Part shown: positions 1 through 64,000 of the stretch, in pieces | How positions within the stretch are numbered: the first letter of the stretch is position 1 | How the letters are laid out: each line of letters starts with the position of its first letter | Assembly (NCBI GenBank): GCA_029882995.1 | Contig: JAOUJV010000001.1 | Location: 11,668-75,667 of the forward strand | DNA length: 64,000 nt | Reading direction: 5' to 3' | From: Gammaproteobacteria bacterium | GTDB lineage: Bacteria; Pseudomonadota; Gammaproteobacteria; DAOVJZ01 | The notes under the pieces: model-generated | What the model was told of the DNA's origin: nothing | The model's database searches: none | Seen by the model: the letters and a program-made list of their open reading frames with translations, nothing else | Program-made: the position numbers and the translations under genes

Positions 1-162
1 AATCAGTCTTATCCCCCGTTCGTCCTGAGTTTTATCGAAGGACGGACGGGTATCTCATCCAGTTAACACTTGTCAGGAAATAAATACCCGTCATTCCGGC
101 TTATGAACCGGAATCTCGCACAGATTTCTTTGTTGTGCCAATTAAAAACAGGAATCTTATAA

Positions 163-217
163 CTTAAAATCCCTCGGTGGCAACACCGTGCCGGTTCAAA
201 TCCGGCTCTAGGCACCA
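163..217 (+). tRNA. tRNA-Leu(UAA)-like 3' portion (anticodon loop cttaaaa, long variable arm, T-arm, acceptor 3' strand, CCA); the matching 5' half is not in the window
   Basis: Sequence cttaaaatccctcggtggcaacaccgtgccggttcaaatccggctctaggcacca has a TAA anticodon loop, a class II variable stem-loop, a GGTTCAAATCC T-arm and CCA. The 5' acceptor strand (gcctaga) is not found in nt 1-162. Upstream nt 1-160 contain stable hairpins. Confidence 0.5.
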
Positions 218-423
218 TTTAAAACCAATGAGTTACGATTGGTTTTTCAATTCTAAATATCCCCTAATAAGCACTAAAAATTTCTATGTAGGCCTATAGT
301 AGTCAGGTAGAATAAAAAATATCTTGCTTTGTCATATTCTCTATATACACCCTTTATTTATGGTAATCTCAATTAGAATTTAATAAACCACACTCATTCT
401 GTTTTTAAAGCAAGATTTTATAT

Positions 424-3309
424 ATGAACAATAAGCACTTAAATAGAATCACTATTTCCCTAGTGAAATCCAAAAAAGCAAGAAATTTACTCAGAGGGAT
501 GATAGGCGAAACTGAACATTACAAAGTAAAAAATACGCTTAGAAAAATAAAAAATAATTGTTCATCTATCGAATATAAGAAGTCAATAGAGGTCATTAGG
601 GCGGCGGAATTATTTGAACACAACTCTGTTTCCAGAGATTTTAATAAAGTATGCCCAAATACCTTGCCTGATTTAATGAGATTTACTGAAAATGAAATCA
701 TAGACAAAATCAACTCCCAAGAGGATCGAATAAACAAATTGCTTCACTTATATCGAGACTTGTTAGTTTCGATACAGGAAATGAAGATTCGCGATTCATT
801 AAAATTATGCCGATCAATTATTGAGCATAAAGGTGTTTCATGCTGCTTAATTAGAATTCTGTTTTATATTAAAAATCACGCGGACGATTATGATGATTAC
901 GATGATGCGCAAGAAGGTGTGGAAGATATTTTTCGCAAAATAGAGATGAGTAACATTGGTTATTTAGATAACGCAATAAAGGAGTTAAGTAATTCAAGGA
1001 CGGATTATTTTAACATATGTAAAAAAATAAATGGAGATCAAAACAAAACCCCTTTGAATCTTATTGCAAGAGATTTTATTTCTCACGTCACAAGCGATGA
1101 GATCGTTTTCTTGAACACATTAAACGCATACTATACGTTTTCATTGCTAGACTCTTTTCTTTATATTTCTAGTGTAAATAGATTAAAGTTACCCTTAACA
1201 AAGGGTGTGAAAAACATCAAATCAAGCTTGATGGATTCGTTTTATTCGCTAAGCAATATTAAAGTTAATACTAAATTGTATTTGAATGAATATTATGATG
1301 ATTTGGATATCAATTTATTCAGAGAAAGTTTCTTATTGATAGAGCTTGACGAGCTATTTAAATATAAAACCATTCACGGAGCCCTTTATAACACTAGTGA
1401 AAAAAAGGAAGATGTAAGATTACCCGTTGAAAAGCGATTATTGAGTGATTATTTTGAGAGTATTAAGTCGCTATCTGACCTGCGCAATCATGAAAACGGG
1501 GGTAACGGAATCAGCATGGATAAATACGATTCGGAAAAGTGTAGTCACTTCGAAAACTCGAGCGCTTTATTGTACTACATAGAAAAAAATGACGCTAATA
1601 TTTCTGGTGAGGAGAAAATATTTATAGAGTTAATGTCATACACTAGAGATATCGGATATACCTGCCCAAGCCATTACATTAAGAAAATTCAACACAATGC
1701 AGATAGTGATGAGCTTAGGTTAGTTCTGGCGTGTTTGATATCTATAAAAGACAAAAGCCAGATCGCCGATCATGAATTAAGAAGGGTAATGCAAAAATTA
1801 GCCACATCAAAGTTCGATTCAAAGATTAAATATCTTGTTAGGTATCTTTATGATATCTCCCCCTCCGTAACTCACCACTTGATGCAAGTGTGTGATGAAA
1901 CATTTCTGAGTAAGCTTTTTCATTTAACAGAAAAGCCAAACAAGGCAATTGAAGACAGGGCCGACATGCTAGAATGGTATGGGGAACAAATCAAAGATCT
2001 CTCCTACATTGAGAGAGCCAAAAACCTAAGAATTGATGTTCAAATAAATAAAGAAAAAGGAATGATTGACGACTCAAGGATTTATGTTGACCCCCTTAAG
2101 TTTACTCAGTGGATTAATGATAACATCCTCAATGATATTACTCTTCTTCTGGAGGCAAAAGAAAATAAAAACGAATTCACTGCGCAACCTCTTGACTGGA
2201 GAAAAGTACAAAACGGAATATCGAACGATGAGCAAATAGCCTCATTATTATTAAAGTGCTATTCGGAATTTTGTAACAACAAACTTTTTGGAATAGCTTC
2301 ATATCTTGGTCGGCGCATACGCCATGGTACATTTAAAGGGACAGCATTAAAGGAAGTAAAGGACTTTTCTTCAAACAAAAAATATGAGGATATTTTCAAT
2401 GACCGTGATCTTTCGGATTGTTATAATGACTGGTTAAAATGTTACGAGAACATGTTGGAGGAATTAAAGAAATCTTATTTGCATATAAAAAGCAAAAAAA
2501 AGCCACTAGGCCTGATTCATTCCAATATAGGCACCACCTCAAAAAATATAATTGCAAATCATATGCTTCATGATATTTTGAAATCATATAATAAAAACGG
2601 AACCTCCTTGGAGGTGCCGTACCTTGTAACAGAATATTGCTGGAGATTTATTGAGGAAGATTTAGCGAATATCAGAAAGCGTCTTATGGAGTATAAGTCA
2701 AAACATGCTGTGTTTGGATTCAGACTTAATTATTCAAGACTGCTAAAAAGAAAGCATATTAACGAATTCTGCCAAGAATTGAATTCTGTAACAGCTGAAA
2801 AATTTAGAACAATATCTTCTTGGTTTAATAAGCCCTCTATTGCATCACCTTCAGCCAATCTCACCTTATTATTTAAGGCAGTAATATCTGAGATAAAAGG
2901 ATTTTTTACACTATTTGAGCCTACAATCATACACAAGGAAAGTGATTTTAATATTAGTGGCGGCCTTTATTTTGTTATATATGATGCTTTATATATATTG
3001 ATTTATAATGCCGCAAAATATGGCAAAGAGAATAGTGAGCTTGAATTCAAGGTTATACCCCATAGTGAACACCAAGTGATTAATATTTCAATAACGTCTG
3101 AAGCAAAAAATAGTAAAAGTTTAGCTGAATCTAAGCGTTTGATAAATGCGGCCTTAAACGCTGATTTTGAAAACGCCCACATAGAAGAGGGTAAAAGCGG
3201 AATAAAGAAATTAAGAAGAATGGCGAATGATCAATATATTAGCAATGTGAGATATACTTTCCCTTCTAACAAAATAACTGCCTCATTTGACTTTAGCGTG
3301 GAATTTTAG
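424..3309 (+). CDS. Large cytoplasmic sensor protein with C-terminal histidine-kinase-like ATPase domain (N-box-like IYNAAKYG); Detocs DtcA-like
   Basis: 961 aa ORF with no TM segments and AT-rich codon usage. The C-terminus has HATPase_c-like motifs. Its stop lies 2 nt before a receiver-only gene. Confidence 0.6.
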   Translation: MNNKHLNRITISLVKSKKARNLLRGMIGETEHYKVKNTLRKIKNNCSSIEYKKSIEVIRAAELFEHNSVSRDFNKVCPNTLPDLMRFTENEIIDKINSQEDRINKLLHLYRDLLVSIQEMKIRDSLKLCRSIIEHKGVSCCLIRILFYIKNHADDYDDYDDAQEGVEDIFRKIEMSNIGYLDNAIKELSNSRTDYFNICKKINGDQNKTPLNLIARDFISHVTSDEIVFLNTLNAYYTFSLLDSFLYISSVNRLKLPLTKGVKNIKSSLMDSFYSLSNIKVNTKLYLNEYYDDLDINLFRESFLLIELDELFKYKTIHGALYNTSEKKEDVRLPVEKRLLSDYFESIKSLSDLRNHENGGNGISMDKYDSEKCSHFENSSALLYYIEKNDANISGEEKIFIELMSYTRDIGYTCPSHYIKKIQHNADSDELRLVLACLISIKDKSQIADHELRRVMQKLATSKFDSKIKYLVRYLYDISPSVTHHLMQVCDETFLSKLFHLTEKPNKAIEDRADMLEWYGEQIKDLSYIERAKNLRIDVQINKEKGMIDDSRIYVDPLKFTQWINDNILNDITLLLEAKENKNEFTAQPLDWRKVQNGISNDEQIASLLLKCYSEFCNNKLFGIASYLGRRIRHGTFKGTALKEVKDFSSNKKYEDIFNDRDLSDCYNDWLKCYENMLEELKKSYLHIKSKKKPLGLIHSNIGTTSKNIIANHMLHDILKSYNKNGTSLEVPYLVTEYCWRFIEEDLANIRKRLMEYKSKHAVFGFRLNYSRLLKRKHINEFCQELNSVTAEKFRTISSWFNKPSIASPSANLTLLFKAVISEIKGFFTLFEPTIIHKESDFNISGGLYFVIYDALYILIYNAAKYGKENSELEFKVIPHSEHQVINISITSEAKNSKSLAESKRLINAALNADFENAHIEEGKSGIKKLRRMANDQYISNVRYTFPSNKITASFDFSVEF

Positions 3310-3311
3310 AT

Positions 3312-3758
3312 ATGAATATACTTGTTGTTGAAGATGATTCGTTTAAATTTTCAAAAATAGAGACTCTTATTGAAAACACTTTGGGTAAAGTGAAAATAAC
3401 AAGGTTCGATAATATTCATGACACTGTTATTTATTTCGAGTCCAACATCCCGGACAAAATAATTTTGGATATGTCACTACCTAGTCATGCAGCCAAAGTG
3501 GGCGAGGGAAGCCCCTTGTCAATGCCTGCTGGAGGGATTGAAATTATACTTGAGTTAAAAAGTCTAAACATGATAGATATACCGATTCTAATACTAACCC
3601 AATACCCTGAAATTGAAATTGAAAATGAATACTATTCTATAGACGAGTCTGGGATTGAAATTAAAAATATTTACGGCATAAATAATCTGGCCGTTGTTCT
3701 TTATGAGAATGATTCATCTGACTGGAAGGATGAAGCTGTTGATTTTTTGAGGTTATAA
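3312..3758 (+). CDS. Stand-alone receiver (REC) domain protein; Detocs DtcB-like buffer
   Basis: 148 aa. N-terminus ILVVEDD and phospho-acceptor context ILDMSLP are typical of CheY-like receivers. There is no output domain. Confidence 0.6.
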   Translation: MNILVVEDDSFKFSKIETLIENTLGKVKITRFDNIHDTVIYFESNIPDKIILDMSLPSHAAKVGEGSPLSMPAGGIEIILELKSLNMIDIPILILTQYPEIEIENEYYSIDESGIEIKNIYGINNLAVVLYENDSSDWKDEAVDFLRL

Positions 3759-4928
3759 ATGAATATTTTATTAATTGAAGATCAAGAAAATAAAATCACT
3801 CTGGTTGAAGAGTTGATACGTGACAATGTTGAAGGCGATCAGTGTGTAATAATAAAAGCGAAATGTTTGGAGCAAGCGAGAAGAGAGATAATAGGAAAAT
3901 CCTTTGATCTTATTATTTTTGATATCTACCTCCCTTTGACGCCCGAGACTAACTCTGAAGTTGTTGATATATCGTTAGACATTATTAACGAATTTTCACA
4001 GAGCGCCAATAACTACCAAGCTGAAACTATAGCAATAACACAATACGATATTGAAGATATCGACAATATGGCCCTTTTTAATCAAGCAGGAGTTCCTGTT
4101 GTCCATTTTTCAGAGGAAGATGAAAAATGGAAAGACCCCCTTAGATTAAAGATAAAAAAAATCACTGATAGAGTGAAGTATGATTTTTTAATTTTTTGCG
4201 CTTTAAGCAAAGAGCGTTTAGCATTTTCAAATACAAATGCAGAAATGGGAGTGTTGAGAACAATGTATGGCCTTAACTGCCAAGATATAAAAATTGGAGG
4301 CTGCAATGGATTATGTATCACTCCGAACAATATGGGTCTCATTAATATGGCTATTTCAGCCTCAAAAGCAATAGAACACTTTCAACCAAAGATCGTTTCC
4401 ATGAGCGGAATTTGTGCCGGAGTTGAAGGAGAGGCAAATTTATTGGACGTAATCATTGGTGATCTTTGCTGGGAATATCAGACAGGAAAATTCAAAGATA
4501 ATGAATTTAAGCAAGAACCATATCAATCACCGATTGACGGCCGTATTAAAGTAGAGCTTGAGCAACTATGTGAGTCTGCTGAGATGCTGAACAATATTAA
4601 GAGAGGACTTTTTGAAACGGAGTTAAAAGACTCCAAGGTGTTTCTAGGTCCAATATCATCTGGTTCCGCCGTAATAGCCGATGCGAAAAAGATGGCAGAA
4701 ATAGGATTGCAACATCGAAAAATGGCCGGCCTTGAAATGGAAATGTATTCTTTATATGAGGCAGCAAGACAATCATTGTGTAGGCCTTTGTATTTTGGTG
4801 CTAAGACTGTTGTCGATTTAGGTAATACTATAAAAGGGGACACCCTTCATTCTACAGGTTCAACCCTTTCTGCAAGGCTAGTAACACATTATTTAGAATC
4901 TAAGTTGCCTGTTTTAAATATGGATTAA
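3759..4928 (+). CDS. Receiver domain fused to PNP_UDP_1 (purine nucleoside phosphorylase / MTA-nucleosidase-like) domain; Detocs DtcC-like effector
   Basis: 389 aa. N-terminus has ILLIEDQ ... DLIIFDIYLP (REC). The C-terminal half has GICAGVEGEANLLDVIIGD and AGLEMEMYSLYEAA, resembling the Pfs/PNP catalytic (v)EME motif. The start codon abuts the previous stop (taa-atg). Confidence 0.6.
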   Translation: MNILLIEDQENKITLVEELIRDNVEGDQCVIIKAKCLEQARREIIGKSFDLIIFDIYLPLTPETNSEVVDISLDIINEFSQSANNYQAETIAITQYDIEDIDNMALFNQAGVPVVHFSEEDEKWKDPLRLKIKKITDRVKYDFLIFCALSKERLAFSNTNAEMGVLRTMYGLNCQDIKIGGCNGLCITPNNMGLINMAISASKAIEHFQPKIVSMSGICAGVEGEANLLDVIIGDLCWEYQTGKFKDNEFKQEPYQSPIDGRIKVELEQLCESAEMLNNIKRGLFETELKDSKVFLGPISSGSAVIADAKKMAEIGLQHRKMAGLEMEMYSLYEAARQSLCRPLYFGAKTVVDLGNTIKGDTLHSTGSTLSARLVTHYLESKLPVLNMD

Positions 4929-4973
4929 CGAATATTTGAGCCCAGAGTAAACCTCGAATTTCATTAACCAAAC

Positions 4974-5432
4974 TCAACCAAACTTCTTATCCGCACTCAA
5001 TCCTGCCAGTCTTGTATGCAGTTCTTCATACATTGCCATTAACTGTTGTCCTATTTCCTGTTCGGACGTGCCAAGCAGTTTGTTCATTTCATAAAATTCA
5101 ACGGTGTCTTTGCGAAAGGATTTCATGAGCGGTGAGTCCCTGTTTTCGTGGTATAGCTTCATGCGTTCACGCACTTCTTCAAACGGCATCTCTGGTGGGC
5201 CAATATAGATCAATTCGCCGTAGGCCATTGCACGACTGCCGTTGCCTTCGACATTTGGCCCAATACGCTTGCCTTCGGCTCCGGGCATGAATTTTGACTG
5301 ACTGCTGATGGTGATTGTGTCCGTGTGCGGCAATTTCTCACCGCTGGTGTGGTGTGATTTGTCCGGCGGTGTTTGCGGATTGGTGACCGGATCGTAGGCG
5401 GCAGGTGGTTTTATGGCATTTATGCTCATCAA
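4974..5432 (-). CDS. hypothetical protein
   Basis: 152 aa ORF with normal GC content and no recognizable motif. Confidence 0.4.
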   Translation of the reverse strand: MMSINAIKPPAAYDPVTNPQTPPDKSHHTSGEKLPHTDTITISSQSKFMPGAEGKRIGPNVEGNGSRAMAYGELIYIGPPEMPFEEVRERMKLYHENRDSPLMKSFRKDTVEFYEMNKLLGTSEQEIGQQLMAMYEELHTRLAGLSADKKFG

Positions 5433-5487
5433 ATATCCCTCTGTGGCGGGTTATTTGTATTAAGCATTATTTATGCTAATAAGACTA

Positions 5488-5531
5488 AAAGACCTCAGAG
5501 CAATCGTTTTTAATCACTCTGAGGTCTTTGG
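5488..5531 (-). terminator. Rho-independent terminator hairpin (aaagacctcagag ... ctctgaggtcttt)
   Basis: Perfect 13 bp inverted repeat immediately downstream of the minus-strand ORF 5540-5749. Confidence 0.5.
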
Positions 5532-5539
5532 TATGGCGG

Positions 5540-5749
5540 TTAGTTCATGCGGTGCAAGCCCGGCAAACGGATGAGGTAGGTTGTCCAGTAGGGAATGCTT
5601 GCATTGCCGTCCACCGAACGCAGCATCAGACCTTCGCGTTCTCCATGGACTTCCCAAACATTCTCGTTTTCGTCGATCCAGTGTTCATGTATATTCGCTT
5701 CGCCATTGGTAAGTACTTCAGCAATACTGCCTTTAATAGAATGTGACAT
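5540..5749 (-). CDS. small hypothetical protein
   Basis: 69 aa ORF followed by the terminator hairpin. Confidence 0.35.
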   Translation of the reverse strand: MSHSIKGSIAEVLTNGEANIHEHWIDENENVWEVHGEREGLMLRSVDGNASIPYWTTYLIRLPGLHRMN

Positions 5750-6003
5750 GTCGTTTACCTCCCACAGTAAATTTCAATAGCATTCTGATTTGTTCCCACT
5801 CTTCCAGTATAGATCACATCATTTGTCATTCGTGAGCTATGTTGTGCTAATAACGGCGTATTTTATGAGGTTATATTGCCGGAAAAGAAGGCGGGGTTAT
5901 GTTCGGGCTTTCCGGGTTTTTATCTGGGCATTCTGTGTTTCAGGTGCGTATTTTGTCTGTAAAGTGAGCTATAAACCCTGCTTGAAAAGGGTATACTAGC
6001 CAG

Positions 6004-6633
6004 ATGAAAAATACATTCTTATTCAAGCTGTTTCTCGTGTTTGTTTCGTATGCCCTGGTGTTTTCTGCCCATGGAAATTCCGATATCGGGCGGTTGAATC
6101 AGTTGTTGTCCGGCATTACCACGCTGGAATCGACTTTCAAGCAGCTTTTGCTGGATGAGAAAGGGGAAACCATTCAGGAATCGTCCGGCATATTTCAGTT
6201 ACAGCGCCCGGGCAAGTTTCGCTGGGATTACACCAAGCCTTATGAACAGCTCATTATCGCTGATGGCCGCAAGCTGTGGGTTTATGACGCCGATCTGGAA
6301 CAGGTGACAGTCAAGAAACAGGAAACCGCATTGGGCAATACACCGGCGCTGTTGTTAACGAGCAGTCGTGATGTGGAAAAGGATTTTAATGTGCAAGGCA
6401 AGGGCATACAGGAAGGGCTGGAGTGGTTTGAACTAAAACCCAAAGACAAGGAAAGCAGTTTTATTAAAATCAATCTTGCCTTTGGTCAAAACAAGCTCAA
6501 GCAAATGGAGCTGATAGACGGCTTTGGGCAAACCACCCGATTAACGTTTGATGGGATTGTGGTTAATAAAAGTATCGCTTCCGGCCAGTTTGTTTTTAAT
6601 CCACCACGCGGTGTTGACGTTATTAAAGACTAA
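6004..6633 (+). CDS. lolA: Outer-membrane lipoprotein carrier protein LolA
   Basis: 209 aa with a signal peptide and LolA-like sequence. It lies in the conserved lolA-rarA-serS order. Confidence 0.8.
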   Translation: MKNTFLFKLFLVFVSYALVFSAHGNSDIGRLNQLLSGITTLESTFKQLLLDEKGETIQESSGIFQLQRPGKFRWDYTKPYEQLIIADGRKLWVYDADLEQVTVKKQETALGNTPALLLTSSRDVEKDFNVQGKGIQEGLEWFELKPKDKESSFIKINLAFGQNKLKQMELIDGFGQTTRLTFDGIVVNKSIASGQFVFNPPRGVDVIKD

Positions 6634-6638
6634 TCATC

Positions 6639-7967
6639 ATGACAACACAGGCTGATATTTTTGAATCAGAAGTGGTCGCCGAACGACCATTGGCCGATCG
6701 GATGCGTCCGCAAACCGTAGACGAGGTTTTTGGTCAGCAACATTTACTGGCGCAAGACAAACCACTGCGCAAGGCGATTGAGTCCGGTCATTTGCATTCC
6801 ATGATCTTCTGGGGCCCGCCGGGCACCGGCAAGACCACGATGGCGCGTTTGATCGCCCACTCTTCAGATGCTCAGTTCTTAAGTTTGTCTGCTGTTTTTT
6901 CCGGTGTGAAGGATATTCGTGAGGCGATCAGTACCGCCAAAAGTACGCGTGCCGAGTTTGGTAAGGACACGGTGCTGTTTGTCGATGAGGTGCATCGTTT
7001 TAACAAATCACAGCAAGACGGGTTTTTGCCCTACATAGAAGACGGCACCATTATTTTTATTGGTGCGACCACCGAGAACCCGTCGTTTGAATTAAATAAT
7101 GCCTTGTTATCCCGTGCGCGGGTTTATGTCTTGCGCAGTCTCAGTGACGAGGATATGCAGCACGTCATTAAAACGGCATTGGTTTCAGAAAAAGGGTTAG
7201 CAGAACGCGGCCTGATGATTGAAGAGGCGGCTTGTACATTATTGGCGCAGGCGGCGGATGGCGATGCGAGACGGGCGTTAAACCTGCTCGAAATCGCGGC
7301 GGATTTATCTGAACAAAGCCAGATCACCGAATCGGCGATTAAGGAAGTGGTGGCCGGTGGTGTCTTGCGCCGTTTCGATAAAGGCGGCGAGGCCTTTTAT
7401 GATCAGATATCGGCATTGCATAAATCGGTACGTGGCTCGGATCCGGATGCGGCGTTGTATTGGTTATGCCGGATGATCGATGGCGGGTGTGACCCCTTGT
7501 ATATTGCCCGACGGGTAGTACGCATGGCTTCAGAGGATATTGGTAATGCCGACCCGCGCGGCCTGCAACTCGCGCTTGATGCATGGGAAGTACAGGAACG
7601 GCTCGGCAGTCCGGAAGGGGAGCTGGCGATTGCACAGGCGGTGGTTTATCTGGCCAGTGCACCCAAGAGTAATGCGGTATACAAGGCCTTTAATCAGGCC
7701 ATGGCGGCAGCAAAGTCATCCGGCTCGCTGGAAGTGCCTCTGCATCTTCGCAATGCCCCGACCCGGCTCATGAAAGAGCTCGATTATGGCAAGGAATACC
7801 GTTATGCCCATGATGAACCCGAGGGATATGCCGCCGGTGAAAATTATTTTCCAGAAGAGATGAAACAGCCGCATAATTACTATCAGCCTGTTGATAGAGG
7901 GCTGGAGCAAAGGATCGCAGCCCGACTTCAATATCTGCGTGAGCTGGACAAAAAACAGGGTCGCTGA
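6639..7967 (+). CDS. rarA: Replication-associated recombination protein A (AAA+ ATPase RarA/MgsA)
   Basis: Walker A FWGPPGTGKTT and Walker B VLFVDEVHRFNK. 442 aa. Confidence 0.9.
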   Translation: MTTQADIFESEVVAERPLADRMRPQTVDEVFGQQHLLAQDKPLRKAIESGHLHSMIFWGPPGTGKTTMARLIAHSSDAQFLSLSAVFSGVKDIREAISTAKSTRAEFGKDTVLFVDEVHRFNKSQQDGFLPYIEDGTIIFIGATTENPSFELNNALLSRARVYVLRSLSDEDMQHVIKTALVSEKGLAERGLMIEEAACTLLAQAADGDARRALNLLEIAADLSEQSQITESAIKEVVAGGVLRRFDKGGEAFYDQISALHKSVRGSDPDAALYWLCRMIDGGCDPLYIARRVVRMASEDIGNADPRGLQLALDAWEVQERLGSPEGELAIAQAVVYLASAPKSNAVYKAFNQAMAAAKSSGSLEVPLHLRNAPTRLMKELDYGKEYRYAHDEPEGYAAGENYFPEEMKQPHNYYQPVDRGLEQRIAARLQYLRELDKKQGR

Positions 7968-8002
7968 TAAAATTTAACCCATTGTATTTTAAGGTAAAAT
8001 AA

Positions 8003-8377
8003 TTGAATCAAATTTTGGTAATTGCAGCGGGTGGGGCACTGGGTGCCCTGTTTCGTTTCTGGGTATCGGGAATGACCTACGCTGCATTTGGTCGTGATTT
8101 TCCTTATGGTACTTTGATGGTGAATGTCACCGGCAGTCTTTTGATTGGTTTGTTTTATGTGTTGTTGATTGAAAAACTGCCGGACACACATCTGTTGAGA
8201 ATGTTTGTTTTGATTGGCGTACTGGGTGCATTTACCACCTTCTCAACATTTACAATGGAAACATTTACCTTGTTTGAACAAGGCGCCTATATAAAGGTGG
8301 TTGCAAATATTTTTGCCAGCGTCAGTCTTTGTTTGATTGCCACCTGGTTTGGTGTTGTCGTGGGGAGACAGTTATGA
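8003..8377 (+). CDS. crcB: Fluoride ion channel CrcB/FluC
   Basis: 124 aa, four TM helices, N-terminus MNQILVIAAGGALGALFRFWVSG typical of CrcB. Confidence 0.8.
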   Translation: MNQILVIAAGGALGALFRFWVSGMTYAAFGRDFPYGTLMVNVTGSLLIGLFYVLLIEKLPDTHLLRMFVLIGVLGAFTTFSTFTMETFTLFEQGAYIKVVANIFASVSLCLIATWFGVVVGRQL

Positions 8378-8679
8378 ATAAAGCCGAAGTCACCATGGTC
8401 AGGGTTTACCTGACTGAAGCTGAAGCCCATCTTGAAACGCTGATGAAACGATTGCATGACTGGGAAAAAGTACAGGGTGTGACTGTGTTTCGTGGCATCA
8501 GCGGTTTTGGAAAGTCGGGCGATATTCATTCGGCAGCCTTGCTTGATTTGGCCTTTGATTTACCCGTTGTTGTTGAGTTTTTTGATGAACCGGAAAAAGT
8601 GGAAAAAATTCTGGAACATTTAAGCAAGGAAATAGAGCCCGGCCATATTGTGAGCTGGAATGCACAAGTCAATATTTAA
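8374..8679 (+). CDS. DUF190-family protein (commonly co-encoded with crcB)
   Basis: ATG at 8374 overlaps the crcB stop (ATGA). The ~100 aa product starts MNKAEVTMVRVYLTEAEA. The longer 8329 ORF is an out-of-context upstream extension. Confidence 0.5.
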   Translation: MNKAEVTMVRVYLTEAEAHLETLMKRLHDWEKVQGVTVFRGISGFGKSGDIHSAALLDLAFDLPVVVEFFDEPEKVEKILEHLSKEIEPGHIVSWNAQVNI

Positions 8680-8693
8680 TAAAAGTGATTTAA

Positions 8694-9974
<1,281 letters not shown>

Positions 9975-9983
9975 GAGTTTCCT

Positions 9984-11363
9984 ATGGATTATTTTCCGCT
10001 TTTTTATCAAATCAAAAATCGACCCTGTCTGGTTGTTGGTGGCGGTGAAGTGGCGTCACGCAAAGTGGCTTTATTACTTAAGGCCAATGCTGATGTGACT
10101 GTGGTATCTCCCGAGCTGGGCGCAACACTGGAACAATGGAAATCAGAAGGCACGATAAAACATATTGCCGGGAAATTCTCACCTGAACAGATCGAAGGAC
10201 AGGTATTGATTATTGCCTGCACAGACGATGAAGCCACCAACAAGCTGGTGCATGAAACGGCAGTAAAAAATAATATTCCGGTCAATGTTGTTGATAACCC
10301 GAAGTTGTGTACCTTTATCGTCCCTTCAATCCTCGATCGTTCGCCCTTGGTGGCGGCTATTTCAACCGGTGGCGCGTCACCGGTACTGGCAAGGTTGTTA
10401 CGGGCACGACTCGAGACTGTAATACCGGCAGGCTATGGCAAACTGGCGGCATTGGCAGGTTCTTTCCGTGACAAGGTAAAACAAAGATTTAGCAACCCGG
10501 CAGATCGCCGTATTTTCTGGGAAAACATGTTGCAGAGTCCGATTGCCGAAATGGTGTTCAGTGGCAAGGACAAAGAGGCAAAAGAAGCGATTGAAAAGGC
10601 ACTGGTCGACGCAGACGAGGTGACCACCGGTGAAGTGTATCTGGTTGGCGCAGGGCCGGGTGATCCTGATTTACTTACATTCCGTGCATTACGTTTAATG
10701 CAGCAGGCCGACGTGATTGTTAATGATCGTCTGGTTTCGAAAGAAATTATGGAGCTATGCCGTCGTGACGCAGAAATAATCTATGTCGGTAAGGAAAGGG
10801 ATAAACATGCTGTTCCGCAGGAAGACATTAACCAGATTCTGGTCAGACTGGCGAAAGAGGGCAAGCGTGTTTGTCGTTTAAAGGGTGGTGATCCTTTTAT
10901 CTTTGGTCGTGGCGGTGAAGAAATCGAAACATTGGCTGCTGAGCAAGTGCCGTTTCAGGTGGTGCCCGCTATTACAGCCGCCTCCGGTGCGGCTTCTTAT
11001 GCCGGTATTCCACTGACACACCGTGATTACTCACAGTCAGTAACCTTCGTGACCGGTAATCGTAAGGATGGTACGGTTGATCTGAACTGGAAGGCACTAG
11101 CACATAAAAACCAGACTATTGTATTTTACATGGGGCTGATGGGAATCGAGATTATCTGCAAGCAAATGATCGCTCACGGTTTACCTGAAACAACACCGGT
11201 TGCACTCGTTCAAAAGGCAACCACACCGGAACAAAAAGTCTTTATTGCCGATCTCGCATCAATGCCTGATCTGGTTAAGTCCTCTGATATTCAACCACCA
11301 ACACTGATTATTGTTGGCGAGGTTGTTAACCTTCACAAGAAACTCTCCTGGTTTCATTCATAA
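9984..11363 (+). CDS. cysG: Siroheme synthase (precorrin-2 dehydrogenase/sirohydrochlorin ferrochelatase + uroporphyrinogen-III C-methyltransferase)
   Basis: 459 aa. N-terminal NAD-binding VVGGGEVASRKV, C-terminal methyltransferase GAGPGDPDLLT. Confidence 0.9.
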   Translation: MDYFPLFYQIKNRPCLVVGGGEVASRKVALLLKANADVTVVSPELGATLEQWKSEGTIKHIAGKFSPEQIEGQVLIIACTDDEATNKLVHETAVKNNIPVNVVDNPKLCTFIVPSILDRSPLVAAISTGGASPVLARLLRARLETVIPAGYGKLAALAGSFRDKVKQRFSNPADRRIFWENMLQSPIAEMVFSGKDKEAKEAIEKALVDADEVTTGEVYLVGAGPGDPDLLTFRALRLMQQADVIVNDRLVSKEIMELCRRDAEIIYVGKERDKHAVPQEDINQILVRLAKEGKRVCRLKGGDPFIFGRGGEEIETLAAEQVPFQVVPAITAASGAASYAGIPLTHRDYSQSVTFVTGNRKDGTVDLNWKALAHKNQTIVFYMGLMGIEIICKQMIAHGLPETTPVALVQKATTPEQKVFIADLASMPDLVKSSDIQPPTLIIVGEVVNLHKKLSWFHS

Positions 11364-11409
11364 CCTTTTATTTCGACATATAAGTCTTTACTTAATAAGA
11401 TTTTGCTAA

Positions 11410-11423
11410 TTGATATTAGTCAA
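11410..11423 (+). promoter_or_regulatory. FNR/Dnr-type box TTGATattaGTCAA upstream of the molybdoenzyme operon
   Basis: Exact TTGAT-N4-GTCAA palindrome in the AT-rich intergenic region ~200 nt upstream of the 11621 start. A further TTGAC lies at ~11445. Confidence 0.35.
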
Positions 11424-11620
11424 CAGATCAGCAAATGATCGATGTTGACTTCTATAAAGGCGTTTATACTCCATCAGCTGTTAATTAAAGAGTTATTAAC
11501 TAATGTCGTTTGGTATGTAATCTGTTGTATTAGTGCAGCATAAATGGCTTGTAGATTAATTTATGGGTTCTGTCAGCAGGTTGTTGTATTGGATTAGTTC
11601 TATAGAAATTATTTTATTAC

Positions 11621-12523
11621 ATGGCTTCAGACAATAATAAGAAATCATCTTCAGAGAACGGCAAAACCGAGACTAAAAATCATCGCCGTACTTACGGTAT
11701 TCAGACTCCCGGGACCAAAGGTATTGCAGGAACAAAGCGTTATGCAATGGTTGTTGATCTCCGGAAATGCATTGGATGTATGTCTTGCGTAGTAGCATGC
11801 AAATCCGAGTTCGGTGTTCCTTTAGGTGTTTGGCGAACCTGGGTTAAGGTTTCAGATAAAGGAACATATCCAAATACAAAGCGGATGTTCATGCCGCGTC
11901 TTTGTAATCACTGTGACTATCCGGTTTGTGTACGTAACTGTCCAACTCAGGCCACCTTCAAGCATAAGGATGGTTTTGTGTTACAGCGATACAATCGTTG
12001 TATAGGTTGTCGCACCTGTATTGTTGCCTGTCCTTATAATGCACGCCATATTTTGCCTGCAAAGCGCAGTGACAAGAATCTTCCCTATGAAGTTGTAGAT
12101 AAATGCACTTTTTGTTTTCACAGAGTGAAAAAAGGACTGGTTCCTGCATGTGTTCAGGCCTGTGTTGGTGGTGCACGAATTTTTGGTGATTTGAATGATC
12201 CTAAAAGCGAAATAGCCAGAATTGTAGCAGGAGAGACAGTAACTGTCTTGAAGCCGGAGCTCGGTACACAGCCATCTGTTTTTTATATTGGTGCAGATTG
12301 GGAAATGATGGATGAGACGCACAGTTACAATAATCGAACAGTTCAGCTTAAGCAGGAGTTTAATGACTTCAAGAGAAACCATGTCGTGGATGGATATGGT
12401 GATATTGTTGAAGGTGAATCGACTATGCGTCAGGTTGGAAAGAATATGGGTGATTTCCTGAATTCAATACCACATAAGGCTTCTGAGGTTGTCAAGGCCT
12501 TTAAGAAACTCCTTTTTGAATAG
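11621..12523 (+). CDS. 4Fe-4S ferredoxin-type electron-transfer subunit of a CISM molybdoenzyme (TtrB/PsrB-like)
   Basis: 300 aa with four Cys clusters (CIGCMSCVVAC, CNHCDYPVCVRNCP, CIGCRTCIVACP, CTFC...C). Confidence 0.75.
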   Translation: MASDNNKKSSSENGKTETKNHRRTYGIQTPGTKGIAGTKRYAMVVDLRKCIGCMSCVVACKSEFGVPLGVWRTWVKVSDKGTYPNTKRMFMPRLCNHCDYPVCVRNCPTQATFKHKDGFVLQRYNRCIGCRTCIVACPYNARHILPAKRSDKNLPYEVVDKCTFCFHRVKKGLVPACVQACVGGARIFGDLNDPKSEIARIVAGETVTVLKPELGTQPSVFYIGADWEMMDETHSYNNRTVQLKQEFNDFKRNHVVDGYGDIVEGESTMRQVGKNMGDFLNSIPHKASEVVKAFKKLLFE

Positions 12524-12532
12524 GAATTATTA

Positions 12533-13465
12533 ATGGGGTATGCGTTAACAACAATGGCAGAAAGTAGCGTAGTTATTGCGAATGCGTTTCATCATGTCGC
12601 ATGGGGAACGCCTATTTCTGTTTATTTCTGGCTTGTTGGTGCAAGCGCAGGCTCATTTGTGATTTCAAGTTTTGGCTGGGTATTTGGTATTAAGCGATAC
12701 AAGCCTCTGGCTATGACAGCATCATTGCAGGCGATTGTTCTTTTATTGATTGTGCCAATTTTATTAATCTGGGATCTGGGGAAACCGGTTCGGTTTATTT
12801 ACCTGATGTTACCGGGTTACTGGCATAGCACTGGCCCCATGGCATGGGGTTCTCTGTTGATTTTTTCTTATCCTATTTCCATGATCGTGTATGTCTGGTT
12901 TGTAATGAAGAATGATCTGTTCTGGGCCAAAACAACGGGTATTATTGCGATTGTATTGGCTATATCTACTCACTGGTATACAGGTGTGGTAATGGAACTT
13001 AATCCAGGACGATTCATTAACCATACTGCACTGGCTCCGTTACTTTTCCTTACCGGTGCATTTATATCTGGCATCGGATTGTTGATCCTGATCCTCTGGG
13101 TTCAAAATATGATCGTTGCAGTTAAAAAGCGGATCGACTGGTCACTGATGGAGGAGATGGCTCAATACATGATGTATGGCATTGTGTTTGACTGTTTTCT
13201 GCTTTTCCTTGAATTTATGCAGACATTTTATGGTAACCAGCATGAGCTTGAAGGTCATGAAACGGTGCTTATGGGTATATTCAGATTCCCTTACCTTTGG
13301 TTAGAACTGGTAATAGGTTTGATTATTCCTTTTTTCATTCTTGTTTCACCACTCAAAAGAAATAAATACGGGATCATACTCGCATCTTTCCTCGTCGCCA
13401 TAGGTGTTTATGGCATGAGGGTCTGGTGGGTAATGGGTGGCCAATATATGCAAACATTCTTTTAA
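12533..13465 (+). CDS. NrfD/PsrC-type integral membrane quinol-interacting anchor subunit (TtrC-like)
   Basis: 310 aa polytopic membrane protein located between the FeS and catalytic subunits. Confidence 0.65.
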   Translation: MGYALTTMAESSVVIANAFHHVAWGTPISVYFWLVGASAGSFVISSFGWVFGIKRYKPLAMTASLQAIVLLLIVPILLIWDLGKPVRFIYLMLPGYWHSTGPMAWGSLLIFSYPISMIVYVWFVMKNDLFWAKTTGIIAIVLAISTHWYTGVVMELNPGRFINHTALAPLLFLTGAFISGIGLLILILWVQNMIVAVKKRIDWSLMEEMAQYMMYGIVFDCFLLFLEFMQTFYGNQHELEGHETVLMGIFRFPYLWLELVIGLIIPFFILVSPLKRNKYGIILASFLVAIGVYGMRVWWVMGGQYMQTFF

Positions 13466-13476
13466 GGGAAAAGTCA

Positions 13477-15837
13477 GTGCCAAAGATTAATAGACGTGAT
13501 TTTCTGAAAGCAGGTACAGCAATTACAACTGCTGTTGCCTGTCCCGGTATTGTCACTTCAATGGAGCTCGAACTTGGTGGTTCAGACTTTCATCAGATCA
13601 GAACATTCCATCCCCGTGAACGTAATCCCTATCTGTGTACCATGTGTCCGTATTTTGATGGTGGCTTCACTTATGGTGAGGCTGGCAGGATTATGAAGGT
13701 TGAAGGAAACCCTGATCATATTGCATCACGAGGGAAATTTTGTTCAAAAGGTCTTGCATCGTTCTTTAGTGCTGTCGATCCTGACAGGATTCTTGCTCCA
13801 TTAAAGCGAGTAGGTGCGCGTGGAGAAGGTAAATGGGAAGAAATCAGCTGGGAGCAGGCAATCAAGGAAGTATCCGAGAAAGTAGAACAGGCCATGAAGG
13901 TGGGCGCTGATACGGTCTGTCTCAACGAAGGGGCGTTCAAGGAAACTGGTACGATCCGTTTTATGGATACTATCGGTTCACGGTCAGTAGTTCGCAGTCG
14001 GTTTCCATCAGTGAGTAGTACAACAAAACAAATGGTGCTTAAAAAGGCACTTGGAGTTGATTTTGTTTTACCCGATCTTGAGCATACAAAATATGTATTG
14101 AGCTTTGGTGGAAATATTCTTGAAACGGCATTTCCGCTCGCACAGCGATTGACAGATGGAATTGTAAATAATCGATTGAAGCTGGTGACATTTGATGTGC
14201 GACTTTCAAATACGGCCGGCAAGAGTAATGAGTGGATTCCTGTTTTTCCCGGTAGCGATGGTATCGTTGCAATGACAATGGCCAATGTCATTATGCAGGA
14301 AGGATTGGCTGATACCGGATTTATTGACAGGTGGACCAATCTTTCAAGTAAAGCATTGGCGAAAGGATTGGCAAAATATACACCGGCTATAGCAGAGCAA
14401 GCCAGCGGTGTTCCTGCAGAAAGTATCAGACGTATTGCGATTGAGTTTGCAAGTGAGAAATCAGGAGCAATTTTTACTCAAAATGGTATCAGTTATCATC
14501 AGAATTCTGTTGATAATGAAATGGCTTGTTTTCTGCTGTCTGTTATTACAGGCAATATTGATAATAAAGGTGGCAACTGTCTTCCAAGACAATTTGATAT
14601 TGCTTCATTCAAACCGGTACCTGCCAAAAAGGGAAGTGTGGTAAGAAAACTAAATCATAGTTTCCCATTTGAAGTGAAAGAAGGGTCACGCAAGGTTCAG
14701 GTGTTGTTTAATCATATGAGTAATCCTGTTTATTCATCGCCTGCTTCAAGTGTATGGCGTGAAGTATTGAAGGATGAATCACAAATCCCGTTCATCGTTG
14801 ACTTTAGTCCTTTCATGAGTGAAACATCAGAGCTCGCAGATATTATTTTGCCGGACGTTGTTGCTACAGAACGTGATGATGTGGCGAGTAGTCCGACAGC
14901 ACTTTTGCCATGGGCAAGCATGACCATTCCTGGAGTAAAGCCACAAGGAAAGGTGCAGGATGTCAGGATAACACTCAAGAAAATTATTGAGGCACTTGAC
15001 CCGGACGGTACACGAGGAATGAAAAAATACTGGGATTTTGCCAACACAAGAGAATGGGTGAAAAAAGAGGTAGAAGCAACCAGGGGTCTTGAGGATGGAT
15101 ATAAAAAGTTAAAGTCATCAGGGGTTTGGCCAGATTATGGAAAAATTGATCTGACAACAAGACAAATCATGAATAAGGGGCAGCCGATTACGGGTGAATA
15201 CAATACGTATACTAAAAGCGGGTTTAAAACTGCTTCCGGAAAAATTGAAATTAAAATACCTGTATGGACGCCAAATCCACGCCATGCACAAATGCAGCCA
15301 AACGAGTTTGTACTGAGCACATTCAAGGTTGCTTATCATACTAATTCAATGACATCGAATCTCAAATATCTCTCGGAAATATGGCATTCCAATCCGCTCT
15401 GGATTAATAAACAAACCGCAGCAAAACTCGGAATTGGTGATGGTGGATTGGTAAGAGTCACAAGCGATGCAGGATACATGGTGACAAAAGCATGGTTGAC
15501 ACAGGGTATTCATCCACAGGTGGTTGGTATGTCTACTTCAGTTGGACGCTCAGCATATGGGCGTGTTGCTCAGGCTGATCCTGATGCCGAACTTGCATTT
15601 CCGGGATCAGGACAACAAAACGATCCGGATATTGATGAAAATATATGGTGGCGTGATACTGGAATCAATCCGAACGACATTATTCCAATTTCACTTGATC
15701 CGGAAACTGGTGTTCAGACGTGGAACGATACAGTTGTTACGGTTACCCCTGCTGAAGCAGGAGATCAATATGGTGATATTAAGGCAGATAACGACCGTCA
15801 TTTTGCTATTTACAAAAAAATGCTTGGGAAGGTCTGA
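13477..15837 (+). CDS. Molybdopterin oxidoreductase catalytic subunit with Tat signal (TtrA/PsrA-family)
   Basis: Probable GTG start at 13477 with an RBS. Twin-arginine motif NRRDFLKAG. N-terminal Cys motif CTMCPYF...C of Mo-bisPGD enzymes. ~786 aa. Confidence 0.75.
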   Translation: MPKINRRDFLKAGTAITTAVACPGIVTSMELELGGSDFHQIRTFHPRERNPYLCTMCPYFDGGFTYGEAGRIMKVEGNPDHIASRGKFCSKGLASFFSAVDPDRILAPLKRVGARGEGKWEEISWEQAIKEVSEKVEQAMKVGADTVCLNEGAFKETGTIRFMDTIGSRSVVRSRFPSVSSTTKQMVLKKALGVDFVLPDLEHTKYVLSFGGNILETAFPLAQRLTDGIVNNRLKLVTFDVRLSNTAGKSNEWIPVFPGSDGIVAMTMANVIMQEGLADTGFIDRWTNLSSKALAKGLAKYTPAIAEQASGVPAESIRRIAIEFASEKSGAIFTQNGISYHQNSVDNEMACFLLSVITGNIDNKGGNCLPRQFDIASFKPVPAKKGSVVRKLNHSFPFEVKEGSRKVQVLFNHMSNPVYSSPASSVWREVLKDESQIPFIVDFSPFMSETSELADIILPDVVATERDDVASSPTALLPWASMTIPGVKPQGKVQDVRITLKKIIEALDPDGTRGMKKYWDFANTREWVKKEVEATRGLEDGYKKLKSSGVWPDYGKIDLTTRQIMNKGQPITGEYNTYTKSGFKTASGKIEIKIPVWTPNPRHAQMQPNEFVLSTFKVAYHTNSMTSNLKYLSEIWHSNPLWINKQTAAKLGIGDGGLVRVTSDAGYMVTKAWLTQGIHPQVVGMSTSVGRSAYGRVAQADPDAELAFPGSGQQNDPDIDENIWWRDTGINPNDIIPISLDPETGVQTWNDTVVTVTPAEAGDQYGDIKADNDRHFAIYKKMLGKV

Positions 15838-15872
15838 ATGTGTGATGTAAATAATAAAAGAGGCTTTCTATT

Positions 15873-16541
15873 GTGAAACTTCCTGCCACCAGGAACGGGA
15901 TTATTGTACTTGCGGTTGCAGGTATTATTCTCTTGTTTATCATTCTTGTCCTTTCCTGGAGTAGTACACGTTTTACCAGAATCAGTGTTTGCGAAACCTG
16001 TCATGAAATATTTGTTGATTATAATGAATATAAGCCAATAGGCGAGGTGAGCAAGTCAGTAGAAGATTACAATCCATCTAAAGAATATGACCCCGGCTTA
16101 TTTAATGTAACAGTAGGTTGCGCTGAATGTCATGCTTATCCATATAATGAATACAAAGAGTCACCTCATTACGATAATGAGAAGAATGTGCGCCCAGGTT
16201 GTGTAGGGTGTCATGAGCCACATAGTGTACGTGAAATTCTTAGCTGGAAGTTTTTCTATATAAACTCAGGCAGTTTGGGAGAAAGCCCGTTTCATGCCAT
16301 TTCAAATAGTTTGAGAGATGTTGGCGAATGGGAAGACTTGCGCATTAAACTGGCGAAACGAGTACGCGAAAAAATGGTTTCTGATAAAAGTGTCAAATGT
16401 CAAGCGTGCCACAAAACCGAAAGTGAATGGTTTAATAATATAGCGCGTCATAAAACGATGAAAGAAAGTGGCAAAACCTGTATTAATTGTCATTACAACC
16501 TTGTTCATGACGATGTGGAATGGCACGATAAAGATGAATAA
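15873..16541 (+). CDS. NapC/NirT/TorC-family membrane-anchored multiheme cytochrome c (five CxxCH motifs)
   Basis: N-terminal TM helix and motifs CETCH, CAECH, CVGCH, CQACH, CINCH. GTG start with an AAAAGAGG RBS. Confidence 0.75.
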   Translation: MKLPATRNGIIVLAVAGIILLFIILVLSWSSTRFTRISVCETCHEIFVDYNEYKPIGEVSKSVEDYNPSKEYDPGLFNVTVGCAECHAYPYNEYKESPHYDNEKNVRPGCVGCHEPHSVREILSWKFFYINSGSLGESPFHAISNSLRDVGEWEDLRIKLAKRVREKMVSDKSVKCQACHKTESEWFNNIARHKTMKESGKTCINCHYNLVHDDVEWHDKDE

Positions 16542-16941
16542 CAGTTTGCAAATGCTGGTATCGTCTGTTGCTGCCGAGACTAAGGGATATGCTGTTATTA
16601 ACAAGATAGAGGCCCGGTTTTATCAAAAGCTGATGCGATTATCCAGAAATCAACTTGCCGCGATCAAAAAGAGGCTGGCAGGTGATGCAGGCAAGTGGGA
16701 TACCTTTGTGTTTTTGATTAGAAATAGAAGTATAAAAAAAATCATTCTAAAAATTATTAATATAAAAGAGGCAAGAATTGGTGAACAAGCACTCCCTGAG
16801 ATGATGGATGATTATCGAAATATTGAAGCAGACAAAAAAAACTGGAAGGGAGTGAGTAAAGAAGAACTCGATTATATTCGTGCCATGGTCCACGGCTTAA
16901 GAGATGTAACTGAGGGCGATGTAAATCAGCCTCCAGAATAG
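16534..16941 (+). CDS. hypothetical protein
   Basis: ATG overlaps the upstream stop (ATGAATAA). 135 aa, no recognizable motif. Confidence 0.35.
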   Translation: MNNSLQMLVSSVAAETKGYAVINKIEARFYQKLMRLSRNQLAAIKKRLAGDAGKWDTFVFLIRNRSIKKIILKIINIKEARIGEQALPEMMDDYRNIEADKKNWKGVSKEELDYIRAMVHGLRDVTEGDVNQPPE

Positions 16942-17076
16942 CAGTTTTAGGGGGATTGTATTTTGTTATAAAACAGTGCCTTTTCCAGTGTCACAGGACT
17001 TTGGTGAGGCACATACCATTGAAATAGAATCGTTGAAACGGTCAAAATGGTATTAACCATCATGAGGAAATGGAAA

Positions 17077-18660
17077 ATGAAAAAACTATTAACTGGGATA
17101 TCAACGATTATTACGACAAGCGTTTTAATCACAGGGGTGGCAACTGCTGCAAAATTACAGCCGGTACCAACGCTATCTAAGGCGGAAATGGAAAAATCAT
17201 CGGCAATCTATTTTGATCGCTGTTCTGGTTGTCATGGTGTATTAAGAGGTGGTGCAACAGGCCCTGATATCACACCAGAAAAAACTCGCAAGAAAAAGCT
17301 GAAATCGCTGGAAAGAATTCTGTATGAAGGTACTGATGGTGGTATGCCGGGTTGGGGTAAAGATGGCTATATAACTAAAGCCGAAACCAAAATGTTAGCA
17401 AAATATTTGCAGATTAAACCACCCATTCCACCCGAATGGGATATGAAAAAAACCATGGCTTCCTGGAAAGTCCATGTTCCAGTCAGTAAACGCCCTACCA
17501 AAGCACCTAATACAAACTGGCAGAATTATTTTGGTGTGGTTCAGCGTGATGCCGGATTAGTCACTATTGTTGATGGCGATACCAAGGAAAAAATCGTTAC
17601 CTTAAAATCAGGCTTTGCTACTCATATTTTGAGGTCATCTTCAACAGGTCGTTATATGTATGCAATTGGCCGTGATGGTAAAGCCAGCATGATGGATATG
17701 TGGGCAACCCCTCCTAATCTTGTTGCTGAAGTTAGAACTGGTATTGATGCGCGTTCTATTGACACAAGTAAATATAAAGGCTTCGAGGACAAGTATGTAA
17801 TTGTAGGTAACTACTGGCCTTCTCATTATATGATCCTGAAAGGTGACACACTGGAACCTATCAAGATTGTGGGCACTTCCGGTTATACACATGACACAAA
17901 TGAGTACCGTTTAGAATCACGTGTTGCTGCTATCGTAGCTTCACATCATGCACCTGAGTGGCTTCTTAACCTGAAAGAACTGGGTATAGTGATGCTGGTC
18001 GATTACAGTAAGGTTGACCATGGCACTGTGACTGAAACCATGATTGATGCTGAGCGTGCCTTGCATGATGGTGGTTGGGATTCAACCAAGCGTTATTTTC
18101 TGGCAGCTGCGAACATGCGTGATACTATTTCAGTTATTGATACTGTAGAACGCAAGCTGGTTAAAAATATCAAGGTAGGCACCAAGCCACATCCTGGTCG
18201 TGGTGCAAACTGGATTGACCCTGAATTTGGCCGTGTTTGGGCAACCGTTCATCTTGGTGAAGGACTGGTTTCTATTATAAGCACCGACCCTTCAAAGAAA
18301 TATGCCTGGACGGTAGTAAGAGAGTGGGAACTGGATGGGAACTCACTATTTATTAAAACCCACGATAACAGTGAGTGGGTATATTGTGATAATACTATTA
18401 ACAAGGAAAAGAGTAAGACGCTGACCATCTTCAATAAGAACAATCCAGATGCCAAGCCAAAAGAAATCACCTTTGAGAAAAATGTTGTGCATATGGAATA
18501 TAACAAGGCAGGTGATGAAGTATGGGTTTCTCTTTGGGACGCAGAGGGTGAAGTTGTTGTGATTGATGATAAAACTCTTAATATCAAAAAGAGAATTAAA
18601 GGGCTTGATTCACCAACTGGTAAATTCAATGTCTATAATACAACGCATGATATTTACTAG
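17077..18660 (+). CDS. nirS: Cytochrome cd1 nitrite reductase family protein (NirS/NirN-like: c-heme domain + d1 beta-propeller)
   Basis: Signal peptide MKKLLTGIST..., heme-c site CSGCHGVLRGGATGPD, ~527 aa. GAGGA RBS before the 17077 ATG. Confidence 0.7.
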   Translation: MKKLLTGISTIITTSVLITGVATAAKLQPVPTLSKAEMEKSSAIYFDRCSGCHGVLRGGATGPDITPEKTRKKKLKSLERILYEGTDGGMPGWGKDGYITKAETKMLAKYLQIKPPIPPEWDMKKTMASWKVHVPVSKRPTKAPNTNWQNYFGVVQRDAGLVTIVDGDTKEKIVTLKSGFATHILRSSSTGRYMYAIGRDGKASMMDMWATPPNLVAEVRTGIDARSIDTSKYKGFEDKYVIVGNYWPSHYMILKGDTLEPIKIVGTSGYTHDTNEYRLESRVAAIVASHHAPEWLLNLKELGIVMLVDYSKVDHGTVTETMIDAERALHDGGWDSTKRYFLAAANMRDTISVIDTVERKLVKNIKVGTKPHPGRGANWIDPEFGRVWATVHLGEGLVSIISTDPSKKYAWTVVREWELDGNSLFIKTHDNSEWVYCDNTINKEKSKTLTIFNKNNPDAKPKEITFEKNVVHMEYNKAGDEVWVSLWDAEGEVVVIDDKTLNIKKRIKGLDSPTGKFNVYNTTHDIY

Positions 18661-18688
18661 ATAACTGTAAAGATGCTATAAGCAACAA

Positions 18689-18718
18689 GGGCTAAGGCTG
18701 TCGCCTTAGCCCATTTTT
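18689..18718 (+). terminator. Rho-independent terminator (gggctaaggc tgtc gccttagccc + T-run)
   Basis: 10 bp perfect stem followed by ttttt immediately after the nirS-like stop. Confidence 0.55.
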
Positions 18719-18733
18719 AGAGAGGTGTGAAAT

Positions 18734-19171
18734 ATGAAAATTAAAAACCTAATTTATTATTCTGTTGGGATAACACTGGTGGCAGCAAGCATGGTGACTC
18801 ATGCGGCAGATCGAAAAATAGAAACGGCCCCACCTGAGTTTCTTAAAATGAGTAATCCAAATGATGTGGATGATGTTGATAAGAAAATCATGAAAAATGC
18901 CAAGAAGCTGTATAAAATGAAATGTAAAAAATGCCATGGTTCAGATGGAGATGGAAAAGGCTCAGCTGCGGATGATATGGAAGTCAAGCCTACAGCATTT
19001 AACAAACCGGGTTACCTTAAAACAAGAAAAGACGGGCAACTATTCTGGATATTGAAAAAGGGAAGTAAAGGTAGTGAAATGGAGGGATTCGGCCCAGGTA
19101 CAGATGCTAATTTGTCTGATGAAGAAATGTGGGGAATAATTACTTATATGCGCTCTGAATTTACTAAATAA
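18734..19171 (+). CDS. Class I c-type monoheme cytochrome (c55x-like, probable electron donor to cd1 nitrite reductase)
   Basis: 145 aa with a signal peptide and a single CKKCHG motif. Confidence 0.7.
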   Translation: MKIKNLIYYSVGITLVAASMVTHAADRKIETAPPEFLKMSNPNDVDDVDKKIMKNAKKLYKMKCKKCHGSDGDGKGSAADDMEVKPTAFNKPGYLKTRKDGQLFWILKKGSKGSEMEGFGPGTDANLSDEEMWGIITYMRSEFTK

Positions 19172-19194
19172 CGTTTAATCTGCTGTACAAATCA

Positions 19195-19231
19195 CCTGTC
19201 CTGATTATTTGTCAGGACAGGTTTTATTTTT
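19195..19231. terminator. Bidirectional terminator hairpin between convergent genes
   Basis: cctgtcctgattatttgtcaggacagg flanked by T-runs on both strands. Confidence 0.55.
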
Positions 19232-19871
19232 GAATCAACCCCTGTTCCACAGCAAAGACTGCCGCTTCAACACGCGAATGCATATTCAGTTTTCTTAAAA
19301 TGGCCTTAACATGAAGTTTAACTGTGCCATCCGAAATACCGAGGTTGCGTGCAATAATCTTGTTGCTGTGACCTTCAGCCAGCTGCCCAAGAATTTCTGT
19401 TTCACGTGGCGTTAAGTCAGAAAGGGGAGAATCAATAACCGGTTCTGATTCAGGCGAGGGGCCTCTGATGACTTTCGCCATTATGCTGGCCAACTCTGGC
19501 GCGACCACCATTCCTCCCTGTTCAATCTCACGCAGTGCCTTGACCAGATCGTCTGGTTCCATATCTTTTAGCAGATAACCTTGTGCACCGCTTTTCAGGC
19601 AGTTGATTAAATCCTGTTCCTCTATGCTGGTGGTGAGCATGGCAATAGGCATGGTTAATCCGTTTTCACGTAAGGTTTTCAGTGCAGATAAACCATCCAT
19701 GTCTGGCATACGTAAATCCAGCAGGATGATTTCCGGCCCAAGTTCTTTGGCCAAATCAATTCCTTCGCTAGCGCGGCTGACCGAGGCAACAACCGTGATC
19801 CCACGTCTTTCCAGCAATGTTTCCAGTCCGGCGCGGAAAAGGGCGTGATCATCAACAAGTAAAATACGCAT
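19224..19871 (-). CDS. narL: NarL/FixJ-family response regulator (REC + LuxR HTH)
   Basis: MRILLVDDHALFRAGL receiver; C-terminal LTPRETEILGQLAEGHSNKIIARNLGISDGTVKLHV. Confidence 0.8.
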   Translation of the reverse strand: MRILLVDDHALFRAGLETLLERRGITVVASVSRASEGIDLAKELGPEIILLDLRMPDMDGLSALKTLRENGLTMPIAMLTTSIEEQDLINCLKSGAQGYLLKDMEPDDLVKALREIEQGGMVVAPELASIMAKVIRGPSPESEPVIDSPLSDLTPRETEILGQLAEGHSNKIIARNLGISDGTVKLHVKAILRKLNMHSRVEAAVFAVEQGLIQK

Positions 19872-19894
19872 TAATACAAATTTCCTTTCTTCTG

Positions 19895-21502
19895 TTATTC
19901 CGGATAATTAAATGACAATATGACCTGCGTGCCTTCACCGGGCTCGCTTTCAATAGTCAATGTTGCCTTGATACGTTGTGCGCGTTCCTGCATCACAGAT
20001 TGACCAATATGATGACCTCCAGATGAAAGTGATGTTTCTTCCTCTACAACGCCGACACCATCATCTTCAATCAAAATACGATACTGACCTTTGCCATTAC
20101 AGTGAAGCATAATGCGGGCAGTGTGAGCCTGACTGTGTTTTTTAATATTGGCCAATGATTCCTGAATAATACGTAATATCTGCACTTCATAATCAGGTGG
20201 TAAATCTATATCACGACAATCTTTATGCAAGAACACCTTTATGTCTGTTTGTTTTTCAAACTGACTGACAATTTCCTCAAGTGCCGGCACAAGACCGCGC
20301 TCATCCATTCGAATACGGAAGTGGGACATGAGTTCACGCAATTCTTTGTTGGCATGCTCAAGTCCATTTTCGATTTTTTCAATTTCTTCAAGTGCCATTT
20401 TATTATCTACTTGCTGGAGTGTCATATCGAGCATGCGCACCTGAAAGCGTAAGCTGGCAAAGGTTTGCGCCAGTGAATCATGTAGTTCGTTTGCCAGCAT
20501 GGCGCGTTCCTGCATGATTGAAAGACGCTGTGTTTCATGGTCAAGTCGTGATTTTTCGATTGCCAGCCCCAGATGTCGACCCAGACCGGTTAAGAGTTCC
20601 TGAATATCTTTATCGTTGGCGCTGGAATCTGACTCAACAAATAATTTACAAATGCCGACGTTTTTGTCGTGATGCTGAAGTGGTACTGCAATCATGCGCA
20701 GTAACTTTCCTTTATGCAGGGGTTGCGCAATATTGACGGGATAATTTTTCAGTTTTGTATGGCTGAGGATTTCACCTTCTGAAATCTGGTTACCTATCAT
20801 ACAGGCTTCGGAACTGATTAACTGGAATTTTTCGACAATGTCCTTTTCCAGCCCCTTGCTGGCGAGCAGTTTCAGTTTTCCTTCCGGTGTCAGTAATCGA
20901 ATACTGCCAGCGCGCGCAGACACAATATCCATTAACGTATCAAGCGTTCTTTCAAGCAGGTCATTCAGATCTCGGGATACATTTAATCTGGCTGCGACAT
21001 CATATAACACTTCCAGCGATCGTGTTTTTTGTGCCAGATTGCTGGTTTGCATGGCAACCATTTCATCTACATTATAAACAAGTGCGCTGTATTCCTTGCC
21101 GAAACGATTGAGTTCATCAATCAGATCCCACAGATGGCCTTTCTCATCCTGATCAATTTGTGCAAAGAACTCACCACCATGCATGCTGTGCGCCCATCTT
21201 TGAATGTCACGCAACGGGTGCAATAGATATTTGTATATACGATAGATAATAAGTGCGGTGATACCGAGCAAGCCTATGGTTGCTGTCATTAACAGCGGTA
21301 TGAATATCTCTGTACTGTTATTGTAAAAAACCTGCAGTGAGGCAATGGTGATTACCAGTAACAATAGTGAGAATACGATTAACGGTTGTGCCAGACGTGA
21401 TTTGACTATCCAGTCGTGAATAATATTTCTGGCATCACTGTTTTTTTGCCAGGCATTGACCTGAATTTCAGAATTTACTGGCTTTCCATCGACTGAGGGC
21501 AT
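19895..21502 (-). CDS. narX: NarX/NarQ-like nitrate/nitrite sensor histidine kinase (HisKA_3 + HATPase)
   Basis: Two N-terminal TM helices and H-box ANELHDSLAQTFASLRF. The ATPase domain carries GxGxG boxes. Adjacent to narL. Confidence 0.75.
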   Translation of the reverse strand: MPSVDGKPVNSEIQVNAWQKNSDARNIIHDWIVKSRLAQPLIVFSLLLLVITIASLQVFYNNSTEIFIPLLMTATIGLLGITALIIYRIYKYLLHPLRDIQRWAHSMHGGEFFAQIDQDEKGHLWDLIDELNRFGKEYSALVYNVDEMVAMQTSNLAQKTRSLEVLYDVAARLNVSRDLNDLLERTLDTLMDIVSARAGSIRLLTPEGKLKLLASKGLEKDIVEKFQLISSEACMIGNQISEGEILSHTKLKNYPVNIAQPLHKGKLLRMIAVPLQHHDKNVGICKLFVESDSSANDKDIQELLTGLGRHLGLAIEKSRLDHETQRLSIMQERAMLANELHDSLAQTFASLRFQVRMLDMTLQQVDNKMALEEIEKIENGLEHANKELRELMSHFRIRMDERGLVPALEEIVSQFEKQTDIKVFLHKDCRDIDLPPDYEVQILRIIQESLANIKKHSQAHTARIMLHCNGKGQYRILIEDDGVGVVEEETSLSSGGHHIGQSVMQERAQRIKATLTIESEPGEGTQVILSFNYPE

Positions 21503-21630
21503 AGTGCTACGCTAACTCGTTGTATCAGAAAAGGAATTTTAGCAGATTATGAGGTTTGCGGCTTCAGCCTGTATGTTGCTGTTTTTGTTACCAGAACTGG
21601 CCAAAAATAACTCAGATTCAGAGAGTTACC

Positions 21631-21957
21631 TTAGGTTGAGGTGTTTTCTTCTGATACGGTTTGTTGGGCAGGGTCATTAGGGTTGATAAAAATGAACTGG
21701 AACTCGCCCGGCGTTAACTCAACAAAATCCAGGGTTGTACCACGCAGGAGTGGAACATGTTCGTCATAGATAATCACTTCGATTTCTTCTGAAACCACTT
21801 CCATATCGCTCGGGCCTTTGTCATCAAAACCCATTCCATACTCAATCGCACCTTCCTGATTCTTTTTCGCGGCCAGTCGCAGGGACATTTTTTCCATATT
21901 GCCTTCTTTCGCAGCGGTGCGAATCTGGGCAGCAGCTTGAGGTGTAATCGTAATCAT
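21631..21957 (-). CDS. dsrR: DsrR (IscA/HesB-like A-type carrier homolog lacking the conserved cysteines)
   Basis: Starts MITITPQAAAQIRTAA with an IscA-like fold signature but no Cys. Last gene of the dsr operon, directly after dsrN. Confidence 0.7.
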   Translation of the reverse strand: MITITPQAAAQIRTAAKEGNMEKMSLRLAAKKNQEGAIEYGMGFDDKGPSDMEVVSEEIEVIIYDEHVPLLRGTTLDFVELTPGEFQFIFINPNDPAQQTVSEENTST

Positions 21958-21961
21958 GTGT

Positions 21962-23344
21962 CTATTGTAACCTTTCCTGTTTAATTTTTCGCGCAAAGTT
22001 GATAAATCGTTCAGCCCAATGATTGCTTTCAACATCTCGCAGATGCAAATAGCAGGCTGTCATATTCTTGTGTACGATACCGTCATTTCTGCCATTAACG
22101 CCATATCCACGCAGGATCTTGTAGCTATATCGGGTGTTAATAGGCAGTTTTTCCAGACCTGAGTAATGAAACTCATGCGCTGAATACTCTTTTGATTCCG
22201 ATTCTGAATCCCACAAACCCTTACCGGTTTCGCGTATTCGCACATAACCACGTCCTTGTGGTTTTTCATGCATTACAGTATCGGCCGGTATAACACCGAC
22301 CATGTCGGCGGTCTTGCCGTTCCAGCTTATGGAGCGGGACAGGTACATTAAACCACCACATTCTGCATAAGTCGGTAACCCGGCCTCAATTTTATCGTAA
22401 ATTTCCTTTTTGAGCGATGTGTTGGCTGCCAGAGAGTCCATGTGAGTTTCAGGGAATCCTCCGCCAATAAAGAGGGCATCAATATCAGGGAGGTGAGTAT
22501 CTTTTAAGGTATTGAACGGAACAAATTCAGCGCCGGCATTTTTGAGTGCTTCCAGATCACCGTCATAGTAAAAACCGAATGATTCATCCATGGCAATACC
22601 GAGCTTGATATCGGGGGCATGCGTCTGCACAGACTGTGCTGTGACTGAACTGATATCGGGTGAGGTTTTCTGCGCAATGGCATCGAGGCTATCCAGATCA
22701 ACCTGTTGCTCAATCAGATGACAAATTTCATTAATGCGTTGATCCGATGTTTGTTCCTCGTTACTCGGAATAAGCCCCAGATGACGTTCAACGATATTGA
22801 GTTTTTTATCGTAATGCACAGCACCTAATACTGGCACATCAGTGTAGTGTTCAATGACAGCCCTAAGCTTGGATTCATGCCGTGAACCGCCGAGATTGTT
22901 AAGGATCACACCATTTATATTAATGTCCTTGTCGAAATCCTGATAACCACGAATAAGTGGTGCAACACCACGCGTCATACCACGTGCATCTATCACCAGA
23001 ATAACCGGTGCCTTTAGAAGATGGGCAAGGGCGGCATTACTATTACTGCCGTCCAGATCGAGACCGTCATAGAGTCCTTTGTTGCCTTCGATAATACTGA
23101 TATCAGACTGGGTGTCGAAGCGATTAAACGTAGCGAGAATTTCTTCATTCGACATGAGGTAAAAATCGAGATTATGACAAGGGCGATTTGCCGCCTTTTT
23201 CAGCCACATGGGATCAATATAATCCGGGCCTTTTTTAAAGGGCTGAACAATTTTTCCACGTCGGGTAAAAGCAGCACACAGGCCAAGCGACACGGTAGTT
23301 TTACCGGATGATTTATGTGCGGCTGAAATGAGCAGTCGGGACAT
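21962..23344 (-). CDS. dsrN: DsrN, cobyrinic acid a,c-diamide synthase (CbiA/CobB) homolog (siroheme amidase)
   Basis: 460 aa with a P-loop SSGKTTVSLGL and a C-terminal glutamine amidotransferase domain. Position in the dsr operon. Confidence 0.85.
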   Translation of the reverse strand: MSRLLISAAHKSSGKTTVSLGLCAAFTRRGKIVQPFKKGPDYIDPMWLKKAANRPCHNLDFYLMSNEEILATFNRFDTQSDISIIEGNKGLYDGLDLDGSNSNAALAHLLKAPVILVIDARGMTRGVAPLIRGYQDFDKDININGVILNNLGGSRHESKLRAVIEHYTDVPVLGAVHYDKKLNIVERHLGLIPSNEEQTSDQRINEICHLIEQQVDLDSLDAIAQKTSPDISSVTAQSVQTHAPDIKLGIAMDESFGFYYDGDLEALKNAGAEFVPFNTLKDTHLPDIDALFIGGGFPETHMDSLAANTSLKKEIYDKIEAGLPTYAECGGLMYLSRSISWNGKTADMVGVIPADTVMHEKPQGRGYVRIRETGKGLWDSESESKEYSAHEFHYSGLEKLPINTRYSYKILRGYGVNGRNDGIVHKNMTACYLHLRDVESNHWAERFINFARKIKQERLQ

Positions 23345-23443
23345 GGTGTCTTGTTTCCTGTTATAAGTTATTTACAGCCTTTCGATAGCTGCGGGTCTCA
23401 GACAAAAGACCGTATTAACAGGAACTAAGTATAGTACGTATGA

Positions 23444-24652
23444 TTACGCTGTTTTATGGTGAGGGTCTACGTCTGAATCAGCCAAAGAAGCAGGCAGGAA
23501 TGGCATTATTTTGATAGCGAATGTCACTGCTGCCAATGCCAGTGCAATACCACCAATACCAAGTCCGATTTCATAAATGCTTGGTGTGTAGCTGTTGATG
23601 ACACCATCATAAAATGAGCTGGTTATTTCCTTGCCTGGGAACAGTATCAATGGATAGGCTTGTCCACCAATGATAATGGTATACATAAGTGCAAGACCAC
23701 CAAGAACAACCAGTATCGCGCCTAATGCAACCAGTGTGCGATTCTTACCCATTGGGCTATAAAAAATGGCAAGCGGAATGAGACCACCGATGACAACAGC
23801 ACCCAACCAGAATATCTGTGTATAAATTCCGCCATTCATCAGAATAAAGGCTTCAACACCATGGTGTTCAGTGGCATATAGATTAGTCAGATGATAGGCC
23901 AGCAGGAAGTAGAGCACAGCGGCCACAAACACGCCCAGCAGGTTCTTCAGTCGATGGAAGACAGCATCGCCCAGTTGACGACCTGTCCAGCCATAGGCGG
24001 CCATAAGAACCAGCATAAAGATAGCCAGACCATATGAGAATGACATGATAATAAACATCGGGGCCATAATGGCAGCATCATAACCCTGACGAGCAACAAG
24101 GAAGCCAAAGATAGAACCAGTACCTGTTGTCAGGATAAGACGCCAGATAAAGGCGCTGACACCGGCTTTATGTGAATGTTTGTTCATGCGGCGTTCCATC
24201 ATGGTCCAGAGATAAATGGCCACAATTACGAAAAAGCCGTTATACAGAATAATGTTCCAGGCAAAAATAGATTTGAAATTATAATTGGTCATCGCAACGA
24301 TCAGGCGATCAGGGCGACCTAAATCAAGCACCAGTACCGCCAGCCCGCCTGCCAGCAATGTAAGGGCAAGTAATGCAGACAGTCTGCTCAAAGGTTTATA
24401 CATTGGTTTACCAAACACAGACGCAATGGATGCAACATTAAGTGCACCGGATGCAGCGACAATCAGGAACACAGCAAAAACGTGAGGAGTGCCCCAGACG
24501 ATCTGGTTATTCATGCCAGAGATATAGTGACCATGGTGCTCCATCATATAGAAGGCAATGCCGGCCAGACCCATAATGGCACCAAAGATGGCTAACAAGG
24601 CCCAGTAACCTAAACTGTCGCCTTCAATGGAGGTATAAGTAACATGTTTCAT
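23444..24652 (-). CDS. dsrP: DsrP, NrfD-type integral membrane protein of the DsrMKJOP complex
   Basis: 402 aa polytopic membrane protein following dsrO. Confidence 0.85.
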   Translation of the reverse strand: MKHVTYTSIEGDSLGYWALLAIFGAIMGLAGIAFYMMEHHGHYISGMNNQIVWGTPHVFAVFLIVAASGALNVASIASVFGKPMYKPLSRLSALLALTLLAGGLAVLVLDLGRPDRLIVAMTNYNFKSIFAWNIILYNGFFVIVAIYLWTMMERRMNKHSHKAGVSAFIWRLILTTGTGSIFGFLVARQGYDAAIMAPMFIIMSFSYGLAIFMLVLMAAYGWTGRQLGDAVFHRLKNLLGVFVAAVLYFLLAYHLTNLYATEHHGVEAFILMNGGIYTQIFWLGAVVIGGLIPLAIFYSPMGKNRTLVALGAILVVLGGLALMYTIIIGGQAYPLILFPGKEITSSFYDGVINSYTPSIYEIGLGIGGIALALAAVTFAIKIMPFLPASLADSDVDPHHKTA

Positions 24653-24676
24653 AAATATCTCCGGAATCCCTGTTTA

Positions 24677-25444
24677 TTATATGCCGCGGTAACGAACACC
24701 AGTGTTCAAACCAAGGTCGGCGCGAATCTGAGCACTGTTGTACTCGCGCAGTTGTTTTGATATTTCGCTGTTAGGGTCATTCAAGTTACCAAACACAATC
24801 GCGTTATGACCGGCTTTTGAACAGGCTTCCGCACAGGCTGTAGTACGACCGGCATCGACACGGTGGACACACATAGTGCAGGATTCAACAGTTCCCTTGC
24901 CACGTGGTGCATGTTCTTTTTGATCAGTAATAGTCTCGTGTATGAATGAACGTGCTTTATACGGGCAGGCCATCATGCAATATCGACAGCCGATACAGAT
25001 ATGCTTGTCTACAAGCACGATACCATCCGCACGTTTCATTGAAGCGCCAGTTGGGCAAACATCGACACAAGGTGGTGTTTCGCAATGCTGACACATCACA
25101 GGCAAGCTGGTTGTTTTGCCGGTTTGATTGTCTTTTAAATCAACTTTTCGAATCCATTGTGGATCTGTAAGAGGGCGATCATTTGTGCCAACACCGTTTT
25201 CGGTATGGCATGCAGTGACACAGTCATTACAGTCAGAAGCACATTTATTGGCATCAATCAGCATTCCCCAACGGTTTTCACTTGATGCACCTTTACCGTC
25301 AATTTTGACTGACTCACCAACATGCGCATGAGCTACAGAGTAGAGCATGACGCCGGGTGCGATAGCTACAGTTGCAGCTGCACCGGTTGCTTTACCTAAA
25401 AATTCACGTCTGTTCGGGTCGTGTTTTTTTACGTTGCTACTCAT
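24677..25444 (-). CDS. dsrO: DsrO, periplasmic ferredoxin-like FeS protein with Tat signal
   Basis: RREFLGKATGAAA twin-arginine motif and multiple CxxCxxCxxxCP clusters. Confidence 0.85.
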   Translation of the reverse strand: MSSNVKKHDPNRREFLGKATGAAATVAIAPGVMLYSVAHAHVGESVKIDGKGASSENRWGMLIDANKCASDCNDCVTACHTENGVGTNDRPLTDPQWIRKVDLKDNQTGKTTSLPVMCQHCETPPCVDVCPTGASMKRADGIVLVDKHICIGCRYCMMACPYKARSFIHETITDQKEHAPRGKGTVESCTMCVHRVDAGRTTACAEACSKAGHNAIVFGNLNDPNSEISKQLREYNSAQIRADLGLNTGVRYRGI

Positions 25445-25447
25445 ATA

Positions 25448-25909
25448 TTAATTATCCGTTGTGTTCTGGTTCTGGACCAGTTTATTTAACAGAACCGAGT
25501 CATTGTCGTTATGAGAATGACTCATATCATGCGAGCCTTGTTGAGGCTTTGTTGCATGACACTCGAAACAGTCAAGTTTGACGCTGGCATAACTGTGACA
25601 GCTTTGACAGAACTGACCTTCATCTGTAATCGAAACAAATTGTCCTGCATCGTCTTTCTTGGCATGGCAGGCAATACATTCTTTAAGGCTGAATTCCTTT
25701 GTGCGTACACCTTCGCGCAATGTCTTGTCACGCTTGTGCGACAGATAATGCATGTGGTTTTTACGCATATCATCAGCAGGTCTAACGCATTGCTCACCTT
25801 TGCCCTTGGTGATTTCAGGCATTGGAACACGACTGTTCTCGGCAACTGCTGGCAGACTGGCAAAAACCAGTCCGAGCAGCGCGATAAAAAATAGTCGTAT
25901 ATTTTTCAT
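25448..25909 (-). CDS. dsrJ: DsrJ, triheme periplasmic cytochrome c
   Basis: Start MKNIRLFFIALLG (signal peptide) chosen because the longer ORF would overlap dsrL. Three heme sites CIACH, CQSCH, CFECH. Confidence 0.8.
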   Translation of the reverse strand: MKNIRLFFIALLGLVFASLPAVAENSRVPMPEITKGKGEQCVRPADDMRKNHMHYLSHKRDKTLREGVRTKEFSLKECIACHAKKDDAGQFVSITDEGQFCQSCHSYASVKLDCFECHATKPQQGSHDMSHSHNDNDSVLLNKLVQNQNTTDN

Positions 25910-25910
25910 T

Positions 25911-27908
25911 TTATTCACCAAGACCCATCTGGATATAGCCAGTCGGGCAGACTTCAGCACAGATGTGACAACCGATACAGCGGTTGTAGTCAGTGTAAAC
26001 ATAACGACCCATTGTTGATTCGTTCTTCGGTGTTTTGTGAACGGCATCTTGTGGGCAGTAGATGACACAGTTGTCACACTCAAAACACATACCACAGCTC
26101 ATACAACGACCAGCTTCGGCTTGTGCCTGTTCTTCTGTCAGACCTTCTACACGTTCTTCAAAGTGACCAAGGACTTCTTCTGAAGATGGAACATTCTCTA
26201 CACGCTTGTTGCGTTCTTCAAATGAGAAGTGACCAAGGAAAAGATCCTTCGCCTTGATGATTTGACTGCCTGAACGGTCATCATAGTTATGTACCGCGTA
26301 ACCACCAACAGCCTTACCTTCTTCTGAAGTACCGCGACGACCACGATCAATGGCGCGTACACTTGGATCACCTTCGGGATCAAACTGAGCTGGCTCATGA
26401 CCGGTTTCACGTAGTTTGTCGAGTAGATTGAAGTGGTGCACATCTACTTTTGGACGTTTGCCAGTTGCTTCATTCTTGAAGTAATGATCAATGCTGTCTG
26501 CAGCAACCGATGCCTGACCAATCACAGTAGTGAGCAGGTGAGGGCGTACAATATCACCACATACAAAATAACCTGGCTTGTTAGGAACCTGGAAGTGGCT
26601 ATCAGCGTCAATCAGACCGCGATCATTACCAAAGCTTTCAAATCCTTCAAGATTACCGGACTGACCAATAGCAGAAACAATCAGTTCAGCAGGGATATCA
26701 AATTCTGAACCTTCAATAACTTCACCCTTGCCATTGGAGTAATCCATCTTGGCAACACGCAGGGCAGTCGCGCGACCGTCTGCACCCATGATAACTTCAA
26801 CCGGGTTCAGCGAGCCCTGAATTTCAACACCTTCACGCAGTGCATCATCAATTTCATGTTGTGCAGCGTTCATTTTTTCAATTGGCTGACGTGAAATCAG
26901 CATTACTTCGGCACCGGATTTCTTCGCAACAGTAGCTGCATCATGTGCAGTCTGTCCAAGAATAATATGCTCGGCACGTTCATTTTCATTTTTAGCTGTG
27001 ATGTTACCGATACGACGGGCAACAGAGGCAACGTCGATAGATGTATCACCACCACCGACAACAACTACCTTGCCGGAAACAGCTTGCAGACGGCCTTCGT
27101 TAAATGCAGCCAGGAAAGAGACGCCGCTAATACAGTTAACAGCATCAGCGCCTGGAATTGGCAGACCACGACCAGCTTGTGCGCCAATAGCAAACAGAAC
27201 CGCATCAAATTCTTTTTCGATATCTTCAAGTTTGACGTCTGTACCAACACGAGTGTTCATGCGTGTTTCAACACCCATATCGATAATACGGTTCATTTCA
27301 CCATGAAGAACATCACGTGGAGTACGGTAACCAGGAATTCCGTACATCATCATTCCGCCGAGTTCCTTGTGATCGTCAAAAATAGTGGCGCCATGACCCA
27401 TGCGACGTAATTGATAGGCCGCGGCCAGACCAGCAGGACCACCACCTATAATGGCTACTTTTTTACCTGTGTCTTTTCCAGCAGTGAACTTCAGCTTGTT
27501 TTCTAGCGCTGAGTCACCAATAAACTGTTCGATAGAGTTGATTCCAACAAAATCTTCAACTTCATTACGATTACAACCATCCTGACATGGTGCCGGACAA
27601 ACACGACCCATAACAGACGGGAACGGGTTGGCATTGGTTGAACGACGGAATGCATATTCCTGCCAGCTCATGTCACCTGTTGGTTTTTCTATACCACGAA
27701 CAATATTCAACCAGCCGCGAATATCTTCACCTGAAGGACAACTGCCCTGACAAGGTGGTGTCTGGTGAATATAGGTCGGGCATTTGTGAGAAGTATCTGC
27801 GACAAAAATCTTGTCATGCATTGATCCCCACTGATGATCGCCATCCTCATATTTACGAAATGTAAATCCTTCGAGGTTCTTTTCCATATCTTTCTTTGAA
27901 GTTGCCAT
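25911..27908 (-). CDS. dsrL: DsrL, NAD(P)H:acceptor oxidoreductase (GltD-like flavoprotein with FeS and ferredoxin domains)
   Basis: 665 aa with GGGPAGLAAA dinucleotide motifs and C-terminal CIGCHICAEVCP. Confidence 0.85.
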   Translation of the reverse strand: MATSKKDMEKNLEGFTFRKYEDGDHQWGSMHDKIFVADTSHKCPTYIHQTPPCQGSCPSGEDIRGWLNIVRGIEKPTGDMSWQEYAFRRSTNANPFPSVMGRVCPAPCQDGCNRNEVEDFVGINSIEQFIGDSALENKLKFTAGKDTGKKVAIIGGGPAGLAAAYQLRRMGHGATIFDDHKELGGMMMYGIPGYRTPRDVLHGEMNRIIDMGVETRMNTRVGTDVKLEDIEKEFDAVLFAIGAQAGRGLPIPGADAVNCISGVSFLAAFNEGRLQAVSGKVVVVGGGDTSIDVASVARRIGNITAKNENERAEHIILGQTAHDAATVAKKSGAEVMLISRQPIEKMNAAQHEIDDALREGVEIQGSLNPVEVIMGADGRATALRVAKMDYSNGKGEVIEGSEFDIPAELIVSAIGQSGNLEGFESFGNDRGLIDADSHFQVPNKPGYFVCGDIVRPHLLTTVIGQASVAADSIDHYFKNEATGKRPKVDVHHFNLLDKLRETGHEPAQFDPEGDPSVRAIDRGRRGTSEEGKAVGGYAVHNYDDRSGSQIIKAKDLFLGHFSFEERNKRVENVPSSEEVLGHFEERVEGLTEEQAQAEAGRCMSCGMCFECDNCVIYCPQDAVHKTPKNESTMGRYVYTDYNRCIGCHICAEVCPTGYIQMGLGE

Positions 27909-27941
27909 GTTTTCTTCTCCTACTATCAGGAAAACTATAAG

Positions 27942-29441
27942 TTATTCTTTGGTTCCCAGCTGAATAGCATTGCTAACCAGCGCATGCAAACTGCCAATCA
28001 TGTGCATAGGGAAATTGTAATAGGGTAATGTTTTGCTGAACTGACTCTTGCAAATCGCGCAAATTGCGACGAGATGATTGACGTCATGATCATCAACAAC
28101 CTGTTTTAGTGCCTGCATACGTGGCATTGCACCTTTCACACGTAATTCCATAAGGTCATCAGTCAACAGACCGCCGCCACCGCCACAACAGAAGGTGCTT
28201 TCGTGAATTGTTTCAGGAGCCATATCAAAGAAATTATTGGCCACTGCTTTAATTACTTCACGCGGAAGTTTGAATTGACCGCCTGGCATATTACCCATGC
28301 GTGAGGCACGTGCAACATTACAGGAGTCATGGAAAGTGATTCTGAGATGATCGTTGGCTGATTTATCAAAATTAAGAGCGCCACGCTGGATCAAATCATG
28401 TGTTACCTCAACAATGTGTTGGGGAACCGGATATTTGGGGTCAAGAAAATCAAACGGACCTGCCAGTGTATTCAGGAAGCTGTATGCAACACGCCATGCG
28501 TGACCACATTCACCAATAACGATACGTTTAACTTTTAGTTCAATTGCCGCCTCACGAATACGCATGGCAACCTTGCGCATGTTGTCATAACTGCCGATAA
28601 ACATACCAAAGTTTGCTGCTTCAGAAGCATGAGAACTGACAGTCCAGCTGATACCCGCCTGATGGAAGACCTTGCCATAACCAATCAATCCGTCAACATG
28701 TGGTTCTGCAAAGAAGTCAGCAGAAGGGGTGACCAGTAATACATCAGCACCTACGACATCAACAGGATACTTAACATCTATTCCAGTGTCGTCCTTAACT
28801 TCTTCTTCCAGGCCTTCCATTGTATCTATGAGAGCAGGACCCGGCAGACCAAGGTTGTTACCAATCTTGTATACCTTGCCAATAATTTCATTACAGTATT
28901 TTTGACCCATGCCAATGCTATCAAGAATTTCACGTGCTGCCATTGATACTTCGGCAGTATCAATACCGTAAGGACAGAAGACAGAACAACGACGGCATTG
29001 TGAGCATTGATGGAAATAACTGTACCAGTCATCAAGCACTTCTTTGGTTAAGTCGACCGCACCAACCAGTTTTGGAAAATACTTGCCGGCAAAGGTGAAA
29101 TAACGACGATAAACAGCACGCAACAGGTCCTGACGTGCTACAGGCATGTTTTTCGGATCACCAGTACCGAGGAAGTAGTGACACTTGTCAGTACAGGCAC
29201 CACACTTTACGCAACTATCCAGGTATACCTGCAGACTGCGATATTTCTTTAAAAGCTCGCCCATCTTGGCGATAACTTTGTCTTTCCAGTCATCAGGTAG
29301 CTCGCCGGGAAAGCCGAGATCTTCCTGAAACTCTGCCTTGGCAATAAACGGTTTGCTGTGCGCCATTGAACCGACCTGTATTGCCGGTATCTCAGGGAAT
29401 TCCTTCAGTTCTGGAGTTTCAAATTCAGCCTTCGCCACCAT
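27942..29441 (-). CDS. dsrK: DsrK, HdrD-like catalytic FeS subunit (CCG domains)
   Basis: 499 aa with Cys-rich CCG motifs (CxxCxxC..., FCCGGGGG). Confidence 0.88.
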   Translation of the reverse strand: MVAKAEFETPELKEFPEIPAIQVGSMAHSKPFIAKAEFQEDLGFPGELPDDWKDKVIAKMGELLKKYRSLQVYLDSCVKCGACTDKCHYFLGTGDPKNMPVARQDLLRAVYRRYFTFAGKYFPKLVGAVDLTKEVLDDWYSYFHQCSQCRRCSVFCPYGIDTAEVSMAAREILDSIGMGQKYCNEIIGKVYKIGNNLGLPGPALIDTMEGLEEEVKDDTGIDVKYPVDVVGADVLLVTPSADFFAEPHVDGLIGYGKVFHQAGISWTVSSHASEAANFGMFIGSYDNMRKVAMRIREAAIELKVKRIVIGECGHAWRVAYSFLNTLAGPFDFLDPKYPVPQHIVEVTHDLIQRGALNFDKSANDHLRITFHDSCNVARASRMGNMPGGQFKLPREVIKAVANNFFDMAPETIHESTFCCGGGGGLLTDDLMELRVKGAMPRMQALKQVVDDHDVNHLVAICAICKSQFSKTLPYYNFPMHMIGSLHALVSNAIQLGTKE

Positions 29442-29448
29442 GAGCTCC

Positions 29449-30183
29449 TTAGTTCTTTGATTCCAGTTGTGCTGCCCAGGGAGATAAATGGCGCTGTTCG
29501 CGTGGGTTATCTACCTGATTACGTGTTGGACTAAAGAAAACGCCCGGTGCGTGAAGCAACTTACTGATAGGGAAAATAATCATGAGTAATGCAACTGACG
29601 CCAGATGAACCATAAGAATTGGATCTTCAGGCATTGGTTGAATATCAAAATAAACAAGACCCAGTGTATAGGCCTTAACAGCAACAATGTCAGTGTGCTC
29701 AACAAACTTCATCAGCAACCCGGTTACAGCGATACCAATAATAAGGAGCAGCATAAGATAATCAGACGGGGCTGAAATGTAGCGAATACGCTCTACAAAA
29801 ATACGGCGGCCAAACAGACCGATAAGGCCAATCAACATGCCAAACCCGGCGTAAATACCGATTGGCTGTATCAATGTAATCAGGCCTGCAACTGGCTCCA
29901 TGAAATAACGTAAGTGACGAGCAAGTACCGCCCACATTGCCATGTGGAAAGTCCATCCGAAAAGCCATATCCATTTATTGGACTTAAACAGGCTCTCAAA
30001 CAGAATAACTTCTCGCAACAATCTGTAAACAACACCTGATCTTGTCGTTGGAGCAGGGGTTGTAGGAATCTTTAAAGGCGCCGGGGCCGAAGCAAATATA
30101 TATATTTTACGAGCAACACCCACAATAAGGATTGCTGTCGCAAAATAAAATAAAACTGTATATATAGTCGTTATCAATGACAT
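29449..30183 (-). CDS. dsrM: DsrM, membrane di-heme cytochrome b (NarI/HdrE-like)
   Basis: ATG at 30183 (MSLITTIYT) preceded by a GGAG RBS. The longer ORF extension is implausible. ~244 aa, five TM helices. Confidence 0.8.
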   Translation of the reverse strand: MSLITTIYTVLFYFATAILIVGVARKIYIFASAPAPLKIPTTPAPTTRSGVVYRLLREVILFESLFKSNKWIWLFGWTFHMAMWAVLARHLRYFMEPVAGLITLIQPIGIYAGFGMLIGLIGLFGRRIFVERIRYISAPSDYLMLLLIIGIAVTGLLMKFVEHTDIVAVKAYTLGLVYFDIQPMPEDPILMVHLASVALLMIIFPISKLLHAPGVFFSPTRNQVDNPREQRHLSPWAAQLESKN

Positions 30184-30253
30184 CTGGTCATGATCTCCGC
30201 GCAAAATTAGAAGCGGGGGCAGTGTTTTTGCCCCCGATATCAATAGGCTGTGA

Positions 30254-30589
30254 TTATACGCAACCTGTTGGCTTTGGAAGGCCAGCGTACTTACATGCTT
30301 GCTTCGCAGGGCCGTATGGGAACAGTTCGTACAGGTACTTGCTGTTACCTTTATCTGGACCCAGTTTCTTGCCAATTGCCTTGGTCAGAACGCGAACCGC
30401 AGGAGCAATTTGATATTCTTCATAATATTCACGCAGGAAATTAATAACTTCCATATGGTTATCGGTCAGCTCACAGTCATCCAGCTTGGCCATTGCTTCA
30501 CCAATTTCCATAGTCCAATCAGCACGGTTTTCCAGATAACCTTCTTCATCTACTGCAATACTTTTACCGCCAACTTCAATAGTAGCCAT
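30254..30589 (-). CDS. dsrC: DsrC, sulfur-carrier substrate of DsrAB/DsrK
   Basis: 111 aa ending [13 protein letters not shown] with both conserved C-terminal cysteines. Confidence 0.92.
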   Translation of the reverse strand: MATIEVGGKSIAVDEEGYLENRADWTMEIGEAMAKLDDCELTDNHMEVINFLREYYEEYQIAPAVRVLTKAIGKKLGPDKGNSKYLYELFPYGPAKQACKYAGLPKPTGCV

Positions 30590-30625
30590 GTTTAAATCTC
30601 CTCATCAACAAAACAAATTATTCAA

Positions 30626-30931
30626 TTAAAGCCAGGACTGCACTTTGTCATATTCAACAGTCAAATCGACAAAGCCGTTATAGTCAACTAACTGTATACC
30701 ATCTATTACTCGACCCTTGATGCCACGTGAGTCAAGGTCAGCTTCAAGCGCATAGATTTTTACATCTTTCATTGCGCCTTTTACCTTGTCTTCAATGACA
30801 GAGCCCTTGATTCCGCCATAAACGCCATCTTCAATAAGCAGAATAGCGCTGCCTTTATCACATGTACGCATGCAACGCTCGAGAGAGTTGCGATCAAATG
30901 GTGATTTATTCACTGTATGTAACATATTCAA
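30626..30931 (-). CDS. dsrH: DsrH
   Basis: 101 aa in the conserved dsrEFH position; DsrH/TusB-like. Confidence 0.8.
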   Translation of the reverse strand: MNMLHTVNKSPFDRNSLERCMRTCDKGSAILLIEDGVYGGIKGSVIEDKVKGAMKDVKIYALEADLDSRGIKGRVIDGIQLVDYNGFVDLTVEYDKVQSWL

Positions 30932-30937
30932 TATCCC

Positions 30938-31312
30938 CTAGAAATTAAGAAGCACATCCATTTCAGTCATCATTTTGGTGACTTCTTCATTACTCTTGAC
31001 TTCAACAGGGATGATTAAGTCATCTGCTGTGAGCCCACGTACTTCCATGGATTCCTTTTCAACATAGATTTTTTCAACATCGTACATTTCAAGGGCACGG
31101 TAAGTAGGAGAAAAATTCTTTACTCCAAGTGCTTTTGTGTCCTGTTCTTTCTTTAACTGGAACACACCATCATCCAGAAACATCATGTAAACATCTTGCT
31201 CGAATGCCGCACCGATGAGTACAACTTCAAGTGCTTCAAGTGCGTATATAGTACCGTAAGGTGCTTTACGGTTTACATACATAATCTTTTTAGTCTCGCC
31301 AGCTTCTTCCAT
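30938..31312 (-). CDS. dsrF: DsrF
   Basis: 124 aa DsrF/TusC-like protein in the dsrEFH position. Confidence 0.8.
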   Translation of the reverse strand: MEEAGETKKIMYVNRKAPYGTIYALEALEVVLIGAAFEQDVYMMFLDDGVFQLKKEQDTKALGVKNFSPTYRALEMYDVEKIYVEKESMEVRGLTADDLIIPVEVKSNEEVTKMMTEMDVLLNF

Positions 31313-31332
31313 TAGTATGTCTCCCGTATCAA

Positions 31333-31725
31333 TTAATCACCAAACACAACCATGCGATCTGCCTGAATACTTGCTTCAAGCAATTGCCCCAGTCCCGAAA
31401 TGCGAAACCCTGGTGCAATATTATCTGCATCTTTACCATTACGTTTGGATTCATCTGCATCAGCAATGCCACGACGTTGCGCGGCGGCAACACAAATTAC
31501 AAGATCGATTTCGTGCTTTTCAGCCAACGCACTCCAGCGATTGACAATATTTCGATCGTCCTGCGGTGGTGTTGTCAGGCGAGTGCCATTATTAACACCA
31601 TCATGATAGAAAAAGATGCGATAGATCTCGTGGCCCTTTTCCAGAGCTGCCGCAACAAAGTTGTATGCTGAGTCCGACGCCTGATGCGTGTACGGACCTT
31701 CATTAACCATAATGCCGAACTTCAT
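31333..31725 (-). CDS. dsrE: DsrE, sulfurtransferase subunit with active-site Cys
   Basis: 130 aa starting MKFGIMVNEGPY with the ICVAAA active-site Cys motif; DsrE/TusD family. Confidence 0.85.
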   Translation of the reverse strand: MKFGIMVNEGPYTHQASDSAYNFVAAALEKGHEIYRIFFYHDGVNNGTRLTTPPQDDRNIVNRWSALAEKHEIDLVICVAAAQRRGIADADESKRNGKDADNIAPGFRISGLGQLLEASIQADRMVVFGD

Positions 31726-31774
31726 ATACTATCCCCTAGTACGTTTAGTTTAAGAGCTGAATGCTGCACAAATC

Positions 31775-32848
31775 CTAGAAACGGATATGTGCAGATGCAT
31801 TCAGACTGTTACGAGCGCCACGCCAGTTATCGATGTGGAACTTCGTAAACGGCAGTTCAGTTAGTTCAAAGAAGCGTGGCCAGCCAATACGTTCAACCCA
31901 GTCACCGATACGCTCCCAATCCTGAGCATCCTTTTTATAGACGGCAAGGATGTTCTTGACGATTTCAGCAACCTCAGGCCAGCGAGGTGCATTGTTAGGA
32001 ATGCCTGCTGCCACAAGTTTATGGAACATTGGTTTGCTACGCGCATTTGAATGTTTACCACCAATCCAGATAGCCAGCTTGGTGAATTCAGAATCATTAA
32101 TCTGCATAGGAGGGCATGGAGGGAAACATGCACCGCAACAGATACATTTCTTCTCATCAACTTCAAGTGAAGGCTTGCCGTTAACCATGGCAGGACGAAT
32201 CGCAGCTACCGGGCAACGTGCAACAACTGATGGACGTTCACATGCATTAGCTACCAGATCATGATTAATCTTTGGTGGCTTTGTGTGTTGAACGTTAATC
32301 GCGATATCACCCTGACCACCACAGTTAATCTGGCAGCAGGAAGTAGTGATATGAACGCGGTTAGGCATTGTTTCATTAGTATATTCTTCATACAGCTCAT
32401 CCATCAGTGCCTTAACAACACCAGATGCGTCTGTACCAGGAATGTCACAGTGCAACCAGCCCTGTGTGTGAGAGATCATTGTCACTGAAGGACCAGTACC
32501 ACCAACAGGGTAACCGGCATCTTCGATGGCCTTAATCAAAGGTTCAACCTTTGCTTCATCAGTTACCATGATTTCCATGTTACTGCGGATTGTAAAGTGA
32601 ACATAACCTTCACCGAATTCATCAGCGATATCACACAGAAGGTTGATTTCGTATGGACCTAATTGACGCTGGGTACCGAAACGAACTGTCCATACCTTGT
32701 CGCCGCTTTTCGCAACGTGCATAAGTACACCAGGACGTAAACGCTCATGATATGACCATGCGCCATAGTTATTAAGGAACACCGGGTGCATGTATTGAAA
32801 TGCATCTGGTACACCACTTTCGATTGGATGACGAGGAGTTTCTGCCAT
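31775..32848 (-). CDS. dsrB: Dissimilatory sulfite reductase beta subunit (reverse, oxidative type)
   Basis: Start MAETPRHP with a GGAGG RBS. Siroheme/FeS Cys motifs and a ferredoxin insert CPVAAIRP...CICCGACF. ~357 aa. Confidence 0.92.
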   Translation of the reverse strand: MAETPRHPIESGVPDAFQYMHPVFLNNYGAWSYHERLRPGVLMHVAKSGDKVWTVRFGTQRQLGPYEINLLCDIADEFGEGYVHFTIRSNMEIMVTDEAKVEPLIKAIEDAGYPVGGTGPSVTMISHTQGWLHCDIPGTDASGVVKALMDELYEEYTNETMPNRVHITTSCCQINCGGQGDIAINVQHTKPPKINHDLVANACERPSVVARCPVAAIRPAMVNGKPSLEVDEKKCICCGACFPPCPPMQINDSEFTKLAIWIGGKHSNARSKPMFHKLVAAGIPNNAPRWPEVAEIVKNILAVYKKDAQDWERIGDWVERIGWPRFFELTELPFTKFHIDNWRGARNSLNASAHIRF

Positions 32849-32928
32849 TATTGCCTCCCAAATTATACGTTTGTAATCTTTGTTTAATGGCCTGCAGACA
32901 AGCAGGCCATTCACTCATTAGTAATTAA

Positions 32929-34245
32929 TTAGCCAGCCTTGCGAGCTTTCCACTTTTCAGCTTCAGCATCCCAATCGTCCATACGGACATAAGAACTCTG
33001 ACGTGCACTGCTAATCATGTTTGGATCCGGCTCAATACCGATACCTTCCAGGAAGTTAACCAGACCAATACGCTCAATTGTTTCACCAGTACGTTCGTGC
33101 TCAAGCGCATTTTCCGCCCAGAAATCAATGATTGTTTCAGCTAGTTCTTTCAGTGCTTCATAATCATCATCAGATTCCAGCTTCATGAATGGAACAAGAA
33201 CTGTACCCATAGTGTCACCAATCTTCAGGGTACGCTTACCACCCAGCAGAATTGTTACACCCTTGTCATCACCCGGGCTCAGTGCCTTGGTCATAACGTT
33301 GATACAATGCATGCAACGTACACAGTTACGGTTATCAACAGCCAGTGTGTCGTCATCATTCAATGACAATGCTTTAGTCGGGCAACGACTTACAACGTTA
33401 TCAACAATGTATTTACGACCCTTGTCAGCAACGTACTTCTTGACTTCTGCCTGATCAACTTTCATATCATCACGCCATGTACCAATTACAGCGAAGTCAG
33501 AACGCTGAATTGAGTTCATGCAGTCATTCGGGCAACCGGATACCTTGAACTTGAATTTGTATGGAAGAGCAGGGCGATGCATGTCATCCATAAAGTTATT
33601 AACAAGCAGACGGTGAATTTTTTGTTCGTCACAATTTGATTGTTCACAACGTGCTGCACCGATACAGGACATACCAGTACGTACGCATGGGCCGGCACCA
33701 CCAAGGTCCCAACCGTATTCGTTGATTTCATCAAAGAATGTTTGCACGTTCTGAGTAGTTGTACCGATAAACATAATGTTGCCTGTCTGTCCGTGGAATG
33801 CAATCAGACCAGAACCATGCTTATCCCATGAATCGGAAAGCTGGCGTAACATTTTTGTAGAGTAGTGATTACCAGCAGGTGGTTGCACACGAATAGTGTG
33901 GAACTCTTTAGATTCTGGGAACATAGGTTTGCCATCTGTACCCATCAATTCTGTAAAGCGAGGAATAATACCGCCGCCGTAACCAAAGACAGAAACCGTA
34001 CCACCTTTCCAGTAACCAAGACGTGTCTTGTAGGAATGCTCCAGCTGTCCAAGAAGGTCAACCATCATATTGCCAAACTTGTCTTGCATTGCCAGGCGCT
34101 TAAGACCTGTTACAAAGCTTGGCCAAGGACCTTTTTCCAGCTCATCCAGATTAGGAGTATTGTGGAATGGCTTGGATGATTTCTTCTCTGAAGGAAGATA
34201 AGTACAGTGCTTCTCAGGATTCTTTGGTTTGTCTGTTGCACTCAT
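32929..34245 (-). CDS. dsrA: Dissimilatory sulfite reductase alpha subunit (reverse, oxidative type)
   Basis: ATG at 34245 with an AGGAGG RBS. ~438 aa with siroheme-FeS binding Cys motifs. First gene of the operon. Confidence 0.92.
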   Translation of the reverse strand: MSATDKPKNPEKHCTYLPSEKKSSKPFHNTPNLDELEKGPWPSFVTGLKRLAMQDKFGNMMVDLLGQLEHSYKTRLGYWKGGTVSVFGYGGGIIPRFTELMGTDGKPMFPESKEFHTIRVQPPAGNHYSTKMLRQLSDSWDKHGSGLIAFHGQTGNIMFIGTTTQNVQTFFDEINEYGWDLGGAGPCVRTGMSCIGAARCEQSNCDEQKIHRLLVNNFMDDMHRPALPYKFKFKVSGCPNDCMNSIQRSDFAVIGTWRDDMKVDQAEVKKYVADKGRKYIVDNVVSRCPTKALSLNDDDTLAVDNRNCVRCMHCINVMTKALSPGDDKGVTILLGGKRTLKIGDTMGTVLVPFMKLESDDDYEALKELAETIIDFWAENALEHERTGETIERIGLVNFLEGIGIEPDPNMISSARQSSYVRMDDWDAEAEKWKARKAG

Positions 34246-34655
34246 TAGCAACTACCTCCTGTTTCAATTCGTTATTAACGTTATATAAACGGCGCGTACA
34301 GCACCCCATAAAAAAGCTGGGCGAATTGTAGTAAGTGTGTATGCCGCTTAGGAATTCATCTTTAGGGGTGTTTTACCTACCCCCTACCTATCCCAAACGG
34401 GATATAAGCAACCGATGTTTTGGAGTAATTGATTGATTTCAATAGTAATTACAGCAAAGCATCTTGAAGGCGCAGAATTATAGGTAAATCTTAAGGTTAT
34501 TGCACGCATTATTTCACTGGGTATTATGAGGGGGATTATATTGAGCAGGCAGTAATAATAGACGTCGTTCCAATTCCTGAGTAAAATGTTAGGGTATATT
34601 AGTTGTCATATATTTTAAGTGAGCTATATATGCCATTGTTAATAAAGAAGATATT

Positions 34656-35576
34656 ATGTCGCCAGTAGTCCAGATAAAGGTAGCGCCACCCCAAATTGAC
34701 AGCCCGTTTCATCTTGATAATGAAAAGGGGTATCAACTTTGGCGCGAGCAAAAACGGGATAACTACCCGTCAAAACCGGAAGAGTTGTTGGTTTCTGTCT
34801 CTGATCCCTTCCATATCACTGTCGACGAGCGAGGGCAGATTTTGTCGCTGTGCAGTAAGACAAATATCTCTATATATAGAACCTCACTTGAAGGAGTAGC
34901 TGATAAGGAGATCCCCAGAGCTATTGGCCATGCCTTTGGCCTGAATCGACTTGACCCGAATATGTTGGCAGATGATGATGGCATTACTTCATTGCAGGTT
35001 GTGGCCGGCAAGTCTGTGCGTGGCTACATACCGTATTCAAATAAACGGCTACTGTGGCATACCGATGGCTACTACAATACGACTGAACAGCAGATACGCT
35101 CTATTATTCTGCATTGTGTCACTCCGGCATCTGGTGATGGGGGCGAAAACGGGTTATTGGATCATGAAATGGCCTATATCCTGCTTCGAGACAGAAACCC
35201 CGACTTTATTCAGGCATTGATGGCACCGGATGCAATGACAATTCCGGCAAATGAGGAAGCGGCTGAACAGGACAGAAAATCAGTTACAGGCCCGGTGTTT
35301 TCGGTTGATTCTTCCGATGGCAGTCTCCATATGAGATATACAGCCCGTACCCGCAGTATCATATGGAAAGATAATGAAGTCACCCGTAAGGCAGTTGCGT
35401 TTTTAGGCGACTTACTCGAAAACGGCAATGACTATATATTCAATTACAAGTTGCGCGCAGGAGAAGGACTGATTTGTAACAATGTCCTGCACAAAAGAAC
35501 TGCATTTGAAAATACAGAAGGTGCAGATCGTTTGTTATATCGTGCGCGTTATTATGACCGTATCAAGCATACATAA
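34656..35576 (+). CDS. TauD/TfdA-family Fe(II)/2-oxoglutarate-dependent dioxygenase
   Basis: 306 aa with LLWHTDGYYN (HxD iron ligands) and a distal His. Divergent from dsrA. Confidence 0.6.
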   Translation: MSPVVQIKVAPPQIDSPFHLDNEKGYQLWREQKRDNYPSKPEELLVSVSDPFHITVDERGQILSLCSKTNISIYRTSLEGVADKEIPRAIGHAFGLNRLDPNMLADDDGITSLQVVAGKSVRGYIPYSNKRLLWHTDGYYNTTEQQIRSIILHCVTPASGDGGENGLLDHEMAYILLRDRNPDFIQALMAPDAMTIPANEEAAEQDRKSVTGPVFSVDSSDGSLHMRYTARTRSIIWKDNEVTRKAVAFLGDLLENGNDYIFNYKLRAGEGLICNNVLHKRTAFENTEGADRLLYRARYYDRIKHT

Positions 35577-35606
35577 TTTGATGTACAACAAATTGGACAA
35601 AAGAAC

Positions 35607-35810
35607 ATGTTATACCTGAGCGAAATATTAATGCAGCACCATGAAATAAACACTTTTGAAGAATTGCTTAAGATCATTCCTGTGGTTGCAAAAGAAAAAG
35701 GCGAAATATTTATGCATATTGATGTTAAACCACAATATGCTGATGTGCCTGCAAACTGGGAAGATAAATTAGAGGGCGCGTTTGCTGGTGTTCACTCAGT
35801 TACAAATTAA
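35607..35810 (+). CDS. small hypothetical protein
   Basis: 67 aa ORF in the same orientation between the dioxygenase and downstream genes. Confidence 0.3.
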   Translation: MLYLSEILMQHHEINTFEELLKIIPVVAKEKGEIFMHIDVKPQYADVPANWEDKLEGAFAGVHSVTN

Positions 35811-35835
35811 AAAAATTTTAAAACAGGATTTGCAA

Positions 35836-36543
35836 ATGAAATATTTAAACAGAGATCAGTCAATCATCGATGCCGATGATGCCAGTGATGCCGAGGTGCC
35901 GACTGCACAATTTGAGGCAAAAGTGCAGGCATTACAAGAACAGATGCTTTCATTACCCCCGGGACATCATCCTATGGAGAAGGCAAGGTTACAACTTGAT
36001 ATTGGTCCTTTGCTGTTAGGTCTTGAAAAAAATGAAGACGCATGGGATATCGCAAGAGATGCATTTGATGTTTATGTTGAAAATGAATCATGGGAAGGTG
36101 CTGTTATTGCCTGTGAAATTATGTTTAATGCAGATCAGACAGATTCGCTCGCAGCGTTGGGGCAAGGGGTCTGGCTGGGAGTCACTTTCCCGGATGTTGA
36201 TCCTGAACTAACTGTTGTCATGCTTGATCACATTATTGATGAAACACCGGAAGATTCAGATGGGGCGGCACTGGCCGCTGCAACAGCGAGTTATATTGTC
36301 GATTTTCGTACAGAAGGGAAGAAGCATGAAGATCTGCAGTTTTTTACAAGCCAAAGACTGGCAGAAGTTGCTCGCCGTCACAGTAATGTGGAGACGCAGG
36401 AGTCTTTTGATAAATGGGTTGAAAAGCTCGAACTAAATGACCCTGAAAAATTTCTTGTGCGTTTAAGAAATGTAGTTGATGTATTGGTGCAGGAAAGCTG
36501 GTGGATTGATCGTGAAGCTATCTGGGCAAAGCTGCCGCACTAA
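35836..36543 (+). CDS. hypothetical acidic protein
   Basis: ATG at 35836 with an AGGA RBS (MKYLNRDQSIID). ~235 aa, no recognizable motif. Confidence 0.4.
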   Translation: MKYLNRDQSIIDADDASDAEVPTAQFEAKVQALQEQMLSLPPGHHPMEKARLQLDIGPLLLGLEKNEDAWDIARDAFDVYVENESWEGAVIACEIMFNADQTDSLAALGQGVWLGVTFPDVDPELTVVMLDHIIDETPEDSDGAALAAATASYIVDFRTEGKKHEDLQFFTSQRLAEVARRHSNVETQESFDKWVEKLELNDPEKFLVRLRNVVDVLVQESWWIDREAIWAKLPH

Positions 36544-36549
36544 CTGATT

Positions 36550-37242
36550 ATGTTTTGGCAAGAAGACGATGATAAGCCCGCAGTTGCGATAACAGATGAT
36601 ATCGTTGAACTGATTTTTAAAATCAAGTGTCAGGCGATACCGGTTGATCATGCATATGCATTATCCCAATCTGTGTTAAAGGTGCTGCCGTGGCTTGAAG
36701 AAGATGGCGCCGGCTTGCATACCATTCATGTTGTCACATCCGGTAACGGCTGGATGCGCCCTGAAAACCCTGATGAGTTGCTTTATCCGTCAAAACGTAC
36801 CCGGTTTTCCTTGCGTGTCCCCAAAGAAAGAATTTCAGATGCAGAAAAACTGGATGGTGTAGAGCTTGGTATTGCCGGCAACTCACTCATTGTCAGTGAA
36901 ATGAAAATCAAGCAAATTGAACCGCATGAAACCCTTTTTTCCCGCTATCTGATAACAGATGAAATTGAAGACGAAGAAAAATTTCTGGAAGGCATTTTTG
37001 AGCAGCTGAAGTCAATGGATATACATGTCCGTAAAATGATGTGTGGCAAGGAAAATAGAATCAAAACAAATGACGGAACAATCAAAACGCGCAGCATGAT
37101 GCTGGCAGATCTGGATGATGAGGCCTCCTTAAAGCTTCAGAAAACAGGTTTAGGTTCACTCCAACACATGGGTTGTGGCCTCTTTATCCCGCATAGAGGC
37201 ATCAAGGCGGTATCCTCAATACCTTCAAGTAGCGAAAAATAG
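36550..37242 (+). CDS. Hypothetical protein with Cas6-type glycine-rich loop (GLGSLQHMGCGLFIP) near C-terminus; possible orphan Cas6f/Csy4-like RNA endonuclease
   Basis: 230 aa. The C-terminal GhGxxxxxGhG followed by hydrophobic-Pro matches the Cas6 G-rich loop signature. The N-terminal beta-alpha region (IVELIFKIKCQ ... ALSQSVLKVL) resembles the Csy4 ferredoxin fold. No CRISPR array or other cas genes in the window. Confidence 0.35.
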   Translation: MFWQEDDDKPAVAITDDIVELIFKIKCQAIPVDHAYALSQSVLKVLPWLEEDGAGLHTIHVVTSGNGWMRPENPDELLYPSKRTRFSLRVPKERISDAEKLDGVELGIAGNSLIVSEMKIKQIEPHETLFSRYLITDEIEDEEKFLEGIFEQLKSMDIHVRKMMCGKENRIKTNDGTIKTRSMMLADLDDEASLKLQKTGLGSLQHMGCGLFIPHRGIKAVSSIPSSSEK

Positions 37243-37354
37243 AGGATTTTTTCTATAGGGTTGGGATAGAGACAAAAATTGGATTAGAATATGCGCCTGT
37301 TAAATCACTGGCAGTATTTGGAATTTGTAATCTGGAGTAACAAGAGAGGAAACA

Positions 37355-37693
37355 ATGGCTTACGAAATTGATGGTAAAACTATTGAAACAGACAAGAATG
37401 GCTATCTGGTTGAAATAACCGACTGGACTGAAAATGTTGCACAAGCAATTGCCAAGGAAGAAGGTATTGAGCTAACAGATAAACATTGGGATCTGATTAA
37501 TTTCTTACGTGATGAGTACATTAACAATGGCGGCAATCAGCCCAACACACGCAAGATTGTAAAAGCGATGTCTGATAAATGGGGAGAAAACCTGGCGCAG
37601 AAAGATATCTATGCACTTTTCCCTAAAGACCCGTCCAAGCAAGGTGGTCGTATCGGTGGCTTACCTGAAAGCCGCAGAAAGGGTGGTTACTAA
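37355..37693 (+). CDS. DsrC/TusE-family protein lacking both C-terminal cysteines
   Basis: 112 aa aligning to DsrC (…WDLINFLRDEY…) but ending GGLPESRRKGGY instead of PKPTGCV. Confidence 0.65.
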   Translation: MAYEIDGKTIETDKNGYLVEITDWTENVAQAIAKEEGIELTDKHWDLINFLRDEYINNGGNQPNTRKIVKAMSDKWGENLAQKDIYALFPKDPSKQGGRIGGLPESRRKGGY

Positions 37694-37705
37694 TCACTTT
37701 ATATA

Positions 37706-37735
37706 AAAGGGCTACATTAGTAGCCCTTTGTTTTT
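37706..37735 (+). terminator. Rho-independent terminator (aagggctac atta gtagccctt + T-run)
   Basis: Perfect hairpin plus tgtttttt after the stop at 37693. Confidence 0.5.
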
Positions 37736-37750
37736 TGGAATTTCCTAAGA

Positions 37751-38605
37751 ATGTCATATACATCACTTGTTAGCACCGATGTGCTGGCGGATCATCTTTC
37801 TGATCCTGACTGGATCGTTTTTGATTGTCGATTTACCCTGACCGCACCTGATTCCGGATATGAACAATATCTGCAAGAACATATTGATGGTGCACGCTAT
37901 GCACATCTGGATAATGATCTTTCATCACCCATTGCAGAATTAACGGGTCGCCATCCATTGCCGGACAAGAATAAATTCGTGCAATGGTTAAGAAATAACG
38001 GTGTAAACAATAACTCACAAGTTGTGGTCTATGATGAAAGTTTTGGTGCTGTGGCTGGTCGTTTATGGTGGTTATTAAAATGGGCAGGACATGATGCGGT
38101 TGCACTACTGGATGGCAGTTATCCCAAATGGCGTCGTGAAGGGCACAAGACAAGTCATGATCTCCCTGTGATTACTGAATCTGATTTTAAAGCTGATTTC
38201 AAAGATGAAATGATTGCAAGTTCTGACGAGGTCCATGAGTTTGTAAAAGGTAATAAACAAGCTGTCCTTATTGATGCGCGTGCAGAAGAACGTTTTAGTG
38301 GTGAAATCGAACTGCTGGACAAGGTGGCCGGGCATATCCCTGGGGCTATCAACTTTATGTATGAAGATAATCTCGATATGGGAGGGAATCTTCTTCCTGC
38401 CGATGAATTAAAAGAACAGTTTGAAGGTTTAATGAGCGGTGTTAAACCTGAACAAGTTATCCATATGTGTGGTTCCGGAGTGACAGCTTGTCATAATATG
38501 ATCGCAATGGAAGCTGCCGGCTTATATGGCAGTAAACTTTATATCGGATCATGGAGTGAATGGATAACTGCTCCTGATCGCCCTGTTGCTACGGGTGATG
38601 AATAG
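37751..38605 (+). CDS. sseA: Tandem-rhodanese thiosulfate/3-mercaptopyruvate sulfurtransferase (SseA-like)
   Basis: 284 aa with two rhodanese domains and the active-site loop CGSGVTA. Confidence 0.8.
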   Translation: MSYTSLVSTDVLADHLSDPDWIVFDCRFTLTAPDSGYEQYLQEHIDGARYAHLDNDLSSPIAELTGRHPLPDKNKFVQWLRNNGVNNNSQVVVYDESFGAVAGRLWWLLKWAGHDAVALLDGSYPKWRREGHKTSHDLPVITESDFKADFKDEMIASSDEVHEFVKGNKQAVLIDARAEERFSGEIELLDKVAGHIPGAINFMYEDNLDMGGNLLPADELKEQFEGLMSGVKPEQVIHMCGSGVTACHNMIAMEAAGLYGSKLYIGSWSEWITAPDRPVATGDE

Positions 38606-38836
38606 ACTGCACCAATAATGCTCCTCCTGTTTGCCGAAAAATCCCCTTCTCACTACTAATTTAATACATACAGTATTTACTCAATAAAAACAGCAGGTTA
38701 TAAAATACTTAGAGCTGTTCAAAATCTTATTTCCTGTTTTTCCCGCACATTTTCTAATAGTTGTCTATAAAATTCCGATAGAAATACGTGGGTATATAAA
38801 AATGATCATTATTTGTGTGGAGAAGGACATCACTGC

Positions 38837-41800
38837 ATGGTTTCAGGCTTGCTCAATTTTGTAAAAAGGCGTGATATTAGCAAATATCATGTTGTCATCA
38901 TGGTGACAACAGTTTTGCTTGTGAGTCTTTACTGGAAGTACAACCACAACATAGAGGTCCTAAAAGAAAAATTCATTGCGCTAAGCACCAGCGAAAATCA
39001 TCAGACTGTTGATTCTATACGACATCAGTTTCGTGTGATTGAGCAGGGGCTCAGAACTATTTCACGTCTCCCTGAAATAAAAAGGATTTCACATCATAAC
39101 CCTCATCTAAGCAAAGAAACAACAATCACAGTTAATGAAATATACAGCTCGTTAACTGAGAATGTTGCAGTTTCAGAAATATACATAACTCTTGTAAATA
39201 ATAAACTCAAAAAGGGTGAATTAGAAAGACCCATTCTTGAATTCGACAATAATATTCTTGAAAATGAACATAATAATGATAACGAAGATGAAGAATACAA
39301 AGTTATAAATAGCCATATATTAACCATAAAATCCAGATTCAGTAGTTATGATATGTATGAGATACCGGATCAGGTATTGTTAATAAGCGAGGAAGTTGAA
39401 GTATGCGATGTTTCCGAAAAAGGAGTGGCAATCGATGACGAGAAAAAAAAGGGCATAGTATTGTCAAAACCTGTTTTTAATGAACAAGGCAATGTAATAG
39501 GGGTTATCTCGGGAGTGTTACGTACTGATGTAATCAGGGGAATGTTATCAGACACAGATAGCTATATAACAAACGAAAAAAACGACTTTATTATTTCTCG
39601 ATCATCGAAGATAAACGAGGAAATAAAAAATAAATCAACCGACGTTCTTTCTGGTAATAAAAATACAGTTTACTACGAGAAAATAAAAATCCCGGTAAAC
39701 TCGCTTGGTTCAGACTGGTATTTTATATCAAGCCACCCTGATAATTATTTCTGGGATCAGATATACGTAAAGCATGAGAATTTATTTTTTGCTTATTCAT
39801 CATTTGTAATAATTCTGTTAAGTGGTTTTGCCATGATTTACTTACACAGAAGAGAAACAATAAGAAGGGCGGAAGAGGAAACGCTTCGTCAAGCATCACA
39901 CTTAAGCGCAGTATTCAATACGGTTCTTGAATCAATAATAACAATTGATGAAAAGGGTACAATTATAGATTGCAATCCTGCGATTGAGTTTTTATCAGGC
40001 TATATGGTTGAGGAGCTAAAAGGGTGTAATGTAAACATGCTGATGCCTCAATCAATTGCCAAACATCATGACTTATATCTTAAGAATTATATAAAGACTG
40101 GCGTTCCTGGAATAATTGGTGTTGGAAGAGAAGTTGAACTACGTCATAAAGATGGTCACCTTGTCCCCGTCGACCTTTCAGTGACCGAGTTTAAAAAAGG
40201 TGATACTAATTATTTTGTCGGCACCCTCAAAGACATATCCGTACAAAAAGAAATGATCGGCATCGTAGAAAAAGCCCGTGATACTGCGCTCGAATCTTCC
40301 AGAATTAAATCTGAATTCTTGTCCAACATGAGCCATGAATTACGCACACCGATGAATGGCATCATTGGCTTTATACAGCTTCTGGAAGATACAAAGCTCG
40401 ATGATGAGCAGAAGGCCTATCTGGATACAATTCTGGATTCAGCAAATGGCCTGATGACAATCATTAATGATGTACTGGATTTTACTCGCCTAGGTGCCGG
40501 GAAGATACGTATAGAAAACACTGATTTTAATTTAAGAATGACCGTCGACAGCCTTGTAGACTTTTTTAAATATCAGACTGAGTGCAGCAGAATAAAACTA
40601 CAGGGACAAATATCATCAAGAGTGCCCATGCAGCTTGTTGGTCCGCCGGGAAGATTGCGACAGATACTGGTGAATTTCATCAGTAACGCATTTAAATACA
40701 CTGAGCAGGGAGAGATAAATATCAGAGTAAATATGCTGGAAGAGCATGATGATTATGTTTTATTAATCACTGAAGTCGAGGATACAGGCGTTGGTATTAC
40801 AGAAGAAAATCAGAAGCTCATTTTTGATTCATTCAGGCAGGTTGACAGCTCTATAACCAGGCAACATCAGGGGCTTGGGCTTGGGTTGGCAATTACAAAA
40901 TCACTGGTTGAAATGATGGGGGGGGAAATCGGGGTTAAAAGCGAACCGGGAAAAGGAAGTACATTTTGGTTTACTATGCAACTAGGGAAGGCAGATCTGC
41001 CTTCATATAACAATGAATCCATATCATTGCTAAATGGTAAGTCGATTCTTGTTATTGACGATGATGCTGAATCGGCAGAATCATTACAATACAAACTTGG
41101 TACCTGTCATGCAATCACAGAAACAGTTTTTTCTCCTCTAGATGCCATTCAATTACTACGCGACAAATCCATTACCGAACACCCGTTTGACATGATTATT
41201 ATTGACGTTAAATCAGGATTGATAGATTGGCGCGATATTGTAACTACGATTAATAAAGATGAACTAATCAAGCCTGTTCGAAAGGTAGTGCTGACCTCTT
41301 CCGGGCAAAGAGGTTTTGGTGATCTTGCAAAACAAATTGGTGTTATGGCTTATATTACAAAACCGGTCGATGATAATGGCTTATTGACTGCCTTGAGTAT
41401 GGTGCTTAACAAGGAGCCGGATGACACGAGTTCGCTGATAACTAAATACACGATAAGTGAATATTGTGCGAAGCAATCTGGCCGCATACTGGTTGTTGAT
41501 GACAATATCACCTCGCAGAAAGAGGTGACACATGTGCTTTTAACAGATGGATTACGTTCAGATGTTGCTTGTTCAGATGCGGATGCGCTATTGTCACTTG
41601 ATCATATTGAATACAGCATGATAATCATTAATTCCGCATCGGGACAGGTCAATATTGAGGAATTTGTTTCTAATGTTCGAATTCACGACAAAGTCAGTAA
41701 CATTTCACACCCCATTATTGCACTGGTCGATAAAAATGACAGCATTATGACAGAACGGTGTATGAAGGCCGGGGTGGATGATGTCCTGATGTACCCCTTT

Positions 41801-41854
41801 AATGCAGAGCAGTTCAATGCAAAAATGCTAAATTTAATGAGCAAGGCAAGCTGA
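38837..41854 (+). CDS. Hybrid sensor histidine kinase (periplasmic/TM sensor, PAS, HisKA, HATPase, two receiver domains)
   Basis: H-box [20 protein letters not shown] boxes, PAS ([16 protein letters not shown]), and two C-terminal REC-like domains. AT-rich. The 38837 ATG has a GGAGAAGG RBS; 38813 is an alternative start. Confidence 0.75.
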
Positions 41855-41920
41855 TTTACTATTCAATAGCCCTCTGTTTTCGTATATTATCTTTTTTCAA
41901 TAGCAAAAACCGGTCTGATT

Positions 41921-42592
41921 ATGCTCGTTAAAATTCCATCCGTTTTGAACGAATCACAACTTTCAAGAATTCAGGGCATATTATCCAATGCCAGTTTTGT
42001 CGATGGTAAATTGTCTGCCGGAATGGCGGCACAACGTGTTAAAAACAATGAAGAGATTGATGTGCGATCTCGTGAAGTCGAAATGTTAAATGAGATTGTC
42101 ATGAATAGCCTTGTTTCACATCCTTTGTATAAAGCAGCTGCCATGCCACTCAGGGTGGCTGCGCCATATTACGCGCGCTATCAACATGGAAAATACTATG
42201 GTGATCATATTGATGATCCGATCATGTTTGCCGGTTCTCCTTATCGCTCTGATGTATCAACAACTGTATTTTTGACTGACCCTGCTGATTATGAAGGAGG
42301 GGAGCTTGTTGTTAGAACCACATTCGGCGATACCGAAGTAAAATTACCTGCAGGTCATGCCGTTGTTTATCCTTCAGCCAGTATTCATCATGTTAATGAA
42401 GTGACAAAAGGTGAGCGCATTGTTGCCGTCACCTGGGCGCAAAGCATGGTCAGAGATCCGGCAAAGCGGGAAATACTGTTTGATCTTTATCATGCGCGTG
42501 AAAAGATGCTTGTTGAAATGGCAGGAAAGGAAGAGACCGATCAGATTGACCGGTCGTATGTTAATCTGGTCAGAATGTGGTCGGAGTTATGA
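41921..42592 (+). CDS. PKHD-type Fe(II)/2-oxoglutarate hydroxylase (PiuC/YbiX family)
   Basis: 223 aa with HIDD...HHV iron ligands and a double-stranded beta-helix fold signature. Confidence 0.65.
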   Translation: MLVKIPSVLNESQLSRIQGILSNASFVDGKLSAGMAAQRVKNNEEIDVRSREVEMLNEIVMNSLVSHPLYKAAAMPLRVAAPYYARYQHGKYYGDHIDDPIMFAGSPYRSDVSTTVFLTDPADYEGGELVVRTTFGDTEVKLPAGHAVVYPSASIHHVNEVTKGERIVAVTWAQSMVRDPAKREILFDLYHAREKMLVEMAGKEETDQIDRSYVNLVRMWSEL

Positions 42593-43024
42593 CATAGCGT
42601 CTGCTTTTTTGTACCACTCCTGTGCCTTTTCTGCACTTTGTTCAACTCCCTGACCTTGTTCATACATCATACCCAATGTCATGGCAGAACCGGCCAGACC
42701 TTGTTCAGCCGCCTTTTCAAACCATTCAGCTGCTTTTGATTCATCTTTTGCAATACATTCACCATGAAGGTACATGAAACCAAGCCCATGCTGGGCAAGT
42801 GCATGACCGGCTCCGGCGGCCTTTTGCATATACTCAAGTGCACGTGTTTCGTCTTTTACTAATCCAAGTCCATTTTGAAACATAATGGCCATTCGATGCA
42901 TGGCATCGGGGTGTCCATCCTGTGCATATGGGGAAAGCAGTTGTTTGGCACGTGAAAATTCCTTGGCTTCAAATGCGGCCATCCCGCTTGCAAGATCCAT
43001 ATCCAGTCCTGACATATCACGCAT
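42587..43024 (-). CDS. Sel1-repeat (TPR-like) protein
   Basis: 145 aa with several Sel1 repeats (A.G...A...LG.MY..G.GV..D...A..W..KAA). Confidence 0.7.
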   Translation of the reverse strand: MRDMSGLDMDLASGMAAFEAKEFSRAKQLLSPYAQDGHPDAMHRMAIMFQNGLGLVKDETRALEYMQKAAGAGHALAQHGLGFMYLHGECIAKDESKAAEWFEKAAEQGLAGSAMTLGMMYEQGQGVEQSAEKAQEWYKKADAMS

Positions 43025-43174
43025 CGTTATTCTCCTGTGGAATAAATTCAGGCTATTTTACCTGTTTCTATTGTTGATAGAATCAAAAATAGCCATAAAT
43101 CTTCTACCAATTTTAGAAAATTAGCATTTGTGTTGTATATACTAGACCCCGGAACACATTGAATGAGGTAGCAA

Positions 43175-43741
43175 ATGAAACTGGAAGTAATTATTGAAGG
43201 CAACCGATATCATCTGAATATCCCACAGGATATGCTGGATGAGGGGCATTCTTTCTTCGATAAAATGGATGCGGATATGGATAAGGGCTGGCAAGTAGGG
43301 CGTGTGTTTATAGAAAATCCGGACATAAATGTACGATGCCGTATTGTGGCTGATCGTATTTTAACCGCGATGGAGAATGAAGATAAAACCATGGCATTAT
43401 TAATGTCTGCTTACATCGTAACGCGCATGCCGGAAGTCTCTGCGCTGGATATAGACGTATCTGGTGAAATGGACACCCGAATTATTCGACAGCAGGATGA
43501 TAAGCCTGAATTAACGAGTTTATCGCCAAAGGAAGCAATGGCTCAAACAGAAAAAGATGTGGCACGTGTTTACAAGGTAGGGAAGGTATACCGTTTTGCT
43601 ACATTCAACCACATCAAAAAAGAATGGATTGAATCGCCGCCATTTGAAACTGAAGAAGAAGCAAAGGATGCACGTTTGCAGGCCATGAATGTCCGTTATG
43701 AAGAATTAACGGGGGCTCAGGATAAACCCAAACTACATTAA
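43175..43741 (+). CDS. hypothetical protein
   Basis: 188 aa, no recognizable motif. Confidence 0.4.
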   Translation: MKLEVIIEGNRYHLNIPQDMLDEGHSFFDKMDADMDKGWQVGRVFIENPDINVRCRIVADRILTAMENEDKTMALLMSAYIVTRMPEVSALDIDVSGEMDTRIIRQQDDKPELTSLSPKEAMAQTEKDVARVYKVGKVYRFATFNHIKKEWIESPPFETEEEAKDARLQAMNVRYEELTGAQDKPKLH

Positions 43742-43749
43742 GCTAATGG

Positions 43750-44793
43750 CTACAGATATATCTTTGCAATATATTCCTCAATAGGTTCCACAGCGTTAGT
43801 ATTATGCTGTTTAAATAGCGCAAGCATATTGTTTGCTACCTGATACCAGTGTTCTTCTCCTGTTTTGCAAACAGTTTCCAGTGTGGCCAGTTTTCCACTC
43901 GATAGCCACTCCTGATAGCCCTTGATGAGTTGTGGAAACAGCAGCTTTCTCAGCCCGGTCATGTTGGAAAAATAAAAATGTAATGATGCCTGATTTTGAG
44001 TTTCGATCAGCTCAGGTAGTGTGGAAATACAATCTGCCAGATGATCACGCACAGCACGCGCCTTGAATTCAGCTTTTGTACACGAAAGAGTGGCCAGCAT
44101 TTGCTCCCATTCGTCTCCCAGTAATTTACCTGCACGCGCTTCACCAATTTCATGCAAGATGGTGTTTTCCGTCTCATTATCAACAAATGCGTTTAAGAGT
44201 GCCTCCATATCACCATGATGCGGATAACATTCAATGACCTGCGCCATTGGCACATCTGTACGTTTATTCCATTTCCATTCTTCTATCTTTTCCCATAAGA
44301 ACCGCTTTAACGATTCGCGGCTAATGAAAATAGTCTGGTTCAAAAATGTCGCTGGCGGCGCAACCAGATCACGTGCATATTCGAATTGCGAGATCAAAAT
44401 AGAAATATTTTCCCGCACCTCATGTTTGAGAAGTTTACCCAGAGAAAAATGCGGTTTTGAAAAGATACCACGTCCACTGTTGTAGATATAACCATGTGGT
44501 AGCAGTTTTTCATTTATCCCTTGTGTATCAAACGGGTCAAATGATTCATTGTCAATCACAAGCTGGCTATAGGCTTCATTTTCAAGTGGTTCCCATGATT
44601 GTTCACGATGCACCATCCATGAGCCAACATCATCACGCGGGATTTTTCCGGAAAGAGGGATTTTTTGTTCCCAGCGATAATATTCGCGCATTTTGAGTAA
44701 AAAAGTACACATGGAATAATTGCCCGCATATTGTGCATCTGAAATAGCACAATTATGCTGAACTGTTTTGACCAACTCTTGCAGATACTGCAT
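43750..44793 (-). CDS. hypothetical protein
   Basis: 347 aa, no recognizable motif. Confidence 0.4.
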   Translation of the reverse strand: MQYLQELVKTVQHNCAISDAQYAGNYSMCTFLLKMREYYRWEQKIPLSGKIPRDDVGSWMVHREQSWEPLENEAYSQLVIDNESFDPFDTQGINEKLLPHGYIYNSGRGIFSKPHFSLGKLLKHEVRENISILISQFEYARDLVAPPATFLNQTIFISRESLKRFLWEKIEEWKWNKRTDVPMAQVIECYPHHGDMEALLNAFVDNETENTILHEIGEARAGKLLGDEWEQMLATLSCTKAEFKARAVRDHLADCISTLPELIETQNQASLHFYFSNMTGLRKLLFPQLIKGYQEWLSSGKLATLETVCKTGEEHWYQVANNMLALFKQHNTNAVEPIEEYIAKIYL

Positions 44794-44932
44794 GACTGTC
44801 TCCCGGCATTACAAAACAATTACTTTCAGTCTAGCATTACCATTCAAAAACGGGCTATTTCTGTATAAATTGACGGGGTATCGGAATGACCAGAAAAGAA
44901 GCTATACCCCCGAATATTATATATAATGAGCA

Positions 44933-45553
44933 TTGCATGATTATATCGAGTATAGAATGGCTCTCAGAATAAAGACAAAGTGGCACCGTTCCAATCGCAG
45001 TGAACGTAACAAGGCTGGCTCCAGCAAACAAAAAACCATCGAAGATCTGGCAGGTGTTATCGCCTTCAATATCTGGAAAGTTTCACAGGAAACCTACAAG
45101 CGCATGGAGAAAGAGGGGTTCCATTTCAGGGAAGACAAGCAGGTTTCGGATATTATCACTGAAGTAATTGCCTTTCTTGTTCAGGTTGCTGACCGTATGG
45201 TGTATGGCAAAATTGATGAGGAAGAGCGCACTCGTTTTGTAACCGCTCTGGCACAGGAACTGGGCAAGACACTGGACAGTAATTTACGGGATCTGTTTGG
45301 TAAGGGTGATTATATCCAGCCGTTCTTCAATACATTGAATGAACGCTTTGCCGATTATGCCGAATTTCCGTTTGAAGACAATCAGCCCAGCTATGGAGCA
45401 AAACGCTATCTGGGCGACAAGATTGCCGAACACATGAAAGCAACGGATAACAAGTGGGTGCTGGAACAGGTTATTGATATCGAAGTACCGGAAGCACTCA
45501 AGATTGTGCAGAGAATGGTGATTGATGTAATGGGACTGCGCGAAAGAAGCTAG
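44933..45553 (+). CDS. hypothetical protein
   Basis: 206 aa (alternative start 44957), no recognizable motif. Confidence 0.4.
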   Translation: MHDYIEYRMALRIKTKWHRSNRSERNKAGSSKQKTIEDLAGVIAFNIWKVSQETYKRMEKEGFHFREDKQVSDIITEVIAFLVQVADRMVYGKIDEEERTRFVTALAQELGKTLDSNLRDLFGKGDYIQPFFNTLNERFADYAEFPFEDNQPSYGAKRYLGDKIAEHMKATDNKWVLEQVIDIEVPEALKIVQRMVIDVMGLRERS

Positions 45554-45732
45554 ACCAGTTTTATCAATAGCATTACAAATAGCACAACTGCAATAATCGG
45601 GATCAAGACCCCCATCCATTCATTACCGCTGACTTTGGGGCTTTCTTTCAGCATCTGTTTGGCGCGCGGAAAAATAAACATAATCATCATGCCAAGCAAA
45701 AGTGCGTAACCGATTTTCATCCACATTTCCAT
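45550..45732 (-). CDS. small two-TM membrane protein
   Basis: 60 aa hydrophobic ORF followed by a terminator hairpin on the lower-coordinate side of the upstream gene. Confidence 0.3.
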   Translation of the reverse strand: MEMWMKIGYALLLGMMIMFIFPRAKQMLKESPKVSGNEWMGVLIPIIAVVLFVMLLIKLV

Positions 45733-45801
45733 CAGGTATCCTCACCACAAAAAACAAACCCCGAACAAGTCGGGGTTTGTAATTATAACTAAATAAATGT
45801 T

Positions 45802-46473
45802 TTAATCCCTGCCGCTGAAAGCACTCAACAGGTGCAACAGGTGAACAAAAATATTGTAAATACTCAGGTAAAGACCAACTGTCGCCATGACATAATTGGT
45901 TTCACCGCCATTCACGATACGGCTGGTATCATACAGAATAAAGCCGCTCATAATCAGGATGACAATAGAAGATATCGCCAGTGACAGAGCAGGAATTTCC
46001 ATAAAGATATTAGCCAGTGCTGCAACCAGTACCATCAACATACCGACAAACAGCATGCCACCGAGGAAGCTGAAGTTTTTACGGGTAACCAGCGCATAAC
46101 CTGACAGACCCAGAAAAATAGTAGCGGTACCACCAAAGGCAACCATAATGATCTGGGAACCATTTTGCAGGGCCAGATAGCTATTCAGCATCGGGCCAAG
46201 ACCAAAACCCAACAGACCGGTTATTGCGAAAACCACACCAATACCGGCAGCAGAATTCGCTGTGCGTGGCAATACAAGCCAGATCAAGGCAAATGCGCCG
46301 ATTAGTGTAAATAATGAAACCCCGTGTGAAACCTGCATGGTCATGGAAAGCCCAGCCATGAGCGCACTGAATAGCAGTGTTATTGATAACAGGGTATAGG
46401 TATTACGAATTAATTTGGTTGTCGCTAATGACGAAACTGCACCTTGTGTTAAAACACTCGGATTTGTATTCAT
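45802..46473 (-). CDS. yccA: Bax inhibitor-1/YccA family membrane protein (FtsH modulator)
   Basis: 223 aa with seven TM helices and BI-1 family sequence features. A terminator hairpin (aaaccccgaac aagt cggggttt) lies at ~45751-45775. Confidence 0.7.
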   Translation of the reverse strand: MNTNPSVLTQGAVSSLATTKLIRNTYTLLSITLLFSALMAGLSMTMQVSHGVSLFTLIGAFALIWLVLPRTANSAAGIGVVFAITGLLGFGLGPMLNSYLALQNGSQIIMVAFGGTATIFLGLSGYALVTRKNFSFLGGMLFVGMLMVLVAALANIFMEIPALSLAISSIVILIMSGFILYDTSRIVNGGETNYVMATVGLYLSIYNIFVHLLHLLSAFSGRD

Positions 46474-46651
46474 GTGAGAAATTCTCCCATTGGTTGAAAT
46501 TACTGACAGTATAGACGTAAAAGTCTGTATTTAGTTCAAAATCATACGGATCTGGGTAAAAATATCAACTGGTACAAGCTACTGTTTTTATATATAATTC
46601 GCGCCTCAAAACTCGGGGAAACCACAATCTTTGCCCTGATATATGAATTCT

Positions 46652-46739
46652 GGAGAGCTGGCTGAGTGGTCGAAAGCGGCGGTCTTGAAAACCGTTGAGG
46701 GGTAACCCTCCGGGGGTTCGAATCCCTCGCTCTCCGCCA
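46652..46739 (+). tRNA. tRNA-Ser(UGA)
   Basis: Class II tRNA with acceptor ggagagc/gctctcc, anticodon loop cttgaaa, long variable arm, T-loop GGTTCGAATCC and CCA. Confidence 0.85.
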
Positions 46740-46743
46740 AAAA

Positions 46744-46775
46744 TAAAAAAGGGTCCTATTGGACCCTTTTTTGTT
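46744..46775 (+). terminator. Rho-independent terminator (aaagggtcc tatt ggacccttt + T-run)
   Basis: Perfect 9 bp stem followed by tttttgttttt directly after tRNA-Ser. Confidence 0.6.
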
Positions 46776-47101
46776 TTTGTGAAGGTGACCGAGGTCTTGG
46801 TTCGACCCCCCAGGTTCGACAAATTTGTCGGGAACAAATTTGAACACCACGAAGTGGTGGCCCGTAAGGGCGGCGCACAGGGAAGTGCACCGTAATCCCG
46901 AGCTCTAACTCCCCTTGGGGTTTTACGCGAGATACTAGTACAGATAAAACCATGCCTAAAACTGTCAGCATTTTTTACAATTTCTTGTATTTAATCTCGG
47001 ACTAATAAACAAACACTATATGAATCAATGGATTAAATTTTGGGTACAAATTTTGCATGACTGCTTCTAATCATTGATTTCAATTATGGAGCAGGCAGGA
47101 C

Positions 47102-47899
47102 ATGAAGGTTTTAAGGAGTGTTTCACTAGCAGTATTTGCGATTGTATTGAGCAATTCGTTCATCTCACAAGCATCAGCAACACCGATCACAACCAGTTTC
47201 GAAACCACAGTTCAATCTACTTCGGGTATTCCGGGAGTTAATGTGGGGGACAATTTTTCTGCTTCTTTTACCTTTGATAACGATGAAACTGCAGCCAGCT
47301 CTGTTTTATCACCTATATGTGGTTTCGGTGGATGTTTTAAAACATATCGTTTTACAGATCCCGTTTATACAGGCAATGTATCTACACCAAGTTTAAATTA
47401 CAGCTCAGATGGTGGCATAGCAGTAGGTGTTTTTAACGACTTCACAATGCCATCAGGTCTTTTTGGTTCTAGCTATGAACTTGGCATTTTGGGCAATCCA
47501 GACATCTATGACTTCATCATGATTGGTGGCGGATGGGGAAGTATTGGGGAAAATATAGATTTATCAGGTAACACAACTAATATCTCTGAAATTGGATTTA
47601 GCTTATTATTTATTGGTAATTCAAATCTAATTTCTGATACTTCGTTGCCATTATCAATTGACGAATTATTATCTGATCCAGATTTTATTGGTTCTGCGCT
47701 TTTATTATCACTATATGAACTACAACAAGCTTCTTCTTTCTGCTCAGGTACTAATTCTTGTTTAGGTGGTGGAGGGGTTCCTGTTGAAATAGCCCATATA
47801 TACGGCGAAGAAGTCAGTGCAATACCCACACCCGCAACCCTGTTATTGATTGCGCCCGGTCTTCTGGCTCTGGTAAAATTGTCCAAGAGAAATAACTAA
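47102..47899 (+). CDS. PEP-CTERM sorting-domain secreted protein (exosortase substrate)
   Basis: Signal peptide and C-terminal IPTPATLLLIAPGLLALVKLSKRNN (P-[TE]-P motif, TM helix, basic tail). Ser/Gly/Thr-rich. AT-rich. Confidence 0.65.
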   Translation: MKVLRSVSLAVFAIVLSNSFISQASATPITTSFETTVQSTSGIPGVNVGDNFSASFTFDNDETAASSVLSPICGFGGCFKTYRFTDPVYTGNVSTPSLNYSSDGGIAVGVFNDFTMPSGLFGSSYELGILGNPDIYDFIMIGGGWGSIGENIDLSGNTTNISEIGFSLLFIGNSNLISDTSLPLSIDELLSDPDFIGSALLLSLYELQQASSFCSGTNSCLGGGGVPVEIAHIYGEEVSAIPTPATLLLIAPGLLALVKLSKRNN

Positions 47900-47912
47900 A
47901 GCAGGACTCAAG

Positions 47913-48188
47913 ATGTTTAAATGCCCTCATTGTGAAAAACCCGAAATAAAACCATTACGCAAAGCCATTCTTAGCCCAGGGTTGCTGGCTAAATGCGGCA
48001 TATGTTCTGGTGAATCAACGATTACTTACAAGGCATGGCTGACAGCCATGATACCAGGGTCAATTTTAATGTTGGCAACACTGGTGATGGATACCGGCGA
48101 GTGGGAAACAACACTGAATGTGGTTGGTTTTGCCTTAATGGTATTGCTCCCATTCCTGTTCGCACCATTAATAAAATTCAAAGACTGA
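47913..48188 (+). CDS. small zinc-ribbon/TM protein
   Basis: 91 aa with CPHCEK...CGIC and two TM helices. Followed by a terminator hairpin at ~48212-48241. Confidence 0.4.
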   Translation: MFKCPHCEKPEIKPLRKAILSPGLLAKCGICSGESTITYKAWLTAMIPGSILMLATLVMDTGEWETTLNVVGFALMVLLPFLFAPLIKFKD

Positions 48189-49661
48189 TTATTTCTGTGG
48201 TTCTATAAAAGCCCACCCCAGTTTCACGGGTGGGTTTTTTTCATTAAAGCGTCGCCATTTAAAGGTAACTGGCGTTTGTATTTCAATATTCGGGTATCGA
48301 TTAAGCCAGTCTACAGGTAGACTTTCGCCATCAATAGATACATCCCAAACCAGTACAGCGCCTTTGGTGAGAAAATCCTGTTTATCTATCCAGCCACTGC
48401 GTTTGTCTTCCATCTGAACATAAACAGAAGGTCGATCTTTCGAGTAAAAGGCAACATTACCACCAAGTGATAAACGTGCAACGACATATTCTAATGGTGC
48501 ATTAAATCGTTTATGCCATTCATTGGTAAAGAAAGTGCCGATTTCATTACCCGGGAAATGAGCGCGCTCGCGCAATTTAATAGTAAGTTGCGTAATGTAG
48601 GCGCTAACAATAAAGGCAGAAACAATCAGTAGGGTAATCAGAAAACGTTTAAAGTTTTTAATTCCAATATCCGGCCTGAAATAGATCATCAACAGTACGC
48701 CTGCAAGAAACCATGCCGGAGTGCCCCACATGGATTTCAGCCGCATTCCAAAAATAGCAGAAAGCAAAAGCATAATAACAAACGGTCCCAGGCCAATTAT
48801 CCATGGAAAAGGATCAGATTTTCCGGCACGTGGAAACGCAGGCTGTCCTGCTTTAAGGGCAATAAAGGCAATCAGGCAGAATAAAACAGCCAGTAATTGC
48901 GAGCCGGCGAACTTAATAGGGTAATACAGGTTGGCAAAGTCCGCTTTTTCTGCAGTTGATCGATCCAGTCCATAGGTAATGGTAGTGAAATCATTTTGCG
49001 TTACCCAGTAAAGGTGAGGGCTGATAATGAATATGCCTAATACGATGGCCAGATACAAACCAGGTTGTCTGAATGTTTTACGATAGGCGTGTGTGCTTAA
49101 TAAGACTGCAAACATGGAAAGAAACAAAAATGCAGTGTGGTATTTTGCCAGCACTGAAAGCCCTGCAAACAAACCACAAGCCAGCCAGTATTTTATATCA
49201 CCTCTTACCAGTGAATAACGAAATACCAGAACTGTCAGTGGCCATAATCCAAGCAATAATACATTGGGATTAAATTCAGGTGAGGTGAAGTTGTAATAAT
49301 AAACGCCTTCAAGCAATACCACGGCGATCAGTGAACGTGCCTCATTCAACCATTCATGTGCGAGCTTCCAGACCGCCCAGAAACCTGCCACGATACAAAG
49401 CTGACTTAACAGAAAATAGGACCAGAGCTGATTGCCGGATAATGTAACCGCTATTTCAGCCAGCCATGCAGAAAGTGGCGGGTGGCGTTCATAGCCAAGC
49501 TGCCATTCATGTCCCCATGTGATGGTTTCTGATGCATCAATGGGCATGTTGGGATGAAACAGAACTGGCAGCAAGGTCCAGACAATCAAATGCAGAATAA
49601 TAAAACGCCAGAATAGTTTTTGTGGATCACTATTAAGCGTTTGACAAAGCGCGTTAAACAT
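48189..49661 (-). CDS. GT-C family membrane glycosyltransferase (ArnT/PMT-like, GT39/GT83; candidate polyprenyl-phospho-arabinose-dependent arabinosyltransferase)
   Basis: 490 aa with ~11 TM helices. The N-terminal loop has the DxE-type motif region typical of ArnT/PMT enzymes. Located in a DPA-like pathway operon. Confidence 0.65.
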   Translation of the reverse strand: MFNALCQTLNSDPQKLFWRFIILHLIVWTLLPVLFHPNMPIDASETITWGHEWQLGYERHPPLSAWLAEIAVTLSGNQLWSYFLLSQLCIVAGFWAVWKLAHEWLNEARSLIAVVLLEGVYYYNFTSPEFNPNVLLLGLWPLTVLVFRYSLVRGDIKYWLACGLFAGLSVLAKYHTAFLFLSMFAVLLSTHAYRKTFRQPGLYLAIVLGIFIISPHLYWVTQNDFTTITYGLDRSTAEKADFANLYYPIKFAGSQLLAVLFCLIAFIALKAGQPAFPRAGKSDPFPWIIGLGPFVIMLLLSAIFGMRLKSMWGTPAWFLAGVLLMIYFRPDIGIKNFKRFLITLLIVSAFIVSAYITQLTIKLRERAHFPGNEIGTFFTNEWHKRFNAPLEYVVARLSLGGNVAFYSKDRPSVYVQMEDKRSGWIDKQDFLTKGAVLVWDVSIDGESLPVDWLNRYPNIEIQTPVTFKWRRFNEKNPPVKLGWAFIEPQK

Positions 49662-49666
49662 TTACT

Positions 49667-50404
49667 TTAGAGCTTCAGTTTCTTAAAGATGAATTCAGGG
49701 ATGTGCATAATAACTAACATAATAAAACGCCAGAACCACGGCAGGTAAACAACCTCTTTTTTCTTTTTAATAGCTCGGATGATGCCTTGGGCAATAGTTT
49801 CCGGTTTTGCCCATAATGGCCCTTTAGGAAATTCTTTTGTCATCGGTGTGTCAACAAATCCCGGCTTGATGGTTAAAACCTGTACATTACTGTCATGCAA
49901 ACGATTGCGTAATCCCTGCATAAAGATGGAAACAGCCCCCTTGGCAGTTCCGTAGATATAATTGCTCTGACGACCACGATCTCCGGCCACCGATGAGATA
50001 ACCGCAATCGTGCCGTTACGTTCATGTTCAAAATAATTGGCGCAGGATGTGAGCAATGAAAGAATGCTCAGACAGTTGGTATCCAGTTCCTTGTAGGTTT
50101 TATCCCATGATTGTTGGCAATCCGATTGATCGGGCAGGGTACCGTGTGCAACTAACACAATATCAAGGCCTGTCATGGCATCGACACATTCCTTAATTAA
50201 ATCCTCATGCTGTTCGCTGTCTGTCATATCCAGTACTTTTGTATGGACAGAAGCAGCACCGCGGGTCTTGAGATCAGTTGAAATGATGTCCAGTTTTTCA
50301 CTGTTGCGTGCAACCAGATATAAATCATTACCTTCAGAGGCAAATAATCGGGCTGTTGCGATAGCAATGGTGGAAGTAGCACCAATAATTAATATTTTAC
50401 TCAT
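49667..50404 (-). CDS. Short-chain dehydrogenase/reductase (DprE2-like decaprenylphospho-2-keto-ribose reductase candidate)
   Basis: 245 aa with Rossmann motif IIGATSTIAIATA and the catalytic YxxxK region. Immediately downstream of the DprE1-like gene. Confidence 0.65.
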   Translation of the reverse strand: MSKILIIGATSTIAIATARLFASEGNDLYLVARNSEKLDIISTDLKTRGAASVHTKVLDMTDSEQHEDLIKECVDAMTGLDIVLVAHGTLPDQSDCQQSWDKTYKELDTNCLSILSLLTSCANYFEHERNGTIAVISSVAGDRGRQSNYIYGTAKGAVSIFMQGLRNRLHDSNVQVLTIKPGFVDTPMTKEFPKGPLWAKPETIAQGIIRAIKKKKEVVYLPWFWRFIMLVIMHIPEFIFKKLKL

Positions 50405-51715
50405 CTATACAGTTACTCTACGCCAGAAGCTGGAAGAAAAATGGGGATCAATATATTGACTGAATTTTTCCCAGTTCGGATAAAAATGTTTGAAATTGTC
50501 GGCTGACATGCGTGCATCCTTGGCGGGGTATAGGCGTCCTCCCGCATTTTTTAAAAGTATATCGAGATTATCCAGCAGTTCGAATGTTTTTTTATACCGG
50601 TTAGGAAAGTCCAGTGCCAGTGTAATGCCGGGTTCCGGAAAGGACAGCATACCGGGCGAGCTAATATCACCAAACACTTTTAATACACTCAAAAAGGAGC
50701 CGGAACGGGCGCGACTGATCTCATTCAGGATATTACGTACAGCTTCCTTTCCATGTTCATGCGGAATAACACATTGGTACTGGAGAAATCCTGCCTTACC
50801 ATACATTCGATTCCAGTGATTGATGCCATCAAGCGGGTAAAAAAACGGTTCGTAATGCTGTGTGCCTTGCCAACGCCGCAGAAACTGTTTGTTGTAATAA
50901 AGCAGATTAAACGCCTTGAGTGTGTAGCTGTTTAATAATGAAAAAGGCAACTCAACAGGAAAACCCGGTTTTCTTCCCGGTGAACGTGGTGGATCAGAAC
51001 TCAGTTCAGTTGCATGATTGGCGCGTATGAAAAACCCGCGCCCCAATGCGTCACCTTTTGCCAGACAATCAATCCATGCCACGGTATATTCAAATAGATC
51101 ATTGGATTCTTCAGAGAGTTCAAAAAATTCGTCAAGGTTGGAAAAACGGATAGATTCCACGTTCATGTGAGGAGTATGTATTTTTTGTAACCGGAGCTCT
51201 GCCCAAAGGATAACGCCGGTTAAACCTAGCCCGCCAATTGTGGCTTCATACATCTCCTGGTTCTCGGGTGGAGAACATACCAGTCGTGTTCCATCTGAAC
51301 GCTGTAATTCAAATTGATTAACAAATCTTCCAAAAGTACCGTTGCGATGATGATTTTTGCCATGCACATCGTTGGCAATCGCGCCACCTACAGTGATAAA
51401 TCGGGTTCCGGGAGTAACAGGTAAAAACCATCCCTTGGGAACAATCAGCTCCAGAATCTCTGAAAGTAAAACACCTGCTTCACACCGTAATATGCCTGAT
51501 TCTGTATCAAAATGAATAAAGTGATCCAGTCCGCGTGCATCAAGCAGAATACCGTCATTATTTAAACATGAGTCACCATAACTGCGCCCATTACCAAATG
51601 GCAAAAGTGGTTTGTTTAAATAATTCGGCCAACTGTCTGTGAGCCAGTGCAGTTTATGTATTTCATGCTCTGCTCTGGGATAACCGCCCCATGATCGATA
51701 ACGCGAATCACTCAT
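50405..51715 (-). CDS. FAD-linked oxidase, DprE1/GlcD-like (decaprenylphosphoryl-beta-D-ribose 2'-oxidase candidate)
   Basis: Start MSDSRYRSWGGYP overlaps the UbiA stop (ATGA). Motif GNGRSYGDSCL with FAD_binding_4 and a C-terminal ALO-like domain. Confidence 0.65.
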   Translation of the reverse strand: MSDSRYRSWGGYPRAEHEIHKLHWLTDSWPNYLNKPLLPFGNGRSYGDSCLNNDGILLDARGLDHFIHFDTESGILRCEAGVLLSEILELIVPKGWFLPVTPGTRFITVGGAIANDVHGKNHHRNGTFGRFVNQFELQRSDGTRLVCSPPENQEMYEATIGGLGLTGVILWAELRLQKIHTPHMNVESIRFSNLDEFFELSEESNDLFEYTVAWIDCLAKGDALGRGFFIRANHATELSSDPPRSPGRKPGFPVELPFSLLNSYTLKAFNLLYYNKQFLRRWQGTQHYEPFFYPLDGINHWNRMYGKAGFLQYQCVIPHEHGKEAVRNILNEISRARSGSFLSVLKVFGDISSPGMLSFPEPGITLALDFPNRYKKTFELLDNLDILLKNAGGRLYPAKDARMSADNFKHFYPNWEKFSQYIDPHFSSSFWRRVTV

Positions 51716-52578
51716 GATGCCAACCAGAAAATAACAGCACCTATACAAGCTATCAAGATACTTGCGTAATCACGTAATGCAAACACCACCGGATCATCAT
51801 GCATTTCACCGCGATGTGTTTTGAGCCAGATTCGGCTTATCCAGTATAGAAAGAGAGGGCAAAGTAGCCAGACATACTCAGGATGTGTGTAGAGTATCTT
51901 GATATTGGGGCTGTCGATATAAAGCGCCAGGATCAGGACAGAAATAAATCCACTTCCAATACCCATTGTACGTAATAAGGATAGATCACCGGATTGATAT
52001 CCCCGACCGGCTAATTGACTCTTGTCAATGGACTGCATTAATAACAGTTCTGAGTAACGCTTGACCAACGCAAGACTAAAGAAAATAAAAATGGAAAAAT
52101 TCAGCAGCCAGAATGATAGCTCTATATTCACCACATAGGCACCGGCGATTATGCGTAGGGTGTATAAGCCTGCCAACAATAAAACATCAATTAATGCGAT
52201 AGATTTGAGTTTCAGTGAATAGCCCAATGTAACCGCAAAATAGAGACCAAGAACCATAAAAAACTGGATAGACAGTTGCATGGCAATAACGGTGCTTGCC
52301 AGCAACAATAAGGCCGCTATTATGATCCCGTGAATGACAGGAACACTGTTGGAAGCAAAGGGACGGTGACGTTTGGTAGGATGCTGTCTGTCCGCTTCCA
52401 GATCGGCCAGGTCATTAATCATATAAACTGCCGAGGCACAGAGTGAGAAAGAGAAAAAGGCCTCAATAAGTAAAATAACAGATTCTGTGTCAGCCAGCTT
52501 ATGTGCGGTGATCAAGGGCACAAACAATAAAAGATTCTTTACCCACTGATGAAAACGAAAAAGTTTTAAATAAGCCAT
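51712..52578 (-). CDS. UbiA-family prenyltransferase (decaprenyl-phosphate 5-phosphoribosyltransferase Rv3806c-like)
   Basis: 288 aa with eight TM helices and the UbiA motif NDLADLEADRQHPTKRHRPFAS. Confidence 0.65.
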   Translation of the reverse strand: MAYLKLFRFHQWVKNLLLFVPLITAHKLADTESVILLIEAFFSFSLCASAVYMINDLADLEADRQHPTKRHRPFASNSVPVIHGIIIAALLLLASTVIAMQLSIQFFMVLGLYFAVTLGYSLKLKSIALIDVLLLAGLYTLRIIAGAYVVNIELSFWLLNFSIFIFFSLALVKRYSELLLMQSIDKSQLAGRGYQSGDLSLLRTMGIGSGFISVLILALYIDSPNIKILYTHPEYVWLLCPLFLYWISRIWLKTHRGEMHDDPVVFALRDYASILIACIGAVIFWLAS

Positions 52579-52603
52579 AGAATGAATTATATGTTAGTTC
52601 CGT

Positions 52604-53542
52604 TTATTGTCCCGTTCTTCTTTCCAGTAGCAACATGAAAACTATACCGATAACAACAGCAAACCATAATGTGGCTATACGACATACCAGCGTTGCTGTA
52701 ATTGCGACAGGTATTGATACACCGGCAAGGATCAATAATCCTCCCATTGCCGCTTCGGCACTACCCAACCCACCGGGGATAAAGGAAATGGCGCCGGCAA
52801 TCATGCTGGCGCCATAAATACCGATGGCGACGGGTAAACTGATTTCAGCGCCCAAAAACTCAAGAATATAATAAAAGGCGACACCTTCGGCTCCCCACGC
52901 AATAATACCTGTCAATAATGAGCCAAGCAAAATCCGGCGTTTCATTAAATCCAGAGAATGCTGAGCCATGCCGAGTAAATTTCCTACCAGTGATTTTTCA
53001 GATAATCGCAAATGACGTGACAACCAAAACCTGACTTTATCCATGACAGGATCTGTTGCGAGAATAATCAGTAGGGCAAAGACAAGAAAGGCGAACAGGT
53101 AGAAGCCCCAGTTGAAATCTTCAACCCAGTAAATCAGCAGTGCCGCCAGAATGAGCACGGCAAACACATCCAGAATACGTTCGGTAATCAAGGCGGCCAG
53201 ACTTTGTTTATAACCGACGCCATATTGGTGTAAATACACGGAGCGAATTGCTTCACCTGCCTTCCCGGGTGTTGTTGTAAAAGCAAATCCCGCCAGATAA
53301 CACATCAAGTTTCTGGAAACGGGGATGTGATAACCAAGAGCACCAAGGTATATATGCCAGCGAAAAAAACGCAGTGCATAGTTAAAAATTGATAATCCAA
53401 AAACAAGGATCAACTGCAGGAATGTGAATGAATTCAGTTTTTCGGTGATTTGCTGGTGATCAGAAAGTGCTATGGATGCGGCATACATGGCCATAGCTAT
53501 AAGTGATGAAAAAATGAGCAACTGCCGCTTTTTCGTTTGCAC
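52604..53542 (-). CDS. UPF0104 / lysylphosphatidylglycerol-synthase-TM-like flippase-family membrane protein
   Basis: 312 aa polytopic membrane protein of the TIGR00374 type, commonly co-encoded with glycosyltransferases. Confidence 0.5.
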   Translation of the reverse strand: MQTKKRQLLIFSSLIAMAMYAASIALSDHQQITEKLNSFTFLQLILVFGLSIFNYALRFFRWHIYLGALGYHIPVSRNLMCYLAGFAFTTTPGKAGEAIRSVYLHQYGVGYKQSLAALITERILDVFAVLILAALLIYWVEDFNWGFYLFAFLVFALLIILATDPVMDKVRFWLSRHLRLSEKSLVGNLLGMAQHSLDLMKRRILLGSLLTGIIAWGAEGVAFYYILEFLGAEISLPVAIGIYGASMIAGAISFIPGGLGSAEAAMGGLLILAGVSIPVAITATLVCRIATLWFAVVIGIVFMLLLERRTGQ

Positions 53543-53676
53543 GCTAAAATCCGCTTAATTAATGGTTGTTATTATTTATATATATCAGCAAGTTACAATC
53601 GCTAGTTAAAGTGGTTCTGCCCTCAATAATTCATCATTCTAACCGATAACATACATATTAATACGATAAATCATGT

Positions 53677-54432
53677 GTGAACCTAAATACAGTAATGGTA
53701 CTCATAAGACTCATGACATTGAACGTCATTTATATACTGCGTTCTATTTACAGAAAGGCTCAACTCAAACCGTTGGGCCTGTTCTTTATTCTATGCGCCA
53801 GTTCTGTGTTTGCTGATGTCTATGGCATCAGTGAAAGTCTGCTCGATTACATAAACAGAAATTACGGCGATCAGGCTAAAACCAGACTGGTTGACTGGCG
53901 TGATATTATTCAGAAACAAAAATACAAAAGCCTGTCTGAGCAGGAAAAACTAAGTCTGGTGAATGACTTTTTTAATCAGGTCAGATTTGTAGATGATATT
54001 GATCACTGGAATAAAGAAGATTACTGGGCTACACCGATAGAAATGTTGTCAACCAATGGCGGCGATTGTGAGGACTTCTCAATTGCCAAATATTTTACGT
54101 TAAAGGCCTTGAACGTACCGGTTGACCGTATGCGTCTGACTTATGTTAAATCAATTGTGTTAAAACAGGCTCATATGGTGCTTGCCTATTACCCGACTCC
54201 TGATGCCGAACCCTTGATTCTGGATAACTTAATGGATGAAATTCGTCCTGCATCGAACAGAAAAGATCTGGTACCTGTTTACAGCTTTAATGGTGATGGC
54301 TTATGGTTGTCCAGAGAACGAGGAGAAGGTAAACGGGTCGGTGAGTCAAGTCGTCTGGGTTTATGGAATGAACTTGCAAAAAGGATGAAAAAAGAACAGG
54401 ATTCCAAACGTTTACCAGAGGGGAAAAAATGA
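53677..54432 (+). CDS. lapG: Bacterial transglutaminase-like cysteine proteinase (LapG-like periplasmic protease)
   Basis: Signal peptide with Cys NGGDCEDFSIAKY, His AHMVLAYY and an Asp triad. Overlaps the downstream lapD-like gene start. Confidence 0.7.
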   Translation: MNLNTVMVLIRLMTLNVIYILRSIYRKAQLKPLGLFFILCASSVFADVYGISESLLDYINRNYGDQAKTRLVDWRDIIQKQKYKSLSEQEKLSLVNDFFNQVRFVDDIDHWNKEDYWATPIEMLSTNGGDCEDFSIAKYFTLKALNVPVDRMRLTYVKSIVLKQAHMVLAYYPTPDAEPLILDNLMDEIRPASNRKDLVPVYSFNGDGLWLSRERGEGKRVGESSRLGLWNELAKRMKKEQDSKRLPEGKK

Positions 54433-56390
54433 GTTTGTTCAAAAAATTGGGGATTGTTATCTCACTGCTCTTCCTGATGGTGTTCACGGGTACCATGTTT
54501 ATCGGTGTTAATGCGACACGGATCTATATGCAGGAACAACTGACTTCCCATGCACAGGATGCCGCCACTTCTCTGGGCTTATCCATTACCCATGCTGTCA
54601 AAAGCAATGACAAGGCAACCATGGATACCATGGTGAATGCCATTTTTGACAGTGGCTATTATCGTGACCTGACGATCAAATCCATGAAAGACGAAGTGCT
54701 AATCAAAAAGGAATCGCCTGTCAGAATAGAAAATGTCCCGACCTGGTTCGTTAATGCGGTACCATTGGAGTCACCTCTCGGAACTTCCATAGTCATGGAT
54801 CAATGGTCACAGATAGCACAAATCGAAATTCACAGTCATCCTGGTTATGCCTACATCAGATTATGGAACACTGCGCTTGAAACACTGACATGGTTCGGGA
54901 TTGGGTGGTTAACAGCCATGCTTCTGGTAATGCTGGTGCTGAAAATCACGTTATTACCTCTGCGGCGCATGGAAGAACAGGCCATTTCAATCAGTAACCG
55001 TGATTTTGTTACAGTTGAAAAAATACCCGGCACAAGAGAATTCCGCCGTGTTGTAATGGCGATGAACAAGATGTCCGATTCCATCAAGACTATTGTTGAA
55101 CAGCAAATCAAGCTGAGTGAAAGAATGCGTCAGGAGGCCAATCAGGACTCTCTGACCATGCTGGCGAATCGGCGCAGTTTTAATGCCAGAATGAAACAGC
55201 TTCTGGATTCGCCAGATCAGTTTGTTTTCGGCGCATTGTTATTACTGCAATTACCAAAGTTCAAAAAGTTCAATGAGCAAAAAGGGCATGAAAGCGGTGA
55301 TGAATTACTGCGCAATATAGCCAAACAGTTAACTATTAATACTAAATTTCTCAGCAATCCTGTTATCGCAAGACTGGATGGCGCCAGTTTTGCAATTCTT
55401 GCCAGCGATTTAACACCACAGGAATCAGAGCAACTGGCTGAACAAATCAGGCAGGATTTAATTCGCATTCATAATATCAATGGTGAGTACGCAGCAAGCA
55501 ATATCGGTGTTGTTTATTATGATCGCCGTAAAGGTGATAAACACACAGTAAGTGAATTGTTGTCAGAAGCAGATATGGCAATGCGAGCAGCACAAAAGCG
55601 GGGGGCCGACTGCTGGCACATGTATGCCAGAGAAAATCTTGGACGGGATGAAATCTTTACGGCACGCAAATGGAAAGAGATACTGGAAAAAACCATTCAT
55701 TCACACGGGTTTACATTGCATGGGCAGCCGGTTGTTTCTGCCAAAACAGGTATTGCTCAACAGCGTGAGATATTTGCGCGTATTTCAGATGGCGATTCCC
55801 ATTTTGTTCCTGCCAATGTCTTCATGCCTATGGTGGAACGTTGGGATCTTTCTGTTGATCTCGATATGTCTATTATCGAATCTGTTATCAAGCACATGAA
55901 AAACAGACCAACGGAAAGCATCTGTTATTCAATTAATATTTCACCTTCGTCAATACGCAGTCGTCGTTTTGCAGACTGGCTGGCAAAAATTATTATTGAG
56001 TCCGGTATTGCACCTGACCGGCTGCATTTTGAATCATCAGAAAATGGTGCCATCATCGATCTTGAGGCCTTGCATGCCTTTGCAGGCAAGATTCGTGCGA
56101 CAGGTGTTGCATTTTCGCTTGATCACTTCGGTACCGGTTTCCGTTCATTTGGTTATTTGCGGGATCTCAAACTCTACTCAATCAAGATCGACGGCAGTTA
56201 TATTCATGATATTGACAAAAACAAGGATAACCAGTTCTTTGTGCAATCACTGGTAGAAATTGCGCATGGGCTTGGTATTAAGGTTATGGCTGAATCAGTG
56301 GAAACACCGAATGAATGGGAAGAGTTAAAACGCATTGGTGTCGATAATATTCAGGGCTATATTAACGGCAAACCGGAGCCGCTAAAATAA
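54429..56390 (+). CDS. lapD: LapD-like inner-membrane c-di-GMP receptor (TM-periplasmic domain-TM-HAMP-degenerate GGDEF-EAL)
   Basis: 653 aa with two TM helices flanking a periplasmic domain. GGDEF signature degenerated to RLDGASF. The EAL domain has DHFGTGFRSF and KIDGSYI. Confidence 0.7.
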   Translation: MSLFKKLGIVISLLFLMVFTGTMFIGVNATRIYMQEQLTSHAQDAATSLGLSITHAVKSNDKATMDTMVNAIFDSGYYRDLTIKSMKDEVLIKKESPVRIENVPTWFVNAVPLESPLGTSIVMDQWSQIAQIEIHSHPGYAYIRLWNTALETLTWFGIGWLTAMLLVMLVLKITLLPLRRMEEQAISISNRDFVTVEKIPGTREFRRVVMAMNKMSDSIKTIVEQQIKLSERMRQEANQDSLTMLANRRSFNARMKQLLDSPDQFVFGALLLLQLPKFKKFNEQKGHESGDELLRNIAKQLTINTKFLSNPVIARLDGASFAILASDLTPQESEQLAEQIRQDLIRIHNINGEYAASNIGVVYYDRRKGDKHTVSELLSEADMAMRAAQKRGADCWHMYARENLGRDEIFTARKWKEILEKTIHSHGFTLHGQPVVSAKTGIAQQREIFARISDGDSHFVPANVFMPMVERWDLSVDLDMSIIESVIKHMKNRPTESICYSINISPSSIRSRRFADWLAKIIIESGIAPDRLHFESSENGAIIDLEALHAFAGKIRATGVAFSLDHFGTGFRSFGYLRDLKLYSIKIDGSYIHDIDKNKDNQFFVQSLVEIAHGLGIKVMAESVETPNEWEELKRIGVDNIQGYINGKPEPLK

Positions 56391-56407
56391 AGTCCTTTTC
56401 AGTAGTC

Positions 56408-58102
56408 TTACTTAATCACTGAAGCACTTCCTTCGCCACGCGGGTCACTCGCTGCATAAACCTTATTCTCTTTTTTATCCCACATGATTGCCTGCATGTT
56501 GCCGTAACGCGCCTGATTATCACCATATGGAGATTGCAGTTTTTTTAACTCATGCCCCATTGCACCAAGTGTTTTGGCTTCATCCTCTGATATTGCATCA
56601 GGTTCATAAAAAATTATGTCTGGCAGGTATTGATGATGGTATCTTGACAAACTCACCCAGGAATCAGGTTTATTACCAGCCTTGAAATCGAGTGCGGCGA
56701 GTAAAACCATGGTTATGATGCGACTGCCGCCGGGAGTGCCAAGGATAGCCACACGATCATCCGTTTCCAGAAAGGTTGGAGTCATGCTTGAAAGAGGGCG
56801 TTTGTTTGCCGCAATTGCATTGGCTTCTGCGCCAATCAACCCATAGGCATTTGGTTCGCCGGGCTTGGCAGAGAAATCATCCATCTCATCGTTGAGCAAT
56901 ACACCACTGTCTCCGGCAACCAGGCCAGAGCCGAACGGATAATTAATTGTTAATGTGGCGGCAACACGGTTGCCTGATTTATCCAGAATTGAAAAATGGG
57001 TTGTGTGATGAGACGAATCCTTTGTTTTAATGCCCGGCAATGTATTGCTGGGCGTTGCTATGGTTGATTCAATACTCGAACGTAACCGGTCGGTGTATTC
57101 CTTGCTGAGTAATCGTGATGTCGGGATTTGTACAAAATCCGGGTCGCCCATATAAATCGCCCTGTCACGGTAAGCGCGGCGCATTGCTTCAACAACAAGG
57201 TGTTTTTTTTGTGCTGGTTCAGTTTTATCCAGATCATAACCGGAAAGTATATTAAGCATGCTCATGAGTACAATGCCGCCGGAAGAGGGCGGGGCTGCAG
57301 TGGTTACTTTTATTCCGTTGTAATTTCCTGTTACTGGTTCGCGTACCTTTAGCTGGTAGTTTTTTAAATCTGATAACTGCCAGATGCCGCCTGCATCACG
57401 AACGGCATCAACCATTTGTTTTGCCGTATCACCTTGATAAAAACTATGACCTTCGGTTTTGGCTATTTTTTCCAGTGTGCGTGCCAATTGATGTTGTTTA
57501 ATCACCCACCCAACCGGTGGCACCTGATTTTGATGCAAGAAGATCTGCGCTGTTGAAGGATAACGCTGAAGAAGCTTTAGTCGAAATTGCGCCCAACGGC
57601 GATAACGCTCTGTTACCTCAAAACCATCTTGTGCATATTTTATAGAAGGGGCTAAAGTAACTGAGAGAGGAAGGCGGCCAAAATGTTTTGCCATATAAAC
57701 AAGGGCGGCTGGCAATCCCGGTATACCCGCAGACAGCGGTCCTTCCATTGAAAGTGATGTGTTTACTTTACCTTCTTTATCGAGATACATATCACGACTG
57801 GACTTGGCAGGTGCGGTTTCGCGTGCATCAAGCATAACATTGTCGCCATCCTTATTTTGTAACAGGAAAAACCCACCTCCACCCAGGCCGGATGAATAAG
57901 GCTCCACAACTGCCAAAGCAGAGGAAATCGCGATAGCGGCATCAAACGCATTACCACCGGCACCAAGGATTTGCTCACCCACCTTTGTGGCCAATGGGTG
58001 GGCTGTTGCGATGGCGGCTGAAGGAGGGGACTGAGAATGACCGGAAACAGGTGTCAGTATCAGGAAAAATGCGTAAGATAATGTCAGTAATTTCTGGTGC
58101 AT
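56408..58102 (-). CDS. ggt: Gamma-glutamyltranspeptidase
   Basis: 564 aa with a signal peptide and the autoprocessing Thr region TTHFSILDKSGN. Confidence 0.88.
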   Translation of the reverse strand: MHQKLLTLSYAFFLILTPVSGHSQSPPSAAIATAHPLATKVGEQILGAGGNAFDAAIAISSALAVVEPYSSGLGGGGFFLLQNKDGDNVMLDARETAPAKSSRDMYLDKEGKVNTSLSMEGPLSAGIPGLPAALVYMAKHFGRLPLSVTLAPSIKYAQDGFEVTERYRRWAQFRLKLLQRYPSTAQIFLHQNQVPPVGWVIKQHQLARTLEKIAKTEGHSFYQGDTAKQMVDAVRDAGGIWQLSDLKNYQLKVREPVTGNYNGIKVTTAAPPSSGGIVLMSMLNILSGYDLDKTEPAQKKHLVVEAMRRAYRDRAIYMGDPDFVQIPTSRLLSKEYTDRLRSSIESTIATPSNTLPGIKTKDSSHHTTHFSILDKSGNRVAATLTINYPFGSGLVAGDSGVLLNDEMDDFSAKPGEPNAYGLIGAEANAIAANKRPLSSMTPTFLETDDRVAILGTPGGSRIITMVLLAALDFKAGNKPDSWVSLSRYHHQYLPDIIFYEPDAISEDEAKTLGAMGHELKKLQSPYGDNQARYGNMQAIMWDKKENKVYAASDPRGEGSASVIK

Positions 58103-58304
58103 ATCGGGGATTCTCGACTCATTATAAGCTCATAGTTGATGACATTAACCATAACATCCTGTTGTTGCAAGATAACTTACAATCTACAAATAACAGGCCT
58201 ATAATGGTTAAGGTTGTCAGGGAAATGATGGTTGCCAACATAATAACAAGCAAAACGGGCGGCAAGAAGGGACATAACCAGGGCAGTAATGAAGGTGGAG
58301 AAAC

Positions 58305-58979
58305 ATGATAAAAGTATTATTGGTTGATGATCATCATCTGGTTCGTACAGGGATTGTATATTTACTCAATGATGTGCCGGGGATGCAAGTAGTAGGTGAA
58401 GCTGATTCTGGCGAAGAAGCCATTGAAATTGTCAAAGATATTAAGCCGGATGTTATTTTGATGGATCTTAATATGCCCGGCATGGGGGGGCTTGAAGCAA
58501 CTCGCAAGCTACTTCATACCAATCCTGAACTTAAAATTATTATTGTTACCGTTTATGGCGAAGACCCGTTTCCTGCGCAACTCCTGAAAGCTGGGGCACA
58601 TGGTTATGTAACCAAGGATTGTGATGCAGGCGAACTGGTTAAAGCCATACGTCGTGTGAATGACGGACAACGCTATATCAGTTTTGAAGTCGCACAAAAA
58701 CTGGCACTAACCTATATCCCGGGACAGGAAAACACATCACCTGTTGAATTACTGACTCATCGTGAGCTTCAGGTCATGATGATGCTGGCAAAAGGACAAA
58801 AAACACAGGATATTTCCGATCAGCTTTGCATTAGTCCAAAAACAGTCAGCACCTACCGTTATCGTTTGTACGAAAAGCTGGGGGTTGAAACTGATGTCGA
58901 GCTTGCGCATCTGGCACTAAGACACGGCATTCTGGATAGCAACCCTGAAAAACCGGCAATAGAAGGTAATCGGTATTAA
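58305..58979 (+). CDS. uvrY: GacA/UvrY-type response regulator (NarL family)
   Basis: MIKVLLVDDHHLVRTGI with a LuxR-type HTH. Conserved position upstream of uvrC. Confidence 0.85.
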   Translation: MIKVLLVDDHHLVRTGIVYLLNDVPGMQVVGEADSGEEAIEIVKDIKPDVILMDLNMPGMGGLEATRKLLHTNPELKIIIVTVYGEDPFPAQLLKAGAHGYVTKDCDAGELVKAIRRVNDGQRYISFEVAQKLALTYIPGQENTSPVELLTHRELQVMMMLAKGQKTQDISDQLCISPKTVSTYRYRLYEKLGVETDVELAHLALRHGILDSNPEKPAIEGNRY

Positions 58980-59015
58980 AAATTTTCTCCCTGTTAAGGC
59001 ACAGGGTAATAAAAC

Positions 59016-59654
59016 ATGACTATCACTACCGGTTTTGATCAGAACTGCAAACGTTGTAAGCGACTGGCCGATTTTCTTCGCGACAGTAAAAACAAGTTTC
59101 CGGATTATCATTGTGCGCCTGTTGCTCCTTTTGGTCCCAAAAACATCAAATTACTTATCGTAGGTCTTGCGCCGGGCTTGCACGGAGCCAATGCAACAGG
59201 ACGTCCATTTACCGGAGACTTTGCCGGAATTCTGTTATATGAAACATTGCATAAGTTTGGTTATGGCAACAAGACTGTATCCGAGTCATTGAATGACGGT
59301 CTTAAGCTAAAAGACTGTCGTATTACCAATGCCGTTAAATGTGTGCCTCCTCAAAACAAACCCACAGGAGAGGAGATCAAGATTTGTAATGAATTCCTGC
59401 ACAATGAATTGGCCGAATTAAAACCGGGAACAGTCATTCTGGCACTGGGTGGTATCGCGCATGCTTCGGTATTGCGTGCGGCAGGCTTGAAACCTAAAGA
59501 CGGTAAATTTGGTCATGGCAATATCCATCATCTTCCTAATGAATTGATATTAATCGATTCATATCACTGTAGCCGCTACAATACCCAGACACGTCGTTTA
59601 ACTGAAAAAATGTTTCATGCCGTATTTGAAAAAATAGAATCACTTAAATCCTGA
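59016..59654 (+). CDS. Uracil-DNA glycosylase superfamily protein, family 4-like
   Basis: 212 aa with GLAPGLHGANATGRPFTGD and an N-terminal CxxC (4Fe-4S type UDG). Confidence 0.7.
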   Translation: MTITTGFDQNCKRCKRLADFLRDSKNKFPDYHCAPVAPFGPKNIKLLIVGLAPGLHGANATGRPFTGDFAGILLYETLHKFGYGNKTVSESLNDGLKLKDCRITNAVKCVPPQNKPTGEEIKICNEFLHNELAELKPGTVILALGGIAHASVLRAAGLKPKDGKFGHGNIHHLPNELILIDSYHCSRYNTQTRRLTEKMFHAVFEKIESLKS

Positions 59655-59655
59655 T

Positions 59656-61467
59656 ATGACCGACTGCAAGTTTGACGCCAAGGCTTTTGTCAAAACATTG
59701 CCGGGCAAGCCCGGTGTATATCGCATGCTTGATGAAAACGGAGGAGTGATATACATCGGTAAGGCACGTGATCTGAAAAAACGGGTATCCAGTTATTTTA
59801 CACGCGGTTCGCAAGGCGCAAAGACAAAGGCCATGGTGCGGCAAATATGCAATATCAACATCACGATCACCCATACTGAAAACGAAGCACTCATCCTTGA
59901 AAACAACCTCATCAAGGAGTCGCGACCCAAATACAATATCCTGCTACGTGATGATAAAAGCTATCCATTTATTTATCTTTCCGGCCATGATTTTCCACGA
60001 CTTGGTTTGCATCGAGGTACAAGAAAGGCAAAAGGGCGTTATTTTGGGCCATATCCAAGTGCCGGTGCGGTAAGAGAAAGCCTAAACCTGTTGCAGAAAC
60101 TGTTTCCAGTGCGTCAATGCGAAGACAGCTATTATAAAAATCGTACGCGGCCTTGTTTGCAATACCAAATCAAGCGATGCACGGCCCCTTGTGTTGGTCT
60201 GGTAGATAAATCCGGCTATGCCGATGATGTACGTCATGCCGTCATGTTTCTGGAAGGGAAAAGTCATGCGGTGATAGATGAGTTGGTCATGAAAATGGAG
60301 CGCGCATCTGATTCGCAGGATTATGAAGCGGCTGCCTGCTATCGTGATCAGATAGCATCGCTTAAACGAGTGCAGGAAAAACAATATGTCAGCGGTGATG
60401 ATGGTGATTTTGATGTTGTTACCTGTTATGTAAAAAACGGTATCGCCTGTGTGCAGGTCGTCTTTATTCGTGGTGGCCGTCATCTGGGTGATAAAACCTT
60501 TTTCCCTAAACTGACGCTGGAATCCACTGTGCAAAATGTGCTTGGGGTCTTTCTGGCGCAATATTATCTGGATAAAAACAAACCTCCCGTCATTTTGGTG
60601 AATGAGCCACCGGAAAATCAGACTATGCTGGAGCAAGTGCTCAGTGAACAGGAAAACAGGTCTGTCATCATCAAAGATAAATCACGTGGCGATCAGGCGC
60701 GCTGGGTCAAAATGGCGCTCACCAATACCGAACACGCCTTATTAAGATATCTGGCAAACAAAACTAATATTCTGCAACGTTTTGAGCATTTACAGGATGC
60801 ACTTAAACTGGCTAATCAGCCACAACGACTGGAATGTTTTGATATCAGTCATACCATGGGAGAAGCCACGGTTGCTTCCTGTGTTGTGTTTGATATTAAC
60901 GGGCCGGTCAAAGATGATTATCGTCGATTTAATATTGAAGACATTACACCGGGAGATGATTATGCCGCCATGCGGCAGGCCTTATCGCGTCGCTATAAAC
61001 GATTGAAAAATGGTGAAGGCAAATTGCCTGATATGCTTGTTATTGATGGTGGCAAGGGGCAGATTAGTCAGGCGCATTCGGTGCTGGAAGAATTACAAAT
61101 TAATGATGTATTGATTCTGGGTGTTGCAAAAGGGCCTGGCAGAAAGCCGGGGCTTGAGACGCTGTACTTGTCCGGTTCTGGCAAGCCAATTATACTGCCA
61201 GCCGATTCGCCGGCCCTGCATCTGATTCAGCAAATCAGGGATGAGGCACATCGATTTGCAATCACTGGGCATCGTCAAAAACGTTCACGTAGTCGCAAGA
61301 CTTCATCACTGGAAAGTATTCCGGGATTGGGACCAAAACGCAGACAACAGCTGCTAAACCAATTTGGCGGCTTGCAGGAAGTGGCACGAGCCGGGGTGGA
61401 AGATCTGGCAAATGTGAAAGGGATCAGTAAACAGTTGGCACAAAAGATCTATGATGTATTTCATTGA
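59656..61467 (+). CDS. uvrC: Excinuclease ABC subunit C
   Basis: 603 aa with GIY-YIG (GVYRMLDENGGVIYIGKA), a UvrBC-interacting region and C-terminal RNaseH-like/HhH domains. Confidence 0.93.
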   Translation: MTDCKFDAKAFVKTLPGKPGVYRMLDENGGVIYIGKARDLKKRVSSYFTRGSQGAKTKAMVRQICNINITITHTENEALILENNLIKESRPKYNILLRDDKSYPFIYLSGHDFPRLGLHRGTRKAKGRYFGPYPSAGAVRESLNLLQKLFPVRQCEDSYYKNRTRPCLQYQIKRCTAPCVGLVDKSGYADDVRHAVMFLEGKSHAVIDELVMKMERASDSQDYEAAACYRDQIASLKRVQEKQYVSGDDGDFDVVTCYVKNGIACVQVVFIRGGRHLGDKTFFPKLTLESTVQNVLGVFLAQYYLDKNKPPVILVNEPPENQTMLEQVLSEQENRSVIIKDKSRGDQARWVKMALTNTEHALLRYLANKTNILQRFEHLQDALKLANQPQRLECFDISHTMGEATVASCVVFDINGPVKDDYRRFNIEDITPGDDYAAMRQALSRRYKRLKNGEGKLPDMLVIDGGKGQISQAHSVLEELQINDVLILGVAKGPGRKPGLETLYLSGSGKPIILPADSPALHLIQQIRDEAHRFAITGHRQKRSRSRKTSSLESIPGLGPKRRQQLLNQFGGLQEVARAGVEDLANVKGISKQLAQKIYDVFH

Positions 61468-62051
61468 GACAAGGGCACTATACTACTGTGATGAATTTAC
61501 CCAATAGCCTGACATTATTCCGAATCGCACTGATTCCGGTATTTGTCGTGGTTTTCTACCTGCCATTTAACTGGTCCTACGTAGCCACGGCCTTTATTTT
61601 TGCGCTTGCCGCCTCAACAGACTGGCTTGATGGTTATTTGGCCAGAAGCATGAATCAGACCTCGGCCTTTGGTGCTTTTCTCGACCCGGTTGCCGATAAA
61701 CTCATGGTGGCCACTGCACTGGTTTTGCTTGTCCAGCAGGAATCCACTGCCTGGCTAACTATTCCGGCACTCATCATTATTGGTCGGGAAATTGCGATTT
61801 CCGCTCTCAGGGAGTGGATGTCGACACTGGGGGAGAGCGCCAGTGTGGCGGTTTCCTATATCGGCAAAATCAAGACATTCGCTCAAATGTTGGCCATTTT
61901 CCTGCTTTTACTCCATAACCCGGTAGCTGATTTTCCTGTTCGGGAAGTGGGCTATGTACTGATCTATGCCGCCGCGGCGCTGACACTCTGGTCAATGGTC
62001 ATTTATTTACGGGCGGCATGGCCAAAACTACTTGGAAATTCGGATAATTAG
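61464..62051 (+). CDS. pgsA: CDP-diacylglycerol--glycerol-3-phosphate 3-phosphatidyltransferase
   Basis: 195 aa with the CDP-alcohol phosphatidyltransferase motif D..DG..AR...........G..LD...D. Start overlaps the uvrC stop. Confidence 0.9.
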   Translation: MRQGHYTTVMNLPNSLTLFRIALIPVFVVVFYLPFNWSYVATAFIFALAASTDWLDGYLARSMNQTSAFGAFLDPVADKLMVATALVLLVQQESTAWLTIPALIIIGREIAISALREWMSTLGESASVAVSYIGKIKTFAQMLAIFLLLLHNPVADFPVREVGYVLIYAAAALTLWSMVIYLRAAWPKLLGNSDN

Positions 62052-62138
62052 TTCATTTTTGGTTATTTTTTTAAGTTTCAGTCTTGCCTGAACCCTGCTA
62101 TATCCGTAGAATGGCGCCTCCAATATTTTGGATGATTT

Positions 62139-62214
62139 GCGGGAATAGCTCAGCTGGTAGAGCACAACCTTGCCAAGGTTGGGGTCGCGAGTTCGAATCT
62201 CGTTTCCCGCTCCA
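62139..62214 (+). tRNA. glyW: tRNA-Gly(GCC)
   Basis: gcgggaatagctcagctggtagagcacaaccttgccaaggttggggtcgcgagttcgaatctcgtttcccgctcca. Near-identical to E. coli tRNA-Gly with anticodon GCC. Confidence 0.95.
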
Positions 62215-62256
62215 GATTTAAGTGGGGACAGATATTTCTGTCCCCATTCTGTTTAT

Positions 62257-62330
62257 GGCTGAGTGGCAGAATGGCTATGCAGCGGATTGCAAATCCGTGG
62301 ACCTCGGTTCGACTCCGGGCTCAGCCTCCA
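62257..62330 (+). tRNA. cysT: tRNA-Cys(GCA)
   Basis: Anticodon loop ggattgcaaatcc, T-loop GGTTCGACTCC, CCA end. 74 nt. Confidence 0.9.
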
Positions 62331-62549
62331 CTTTTGCCCTGACTCATCGGAGATGAGTAGGGTTGCCTTGACCCGGAAGGGTAAGGTACTCATAACGAAC
62401 CTCGAAGAGGTTCTATGAGCTGTCGCTCAATTACTCCCCCATACCAACCCTTCCAGCAAACATTGTCTACTGCATTCAATCAAATGTTAATGTAAACTAC
62501 GCCCGTCATCTGCAGCCCGGGTGGCGAAATTGGTAGACGCAAGGGACTT

Positions 62550-63242
62550 AAACATTTTGAGCACCCGTTTCGGAAACGATCGGTGTGAATGGAGTCAAAT
62601 TCGGGGAAACCTCAGCATTTATGATAGTGGCAATCCCGAGCTAAGTTCTGGATTTATTTTTACCCCTGTAAGTAGGGGTGAGGGCGTGGCAATTAGGACA
62701 TAGAAGACGAAGATTTTTTAAATCGTTATCTTTATTGTTGCCATTGATGTGGTCAAGCTCAAGCGGAATTGGCTTATTAAGCCATGAAGTACCATAACAA
62801 CATGCACATTTATGCTTAAATATCCCTTCTTTCAAGAGACGGTTCTTAAGCTTGAATGATTGAATGGCTAGTTCGTTATTAAGGTATTTTTCCAAAGGAA
62901 CTTTGGCAGGGAGATTCTTGCCTTTATTCCATGCTTGCCCCCTGAAATGGGATATATCTAATTCAAAGTGATTTATCGCTTTTTTGAGGATACTGTAATT
63001 GCCTCCGTAAGGAGATACATTGAGCTTTAATAATACTTGCCTAAGGGATGTTGAATTTTGTACAGCATTCTGAAGGGCTGTTTCAGTATATTTATAAAGC
63101 TTCATATGGATACTCCTTTATCCAGAAAAAGTGTAGAGACTTGACGGCTCCTGCCTAAGTTATGTGATATAGCATAATACGGTAAAGAGAAAGTCCAGAC
63201 CACAAACGTAGGAATACGGCAGTGAAAACTGTAGCGGGTAAG
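62550..63242 (+). mobile_element. Putative group I intron in tRNA-Leu(UAA) carrying an antisense HNH endonuclease ORF
   Basis: Insertion after U34 as in cyanobacterial/plastid trnL and Azoarcus tRNA introns. Candidate internal guide GAGTC (62592-62596) pairs with the 5' exon end GACUU with a terminal U-G wobble. The intron ends in G (63242). The structured GC-rich ends flank an AT-rich ORF. Confidence 0.5.
62641..63105 (-). CDS. HNH homing-endonuclease-like protein
   Basis: 154 aa with ELDHINGNNKDNDLKNLRLLCPNCH (HNH motif with a Cys zinc knuckle). Located inside the tRNA-Leu intervening sequence, antisense to the tRNA. Confidence 0.7.
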   Translation of the reverse strand: MKLYKYTETALQNAVQNSTSLRQVLLKLNVSPYGGNYSILKKAINHFELDISHFRGQAWNKGKNLPAKVPLEKYLNNELAIQSFKLKNRLLKEGIFKHKCACCYGTSWLNKPIPLELDHINGNNKDNDLKNLRLLCPNCHALTPTYRGKNKSRT

Positions 63243-63544
63243 AAAATCCCTCGGATGAATAATCCGTGCCGGTTCGACTCCGGCCCCGGGCACCATCTCT
63301 TCTTAAAACTCCACGATTAAGCCATTCCTGCTACAGTATTTTTTCGAATGGTAATTTGGCTTAAAACGTGTGAAACATGCAAATTTAGGCTTGGTCATGG
63401 CCATGTTATAACTACCACACAAAATACCATGCAATATAACGGGTTTACCCAACCAAAATAGTAGGTTATTATATACCCATATATTATTGCTGACAGTGGG
63501 TCAGCATATGATTTTGGTATATGAGATAACAAGGGGACAAGATT

Positions 63545-63835
63545 ATGGAATTACAAGTTGATGGTGAAGGTTTTTTGGTTAACCGTGATGACTGGAGCGA
63601 AGAAGTAGCACGTGAAATGGCTGCGCGTGATGGTATTGAAGCGACAGATGAAATCATGAATTACATTATTGAAGCCAGAAAGATGTTTGAAGAAAATGGT
63701 GTGGTACCGCCAATCCGTAAATTCTCAAAGGCGATGAATACTGACAGCAAGCACCTTTATGAGGTTTTTCAAAAAGGTCCTATGAAGCTAATCTGTAAAT
63801 GGGGTGCCTTGCCCAAGCCAACCGGTTGCGTCTAG
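63545..63835 (+). CDS. DsrC/TusE-family protein with both conserved C-terminal cysteines (second dsrC-like copy)
   Basis: 96 aa ending [14 protein letters not shown]. Compare operon Dsr[14 protein letters not shown]. Confidence 0.75.
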
Positions 63836-63859
63836 TTTAGGCTTAATTCTTCTGATGAA

Positions 63860-63892
63860 ACCTCGCACCATTCACCGGGTGCGAGGTTTTTT
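63860..63892 (+). terminator. Rho-independent terminator (cctcgcacc ... ggtgcgagg + T-run)
   Basis: 9 bp stem and tttttt following the stop at 63835. Confidence 0.55.
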
Positions 63893-64000
63893 ATTGTCAG
63901 GTTGCCGATTGAATACCTGATCAATCTCAGAGTAGGGTGACCAATAGCCGCCGTCATGCGTCTAACCTGACGATTTTTTCCTTCACGTATTGATAATTCG

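Follow-up and report, generated by a model that had tools for sequence, protein, structure and literature searches.

An orphan 3' half of a leuZ-type tRNA-Leu(UAA) gene beside a Detocs-type operon 3' of ftsK: a probable att relic

The locus described here lies at the left end of the window, which is the whole 64-kb stretch of DNA that was analysed and to which all coordinates refer. The features of the locus, together with the resident leuZ gene needed for comparison, are as follows.

1..162, plus strand: non-coding left flank, part of the lineage-specific insert (GC 42%)
163..217, plus strand: orphan 3' half of a leuZ-type tRNA-Leu(UAA), from C32 to CCA; presumed att core and tRNA-identity block
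218..250, plus strand: tRNA trailer with a terminator-like hairpin, the arms AAAACCAAT and ATTGGTTTT lying at 221-229 and 238-246, respectively, and followed by T's
424..4928, plus strand: Detocs-type operon with dtcA (424-3309), dtcB (3312-3758) and dtcC (3759-4928) (GC 34%)
4974..5432, minus strand: 151-aa ORF of no Pfam or PADLOC family, in the insert and absent from relatives (GC 49%)
5488..5529, no strand assigned: bidirectional hairpin terminator at the right edge of the insert, found directly after the ftsK stop codon in relative L014 and displaced by 5.5 kb here
62515..63296, plus strand: resident leuZ, tRNA-Leu(UAA), with exons 62515-62549 and 63243-63296; given as context and not part of the relic

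DtcA (424-3309) was found on nine metagenome or MAG contigs. The contig L001 (ENA ERZ27296342), in which the window sequence recurs unchanged, reaches 9.5 kb further left; there the stop codon of ftsK is located 11 nt before window position 1, and upstream of ftsK are only ordinary core genes, those for alanine dehydrogenase and a thioredoxin-reductase-like protein, aat/ate, infA and clpA. All of the nine contigs with the locus are clonal, being identical over 1-6003 except for one SNP, and neither an empty site nor an alternative junction was seen among the contigs with this organism's dtcA or lolA.

The operon encodes proteins of 961, 148 and 389 aa, which match PADLOC PDC-M60A, PDC-M60B and PDC-M60C, respectively, and the Pfam matches of the operon are Y4jQ, Response_reg and PNP_UDP_1. 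DtcC is composed of a receiver and a PNP-family effector (PNP_UDP_1 domain). Detocs has been described as a system of a sensor kinase-like DtcA, a stand-alone receiver DtcB and a DtcC that combines a receiver with a PNP-family nucleosidase (bioRxiv 10.1101/2023.01.24.525353). Judged by the sequences of its products, the operon holds all three of these genes, and from the shared architecture PADLOC PDC-M60 would correspond to Detocs. The identity to the nearest DtcA homologue is only 58%, and a homologue from Vibrio alginolyticus is 40% identical.

Read on the plus strand, 163-217 is composed of a 7-nt anticodon loop with UAA (CTTAAAA), the 3' strand of the anticodon stem (TCCCT), a type-II variable arm whose stem is a perfect 5 bp (CGGTG/GCAA/CACCG), a single T, a perfect T arm (GCCGG/TTCAAAT/CCGGC), the 3' strand of the acceptor stem (TCTAGGC), the discriminator A and an encoded CCA. 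The 17-mer of the T arm occurs once in the window and, at 2 mismatches, again in the resident leuZ, with a chance expectation of 0.01. A 5'-truncated match of 163-217 to the Rfam tRNA model was obtained (17.1 bits, model positions 25-71; cut-off 29 bits), and the joining of 163-217 to a heterologous tRNA-Leu(UAA) 5' half with a complementary acceptor strand gave a perfect tRNA-Leu(taa) cloverleaf by ARAGORN. When window 1-423 was run by blastn against phage and plasmid collections, all the matches began at query positions 162-164, and each of those that were inspected or annotated is a tRNA-Leu gene or fragment; the homology of the fragment to tRNA-Leu sets in at A31/C32 and extends through CCA. 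The sequence-only reading, an earlier note made from the letters of the window, had taken 163-217 as a tRNA 3' portion running from the anticodon loop to CCA, and this was borne out by the sequence, the T arm, the Rfam match and the ARAGORN fusion. It is confirmed that 163-217 is an intact 3' half of tRNA-Leu(UAA), and chance is excluded. It does not qualify as a functional tRNA gene, and no complete cloverleaf was called at 1-217 by ARAGORN or by Rfam at the gathering threshold. The GC content and the quality of 163-217 are those of a normal tRNA.

The resident leuZ lies 62 kb downstream of the fragment and differs from it in sequence. A group I intron of 693 nt (32.3 bits against RF00028) interrupts it between U34 and A35; this intron carries an HNH ORF on the reverse strand and has G as its last base. 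When compared over 55 nt, 163-217 is identical to the 3' exon of this gene at 45 positions and to the leuZ of Halomonas at 49. The differences from the resident gene in the variable arm are compensatory, so that the stem stays paired, and the acceptor strands differ at 3 positions; the fragment has, as had been noticed earlier, a variable arm and an acceptor strand of its own, distinct from those of the leuZ at 62.5 kb. The compensatory changes in the variable arm together with the distinct acceptor strand indicate that the fragment came from a separate functional gene and did not arise by decay of a duplicated resident leuZ. The leuZ-type source gene was probably foreign or borne by an element.

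The first 20 nt of the trailer agree at 17-18 of 20 positions with the leuZ trailer of Aeromonas and with the attP of phage LPM4 (the first 20 nt past CCA being TTAAAATCAAAGAGTTAC in LPM4 and TTTAAAACCAATGAGTTAC in the window). The trailer also partly resembles that of the window's own leuZ (TTAAAAC...ACGATT). The stretch 218-423 is an AT-rich leader with a GC content of 27%. Two hairpins had been reported within 1-162, and both are real: one of 12 bp with arms at 15-26 and 39-50, and a second one at about 93-114. The left flank also contains a 16-nt direct repeat (101-116 and 142-157), and the RNA folding of 1-225 is more stable than that of shuffled sequences (z = -3.9).

Relatives for comparison were picked by their LolA and FtsK homologues, with protein identities of 67-89%. 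In L014 (FtsK 83%), the stretch from ftsK to lolA holds, in this order, a hairpin terminator, a conserved minus-strand ORF of 69 aa, DarP and a small ORF, and in L072 (FtsK 73%) the spacer between ftsK and lolA is 15 nt. L070 (FtsK 89%) carries a Lamassu-like set 3' of ftsK (LmuB ATPase, and proteins with CTD9 and MC5 domains), and L071 (FtsK 87%) has a different ORF after ftsK. The nucleotide homology of the window contig to L070, L071 and L072 ends 4 nt past the ftsK stop codon. The homology to L014 restarts at window 5488 with the terminator hairpin, followed by the 69-aa ORF (81% aa identity), and a short CTAATA motif aligns with L014 already at about 5472. The stop of homology after ftsK and its restart at the displaced terminator define an insert of about 5.5 kb that separates ftsK from its native terminator, extends from about -7 to 5470 of the window and is absent from L014, L070, L071 and L072. 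The GC content is 27-34% across 218-4928, as against about 45% for the genome background. The DNA adjacent to the tRNA half is foreign, as seen from its absence from the relatives and its deviant GC content, and the half itself is located 170 nt inside the insert and not at its junction. The comparison with related genomes, which the sequence-only reading had proposed, thus shows a lineage-specific insert, with no tRNA 3' of ftsK in the four relatives.

Elements with tyrosine integrases that target tRNA genes hold in their attP a copy of the 3' part of the tRNA, and their integration restores the tRNA gene and pushes the original 3' fragment away. The fragment at 163-217 is a 3' end piece of this type, with its breakpoint at a known crossover sublocation. 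No integrase is present among the Pfam-called genes in the 9.5 kb upstream or the 12 kb downstream, and tblastn with three tyrosine integrases gave nothing significant in the window and L001. No cognate full-length tRNA gene lies upstream in the same orientation (9.5 kb upstream and window). For a partner repeat or target duplication, a repeat search of 1-8000 and blastn of 1-423 against the window were done, which returned nothing but short chance matches and the 3' exon of the resident leuZ. An inverted repeat of 28 nt (75%) at 141-168 and 4892-4919, which brackets the fragment and Detocs, was taken as chance because its right arm lies inside dtcC. The 3' half, exact or degenerate, was found in none of the 185,579 GTDB species representatives and not in IMG/VR. 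The JGI metagenomes gave one match, a phage-like contig with eight tRNA genes, whose tRNA-Leu has the T stem, the acceptor strand and CCA in common with the fragment and differs from it in the T loop and the variable arm. Since no exact 3' half was present in the databases, no donor was identified.

The absence of the integrase, the partner repeat and the cognate tRNA alike points to a decayed orphan att relic. We put the probability at about two in three that 163-217 is an orphan att relic of a tyrosine-integrase element that targeted the anticodon loop of tRNA-Leu(UAA). The earlier proposal of an att scar stands as far as the breakpoint in the anticodon loop and the foreign insert are concerned, and falls short in the integrase, the partner repeat and the cognate tRNA; it had been made dependent on the presence, within tens of kb, of either the matching 5' half or a direct repeat, and as neither was found the feature is to be regarded as an orphan relic and not as a delimitable island. 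The ancestral element would have carried or displaced a tRNA-identity block that runs from the anticodon loop to CCA and continues for about 30 nt into the leuZ trailer and terminator. The 7-nt anticodon loop would have served as the strand-exchange segment, by which the abrupt beginning of tRNA homology at position 32 would be explained, and an integrase would thus have made the breakpoint. The fragment and Detocs would have arrived together, the fragment now standing within the 5.5-kb insert directly 3' of the ftsK stop codon and Detocs starting after the fragment's terminator, and the integrase, the partner att site and any tRNA 5' half would have been lost since. The relic is probably inert today.

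Two geometries may be considered for this relic. In the first one, of the attP or attL type, the half and its trailer may be DNA of the element with Detocs as its adjacent cargo, which fits the break in composition after the trailer. In the second one, of the attR type, 1-162 may be what is left of the P arm of an element that once lay on the left side, and the half may be a displaced host copy. The second geometry parallels LPM4 and L022 (described below), in which an integrase precedes the core, with the half co-transferred from a donor leuZ locus. As no relative has a tRNA locus at the site, canonical integration here is impossible, and the block may have come to the 3' end of ftsK through integration at a secondary site, through illegitimate recombination or through an exchange within a variable hotspot.

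Of the other origins, the one that survives best is a vertically inherited tRNA-Leu(UAA) gene between ftsK and lolA, whose 5' half was taken by a deletion ending at the anticodon loop, perhaps during an exchange of cargo. Relatives carry other cargo 3' of ftsK, a region of high plasticity in the clade; this, the kept leuZ-like trailer with its partial likeness to that of the window's own leuZ, and the normal GC content and quality of the fragment would agree with such a resident relic. However, no tRNA or T-arm motif was found 3' of ftsK or 5' of lolA in the readable relatives (L010-L014, L070-L072), of which one has the 15-nt ftsK-lolA spacer, and the flank 1-162 is missing from the relatives too. 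A random deletion that ended at 31/32, the crossover site of integrases, would have to be a coincidence, and compensatory changes set the fragment's acceptor stem and variable arm apart from those of the resident leuZ. This origin is therefore considered unlikely.

It was also considered that 163-217 could be a functional tRNA-like element, acting as a processing signal, as a stabilising structure at the 3' end of ftsK or the 5' end of dtcA, as an attB landing pad that is still usable, or as a decoy or sensor of Detocs. Such a role would be in line with the perfect structure, which is free of decay, with the position directly upstream of a defence operon, and with the ability of GUGCC (135-139) to pair with GGCAC (211-215) and so to close a cloverleaf-like fold. 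However, a closing helix of 5 bp is expected by chance, and the full-length tRNA-Sec-like fit reached only 15.3 bits (E = 2.8); the fold was rejected as not significant. A terminator-like hairpin stands between the fragment and dtcA. In addition, the fragment is present next to none of the 58 loci with DtcA homologues (54 from GTDB and 4 from metagenomes), and a role as a conserved component of Detocs was rejected on this count; only in Gluconobacter does a tRNA-Leu(UAA) lie close to a DtcA homologue, and there the gene is intact and 2 kb upstream. A present function of the fragment is accordingly very improbable.

Similarly slim is the chance that a leuZ-specific element was left with no usable attB, the intron of the resident gene splitting the crossover segment, and used a secondary site 3' of ftsK instead; at neither junction of the insert was a pseudo-attB similar to the core recognised. 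If this were true, introns in the anticodon loop would shield tRNA genes from integrating elements and divert the elements that carry defence systems to other hotspots. A wider and speculative question is whether integrases that act at the anticodon loop are blocked by the group I intron of the resident gene.

The 5' counterpart of the half was sought in the window and upstream of it. GCCTAGA, the partner strand of TCTAGGC, is absent from the whole 64-kb window, and no tRNA 5' half was found in the window or in the 9.5 kb upstream. Local alignment of tRNA-Leu 5' halves to 1-162 gave scores of 5-6, below the shuffle means of 6.5-6.8, and 82-99% of the shuffles reached the score, which agrees with the earlier observation that the matching 5' half is missing from 1-162. 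The group I and group II intron models of Rfam, RF00028 included, gave no match on 1-400 at E<=10. The other Rfam hits on 1-400 at this threshold (tRNA-Sec with 15.3 bits, Plastid-ycf2, LDH1 and IS605-orfB) were all far below their cut-offs and were discarded as noise. The nucleotide preceding the expected splice junction had been noted as T and not G, which is correct, and this T is U34 of a contiguous anticodon loop: C32-U33-U34 runs directly into A35, with no intron at the site at which the resident leuZ is interrupted. As the CTTAAAA loop is contiguous at that point, the source of the fragment was an intron-less gene. The end of ftsK at 11 nt before the window leaves no room for a 5' exon, and no tRNA or integrase is present in the 9.5 kb upstream, so that neither the GCCTAGA with a D-arm nor the integrase gene which the sequence-only reading had suggested looking for was found there. 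Its other suggestion, another interrupted tRNA-Leu(UAA) with a group I or II intron, of which 163-217 would be the 3' exon, is refuted in the cis arrangement by the upstream ftsK, the lack of intron matches, the uninterrupted loop and the base before the junction, which is not an intron-terminal G, and a split tRNA of any kind, trans-splicing included, is next to impossible in spite of the group I intron in the resident leuZ and the stable folding of 1-225.

Returning to the att relic, it follows for annotation that none of the labels tRNA gene, pseudo-intron and second interrupted tRNA-Leu should be given to 163-217. The fragment would mark the left side of a horizontally acquired block of 5.5 kb, by which Detocs was brought to a variable spot 3' of ftsK, and a sister lineage has its Lamassu-like system at the equivalent spot. 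The locus would add one more case of defence cargo associated with tRNA-targeting integrative elements and of att relics that outlast their integrases. The kind of feature is already well known; it is an ordinary genomic scar and implies no new mechanism.

Islander found a 3' tDNA fragment in 3760 of 3919 islands and an anticodon-centred attP in 2083 of them, and it catalogues the class A tDNA att sites, for which it cites Williams 2002 (PMC4383910). Like the anticodon-loop (class A) att sites of that catalogue, 163-217 is a tRNA 3' end-fragment from the anticodon loop through CCA, and it adjoins foreign cargo of low GC content in matching strand sense. Unlike them, the window has no integrase, no upstream cognate full-length tDNA and no second repeat, and the site, 3' of ftsK, is not a tRNA gene. 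The fragment would fail the integrase and configuration filters of Islander, and under its configuration rule the only other tRNA-Leu(UAA), lying downstream, is on the wrong side for a displaced 3' fragment (PMC4383910).

A likeness in position of the breakpoint was seen in the Aeromonas phage vB_AsaM_LPM4 (Peduoviridae, OL348188.1). When the ends of its record are joined, the integrase is followed by 113 nt, then by TTTAAAATCCCT to CCA, the trailer and a terminator, and the homology to tRNA-Leu(UAA) sets in within the anticodon loop, at most 1 nt from the breakpoint of the window. Over 104 nt, the att block of LPM4 matches the unoccupied leuZ locus of A. caviae (glyW-cysT-leuZ) with 97% identity. 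The window thus shares with the LPM4 attP and the Aeromonas attB the Leu-UAA identity, the breakpoint to within 1 nt, and an identity that continues past CCA into the trailer and terminator, whereas its tRNA part is only about 75% identical overall to that of LPM4. In LPM4 the core is flanked on both sides by arm-type repeats and has the integrase 113 nt upstream of it, whereas ftsK lies upstream in the window; downstream of the core are tail genes in LPM4 and Detocs in the window.

Ruegeria atlantica HKCCA5752 (L022) has a pair of direct repeats of 50 nt, both of them tRNA-Lys(UUU) 3' halves beginning from C32. The repeats lie 13.8 kb apart and enclose a Detocs-like operon, and an integrase with the domains Arm-DNA-bind_3 and Phage_integrase stands before each of them. 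These tandem islands resemble the window in having a Detocs-type three-gene system with a tRNA 3' half that starts at C32. They differ from it in the tRNA, which is Lys(UUU) there and Leu(UAA) here, and in that the integrases and both repeats are intact there; the DtcA proteins of the two are only 28% identical.

The isolated state of the fragment has its likeness in the Aeromonas media plasmid pE31A (NZ_CP067418.1), on which an orphan leuZ 3' half with its trailer is located between IS elements and no tRNA gene was called. As in the window, the leuZ 3' half with its trailer stands alone there, in mobile DNA and away from any tRNA locus. The plasmid copy is flanked by IS256 and IS3 transposases, unlike that of the window, and it is a near relative of the att site of LPM4, whereas the copy in the window has no close relative. 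The orphan half on pE31A indicates that such relics persist away from tRNA loci.

In this clade, a hotspot of variable content that is prone to carry defence systems lies immediately 3' of ftsK. Its contents in the window and in the relatives compared at the ftsK-lolA spot were as follows.

Content of the site directly 3' of ftsK
Window: Detocs
L070, 2563-4836: a Lamassu-like system with LmuB and the CTD9 and MC5 proteins
L071, 3003-3529: a different ORF
L014, 3964-5605: DarP and small ORFs
L072, 5575-5588: an ftsK-lolA spacer of 15 nt and nothing else

Besides the Detocs operon and the orphan tRNA-Leu(UAA) 3' half (163-217, forward strand), which is read as an att relic, the lineage-specific insert of the window holds one further ORF.

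4974-5432, reverse strand: 151-aa ORF, GC content 49% (host-like)

No Pfam or PADLOC family was found for this ORF, and no counterpart was present at the related loci. Independent short-read assemblies break close to both edges of the insert, within the tRNA half (contig L006 starts at window 170) and at the 3' end of the conserved 69-aa ORF (contigs L008 and L009 both start at window 5540); these breaks may be a sign that strains differ, or that repeats occur, at the two points.

Several repeats were recorded around the tRNA half. Immediately 5' of it, at 150-174 (AGGAA-T-CTTATAA-CTTAAAA-TCCCT), the 7-nt anticodon loop is nearly duplicated in tandem (CTTATAA-CTTAAAA) and the 5' strand of the anticodon stem is matched at 4/5 positions with a shift of 8 nt; this arrangement could be due to chance or could be a trace of aberrant recombination. 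A direct repeat of 16 nt on the left (TTATGAACCGGAATCT at 101-116 and TTAAAAACAGGAATCT at 142-157), together with the inverted TTAAAAACAG on the right (399-408), could represent candidate integrase arm-type sites, statistically not compelling ones. An inverted repeat of 28 nt with 75% complementarity (141-168 and 4892-4919) encloses the tRNA half and the entire Detocs operon; its right arm falls within the final codons of dtcC, and the repeat is probably a chance occurrence.

The resident tRNA-Leu(UAA) gene lies at the other end of the window.

62139-63296: glyW-cysT-leuZ cluster
62550-63242: 693-nt group I intron of leuZ, inserted between U34 and A35
62641-63105, reverse strand: 154-aa HNH endonuclease ORF inside the intron

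The intron was scored by RF00028 at 32.3 bits, below the gathering threshold, probably because of the inserted HNH ORF. Its 3' core resembles, as judged by eye, those of cyanobacterial tRNA-Leu introns, and a group I intron in tRNA-Leu(UAA) is unusual in a gammaproteobacterial sulfur oxidiser.

A Detocs-like operon of Ruegeria atlantica HKCCA5752 (NZ_WQFE01000002.1, L022 822-16070) lies between a pair of 50-nt direct repeats with a spacing of 13.8 kb, both of which are tRNA-Lys(UUU) 3' halves with C32 as the first base. Ahead of each repeat lies an integrase gene whose product has Arm-DNA-bind_3 and Phage_integrase domains; no intact tRNA was found in this 22.8-kb locus. For tRNA-Leu(UAA) itself, the Aeromonas media IncU plasmid pE31A (NZ_CP067418.1, L083 about 3990-4100) carries an orphan 3' half together with the trailer and terminator of leuZ, a segment that is almost identical to the att block of Aeromonas phage vB_AsaM_LPM4 and is flanked by an IS256 and an ISKpn10 transposase. 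The TCTAGGC acceptor strand of the window fragment was shared by a single database sequence found, the tRNA-Leu(UAA) of a JGI metagenome contig (Ga0129333_10037832, L069 1-4553), in which 8 tRNA genes (Val, Gly, Thr, Leu-UAG, Leu-UAA, Gly, Ser and Arg) are arrayed within 4.5 kb with small ORFs in between; the array looks like a phage tRNA cluster.

Follow-up and report, generated by a model that had tools for sequence, protein, structure and literature searches.

Detocs and related systems

Detocs was described in Vibrio alginolyticus UCD-32C (Rousset et al. 2023, bioRxiv 10.1101/2023.01.24.525353, later Cell), where a helical sensor with an atypical histidine kinase (DtcA), a receiver-only protein (DtcB) and a receiver-PNP protein (DtcC) of about 977, 149 and 387 aa are encoded in this order. 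In E. coli, this reference system confers resistance to several phages: it aborts infection through ATP/dATP nucleosidase activity, and needs its His, its Asp and its PNP domain to do so. Mutation of H645 in its kinase (VaDtcA) abolished defence, and loss of the DtcB buffer, as by mutation of its Asp, made the system toxic to the cell. In about 80% of Detocs systems the effector is a PNP domain of the defensive clade with a catalytic Asp (D353), and the MacSyFinder rule for the system asks for adjacent dtcA, dtcB and dtcC with at most one foreign gene in between (10.1101/2023.01.24.525353).

The second validated system, Detocs-hydrolase of Enterobacter cloacae JD6301, follows the same logic of kinase, buffer receiver and receiver-effector, but carries a transmembrane alpha/beta hydrolase as effector where the locus reported here has a PNP domain. 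Cap17, an ATP nucleosidase associated with CBASS, is activated through a cyclic-nucleotide-sensing domain and not through a phospho-receiver.

Three adjacent genes match the Detocs models

The window, which is the whole stretch of 64,000 nt analysed here, belongs to an uncultured marine-type gammaproteobacterium, to which Sedimenticolaceae and bivalve symbionts are most closely related (72% RarA identity). On its + strand lie three co-directional ORFs, dtcA (424..3309, 961 aa), dtcB (3312..3758, 148 aa) and dtcC (3759..4928, 389 aa), separated by gaps of 2 and 0 nt. This is the layout given by an earlier sequence-only reading, and the two peptide motifs it had quoted, GICAGVEGE and LEMEMYSLYEAA, were both located in the translations. 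All three proteins lack hydrophobic segments of transmembrane grade and are therefore cytoplasmic, as had been claimed for the 961-aa protein.

The same reading had proposed a Detocs-like cassette, to be checked against Pfam and PADLOC. Each gene matched its own PADLOC model of PDC-M60, the system that DefenseFinder names Detocs: dtcA matched PDC-M60A (E 2.7e-22, residues 537-948), dtcB PDC-M60B (E 1.6e-20) and dtcC PDC-M60C over its full length (E 7.5e-67). Judged by profile similarity, three ordered matches to the three models of one defence system cannot be chance. The Pfam search found Response_reg in DtcB and PNP_UDP_1 in DtcC, and no HATPase_c match in DtcA. Gene order, protein sizes and domain content agree with those of V. 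alginolyticus, and each of H645, D58, D353 and the acceptor Asp of DtcB has a conserved counterpart, H634 very probably being that of H645. The present system differs from the reference in its uncultured host and in its setting, alone between ftsK and lolA with a foreign tRNA-Leu half at its edge, and it encodes a much diverged DtcA.

Taken with the validated system as a guide, these results make it highly likely that the locus is a complete, apparently functional Detocs of the V. alginolyticus PNP-effector type, horizontally acquired as a solitary ftsK-lolA islet. Detocs is already described and this locus is a further, ordinary member; it leaves the known function of Detocs unchanged, and it adds to the family's hosts an uncultured gammaproteobacterium with relatives among sulfur oxidisers and symbionts.

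DtcB is a lone receiver and DtcC a receiver-PNP fusion

DtcB matched Pfam Response_reg (E 5e-7, 30.3 bits, cut-off 30.2) and is 45% identical to validated VaDtcB. The equivalents of CheY D13, D57 and T87 are conserved, and D53 (codon 3468-3470), aligned with CheY D57, is the acceptor of this stand-alone receiver, for which a role as phosphate buffer is proposed. In DtcC, a receiver (residues ~1-135, acceptor D55, codon 3921-3923) is followed by a predicted PNP/ATP-nucleosidase domain (residues ~140-389) with catalytic D353 (codon 4815-4817). DtcC matched PNP_UDP_1 (E 1.9e-7, 31.2 bits, cut-off 25.1), Response_reg below threshold, and the PADLOC model of PN-superfamily effectors (1.1e-10). Over its full length it is 53% identical to validated VaDtcC, with D55 opposite D58 and D353 opposite D353. 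Defensive-clade PNP effectors such as Cap17 would be expected to share its effector chemistry; DtcC resembles E. coli Cap17 locally (25% across 76 aa, E 4e-5), and the relationship is limited to the PNP domain.

Membership of the PNP_UDP_1 superfamily and weak similarity to MtnN and DeoD models could also suggest that this is a common two-component system of regulation or metabolism, with a PNP/MTA-nucleosidase under receiver control that tunes nucleoside salvage, and the homolog locus of Cupriavidus does have metabolic neighbours. However, DtcC reached 29 bits against the 169 of the MtnN equivalog cut-off (PRK05584) and 14.9 against 232 for deoD in NCBIfam, and as a housekeeping MtnN/DeoD it was rejected. 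Its best matches were the defence models and the ATP nucleosidase to which it is 53% identical, no homolog locus examined has salvage genes in its operon, and related genomes are without the AT-rich inserted cassette. The salvage reading is thus largely refuted, and we regard it as the least probable of the explanations considered, with hardly any weight left. As a separate observation, the placement of the Cupriavidus homolog among metabolic genes counts against the main defence reading.

The N-terminal region of DtcA belongs to a Vibrio-type subfamily

The N-terminal region of DtcA (424..2193, residues ~1-590) is all-helical and is presumed, by analogy with the reference system, to be the phage-sensing module. 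The structure of DtcA was modelled with AF2 (pLDDT 85.3, pTM 0.77). It had been suggested that this region is a novel sensor, which did not hold: it is colinear with the N-terminus of validated VaDtcA (28% identity, E 1e-43), 876 family clusters match, mostly end to end, and the region is covered by the precomputed Pfam family PF27260 Y4jQ. Vibrio homologs are 37-40% identical to DtcA across 99% of its length. No similarity to the N-terminus of E. cloacae JD6301 DtcA was detectable (BLASTP E 3), which fits the fact that the PADLOC A model spans just residues 537-948. The region is specific to the Vibrio-type subfamily, and a sensor common to the V. alginolyticus type and not detectably to the E. 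cloacae type raises questions on phage sensing. Among the papers searched, none newer on DtcA mechanism or structure was found.

DtcA has a kinase fold with a distant histidine

Behind the N-terminal region lies a helical bundle (2209..2841, + strand, residues 596-806) that holds H634 (codon 2323-2325, motif FGIASYLGRRIRHGT). This residue, within SYLGRRIRHGT, is the sole invariant His among 35 DtcA homologs. Downstream of it follows a DHp-like hairpin without His (helices 731-761 and 770-799, motif YCWRxIEEDL), and then the C-terminal catalytic ATP-binding (CA) domain of Bergerat fold (2851..3297, residues 810-958), with N862 as the N-box Asn and a G2-like motif, E922-G-x-S925-G926-I-K-K929-L. 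The G1 box (DxGxG) is missing. H634 very probably corresponds to VaDtcA H645. VaDtcA was compared over residues 1-399, so the equivalence runs through a Vibrio homolog that aligns with these residues gaplessly and in register and has a His at residue 645.

The kinase domain was resolved by structure prediction alone, as a CA domain of Bergerat fold that follows a helical hairpin. By sequence, it was detected neither by Pfam (E <= 1), NCBIfam and PHROGs nor by a profile search of the PDB, and an hhalign comparison with the canonical kinase encoded in the window gave E 0.14. The histidine-kinase-type ATPase C-terminus that had been proposed was thus confirmed by predicted fold and not by sequence. 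That DtcA is about 28-40% identical to reference family members, with a kinase domain unrecognised by sequence models and lacking a G1 box, counts against the main reading.

Canonical kinases such as the window's hybrid kinase (38813-41854) share with DtcA a Bergerat-fold CA domain after a helical hairpin, an N-box Asn and, as would be expected for DtcA by analogy, phosphotransfer to a receiver Asp. Unlike them, DtcA has no G1 box and no membrane segments, and its acceptor His is placed some 110 residues farther upstream. The hybrid kinase matched HisKA (3e-24) and HATPase_c (1e-27), and DtcA matched neither. The distance from H634 to the N-box is 228 residues, compared with about 110 in canonical kinases, and from acceptor His to the G1 position about 259, compared with 149. 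Because the His is 228 residues from the N-box, autophosphorylation geometry is not simply transferable from canonical kinases, a further point against the main reading. The sequence-only reading had seen no obvious H-box and held that the phosphotransfer route may be atypical; there is indeed no HisKA motif and the position of the His is unusual, but an invariant His does exist in H634. Without a Pfam match or DxGxG, and with its His so distant, DtcA was rejected as a member of the HisKA/HATPase_c families (PF00512 and PF02518). It has the fold of a histidine kinase and would act as one, yet stands outside those sequence families, and a public 'hypothetical protein' can become DtcA by annotation.

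A single invariant His unusually distant from a G1-less ATPase domain is the picture that emerges for the DtcA family. We tentatively suggest, as a possibility that we would not favour at present, that DtcA proteins form a distinct class of histidine kinase family-wide, with a separate, conserved helical His module (SYLGRRIRHGT) about 110 residues upstream of a His-less DHp-like hairpin (YCWRxIEEDL) and a CA domain lacking G1; on the same tentative reading, the layout would be nearer to the split His-carrier and kinase of CheA than to an EnvZ-type DHp. If this were true, N-terminal phage sensing could gate the access of the His module to the ATP site.

Proposed mechanism

The steps of the mechanism are transferred from the reference system, and every residue they require is present here. 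With its large helical N-terminal region, cytoplasmic DtcA would detect a phage cue, and its C-terminal Bergerat-fold ATPase domain would phosphorylate the invariant His634. The phosphoryl group would then pass to Asp55 of the DtcC receiver, which in its phosphorylated form would activate the fused PNP-family domain (catalytic Asp353). [quoted passage not shown] DtcB, which has Asp53 and no output domain, may compete for phosphate and so soak up leaky kinase activity, averting autoimmunity.

The cassette is an acquired islet between ftsK and lolA

The cassette lies between ftsK and lolA, within an insertion of about 6 kb that is missing from about 60 related genomes. Its GC content is 0.34, compared with 0.435 for window positions 5001-64000, and no other low-GC stretch of the window is as long. 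It stands as a solitary islet, outside any multi-system defence island, which counts against the main reading. An AT-rich, horizontally acquired islet next to a 3' fragment of tRNA-Leu had been proposed; base composition and the comparison with relatives support such an acquisition.

At the left edge of the insertion, positions 161..217 (+ strand) correspond to the 3' half of tRNA-Leu(UAA), 56-57 nt from the anticodon loop through CCA, and within window 1-423 this fragment alone had database matches. ARAGORN and Rfam (gathering and E-value thresholds) made no call for it, as expected of a half-molecule, so it was identified by aligning it with real tRNA-Leu genes: it matches an intact tRNA-Leu(taa) (locus L056) at 48/56 positions, which agrees with what had been read from the sequence. 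Against the host's own tRNA-Leu(UAA) 3' exon there are about 11 differences in 57 positions. No second copy was found in window 1-6100, and no tRNA or tRNA-Leu-like fragment was found near the homologous cassettes at five other loci. The foreign fragment is probably the scar of an integrative element, carried in from a donor, and no functional gene.

The leader of dtcA (218..423, + strand) is AT-rich (GC 0.27) and is presumed to hold the promoter. A search of this leader found no strong sigma-70 consensus, and no clear Shine-Dalgarno sequence was seen upstream of dtcA. Together with the loss of mobility genes, which leaves just a tRNA half-scar, this could suit a decaying relic that was acquired and is now non-functional or unexpressed. 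Such decay seems very unlikely given that the three ORFs are intact and full-length relative to homologs, that all invariant family residues are kept, and that the locus is near-identical across four independent metagenome contigs (0-4 mismatches in 6.1 kb).

A tRNA-associated integrative island was also considered and rejected. Such an island would have its target tRNA intact at one end, the 3' part of this tRNA directly repeated at the other, and an integrase gene; here the tRNA-Leu(UAA) 3' half stands alone, with no intact tRNA between ftsK and lolA, no repeat copy in window 1-6100 and no integrase ORF. Looking for att-like direct repeats at the borders of the insertion gave only short repeats at chance level, and no mobility genes remain at the cassette, which makes it a clean natural case of a defence cassette without mobility genes in an otherwise conserved core-gene spacer.

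Homologs of the cassette were found within a conjugative element, with TraU/TraH/TraG genes flanking them. Homologs are carried by 32 plasmids, of which 14 are conjugative, and by no phages. In addition, the toxicity of reference Detocs without its DtcB buffer resembles toxin-antitoxin behaviour (10.1101/2023.01.24.525353). The present cassette, though of the Detocs family, might then be mainly an abortive or addiction module that benefits its carrier element, for instance by killing segregants that lose it, by shutting out competing plasmids or by responding when conjugative DNA enters, using the same His-Asp relay to deplete ATP. We consider this improbable: reference Detocs gives E. coli phage protection dependent on His, Asp and PNP (10.1101/2023.01.24.525353), and the present cassette, chromosomal between core genes and without mobility genes, has no element to stabilise. 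Phage defence is kept as the preferred reading.

The insertion also contains two orphan ORFs on the - strand, at 4974-5432 (152 aa) and 5540-5749 (69 aa), with a GC content of about 0.46 and separated by a hairpin with an 18-bp stem at 5488-5529. Neither matched Pfam, PADLOC, NCBIfam or PHROG, and both are missing from the ftsK-lolA spacer of the roughly 60 relatives. A metagenome search with the 152-aa ORF gave a single homolog, on a 1.8 kb contig in a different and unrelated context, and found no empty-site variant. The two ORFs (4974..5749) are candidate passengers of the insertion and at most putative parts of the system. The ftsK-lolA spacer is apparently not a general insertion hotspot, since among about 60 relatives compared just one had it enlarged; in place of a defence gene, that spacer carries an HD-GYP-like signalling gene.

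A Detocs cassette of known kind

As read from the sequence, three plus-strand genes form the cassette: dtcA (424-3309, 961 aa), dtcB (3312-3758, 148 aa) and dtcC (3759-4928, 389 aa), separated by 2 and 0 nt, in exact agreement with the sequence-only reading. The GC content of the cassette was 0.34 versus 0.435 for the remaining window, and the 64 kb contain no longer stretch of low GC. Transmembrane-grade hydrophobic segments numbered zero in DtcA, DtcB and DtcC, against six such windows in a control, the window's own canonical membrane-bound hybrid histidine kinase (38813-41854, plus strand, dCache-PAS-HisKA-HATPase_c-REC).

In PADLOC-DB, DtcA, DtcB and DtcC matched the PDC-M60 models A, B and C in order as one candidate system, with E-values of 2.7e-22, 1.6e-20 and 7.5e-67, respectively; DtcC also matched a CBASS-type 'PN-superfamily' effector model (1.1e-10). 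The supplementary tables of PMC11811056 give the same protein triplets the names 'Detocs' (DefenseFinder) and 'PDC-M60' (PADLOC). Three Pfam domains had been proposed as a check of the initial Detocs call. Two were found, Response_reg in DtcB, barely above gathering, and PNP_UDP_1 in DtcC, above gathering and accompanied by a sub-threshold receiver match; the HATPase_c part of the check failed, with no kinase match in DtcA.

The reference Detocs operon comes from Vibrio alginolyticus UCD-32C (bioRxiv 10.1101/2023.01.24.525353; VaDtcA within NZ_LJTF01000009.1, 143,697-148,244), and its proteins (VaDtcA, VaDtcB and VaDtcC) were compared as printed in Table S1 of that report. DtcC showed 53% identity to VaDtcC from end to end, D55 pairing with D58 and D353 with D353 in the alignment, and DtcB showed 45% identity to VaDtcB, its acceptor being D53. 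Residues 5-384 of DtcA aligned colinearly with 19-397 of VaDtcA (E 1e-43, 28% identity). Since receiver and PNP matches exist and no homolog locus was found inside a nucleoside-salvage operon, the assignment of the cassette to Detocs stands on sequence comparison. The kind is already known and was recognized correctly from raw sequence, and a specialist would not be surprised by it.

Homolog loci and alternative roles

The A-B-C architecture was kept in the homologs, with proteins of about 950-985, 148-155 and 384-399 aa. A Colwellia locus adjoins a SEFIR/TIR protein, and one from V. alginolyticus adjoins DO-GTPase2/GASH/PNP and SLATT genes. At the latter locus (L088, 1-3537 and 14672-15115) the Detocs homolog lies less than 7 kb from the three-gene DO-GTPase2/GASH/PNP_UDP_1 set, with SLATT_1 adjacent, which places a second PNP-family effector system in the same island.

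A Cupriavidus locus sits amid metabolic genes and an AAA_13 ATPase, as a metabolic two-component system might; the DtcC PNP domain scored far under the housekeeping MtnN and DeoD cut-offs (29 vs 169 bits), and such a metabolic role is extremely improbable for the cassette. The Thiomicrospira locus lies inside a conjugative element, between TraU/TraH/TraG_N and TraG-D_C, and among sequenced plasmids 32, including 14 conjugative ones, carried a DtcA homolog, as did no sequenced phage. A role for the module in the service of a mobile element, and not in phage defence, is unlikely, though it is the least improbable of the alternatives weighed here.

A distant, probable acceptor histidine in DtcA

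No kinase was recognized in DtcA by Pfam, NCBIfam, PHROGs or a profile search covering every PDB sequence. The hybrid kinase at 38813-41854, which served as internal control for kinase motifs only, gave HisKA at 3e-24 and HATPase_c at 1e-27, and hhalign of DtcA against it returned only a weak N-box alignment (E 0.14). Database search yielded 38 DtcA homologs, most of them full length (about 950-985 aa), which carry the precomputed Pfam family PF27260 'Y4jQ'; the local Pfam copy is older than this family. The public Pfam copy, NCBIfam and PHROGs leave DtcA unnamed, and the plasmid homologs are annotated 'hypothetical protein'. The Vibrio-type DtcA subfamily is probably under-called by current annotation pipelines.

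The sole invariant histidine among 35 sequences was H634, within FGIASYLGRRIRHGT. Its Vibrio-branch equivalent falls at residues 644-648, and at residue 645 in P0035, a Vibrio homolog of DtcA that aligned with VaDtcA residues 1-399 without gaps and in register at 67% identity. From this register over VaDtcA residues 1-399, the H645A mutation of the reference very probably struck the counterpart of H634. From H634 to the invariant N-box Asn862 there are 228 residues, a spacing near-constant across members. In the canonical kinase the histidine stands 149 residues before the G1 box, whereas about 259 residues separate H634 from the equivalent position in DtcA, from which a DxGxG G1 box is absent. 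The hairpin directly before the C-terminal ATP-binding (CA) domain (helices 731-761 and 770-799) contains a conserved YCWRxIEEDL and no conserved histidine, and a separate model of residues 596-806 (pLDDT 90) matched generic helical bundles only. The His-to-ATPase geometry of DtcA is unusual, and the unusual features are family-wide, not specific to this locus. The earlier suspicion of an atypical phosphotransfer route, drawn from the lack of an obvious HisKA H-box, holds only in part: a HisKA motif is absent, yet H634 is invariant, at an unusual distance from the ATPase domain.

The N-terminal region had been proposed as a possibly novel phage-sensing module. The validated VaDtcA has a homologous N-terminus, so the region is not new to this locus. 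Profile searching across 1.84 billion representative proteins returned 876 family clusters at E <= 1e-3, 239 of them at <= 1e-30, and most matched end to end (950-1000 aa). In contrast, the N-terminus of a second validated DtcA, from E. cloacae, had no detectable similarity to that of DtcA here, and the PADLOC A model spans only residues 537-948, the C-terminal 40% of the protein; both observations indicate that the N-terminal region is subfamily-specific. The 'TPR' label in bioRxiv 10.1101/2023.01.24.525353 was not confirmed here. The family-wide DtcA architecture, together with a clean insertion site, is of modest added value.

A model of cassette function

[quoted passage not shown] The cassette has the parts, folds and residues of such a system, and the reference mechanism is the best-supported model for it, with activities carried over from a system whose B and C proteins are 45-53% identical. 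A phage cue would act on the helical sensor of DtcA, the CA domain would then phosphorylate H634, and the phosphate would pass to DtcC D55. [quoted passage not shown] With H634, D53, D55 and D353 all present, it is very unlikely that the cassette is a dead relic.

Insertion between ftsK and lolA

DtcA was 100% identical to a protein annotated 'hypothetical protein' in a gammaproteobacterial MAG at NCBI, and longer metagenome contigs carried the same locus with 0-4 mismatches over 6.1 kb, in the gene order clpA-infA-ate-aat-...-trxB-ald-ftsK-[cassette]-lolA-rarA-crcB-DUF190-serS-cysG. The closest reference genomes were Sedimenticola, lucinid-clam symbionts and other Sedimenticolaceae (RarA identity 72%). 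The distance from ftsK to lolA was 20-270 bp in about 60 related genomes versus about 6.0 kb here, and in none of these relatives did this region contain the cassette or either of two small ORFs seen here on the minus strand, so the segment is an insertion. No integrase or transposase gene lies within it and the neighbours are core genes; the cassette is thus an isolated islet, not a defence island.

The two minus-strand ORFs (4974-5749; 152 and 69 aa; GC about 0.46) lie between dtcC and lolA, separated by a hairpin with an 18-bp stem (5488-5529). They had no family match in four libraries, and the sole homolog found (58% identity) was on a short contig in an unrelated context. In one related MAG (L011, 5465-7399) the spacer is enlarged to about 2 kb and encodes a 575-aa protein, which by eye resembles an HD-GYP phosphodiesterase whose C-terminus is hemerythrin-like; the ftsK-lolA spacer can therefore take other cargo, there not a defence gene.

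At the left edge, the tRNA-Leu-like 3' fragment noticed earlier (161-217, plus strand) matched the last 56 nt of a genuine tRNA-Leu(UAA) at 48/56 positions, starting in the anticodon loop and ending with CCA. A tRNA half beginning in the anticodon loop is a typical footprint of integrase-mediated recombination. The fragment differs from the host's own tRNA-Leu(UAA) at about 11/57 positions, the opposite end of the insertion lacks a repeat copy, and the spacer holds no intact tRNA. In the simplest reading, the fragment is a scar from a donor with the cassette at a tRNA-Leu site.

Split host tRNA-Leu and other features of the window

The host tRNA-Leu(UAA) gene (62515-63295, plus strand) follows tRNA-Gly(GCC) and tRNA-Cys(GCA). 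A group I intron of 693 nt, ending in G, separates its U34 from A35. Joined together, the exons (62515-62549 and 63243-63295) give a perfect 88-nt tRNA-Leu(taa) fold. Rfam Intron_gpI aligned P1-P6 well at E 3e-6 and 32 bits, under the gathering score of 50, and the gene was missed entirely by ARAGORN and the Rfam gathering search. Interrupted tRNA-Leu-TAA genes in Beggiatoa and Thiomargarita (PMC4853749) provide a precedent. Inside the intron, a minus-strand gene (62641-63105) encodes a 154-aa phage-type HNH endonuclease (phrog_10822, 7.9e-48; Pfam HNH/HNH_3 matches sub-threshold), presumably a homing endonuclease, in the unusual orientation antisense to the ribozyme. In the hybrid kinase gene at 38813-41854, which adjoins rhodanese and 2OG-Fe(II) oxygenase genes, GC falls locally to 0.34 (39-40 kb).

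Follow-up and report, generated by a model that had tools for sequence, protein, structure and literature searches.

What does a polysulfide-reductase-type gene set do beside a nitrite reductase gene? The question is raised by a cluster in a 64,000-nucleotide stretch of DNA from a gammaproteobacterium (contig JAOUJV010000001.1; hereafter the window), the first three genes of which had been read in an initial annotation as a tetrathionate reductase-like (Ttr-like) operon. We consider it somewhat more probable than not that the cluster encodes a quinol:cytochrome c oxidoreductase, similar to the quinone reductase complex (Qrc) and alternative complex III (ACIII), which would feed the nitrite reductase NirS and in which the molybdoenzyme-like subunit A would be mainly a scaffold.

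Gene content and layout of the cluster

All genes listed in the initial annotation, including the B-C-A order, were found as described. Together with flanking genes and stem-loops, the layout is as follows:

9984-11363, + strand: cysG, siroheme synthase, directly upstream of the cluster (four CysG Pfam domains)
11621-12523, + strand: subunit B, PsrB-like four-cluster FeS protein (PF13247)
12533-13465, + strand: subunit C, NrfD-type integral membrane protein (PF03916)
13477-15837, + strand: subunit A, Tat-exported protein of Mo-bisPGD fold (PF00384, PF01568, Tat signal)
15873-16541, + strand: membrane-anchored pentaheme cytochrome c, NapC/NirT family (PF03264, 95.6 bits)
16534-16941, + strand: X, small conserved helical protein (family of 21 proteins without a Pfam match)
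17077-18660, + strand: NirS, cytochrome cd1 nitrite reductase, short form (PF02239, 380 bits)
18689-18712, + strand: stem-loop between nirS and the cytochrome c gene (10 base pairs, terminator-like match)
18734-19171, + strand: periplasmic monoheme class I cytochrome c (PF00034 and PF13442)
19194-19222, + strand: strong stem-loop (12 base pairs) with a 3' T run (TTTATTTTTG), ending the cluster
19224-19871, - strand: convergent NarL-type response regulator (NarL model, 235 bits versus a cut-off of 250)
19895-21502, - strand: NarQ/NarX-like histidine kinase (NarQ model, 221 bits versus a cut-off of 553)

The 'NirS/NirN-type' assignment of the cd1 protein could be narrowed to NirS. Alignment to Pseudomonas aeruginosa NirS (1bl9) gave E = 1.6e-155, and both His327 and His369 are retained; for NirN, E was 3.8e-43. 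The alignment opens at residue 24 of the mature P. aeruginosa enzyme, and the N-terminal Tyr arm is absent. The monoheme cytochrome c, with a single CKKCH motif and a Sec-type N-terminus, is the presumed direct electron donor to NirS.

X is translationally coupled, as had been noted: its ATG overlaps the cytochrome stop codon (ATGAATAA). The protein lacks a signal peptide, a transmembrane segment and Cys. Its AF2 model is all-helical (pLDDT 81), and no fold match was found in the PDB. X is a real conserved gene, found close to the module in four distinct arrangements.

The CysG product is a precursor common to Dsr siroheme and heme d1. The methylase domain of the upstream CysG is 47% identical to a NirE, and a full dsr operon lies in the window. 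None of nirFDLGHJ was found there. The NarL-type regulator and the NarQ/NarX-like kinase, which has a GAF domain, no periplasmic sensor domain and, as read from sequence, a short periplasmic loop, may regulate the cluster, their membership in it being uncertain. A NarL/NarX-like pair likewise flanks the module on a Halieaceae contig.

Subunits of the module and the altered site of subunit A

The ORF of A opens at 13426, and the likely start is GTG 13477, giving an N-terminus (MPKINRRDFLK) with a Tat motif. A reached no family cut-off in NCBIfam (best match PhsA, 271 bits versus 694) and fell below the curated cut-offs of the Ttr, Phs, Psr-like and Arr models. The Ttr-like label is thus not upheld, as gene order alone resembles ttrBCA, with 110 bits for TtrA (cut-off 1750) and 220 bits for TtrB (cut-off 416). 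The closest solved structures are PsrA for A (126 bits, compared to 25 bits for ActB) and PsrB for B (2vpw_B, E = 1.3e-54, 189 bits, compared to 70-80 bits for ActB).

The 16 Cys of B fall into four ferredoxin-type groups, and B is a complete four-cluster wire of the PsrB kind; beyond TtrB, it scored 208 bits with the DsrO model (cut-off 200), the real dsrO of the window being at 24677-25444. B has no signal peptide of its own and is therefore presumably exported together with A. C (310 aa) is a full-length NrfD protein, matching PF03916 over its entire length with 112 bits. Its family profile matched only ActF (2e-05) and ActC (0.0065) of ACIII in the PDB, not PsrC, and C, a membrane subunit without cofactors, is the presumed quinol site. 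The cytochrome carries an N-terminal transmembrane helix and five CxxCH motifs at residues 40, 83, 110, 176 and 203, confirming the earlier count, with a spacing that does not vary across the loci of clades I and II. A structure model of it, made with a comparison to ActA in mind, was of poor quality.

The columns of A that correspond to the active site of PsrA are altered. At the position of the Mo-ligand Cys173, the A family has Ser, Gly or Asn and never Cys; the Arg332 column is an invariant Asn and the His145 column is Gly. Cys-bearing relatives of A (40-47% identical) retain the Cys and the Arg. The variability of the Mo-ligand loop lies at the 85th percentile in the A family versus the 13th in the Cys-bearing clade. 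In FS0, the third Cys is replaced by Asp (Cys-x2-Cys-x3-Asp...Cys, or Cys3-Asp), and the three Cys and the Asp are nearly invariant across the family. In a few members, the residue right after the Cys173 column is a Cys.

As judged from these columns, the Mo site of A is altered and has no conserved Mo ligand, and A is probably mainly a scaffold that has lost the ancestral Cys ligand and Arg/His; it would then be catalytically silent. A less likely reading, which we would nevertheless take seriously, is that A is a working Mo- or W-bisPGD enzyme whose metal has no amino-acid ligand and whose FS0 is Cys3-Asp, possibly [3Fe-4S]. Its substrate would be a periplasmic nitrogen or sulfur compound, and the complex would link the conversion of this compound to the quinone pool and, via the pentaheme cytochrome, to NirS. 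Arsenite oxidase, to which such a coordination can be likened, is active without a protein ligand to its metal. The pterin-guanine dinucleotide motifs of A are all fully conserved (G-x-N-x2-E, D-x-R-x-S-x-T-A, P-G-[ST]-D-G, N-P-x-Y-S, S-E-T-x2-x-A-D-I-x-L-P and the domain IV motifs), and the Cys3-Asp FS0 is conserved, so A may have kept a Mo or W atom and catalytic activity despite lacking a protein ligand. The invariant Asn in the Arg332 column and a family-specific conserved N-terminal motif (MELxLGGxDFHQIRTFHPR) point to a remodelled rather than a decayed site, overall identity is 56-81% across phyla, and A is far closer to PsrA and PhsA than to the scaffold subunits ActB and QrcB, which counts against a scaffold role. 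However, the ligand loop varies more than most of A, and the gene context, comprising only electron carriers and nir genes, offers no candidate substrate. In addition, a sister clade of A has lost all four FS0 cysteines and so cannot be wired into the electron path, yet it keeps the same pterin motifs; motif conservation is therefore no proof of activity.

Conservation of the module, its nirS linkage and its upstream boxes

We compared 46 clade I loci from species-representative genomes, whose hosts are Gammaproteobacteria, Rhodospirillaceae, Magnetococcales and a few Deltaproteobacteria or Thermodesulfobacteriota metagenome-assembled genomes. The order B-C-A-pentaheme cytochrome is invariant in 46/46. 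NirS and the cytochrome c adjoin the module in 25 of these loci, upstream in some lineages and downstream in others; the other 21 have no adjacent nirS, some of those loci being short. The linked NirS orthologues are 70-88% identical, compared to about 50% for a second NirS in the same loci, and the cytochrome c found together with the linked NirS is 45-64% identical. The NirS neighbors often lie next to heme d1 biosynthesis genes, and two clusters (L001 and L004) run on into nirE/C/F/D/L/G/H/J/N. Across phyla, the module is linked to nirS and heme d1 genes and not to sulfur genes. In the FS0-less sister clade, B, C, the pentaheme cytochrome and the cytochrome c have been retained, and NirS is present in 2/7 loci.

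Tetrathionate, polysulfide and thiosulfate, considered as substrates in the initial annotation, are disfavored by this nir linkage together with the altered columns of A. It is very improbable that B-C-A is an independent reductase of one of these types, with the cytochrome, NirS and cytochrome c forming a separate NirT-NirS-NirM unit. The ttrBCA-like gene order, the PsrA and PsrB structures and the best sub-threshold matches (PhsA for A and TtrB for B) speak for it, whereas the curated cut-offs are missed, the Mo-ligand Cys and Arg/His are gone and ttrRS-type regulators are absent (TtrR, 60 bits versus a cut-off of 290). Nor is the cytochrome half of a nirT-nirS pair. Its gene is directly 3' of A in every locus with sequence downstream of A, including those without nirS nearby, so it belongs with B-C-A and is no nirS accessory. 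The Cys-bearing relatives of A are accompanied by tetraheme NapC/NirT proteins or none, the pentaheme form occurring only where A has no Cys ligand.

The proposed anaerobic control rests on two upstream elements, which fared differently:

11410-11423, no strand: box 1, candidate FNR/Dnr-type site (TTGATattaGTCAA), centered 205 nt 5' of the B start codon
17033-17045, no strand: box 2, a 13-nt TTGA-N5-TCAA element (TTGAAACGGTCAA)

Box 1 matches the consensus TTGAT-N4-ATCAA at 9/10 positions; it is not the perfect palindrome initially reported, as its symmetry is limited to TTGA...TCAA. Taken by itself, box 1 is weak evidence, because the window holds 13 sites with at most one mismatch to the consensus, compared to 5.9 ± 2.4 expected. 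Comparison with orthologous loci supports it as a putative FNR/Dnr-type site. Boxes of at least 9/10 occur upstream of B in 14 of about 50 orthologous regions, an approximately 7-fold excess over a background of 0.11 per kb. Many of them fall about 176-233 nt 5' of the B start, and in the closest relative (L006) the box matches at 10/10 and lies at -213, compared to -205 in the window. FNR-type boxes are enriched upstream of both the module and the linked nirS.

Box 2 has the sequence given earlier, and we rejected it as an FNR-type site. Its gap between TTGA and TCAA is 5 nt instead of 6, it lies only 32-44 nt 5' of the nirS start, and in relatives sharing this gene order, proper boxes (9-10/10) are located 120-155 nt 5' of nirS. 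In the window, the 360 nt preceding nirS contain no box of at least 9/10. A weak sigma-70-like match (17019-17048) overlaps with box 2.

A flow in the Qrc direction has also to be weighed, in which c-type cytochromes of the periplasm would receive electrons from sulfur, thiosulfate or extracellular donors and deliver them to quinone, maybe driven by the proton-motive force for reverse electron flow in chemolithoautotrophs, with NirS a mere neighbor on a shared cytochrome pool. We regard this as unlikely. In its favor, the subunit composition equals that of Qrc, the hosts are largely sulfur oxidizers, the window carries a full dsr operon, the module stands alone in Beggiatoaceae without an adjacent NirS, and in Sedimenticola-type loci it precedes other c-type cytochromes, several of them multiheme. 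However, the tight nirS/heme d1 linkage, which has survived rearrangements, and the FNR-type boxes suit a branch leading to an anaerobic acceptor, and ubiquinone reduction by high-potential c-type cytochromes is energetically uphill. The Beggiatoaceae and Sedimenticola modules also fit a general quinol:cytochrome c hub.

The quinol:cytochrome c oxidoreductase reading is supported by the invariant gene order, the NirS linkage, the altered columns and variable ligand loop of A, an FS0-less sister clade that is still nir-linked, the confinement of the pentaheme form to Cys-less A, the four-cluster wire of B, the ActF/ActC matches of C and the enrichment of FNR-type boxes. B, C, A and the pentaheme cytochrome would form a single membrane complex of polysulfide-reductase-type (CISM) build that is used for electron transfer, with Tat exporting A and B carried along. 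Quinol would be oxidized by C at the periplasmic face, and electrons would travel along the four [4Fe-4S] clusters of B, reach the membrane-anchored pentaheme cytochrome and go on to the soluble monoheme cytochrome c and NirS, reducing nitrite to NO by a route independent of bc1. The Cys3-Asp FS0 cluster of A is perhaps an extra relay. Low oxygen would probably switch on the cluster via the candidate site at 11410-11423. Against this reading, NapC/NirT proteins oxidize quinol by themselves, which leaves the requirement for both C and the cytochrome unexplained, and the 21 loci without adjacent nirS also count against it.

Comparison with known systems

Literature searches found no description of the module, and this conserved four-protein membrane module is apparently so far undescribed. 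TtrBCA shares the order of FeS, membrane and catalytic subunits, and TtrB is the top sub-threshold match of B; the module differs in its low TtrA and TtrB scores, a missing Mo-ligand Cys, the absence of TtrRS and a B without a Tat signal of its own. PsrABC/PhsABC resemble it in Tat export arrangement, three-subunit core and best HMM matches for A and B, whereas the module has lost the Cys173, Arg332 and His145 columns, has Asp as third FS0 ligand and adds an obligatory pentaheme subunit and the nir linkage. In Pseudomonas stutzeri nirSTBM, NirT is a membrane-anchored NapC/NirT cytochrome beside nirS that is thought to feed NirS from quinol. The module cytochrome is likewise membrane anchored, of the same family and nirS-adjacent, but it has five hemes instead of four, always follows A, also without nirS, and scores 59 bits with the NirT model TIGR02161 (cut-off 311).

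NrfBCD of Escherichia coli NrfABCD similarly combine an NrfD subunit, a four-cluster FeS protein and a pentaheme cytochrome to pass electrons from quinol to a periplasmic nitrite reductase. A Mo-like subunit is missing from Nrf, NrfB is a soluble protein outside the NapC/NirT type, the acceptor is ammonia-forming NrfA instead of NO-forming NirS, and B scores 157 bits with the NrfC model (cut-off 378). ACIII (ActABCDEF) carries out the quinol:cytochrome c oxidoreduction that is proposed here for the module. In both, a pentaheme cytochrome anchored in the membrane goes together with a Mo-like domain lacking cofactors, a four-cluster FeS domain and a monoheme cytochrome c. In the module, A and B are separate instead of fused as in ActB, a single NrfD subunit replaces ActC and ActF, ActD is absent, A matches ActB weakly and B is nearer PsrB.

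In QrcABCD of sulfate reducers, a multiheme cytochrome c associated with the membrane is combined with a Tat-exported molybdopterin-family subunit that has no Mo ligand, a four-cluster FeS protein and an NrfD-type protein (PMC8076601), the same four kinds of subunit as in the module. The module scores far under the cut-offs (QrcB, 170 bits versus 440; QrcC, 124 versus 400), its cytochrome is a NapC/NirT-type pentaheme rather than a cytochrome c3-like hexaheme protein, A retains an FS0 site and the gene order is B-C-A-cytochrome. With NirS as partner, flow is probably from quinol to the acceptor, opposite to Qrc. The complex would thus have the composition of Qrc and the flow direction of ACIII or NrfBCD.

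Gene cluster, regulatory boxes and surroundings

Seven genes make up the cluster, all in one direction and separated by short gaps or overlapping. The gene cysG lies directly upstream, and a NarL-like regulator and a NarQ/X-like kinase are encoded next to the cluster on the opposite strand.

11410-11423, box 1, a predicted FNR/Dnr-type site
11621-12523, plus strand, B, a PsrB-like ferredoxin with 16 Cys in four groups (PF13247, above the Pfam cut-off)
12533-13465, plus strand, C, a full-length NrfD-family membrane protein (PF03916, above the Pfam cut-off)
From 13477 (ORF open from 13426), plus strand, A, with a twin-arginine signal and Molybdopterin and Molydop_binding domains (PF00384 and PF01568, above the Pfam cut-offs)
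15873-16541, plus strand, NapC/NirT-family cytochrome with an N-terminal helix (residues 7-33) and five CxxCH motifs (PF03264, 95.6 against a cut-off of 24.1)
16534-16941, plus strand, X, a small ORF that starts inside the last codons of the cytochrome gene
17033-17045, box 2
17077-18660, plus strand, NirS
Between nirS and the cytochrome c gene, a stem-loop
18734-19171, plus strand, monoheme cytochrome c of 145 aa
19194-19222, strong terminator-like hairpin closing the cluster
19895-21502, minus strand, NarQ/X-like kinase
21631-34251, minus strand, complete dsr operon of the sulfur-oxidizer type (dsrABEFHCMKLJOPNR)

The start of A was placed at the GTG at 13477, which gives MPKINRRDFLK, in agreement with the N termini of homologs. 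Two JGI metagenomes contain the same cluster with matching gene calls. By Pfam, the cluster has the complex iron-sulfur molybdoenzyme (CISM) architecture: next to the gene for a subunit of Mo-bisPGD fold, it encodes an FeS subunit with four clusters and a membrane anchor.

The initial annotation had proposed FNR/Dnr-type control through both boxes. Box 1 (TTGATattaGTCAA) is intergenic and fits the 14-bp FNR consensus TTGAT-N4-ATCAA at 9/10 positions, so it is not the perfect palindrome first described. Taken alone, it carries little weight because 13 sites in the window have one mismatch or none, compared to ~6 expected by chance. Comparison across orthologous loci makes box 1 a credible predicted site: a box of at least 9/10 lies upstream of B in 14 of ~50 orthologous regions, in many cases 176-233 nt ahead of the start codon, against a background rate of such boxes in the fetched loci of 0.11 per kb. 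In the Thiohalophilus locus L006, a 10/10 box is located at -213, and box 1 in the window is at -205. Box 2 did not hold up as an FNR-type site. It spans 13 nt, with its half-sites one base too close, and is located 32-44 nt ahead of the nirS start. In relatives whose gene order matches, proper boxes precede nirS by 120-155 nt; the window has none there. Across loci, a box of at least 9/10 lies upstream of nirS in ~10 of 30 regions.

From box 1 to the start of B (11424-11620), the leader measures ~200 nt, and it is similarly long in orthologs. Reading of the window sequence found no good -10 element at canonical distance, and an Rfam scan of 9000-22000, which includes this leader, returned no known RNA element at E values up to 0.1. 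Alignment of the upstream DNA of the window, L006 and another locus, L007, gave no conserved blocks aside from the FNR-like boxes.

The dsr operon is convergent with the nir-linked cluster, past the two-component genes, and its DsrO and DsrP are paralogs of B and C. B itself scores 208 as DsrO (cut-off of 200), yet the true dsrO and dsrP sit in the dsr operon (24677-25444 and 23444-24652), and this assignment was rejected. In the NarQ/X-like kinase, ~10 residues connect the two membrane helices; its GAF domain is cytoplasmic, and a periplasmic domain is missing. It cannot sense periplasmic nitrate as NarX does and may therefore respond to a cytoplasmic signal. Elsewhere in the window, a lone Cas6 gene (36550-37242, plus strand; PF09559, 203 bits) has no Cas-domain match among the scanned neighboring ORFs, and a tandem-repeat scan of the window found none. 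Positions 1-4000, with a GC content of 33-34% compared to ~43% elsewhere and a 961-aa ORF (424-3309) that has no Pfam match, may be foreign DNA. A 145-aa ORF with internal repeats (42587-43024, minus strand) shares 35-37% identity with a 217-aa ORF (L004:4626-5279) that is unannotated and lies between the two nirS genes of the Rhodospirillaceae-like contig L004.

Subunit A and its relatives

The order of FeS, NrfD-type and Mo subunit genes is indeed that of ttrB-ttrC-ttrA, and it recurs in uncharacterized relatives. This order had led to A being read as the catalytic subunit of a Ttr-like sulfur-compound reductase, independent of the nir-type genes beside it. A scored below every curated NCBIfam cut-off tested.

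NCBIfam scores of A and the corresponding cut-offs
PhsA: 271, cut-off 694
DmsA/YnfE: 199, cut-off 778
QrcB: 170, cut-off 440
ArrA: 115, cut-off 1600
TtrA: 110.3, cut-off 1750

The closest model for B is TtrB, at 220.5 against a cut-off of 416. A TtrS/TtrR-type pair is also missing next to the cluster, the adjacent response regulator being NarL-like (235 bits) and scoring 60 bits as TtrR against 290. With TtrA and TtrB both below their equivalog cut-offs, the Ttr-like reading is not upheld.

A polysulfide or thiosulfate reductase fares no better. The closest solved structure to A is Thermus PsrA; when A is aligned to it, the third Cys of the FeS cluster site FS0 is Asp, the Cys173 column is Ser or Thr, Arg332 is replaced by Gln or Asn and His145 by Gly. 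Across the A family, the columns of T. thermophilus PsrA Cys173, Arg332 and His145 hold S/G/N, Asn and Gly, respectively. All three PsrA residues are thus replaced and the PhsA cut-off is not reached, and we consider an independent sulfur-compound reductase very improbable.

A protein ligand to Mo (Cys, Sec, Ser or Asp) was not found as a fixed feature of A: the column is variable (S, G or N), and relatives 40-47% identical have Cys there. To place this loss, 72 relatives were compared, one genome per species, drawn from 80 of 218 genome matches. They sort into four groups on a tree that is a neighbor-joining sketch without characterized outgroups. Clade I, which includes the window (46 loci), has Cys-Cys-Asp-Cys at FS0 (four Cys in two members), G, S or N and never Cys in the Mo-ligand column and an invariant Asn in the PsrA Arg332 column. 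Its loci always carry the pentaheme cytochrome, and NirS adjoins in 25 of 46. Clade II (Nitrosomonadales, Rhodocyclales and others) has no FS0 Cys, no Cys in the Mo-ligand column and mostly Arg in the Arg332 column; the pentaheme cytochrome is present in all except one truncated locus, cytochrome c in 6/7 and NirS in 2/7. Clade III (Nitrospirae and Deltaproteobacteria metagenome-assembled genomes (MAGs)) combines Cys-Cys-Asp-Cys at FS0 with a Mo-ligand Cys and Arg in the Arg332 column. Most of its loci have a tetraheme NapC/NirT cytochrome or none, one has a pentaheme form, and none has NirS. Relatives from Bacillota and related MAGs have four FS0 Cys, the Mo-ligand Cys in 3/6 and Arg in 3/6, with neither a NapC/NirT cytochrome nor NirS.

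Eight Cys-bearing relatives from Nitrospirae and Deltaproteobacteria MAGs (L052, L053, L056, L058-L060, L073 and L076) are 40-47% identical to A and keep Cys and Arg, but have the same unusual FS0 motif, Cys-x2-Cys-x3-Asp. For several of them, genes for a tetraheme NapC/NirT cytochrome and for an FeS subunit precede the A-type gene, and there is no NrfD gene. They resemble an enzyme family that is uncharacterized and probably active. In a sister clade (L066, L067, L069-L072 and L082), all four FS0 Cys and the ligand are lost while the pterin-binding motifs are kept, and the genes still lie beside those for the pentaheme cytochrome, cytochrome c and sometimes NirS.

Variability of the ligand loop is at the 85th percentile in clade I and at the 13th in clade III, where the loop is conserved. 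This difference indicates that the active site of A in the window is freed from the constraint acting on its catalytic relatives. The pterin-dinucleotide-binding motifs of A are all conserved, and equally so in the FS0-less clade; they therefore neither settle activity nor decide whether A holds a Mo- or W-bisPGD cofactor. As the main rival reading, A could still be an enzyme with a metal center free of protein ligands and a Cys3-Asp FS0. Arsenite oxidase has a similar coordination. A would then represent a new type of functional Mo- or W-bisPGD enzyme, wired through B and the pentaheme cytochrome to the quinone pool and NirS and coupling periplasmic nitrogen or sulfur redox chemistry to nitrite reduction. 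Given the loop variability, we regard such an enzyme as unlikely.

Association with NirS and a candidate electron-transfer role

The cd1 protein, left as NirS/NirN-type by the initial annotation, can be assigned to NirS. It comprises a cytochrome c domain and a d1 beta-propeller (PF02239, 380 bits) and matches Pseudomonas aeruginosa NirS (1bl9) with an E value of 1.6e-155, with distal His327 and His369 both aligned and the N-terminal Tyr arm missing. NirN was rejected, its match reaching only E 3.8e-43. Module-linked NirS proteins are 70-88% identical between phyla, compared to ~50% for the second NirS of the same loci.

B, C, A and the cytochrome form an invariant unit in clade I, and it is NirS together with the 145-aa cytochrome c that adjoins this unit in the 25 of 46 loci. 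The pair lies downstream in the window, Thiohalophilus and most Magnetococcales and upstream in Arenicellales, Halieaceae, Rhodospirillaceae and Chromatiaceae. At L001 and L004, the cluster continues into nirE/C/F/D/L/G/H/J/N; the heme d1 genes nirFDLGHJ, adjacent there, were not found in the 64-kb window. At loci without an adjacent NirS, the module is on its own in Beggiatoaceae and is followed by cytochrome c and several multiheme cytochromes in Sedimenticola. Because the pentaheme cytochrome stays with the module at such loci, it goes with B-C-A rather than with nirS. In one Sedimenticola locus (L086:13359-19356), the place of NirS is taken by a monoheme cytochrome c directly after the module and then by four or five multiheme proteins of the cytochrome c7 type, together with an X homolog. 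In Candidatus Halobeggiatoa (L085:9540-9893), an inserted gene for a '23S rRNA intervening sequence protein' (PF05635) separates C from A.

NapC/NirT-family membership of the cytochrome, as first annotated, is borne out by its N-terminal membrane helix and PF03264 multiheme domain. With five CxxCH motifs, it departs from the four-heme NapC/NirT type (TIGR02161, 59 versus 310.6). Sequence and profile searches of the PDB gave nothing meaningful for it, and its AF2 model, built from a 30-sequence alignment (mean pLDDT of 59.7), had no Foldseek match in the PDB. C as a single sequence also had no PDB match, and its family profile reached only ActF and ActC of ACIII. For the X family, 21 members were detected, in which the motifs EMMDDYR and ELDYIRxMVHGLRDV are invariant, and X recurs near the module in four arrangements. 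X lacks a signal peptide, a membrane segment and Cys, and is confidently modeled by AF2 as four helices (pLDDT of 81). It has no Pfam or NCBIfam match and no Foldseek match in the PDB below E 0.8. A TorD/NapD-like Tat chaperone was considered for X and found no support; as a guess, X may be a cytoplasmic assembly or export factor.

On balance, we lean toward the module being a respiratory electron-transfer complex of Qrc-like subunit composition that would do the job of ACIII or NrfBCD. Three observations argue for this role: B is a complete wire and the PDB matches of the C profile are confined to ActF and ActC; the pentaheme form is tied, one clade III locus apart, to an A without a Cys ligand; and the FS0-less clade keeps the assembly even though its A cannot be redox-connected. 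Electrons would leave quinol at C, travel along the four clusters of B, enter the pentaheme cytochrome and reach NirS via cytochrome c. A quinol:cytochrome c oxidoreductase is suggested solely by these components and by the NirS and cytochrome c neighbors. The same composition could run in the Qrc direction, from cytochrome c to quinone, which we judge quite improbable.

Electron supply to cd1 nitrite reductase is usually ascribed to the bc1 complex together with small cytochromes or cupredoxins. If the electron-transfer role is correct, a dedicated quinol-oxidizing complex beside nirS would provide a bc1-independent, possibly energy-conserving branch of denitrification. Its carriers beside nirS include sulfur oxidizers (relatives of Beggiatoaceae, Sedimenticola and Thiohalophilus), Magnetococcales and marine Rhodospirillaceae.

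Relation to known respiratory complexes

In open-access papers, we found no description of the module, only other ACIII-like proposals. A 2021 review of NrfD-containing complexes names none linked to NirS (PMC8076601), a Magnetococcales genome paper discusses nirS and leaves the module unmentioned (PMC6783814), and other ACIII-like complexes have been proposed near nitrogen-cycle genes (10.64898/2026.01.22.701106; PMC10732223). Current annotations as thiosulfate/polysulfide reductase or 'anaerobic selenocysteine-containing dehydrogenase' would mislead reconstructions of sulfur cycling. The Cys-bearing enzyme, the ligand-less form with FS0 and the FS0-less form would represent a graded series from molybdoenzyme to electron-transfer scaffold, and the NrfD/CISM family of respiratory complexes would gain the module as a new member.

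With Qrc, the module shares its composition of multiheme cytochrome c, ligand-less Mo-family, FeS and NrfD subunits. This likeness is one of architecture only, as the equivalog cut-offs are not reached (QrcB, 170 versus 440; QrcC, 124 versus 400). ACIII has a fused ActB, two NrfD-like subunits (ActC and ActF), ActD and ActE, whereas the module has separate A and B, a single NrfD gene and no ActD. Among CISM/NrfD respiratory complexes, Qrc and ACIII come closest to the module in logic.

Follow-up and report, generated by a model that had tools for sequence, protein, structure and literature searches.

The locus raises two questions: in which direction its Dsr system runs, and what belongs to it besides the dsr genes. 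Within the window, as we call the whole stretch of 64,000 nucleotides analysed here, it is very probably a reverse (oxidative) Dsr sulfur-oxidation cluster, carried by an uncultured gammaproteobacterium from sediment, and it forms part of a larger conserved unit. The dsr operon itself is ordinary; the two conserved accessory modules that flank it are apparently undescribed, and we infer their functions below. Features are listed in Table 1.

Table 1. Features of the dsr locus in window coordinates, with the evidence for each assignment.
Feature	Position	Strand	Evidence
cysG (sirohaem synthase)	9984..11363	+	four CysG Pfam domains
Terminator-like hairpin, bidirectional, closing the dsr and two-component unit	19194..19222		terminator scan
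NarL-family response regulator, REC and GerE helix-turn-helix	19224..19871	-	NF007935 NarL, 235.5 bits (cut-off 250); Pfam
dsr-linked sensor kinase	19895..21502	-	transmembrane segments; Pfam: GAF, HisKA_3, HATPase_c
dsrR, 108 aa, IscA-like	21631..21957	-	PDB 2k4z
dsrN, sirohaem a,c-diamide synthase, CobB family	21962..23344	-	TIGR00379, 452 bits
dsrP, NrfD-type membrane subunit	23444..24652	-	NF045798 DsrP best match; between dsrO and dsrN
dsrO, Tat-signal FeS protein	24677..25444	-	NF045797 DsrO, 319.3 bits (cut-off 200)
dsrJ, 153 aa, signal peptide	25448..25909	-	NF038038, 66 bits, sole match
dsrL, 665 aa	25911..27908	-	PRK12771, 718 bits; Pfam domains
dsrK	27942..29441	-	NF045796 DsrK, 602.9 bits (cut-off 400)
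dsrM, 244 aa, NarI-like dihaem cytochrome b	29449..30183	-	NF038037 DsrM, 179 bits, best match
GC-rich hairpin and T-run between dsrC and dsrM	30214..30236	-	terminator scan
dsrC, both C-terminal cysteines present	30254..30589	-	TIGR03342, 158.9 bits
dsrH	30626..30925	-	TusB/DsrH, 103.6 bits
dsrF	30938..31312	-	TusC/DsrF, 134.9 bits
dsrE	31333..31725	-	TusD/DsrE, 165.7 bits; PDB 2hy5_A
dsrB, beta subunit, 357 aa	31775..32848	-	TIGR02066, 506.8 bits (cut-off 341.5)
dsrA, alpha subunit of reverse dissimilatory sulfite reductase, 438 aa	32929..34245	-	TIGR02064, 599.7 bits (cut-off 392.85)
Divergent control region, 410 bp, 36.8% GC	34246..34655		intergenic, dsrA / TauD-like gene
Palindrome TATCCCAAACGGGATA, candidate operator	34389..34404		144-159 nt upstream of dsrA; presumed NarL 7-2-7 likeness
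TauD/TfdA-family Fe(II)/2-oxoglutarate dioxygenase	34656..35576	+	PF02668, 70 bits
sm67, acidic protein, 67 aa	35607..35810	+	conserved; outside known families
unk235, all-alpha TPR-like helical-repeat protein	35836..36543	+	AlphaFold2 pLDDT 90
Cas6/Cmx6 homologue (Cas6L), no CRISPR-Cas context	36550..37242	+	PF09559, 203 bits; TIGR02807, 130 bits (cut-off 98.85)
Cys-less DsrC-family protein, ending GGLPESRRKGGY	37355..37693	+	PF04358, 119 bits
Terminator-like hairpin 3' of DsrC-like gene	37706..37729	+	terminator scan
Two-domain rhodanese, SseA/MST-like	37751..38605	+	PF00581, two stretches; NF008557, 157 bits
PKHD/YbiX-type Fe(II) dioxygenase, recurrent neighbour	41921..42592	+	NF003974, 250 bits
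DUF6866 / Sfum_1244-family protein, recurrent neighbour	43750..44793	-	Pfam and NCBIfam matches
Second two-cysteine DsrC paralogue	63545..63835	+	DsrC-family match

Fourteen co-directional, intact minus-strand genes (positions 21631–34245) form an Allochromatium-type dsrABEFHCMKLJOPNR series, in agreement with the complete oxidative operon claimed in an earlier note on this DNA; the cysG, rhodanese and extra DsrC-like genes it placed nearby are likewise present. The dsr genes are spaced by 1–99 nt, the operon sequence contains no frameshifts and its GC content is 45.1%. Likely start codons of dsrA, dsrB, dsrH, dsrM, dsrJ and dsrR are at 34245, 32848, 30925, 30183, 25909 and 21957, respectively, the ATG of dsrA having AGGAGG ahead of it. 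DsrE aligns over its full length with DsrE of A. vinosum (PDB entry 2hy5_A, E 1e-67), retaining the cysteine region VCVAAAQRRG, and DsrC matches A. vinosum DsrC (PDB entry 1yx3, E 3e-54). DsrL consists of Fer4_20, FAD/NAD-binding and C-terminal ferredoxin domains (Pfam), DsrJ has three CxxCH haem motifs (residues 78, 101 and 114) and the amino-terminus of DsrO bears an RREFL motif. DsrM, whose orthologues carry the Pfam domain Nitrate_red_gam, DsrJ and DsrP score below the cut-offs of NCBIfam models trained on sulfate reducers, yet these models are their best matches. DsrR, which contains no cysteine at all, is 52% identical to its A. vinosum counterpart (PDB entry 2k4z, E 8e-29). The hairpin between dsrC and dsrM, a candidate attenuator or mRNA-stabilising element, recurs at the same position in other loci, its sequence not being conserved. 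That dsrN and dsrR close the operon without dsrS, as had been stated, holds for the whole window: a profile of 14 putative DsrS proteins, taken from open reading frames of 365–399 aa directly 3' of dsrR in metagenome loci, found no match in its six-frame translation.

The presence of dsrEFH and dsrL, on which the earlier note based the oxidative assignment, agrees with the DsrA identities. The window DsrA is 72–93% identical to DsrA from loci whose bins bear names of sulfur-oxidising Gammaproteobacteria, versus 45–49% to the solved reductive enzymes in the PDB; across this set of loci, DsrA sequences share at least 68% identity with one another and no more than 50% with reductive DsrA. A system running in the reductive or disproportionating direction, with sulfite reduced rather than sulfur oxidised, would share much of this inventory: DsrAB, DsrC and DsrMKJOP are found in both directions, DsrL can serve reduction as well (PMC11406059), and models trained on sulfate reducers are the closest for DsrM, DsrJ and DsrP. 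Besides the DsrA identities, however, the gene order is identical to that of the A. vinosum-type oxidative cluster, the nearest proteins to the window DsrE, DsrC and DsrR are those of A. vinosum, and dsrR is in the operon together with dsrEFH, with no dsrD directly after dsrB, since dsrE starts 49 nt past it; we regard a reductive system as extremely improbable. In the oxidative system of A. vinosum, rhodanese-type carriers and DsrEFH relay sulfane sulfur as persulfide until it reaches the cysteines at the C-terminus of DsrC. Sulfur bound to DsrC is oxidised to sulfite by DsrAB, whose sirohaem-amide is made by CysG and DsrN; the electrons flow via DsrMKJOP to the quinone pool and via DsrL to NAD+, and DsrR modulates expression post-transcriptionally. 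By analogy, the window cluster would work by the same route.

Across the control region from dsrA, the TauD-like dioxygenase gene described earlier is present, but it is not a lone gene: it opens a conserved operon that includes a previously unnoticed Cas6 homologue. The order (TauD-like protein, the 67-aa protein sm67, the TPR-like protein unk235, Cas6L, the Cys-less DsrC and then rhodanese) is identical in loci L001–L003. In a collection with one genome per species, 508 or more contig stretches encode relatives of Cas6L, and neighbourhood counts refer to the best 80 of these. The TauD-like gene, whose product conserves the triad H135-x-D137...H279, precedes the Cas6-like gene in 62 of 71 loci. 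sm67 is found in 72 of 75 loci, at lengths of 62 to 79 aa, and gave no match in Pfam, NCBIfam or PADLOC; unk235 is present in 46 of 75, its 2725 homologues assigning it to no known family and its fold matches to TPR/Rap-like proteins being only weak. The DsrC-like gene accompanies Cas6L in 58–61 of 65 loci. Its product lacks cysteine in the last 15 residues in 68 of 70 orthologues and has a C-terminus (GLP...RKGGY) that is at least 95% conserved, through which, judging by the sequence, it may act as a non-redox partner or competitor. The rhodanese has the active-site sequence CGSGVTA and is encoded in 20 of 60 loci. Further away, within 10 kb, the PKHD/YbiX-type dioxygenase recurs in 33 of 44 loci and the DUF6866 / Sfum_1244 protein in 30 of 44; the latter is not DsrS, as it does not resemble the putative DsrS proteins in sequence.

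Cas6L matches PDB entry 8fcj_B (E 8e-22), its fold superposes on type I-B Cas6 with TM-scores of 0.73–0.81, and it retains His34 and the G-rich loop. Because this putative catalytic histidine, conserved basic residues and the G-rich loop are kept, it is likely a domesticated protein that would bind or cleave hairpin RNA on a dsr-regulon transcript; a search for an RNA substrate found none. The Cas6 fold, the curated Cas6/Cmx6 thresholds passed and the database labelling of its relatives as CRISPR-associated would also suit a gene unconnected with sulfur metabolism, either a decayed CRISPR-Cas remnant or a neighbour by chance. Neither is at all likely, given how widespread the relatives are and that about 35 residues show conservation of 97% or more in 204 sequences of only 44–73% overall identity, a purifying selection not expected of a remnant. 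The gene also occupies a constant slot beside dsrA, between sm67/TPR-like and DsrC-like genes, in the 80 best loci, and of the 50 best loci with sufficient flanking sequence, 43 have dsrA no more than 5 kb away. True Cmx6 proteins are just 25–28% identical to Cas6L and lack its NGWMRP insertion, and their genes sit in cas6-cas3-cas8-cas7-cas5-cas4/1 operons with arrays, whereas neither a CRISPR array nor another cas gene was found in the window or in 83 loci, in a search that included a positive control.

At the other end of the dsr operon, dsrR is followed by the kinase and regulator genes, and no terminator-like site was detected between dsrR and this pair. Of 51 metagenomic loci with dsrR, about 25 have a kinase orthologue (36–48% identity) directly 3' of it and a NarL-type regulator (52–64% identity) next after the kinase. 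Since about half of these loci share this arrangement, we count the pair as a member of the extended cluster, and it looks like a dsr-linked regulator. The kinase thus does adjoin dsrR, as reported earlier, but it is not an unrelated gene, and its description as NarX-like needs correction: GAF is the sole sensor domain detected, with no Pfam match to the NarX sensor domain. The denitrification-type surroundings that had been proposed come down to nirS (cytochrome cd1) and a c-type cytochrome, immediately beyond the pair on the opposite strand; nothing else qualifies, and this context is thin. The neighbouring molybdoenzyme is Psr/Phs-like, not Nar or Nap. A genuine nitrate/nitrite-sensing NarXL pair, coupling dsr expression to denitrification, would fit these neighbours and the best NCBIfam matches, NarQ/NarX and NarL. 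We consider it unlikely: apart from the sensor domain, the NarQ/NarX scores are far under cut-off (NarQ, 220 versus 553 bits), the match to NarQ is confined to the kinase core, the NarX match starts at residue 68, and the pair accompanies dsrR in many metagenomic loci whether or not nir genes are present.

The dsr-linked pair may act on the divergent control region, which is AT-rich, as previously claimed, with a lower GC content than the operon, and whose dsrA-proximal half is conserved with locus L001. At 140–376 nt upstream of dsrA there is a conserved palindrome, TATCCC-N4-GGGATA, which 37 of 54 orthologous intergenic regions match at 10 or more of its 12 specified positions, versus 1.6% of shuffled sequences. 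TAYCCC half-sites are 3.8-fold enriched and additional ones cluster near the palindrome, as in multi-heptamer NarL promoters. The palindrome resembles what we take to be the NarL 7-2-7 site, and TACCCCT-TT-GTGGGTA, found in some loci, fits this presumed consensus. The response regulator of the pair, encoded within the same cluster, would bind here and co-regulate the dsr and divergent operons. Because the Cas6L-centred and dsrR-centred locus sets have no members in common, this window is the only place where regulator and palindrome can be seen together. The palindrome might instead be bound by the Cys-less DsrC-like protein via its helix-turn-helix motif or, once transcribed, form a hairpin recognised by the Cas6 homologue, possibilities to be taken seriously although we lean against them. 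DsrC of A. vinosum is reported, in work cited in PMC5944118, to bind DNA upstream of the dsr cluster, and DsrC-like and Cas6-like genes accompany the palindrome in all Cas6L-centred loci. Loci named Thiohalocapsa (L050 and L076) have the palindrome as well; should dsrR be followed there by dsrS instead of the kinase and regulator, the link between regulator and palindrome would be weaker. As RNA, its 6-bp stem and 4-nt loop would be of a size to fit a Cas6 substrate, the true Cmx6 repeat having a short GC stem and a 4-nt loop (GCC-TTTC-GGC). However, when the half-site variants TATCTC..GGGATA and TATCCC..GAGATA are both read in one sense, G-U pairing is not strand-consistent, so recognition as DNA is favoured.

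The model organism, A. vinosum, has the DsrC paralogues Alvin_0028, 0345, 0732 and 1508 and apparently no DsrC-like gene adjoining dsrA, so the accessory module would not be essential for Dsr function. The operon resembles those of Sulfuricaulis and Sulfurifustis, for which the dsrABEFHCMKLJOPNR composition has already been reported: dsrS is likewise missing from the cluster, being located elsewhere in these two, and both have a dsrC copy five genes upstream of dsrA (PMC5024460).

Fourteen open reading frames on the minus strand, all intact and tightly packed with gaps of 1 to 99 nucleotides, make up the dsr operon. NCBIfam matches identify them in the order dsrABEFHCMKLJOPNR, and the complete, co-directional operon described in an earlier note is thereby recovered (see table). 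The dsrA and dsrB genes are adjacent and intact, and each product scores above its curated cut-off. DsrC from the operon contains both conserved C-terminal redox cysteines, while all genes for the DsrMKJOP membrane complex are found, with a signal peptide and three CxxCH motifs in DsrJ and a Tat signal motif in DsrO. DsrR does not contain any cysteines. DsrC and DsrR match the A. vinosum structures 1yx3 (E-value 3e-54) and 2k4z (E-value 8e-29, 52% identity), respectively. The cysG, rhodanese and extra DsrC-family genes that the earlier note had mentioned nearby were located, as was its AT-rich divergent control region, which is 410 bp long with a GC content of 36.8%, compared with 45.1% for the operon. 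The third DsrC-family gene, located far from the operon, encodes both C-terminal cysteines, and its product is therefore a second true DsrC-type paralogue. Following dsrC, a GC-rich hairpin is present that recurs in other loci. Its structure is kept and its sequence is not, which suggests a terminator or stabiliser of a generic kind; it would fit an attenuator or stabiliser setting the level of dsrABEFHC above that of the downstream genes. The host is uncultured and known as a metagenome-assembled genome alone.

Coordinates of the features described, in nucleotides of the window
Feature	Position	Strand	Matches and remarks
Second tRNA-Leu(UAA)-like 3' half	160-218		window start
Low-GC (33%) island	424-4928		three genes matching PADLOC PDC-M60 A/B/C (77, 72, 224 bits)
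cysG	9984-11363
Molybdoenzyme cluster	11621-16541	+	beside nirS
Bidirectional terminator	19194-19222		strong; 3' of regulator gene
Response regulator	19224-19871	-	REC + GerE
Sensor kinase	19895-21502	-	535 aa; GAF + HisKA_3 + HATPase_c (Pfam)
dsr operon	21631-34245	-	14 genes
DsrA	first of operon	-	NCBIfam, 599.7 bits (cut-off 392.85)
DsrB	2nd	-	NCBIfam, 506.8 bits (cut-off 341.5)
DsrE/TusD, DsrF/TusC, DsrH/TusB	3rd-5th	-	NCBIfam
DsrC-family protein	6th	-	NCBIfam
DsrM	7th	-	NCBIfam
DsrK	8th	-	NCBIfam, 602.9 bits (cut-off 400)
DsrL-type NAD(P)-binding FeS flavoprotein	9th	-	PRK12771, 718 bits
DsrJ	10th	-	NCBIfam
DsrO	11th	-	NCBIfam, 319.3 bits (cut-off 200)
DsrP	12th	-	NCBIfam
DsrN, CobB-type a,c-diamide synthase	13th	-	NCBIfam
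DsrR, IscA-like protein	14th, last	-	NCBIfam
GC-rich hairpin after dsrC	30214-30236
Intergenic control region	34246-34655
Palindrome TATCCC-N4-GGGATA	34389-34404		144-159 nt upstream of dsrA ATG
TauD-family dioxygenase	34656-35576	+	iron-binding His-x-Asp...His triad kept
sm67, 67-aa acidic protein	35607-35810	+
unk235, 235-aa protein	35836-36543	+	all-alpha, AlphaFold2 pLDDT 90
Cas6 homologue (Cas6L)	36550-37242	+	TIGR02807, 130 bits (98.85); PF09559, 203 bits (26.7)
Cys-less DsrC-family protein	37355-37693	+	PF04358, 119 bits
Two-domain rhodanese	37751-38605	+
PKHD/YbiX-type Fe(II) dioxygenase	41921-42592	+
Sel1-repeat protein	42587-43024	-
188-aa protein	43175-43741	+
DUF6866/Sfum_1244 protein	43750-44793	-
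tRNA-Leu(UAA), 5' half	62517-62556
Group I intron match	62540-62842		Rfam E-value mode, 32.3 bits (gathering 50), E 2.8e-6
154-aa ORF, antisense	62641-63105		PADLOC HEase (HNH homing endonuclease), 98 bits
tRNA-Leu(UAA), 3' half	~63250-63296
Third DsrC-family protein	63545-63835	+	both C-terminal cysteines

Gene content, gene order and the comparison of DsrA sequences agree in pointing to an operon of the oxidative type. The dsrEFH, dsrL and dsrR genes are all present; the first two sets had been taken beforehand as marks of this type, and DsrE matches A. vinosum 2hy5 with an E-value of 1e-67. The gap between dsrB and dsrE measures only 49 nucleotides, so there is no dsrD at the usual place, and DsrD gave no matches in a scan of the window that mostly covered reading frames of at least 100 amino acids. 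From dsrA to dsrR, the genes are ordered as in A. vinosum. Comparison of DsrA with 54 DsrA sequences from loci in bins named as sulfur-oxidising taxa (including Acidiferrobacterales, Sulfuricaulis, Thiohalobacter, Thiogranum and Thiohalocapsa) gave identities of 72-93%, and comparison with the three solved reductive DsrA proteins (Archaeoglobus, Desulfovibrio and Desulfomicrobium) identities of 45-49%. Inside the sulfur-oxidiser-named set, identities are never below 68%, and between the sets they never exceed 50%. The two sets are also apart in a neighbour-joining tree, made from the locus sequences and the three reductive structures, with A. vinosum and other oxidative reference organisms not among them. 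By both identity and neighbour joining, DsrA groups with the sulfur-oxidiser-named set; the clustering with reductive enzymes that the earlier note named as a refutation is not seen.

When metagenomes were scanned with a DsrR alignment and the genes 3' of dsrR inspected, 14 loci were found to contain an open reading frame of 365-399 amino acids directly after dsrR and on the same strand. These are mutually 52-81% identical, fit the A. vinosum dsrNRS order and have a length compatible with that of DsrS (about 370 amino acids); they are called putative DsrS from position and size alone. Their profile did not match anything in the 64-kb window, nor did blastp or tblastn, and dsrS as represented by these sequences is absent from it, in agreement with the earlier observation that a kinase gene follows dsrR instead. 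The DUF6866/Sfum_1244 gene had been suspected to be a relocated dsrS because it is recurrent near dsr in other genomes. As the putative DsrS sequences match nothing in the window, DUF6866 included (blastp, tblastn and profile HMM), this candidate was rejected and the gene is something else. We found no source naming DUF6866 proteins DsrS and no paper mentioning DUF6866; the protein is present with identical sequence on contigs of several JGI and ENA metagenomes. Location of dsrS outside the cluster is a known feature, with published precedents in Sulfuricaulis limicola and Sulfurifustis variabilis, which have a dsrABEFHCMKLJOPNR cluster and dsrS elsewhere (PMC5024460); Thiodictyon is also without dsrS (PMC5944118). 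The operon itself thus adds one unremarkable example to a well-known system, and its dsrS-less type is also known already. Alone, it would represent one more uncultured sediment sulfur oxidiser with such a cluster, which is routine, and the interest lies in the conserved flanks rather than in the operon.

On the dsrR side, the flank is formed by the genes for a sensor kinase and a response regulator. The kinase had been called NarX-like, which is correct for its HisKA_3 core and incorrect for its sensor: Pfam searches gave no NarX sensor-domain match, and GAF is the only sensor domain found. With the NCBIfam models for NarQ and NarX, the kinase scores far below the cut-offs, the NarQ match being restricted to the kinase core and the NarX match beginning at residue 68. 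The regulator reaches 235.5 bits with the NarL model, below its equivalog cut-off of 250. In about 25 of 51 metagenomic dsrR loci that continue for 1.2 kb or more beyond the 3' end of dsrR, orthologues of both genes come directly after it on the same strand, encoding kinases 36-48% and regulators 52-64% identical to those in the window. The 128 nucleotides that separate dsrR from the kinase gene in the window gave no terminator-like match. Since the pair recurs after dsrR and a terminator was detected only beyond it, the two genes represent a conserved extension of this cluster. There is no indication that they sense nitrate.

The denitrification genes previously noted around the operon comprise nirS (cytochrome cd1, 380 bits) and one c-type cytochrome gene; the adjacent molybdoenzyme cluster does not belong with them, being Psr/Phs-like. 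This cluster encodes an FeS protein, an NrfD-type membrane protein, a Tat-exported molybdopterin oxidoreductase and a NapC/NirT-type cytochrome. The best match of the oxidoreductase is PhsA, below the cut-off, and the encoded enzyme looks like a periplasmic polysulfide/thiosulfate/tetrathionate reductase.

On the dsrA side, a k-mer survey was performed on 54 intergenic regions between dsrA and a divergent operon. The palindrome TATCCC-N4-GGGATA, of which the window contains a single perfect copy, is present with at least 10 of its 12 specified positions in 37 of the 54 regions (1.6% of shuffled sequences), always 140-376 nucleotides upstream of dsrA. TAYCCC half-sites are enriched 3.8-fold (91 observed, 24 ± 4 in shuffles), at a density of 3.4 per kb in the intergenic regions versus 0.7 per kb across loci. 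When the intergenic region is aligned with that of the closest relative, conservation is highest between the palindrome and the ATG. Some loci contain the variant TACCCCT-TT-GTGGGTA. The palindrome and the extra half-sites resemble the NarL heptamer 7-2-7 consensus, TACYYMT-N2-AKRRGTA, and by this analogy the NarL-family regulator encoded in the cluster is the best candidate for binding the putative operator. A live alternative is binding by the Cys-less DsrC-family protein of the divergent operon, as A. vinosum DsrC is reported, in work cited in PMC5944118, to bind DNA upstream of dsr. The palindrome could also be an RNA hairpin for the Cas6 homologue, likewise a live alternative; variation in the half-sites does not follow the strand pattern that G-U pairing would require, which speaks for a DNA operator. 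In the dsrR-centred loci, only three palindrome copies are present in 594 kb. Just 3' of putative dsrS in three such loci (L144:11648, L154:2836 and L160:1861), TAYCCC-N4-GGGRTA precedes a conserved 152-aa open reading frame, which is HTH-like by eye and has no homologues in the window; the gene after it is, by eye, of the ferredoxin-reductase type.

The gene divergent from dsrA had been described as TauD-like. It does belong to the TauD family, and it opens a multi-gene operon that had gone unmentioned, continuing with the genes for sm67, unk235, the Cas6 homologue and the Cys-less DsrC-family protein, after which a terminator-like hairpin precedes the plus-strand rhodanese gene. Fold searches with unk235 gave weak TPR/Rap-like matches and no specific family. 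The Cys-less DsrC contains glycine at both cysteine positions (KQGGR...KGGY versus KQACK...TGCV), making sulfur carriage or trisulfide chemistry impossible for it, and its C-terminal arm (GLP...RKGGY) is at least 95% conserved. On contigs encoding relatives of Cas6L at 73% and 50% identity, the same gene order is found beside dsrABEFHCMKL. A one-genome-per-species scan with clade-specific search patterns revealed at least 508 contig stretches encoding a relative; the best 80 of these are almost all from bins labelled Gammaproteobacteria, many named after sulfur oxidisers. Among the loci of these 80 with enough flank, dsrA is divergent and within 5 kb of the Cas6L gene in 43 of 50, with dsr genes adjoining or slightly farther away in three more. 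Near the Cas6L gene, sm67 is encoded in 72 of 75 loci, the Cys-less DsrC in 58-61 of 65, a TauD-like protein in 62 of 71 (missing, among others, in loci named Thiocapsa and Thiohalocapsa), unk235 in 46 of 75 and a rhodanese in 20 of 60. Within 10 kb of it, a DUF6866 gene is present in 30 of 44 loci and a PKHD-type dioxygenase gene in 33 of 44. In many related loci, the genes for the 188-aa and Sel1-repeat proteins also recur, at most 10 kb away from the dsr/Cas6-like region. In two loci (L009 and L021), the Cas6L module abuts dsrE directly, without dsrAB in between, which suggests a rearranged cluster with dsrAB elsewhere.

Cas6L passes the curated Cas6/Cmx6 thresholds, and its profile matches the Cas6 of a type I-B CAST (PDB entry 8fcj_B) with an E-value of 8e-22. 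The AlphaFold2 model (pLDDT 84) has a predicted double ferredoxin-like (RAMP) fold in which the G-rich loop is conserved, and in Foldseek searches superposes onto 8fcj_B/8fcu_B with TM-scores of 0.73-0.81 and onto many other Cas6 and Cse3 structures. Together, profile match and superposition of the model indicate that the Cas6 assignment reflects real homology. In 204 sequences, some 35 residues are conserved to 97% or more. His34 is invariant in these and shared with true Cmx6; it belongs to a DH motif where helix 1 starts, the usual site of the catalytic histidine in Cas6 enzymes, and by this analogy it is presumably the catalytic residue. Searching 1.84 billion cluster representatives gave 891 relatives with an E-value of at most 1e-3 and 158 of at most 1e-30, and 92 of the best 150 from this library contain the clade-specific insertion. 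Neither a CRISPR array nor a homologue of any other cas gene, including cas3, cas5, cas7, cas8, cas1, cas2 and cas4, was found in the window or across 83 loci searched to a distance of 10 kb on both sides; the array detector did find the Gloeothece array used as positive control. No RNA substrate for Cas6L was found among the hairpin after dsrC, the spacer between the Cas6L and DsrC-like genes (32-431 nucleotides across loci, without a shared motif) and a comparison with the true Cmx6 repeat GTGATCAACGCCTTTCGGCATCAAAGGTTAAAGTAG, which shares with the palindrome only a generic likeness of short stem and 4-nucleotide loop. We did not find a Cas6/Cmx6-dsr association, or a solo Cas6 with dsr, described in the open-access literature; it may be mentioned elsewhere.

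In an Rfam scan of the window, tRNAs alone reach the gathering score. Near the distal end, an insertion of some 690 nucleotides apparently splits the anticodon loop of a tRNA-Leu(UAA) gene. A full-length group I intron match and, antisense, a homing endonuclease-like reading frame are located there; the split tRNA was not detected by ARAGORN or by Rfam at the gathering threshold. Near the proximal end, the low-GC island looks like a defence island inserted beside a tRNA gene, with PDC-M60 as a candidate defence system.

The control of dsr expression is understood only in small part, and the leads known so far come from A. vinosum: DsrR, DsrS and the binding of DsrC to DNA. The flanks described here are conserved and dsr-linked, and contribute three candidates: the kinase and regulator attached to dsrR, the operator-like palindrome 5' of dsrA and the divergent operon with its CRISPR-less Cas6 homologue. 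We tentatively propose, at slightly less than an even chance, that a Cas6/Cmx6 clade was exapted from CRISPR-Cas and became a fixed accessory of reverse Dsr in many sulfur-oxidising Gammaproteobacteria. Encoded with sm67, a TPR-like protein and the Cys-less DsrC divergently from dsrA, Cas6L would be a sequence-specific RNA-binding or RNA-cleaving regulator for the dsr regulon, or a component of a ribonucleoprotein; with the GAF kinase, the NarL-type regulator and the TATCCC-N4-GGGATA operator it may supply the missing dsr regulatory circuit. If so, a Cas6 endoribonuclease would have a cellular function independent of CRISPR. Should Cas6L act on RNA of the dsr regulon, a CRISPR endoribonuclease would have been domesticated for core energy metabolism, and automatic "CRISPR-associated Cas6" annotations would be misleading in many sulfur-oxidiser genomes.

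When the kinase and regulator are compared with NarX/NarL, they share the HisKA_3 kinase core and the REC-GerE regulator. However, a GAF domain takes the place of the periplasmic nitrate-binding module of NarX, neither protein reaches an equivalog cut-off (NarX and NarQ for the kinase, NarL for the regulator), and in genomes the pair accompanies dsrR rather than nar or nap genes. The Cys-less DsrC has the fold family of DsrC/TusE/RspA and the C-terminal arm with GLP, but lacks either redox cysteine; RspA, a branch in the family name, is also without both. The A. vinosum cluster (Alvin_1251-1265, dsrABEFHCMKLJOPNRS) has in common with the window the genes from dsrA to dsrR and their order, the two-Cys DsrC and the Cys-free DsrR, and its DsrE, DsrC and DsrR structures are the closest to the window proteins. 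The window differs in being without dsrS, the kinase and regulator taking the place after dsrR. In turn, A. vinosum is apparently without the flank modules found here, including the Cas6-like/DsrC-like operon 5' of dsrA, as suggested by the locus tags that the A. vinosum DsrC paralogues have.

Sulfuricaulis and Sulfurifustis (Acidiferrobacterales) have a cluster composition identical to that of the window. Both contain a dsrC-family gene five genes upstream of dsrA (SCL_1279 and SVA_1949; PMC5024460), which is the position of the Cys-less DsrC gene in the window, and loci from Sulfuricaulis bins contain the same divergent operon. The window organism is a different gammaproteobacterium; its Cas6L is at most 52% identical to that of any of the 80 named loci. 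Of such an operon, the genome papers on Sulfuricaulis/Sulfurifustis (PMC5024460) and Thiodictyon (PMC5944118) name no more than the DsrC-like copy near the cluster, and the former paper leaves the genes in between undiscussed. Finally, the Cas6/Cmx6 of type I-MYXAN (type I-B-like) systems, such as that of Gloeothece plasmid pP742402, shares with Cas6L the DH histidine, Arg89/Pro91 and the motif LQxxGLGxxxxxGCGxF, at only 23-28% identity. The Cas6L clade has its own insertion, SGNGWMRPExPD, and a KMxCG motif. True Cmx6, to which Cas6L is 25-28% identical, is located in cas6-cas3-cas8-cas7-cas5-cas4/1-cas2 operons beside arrays, whereas Cas6L is fixed beside dsrA.
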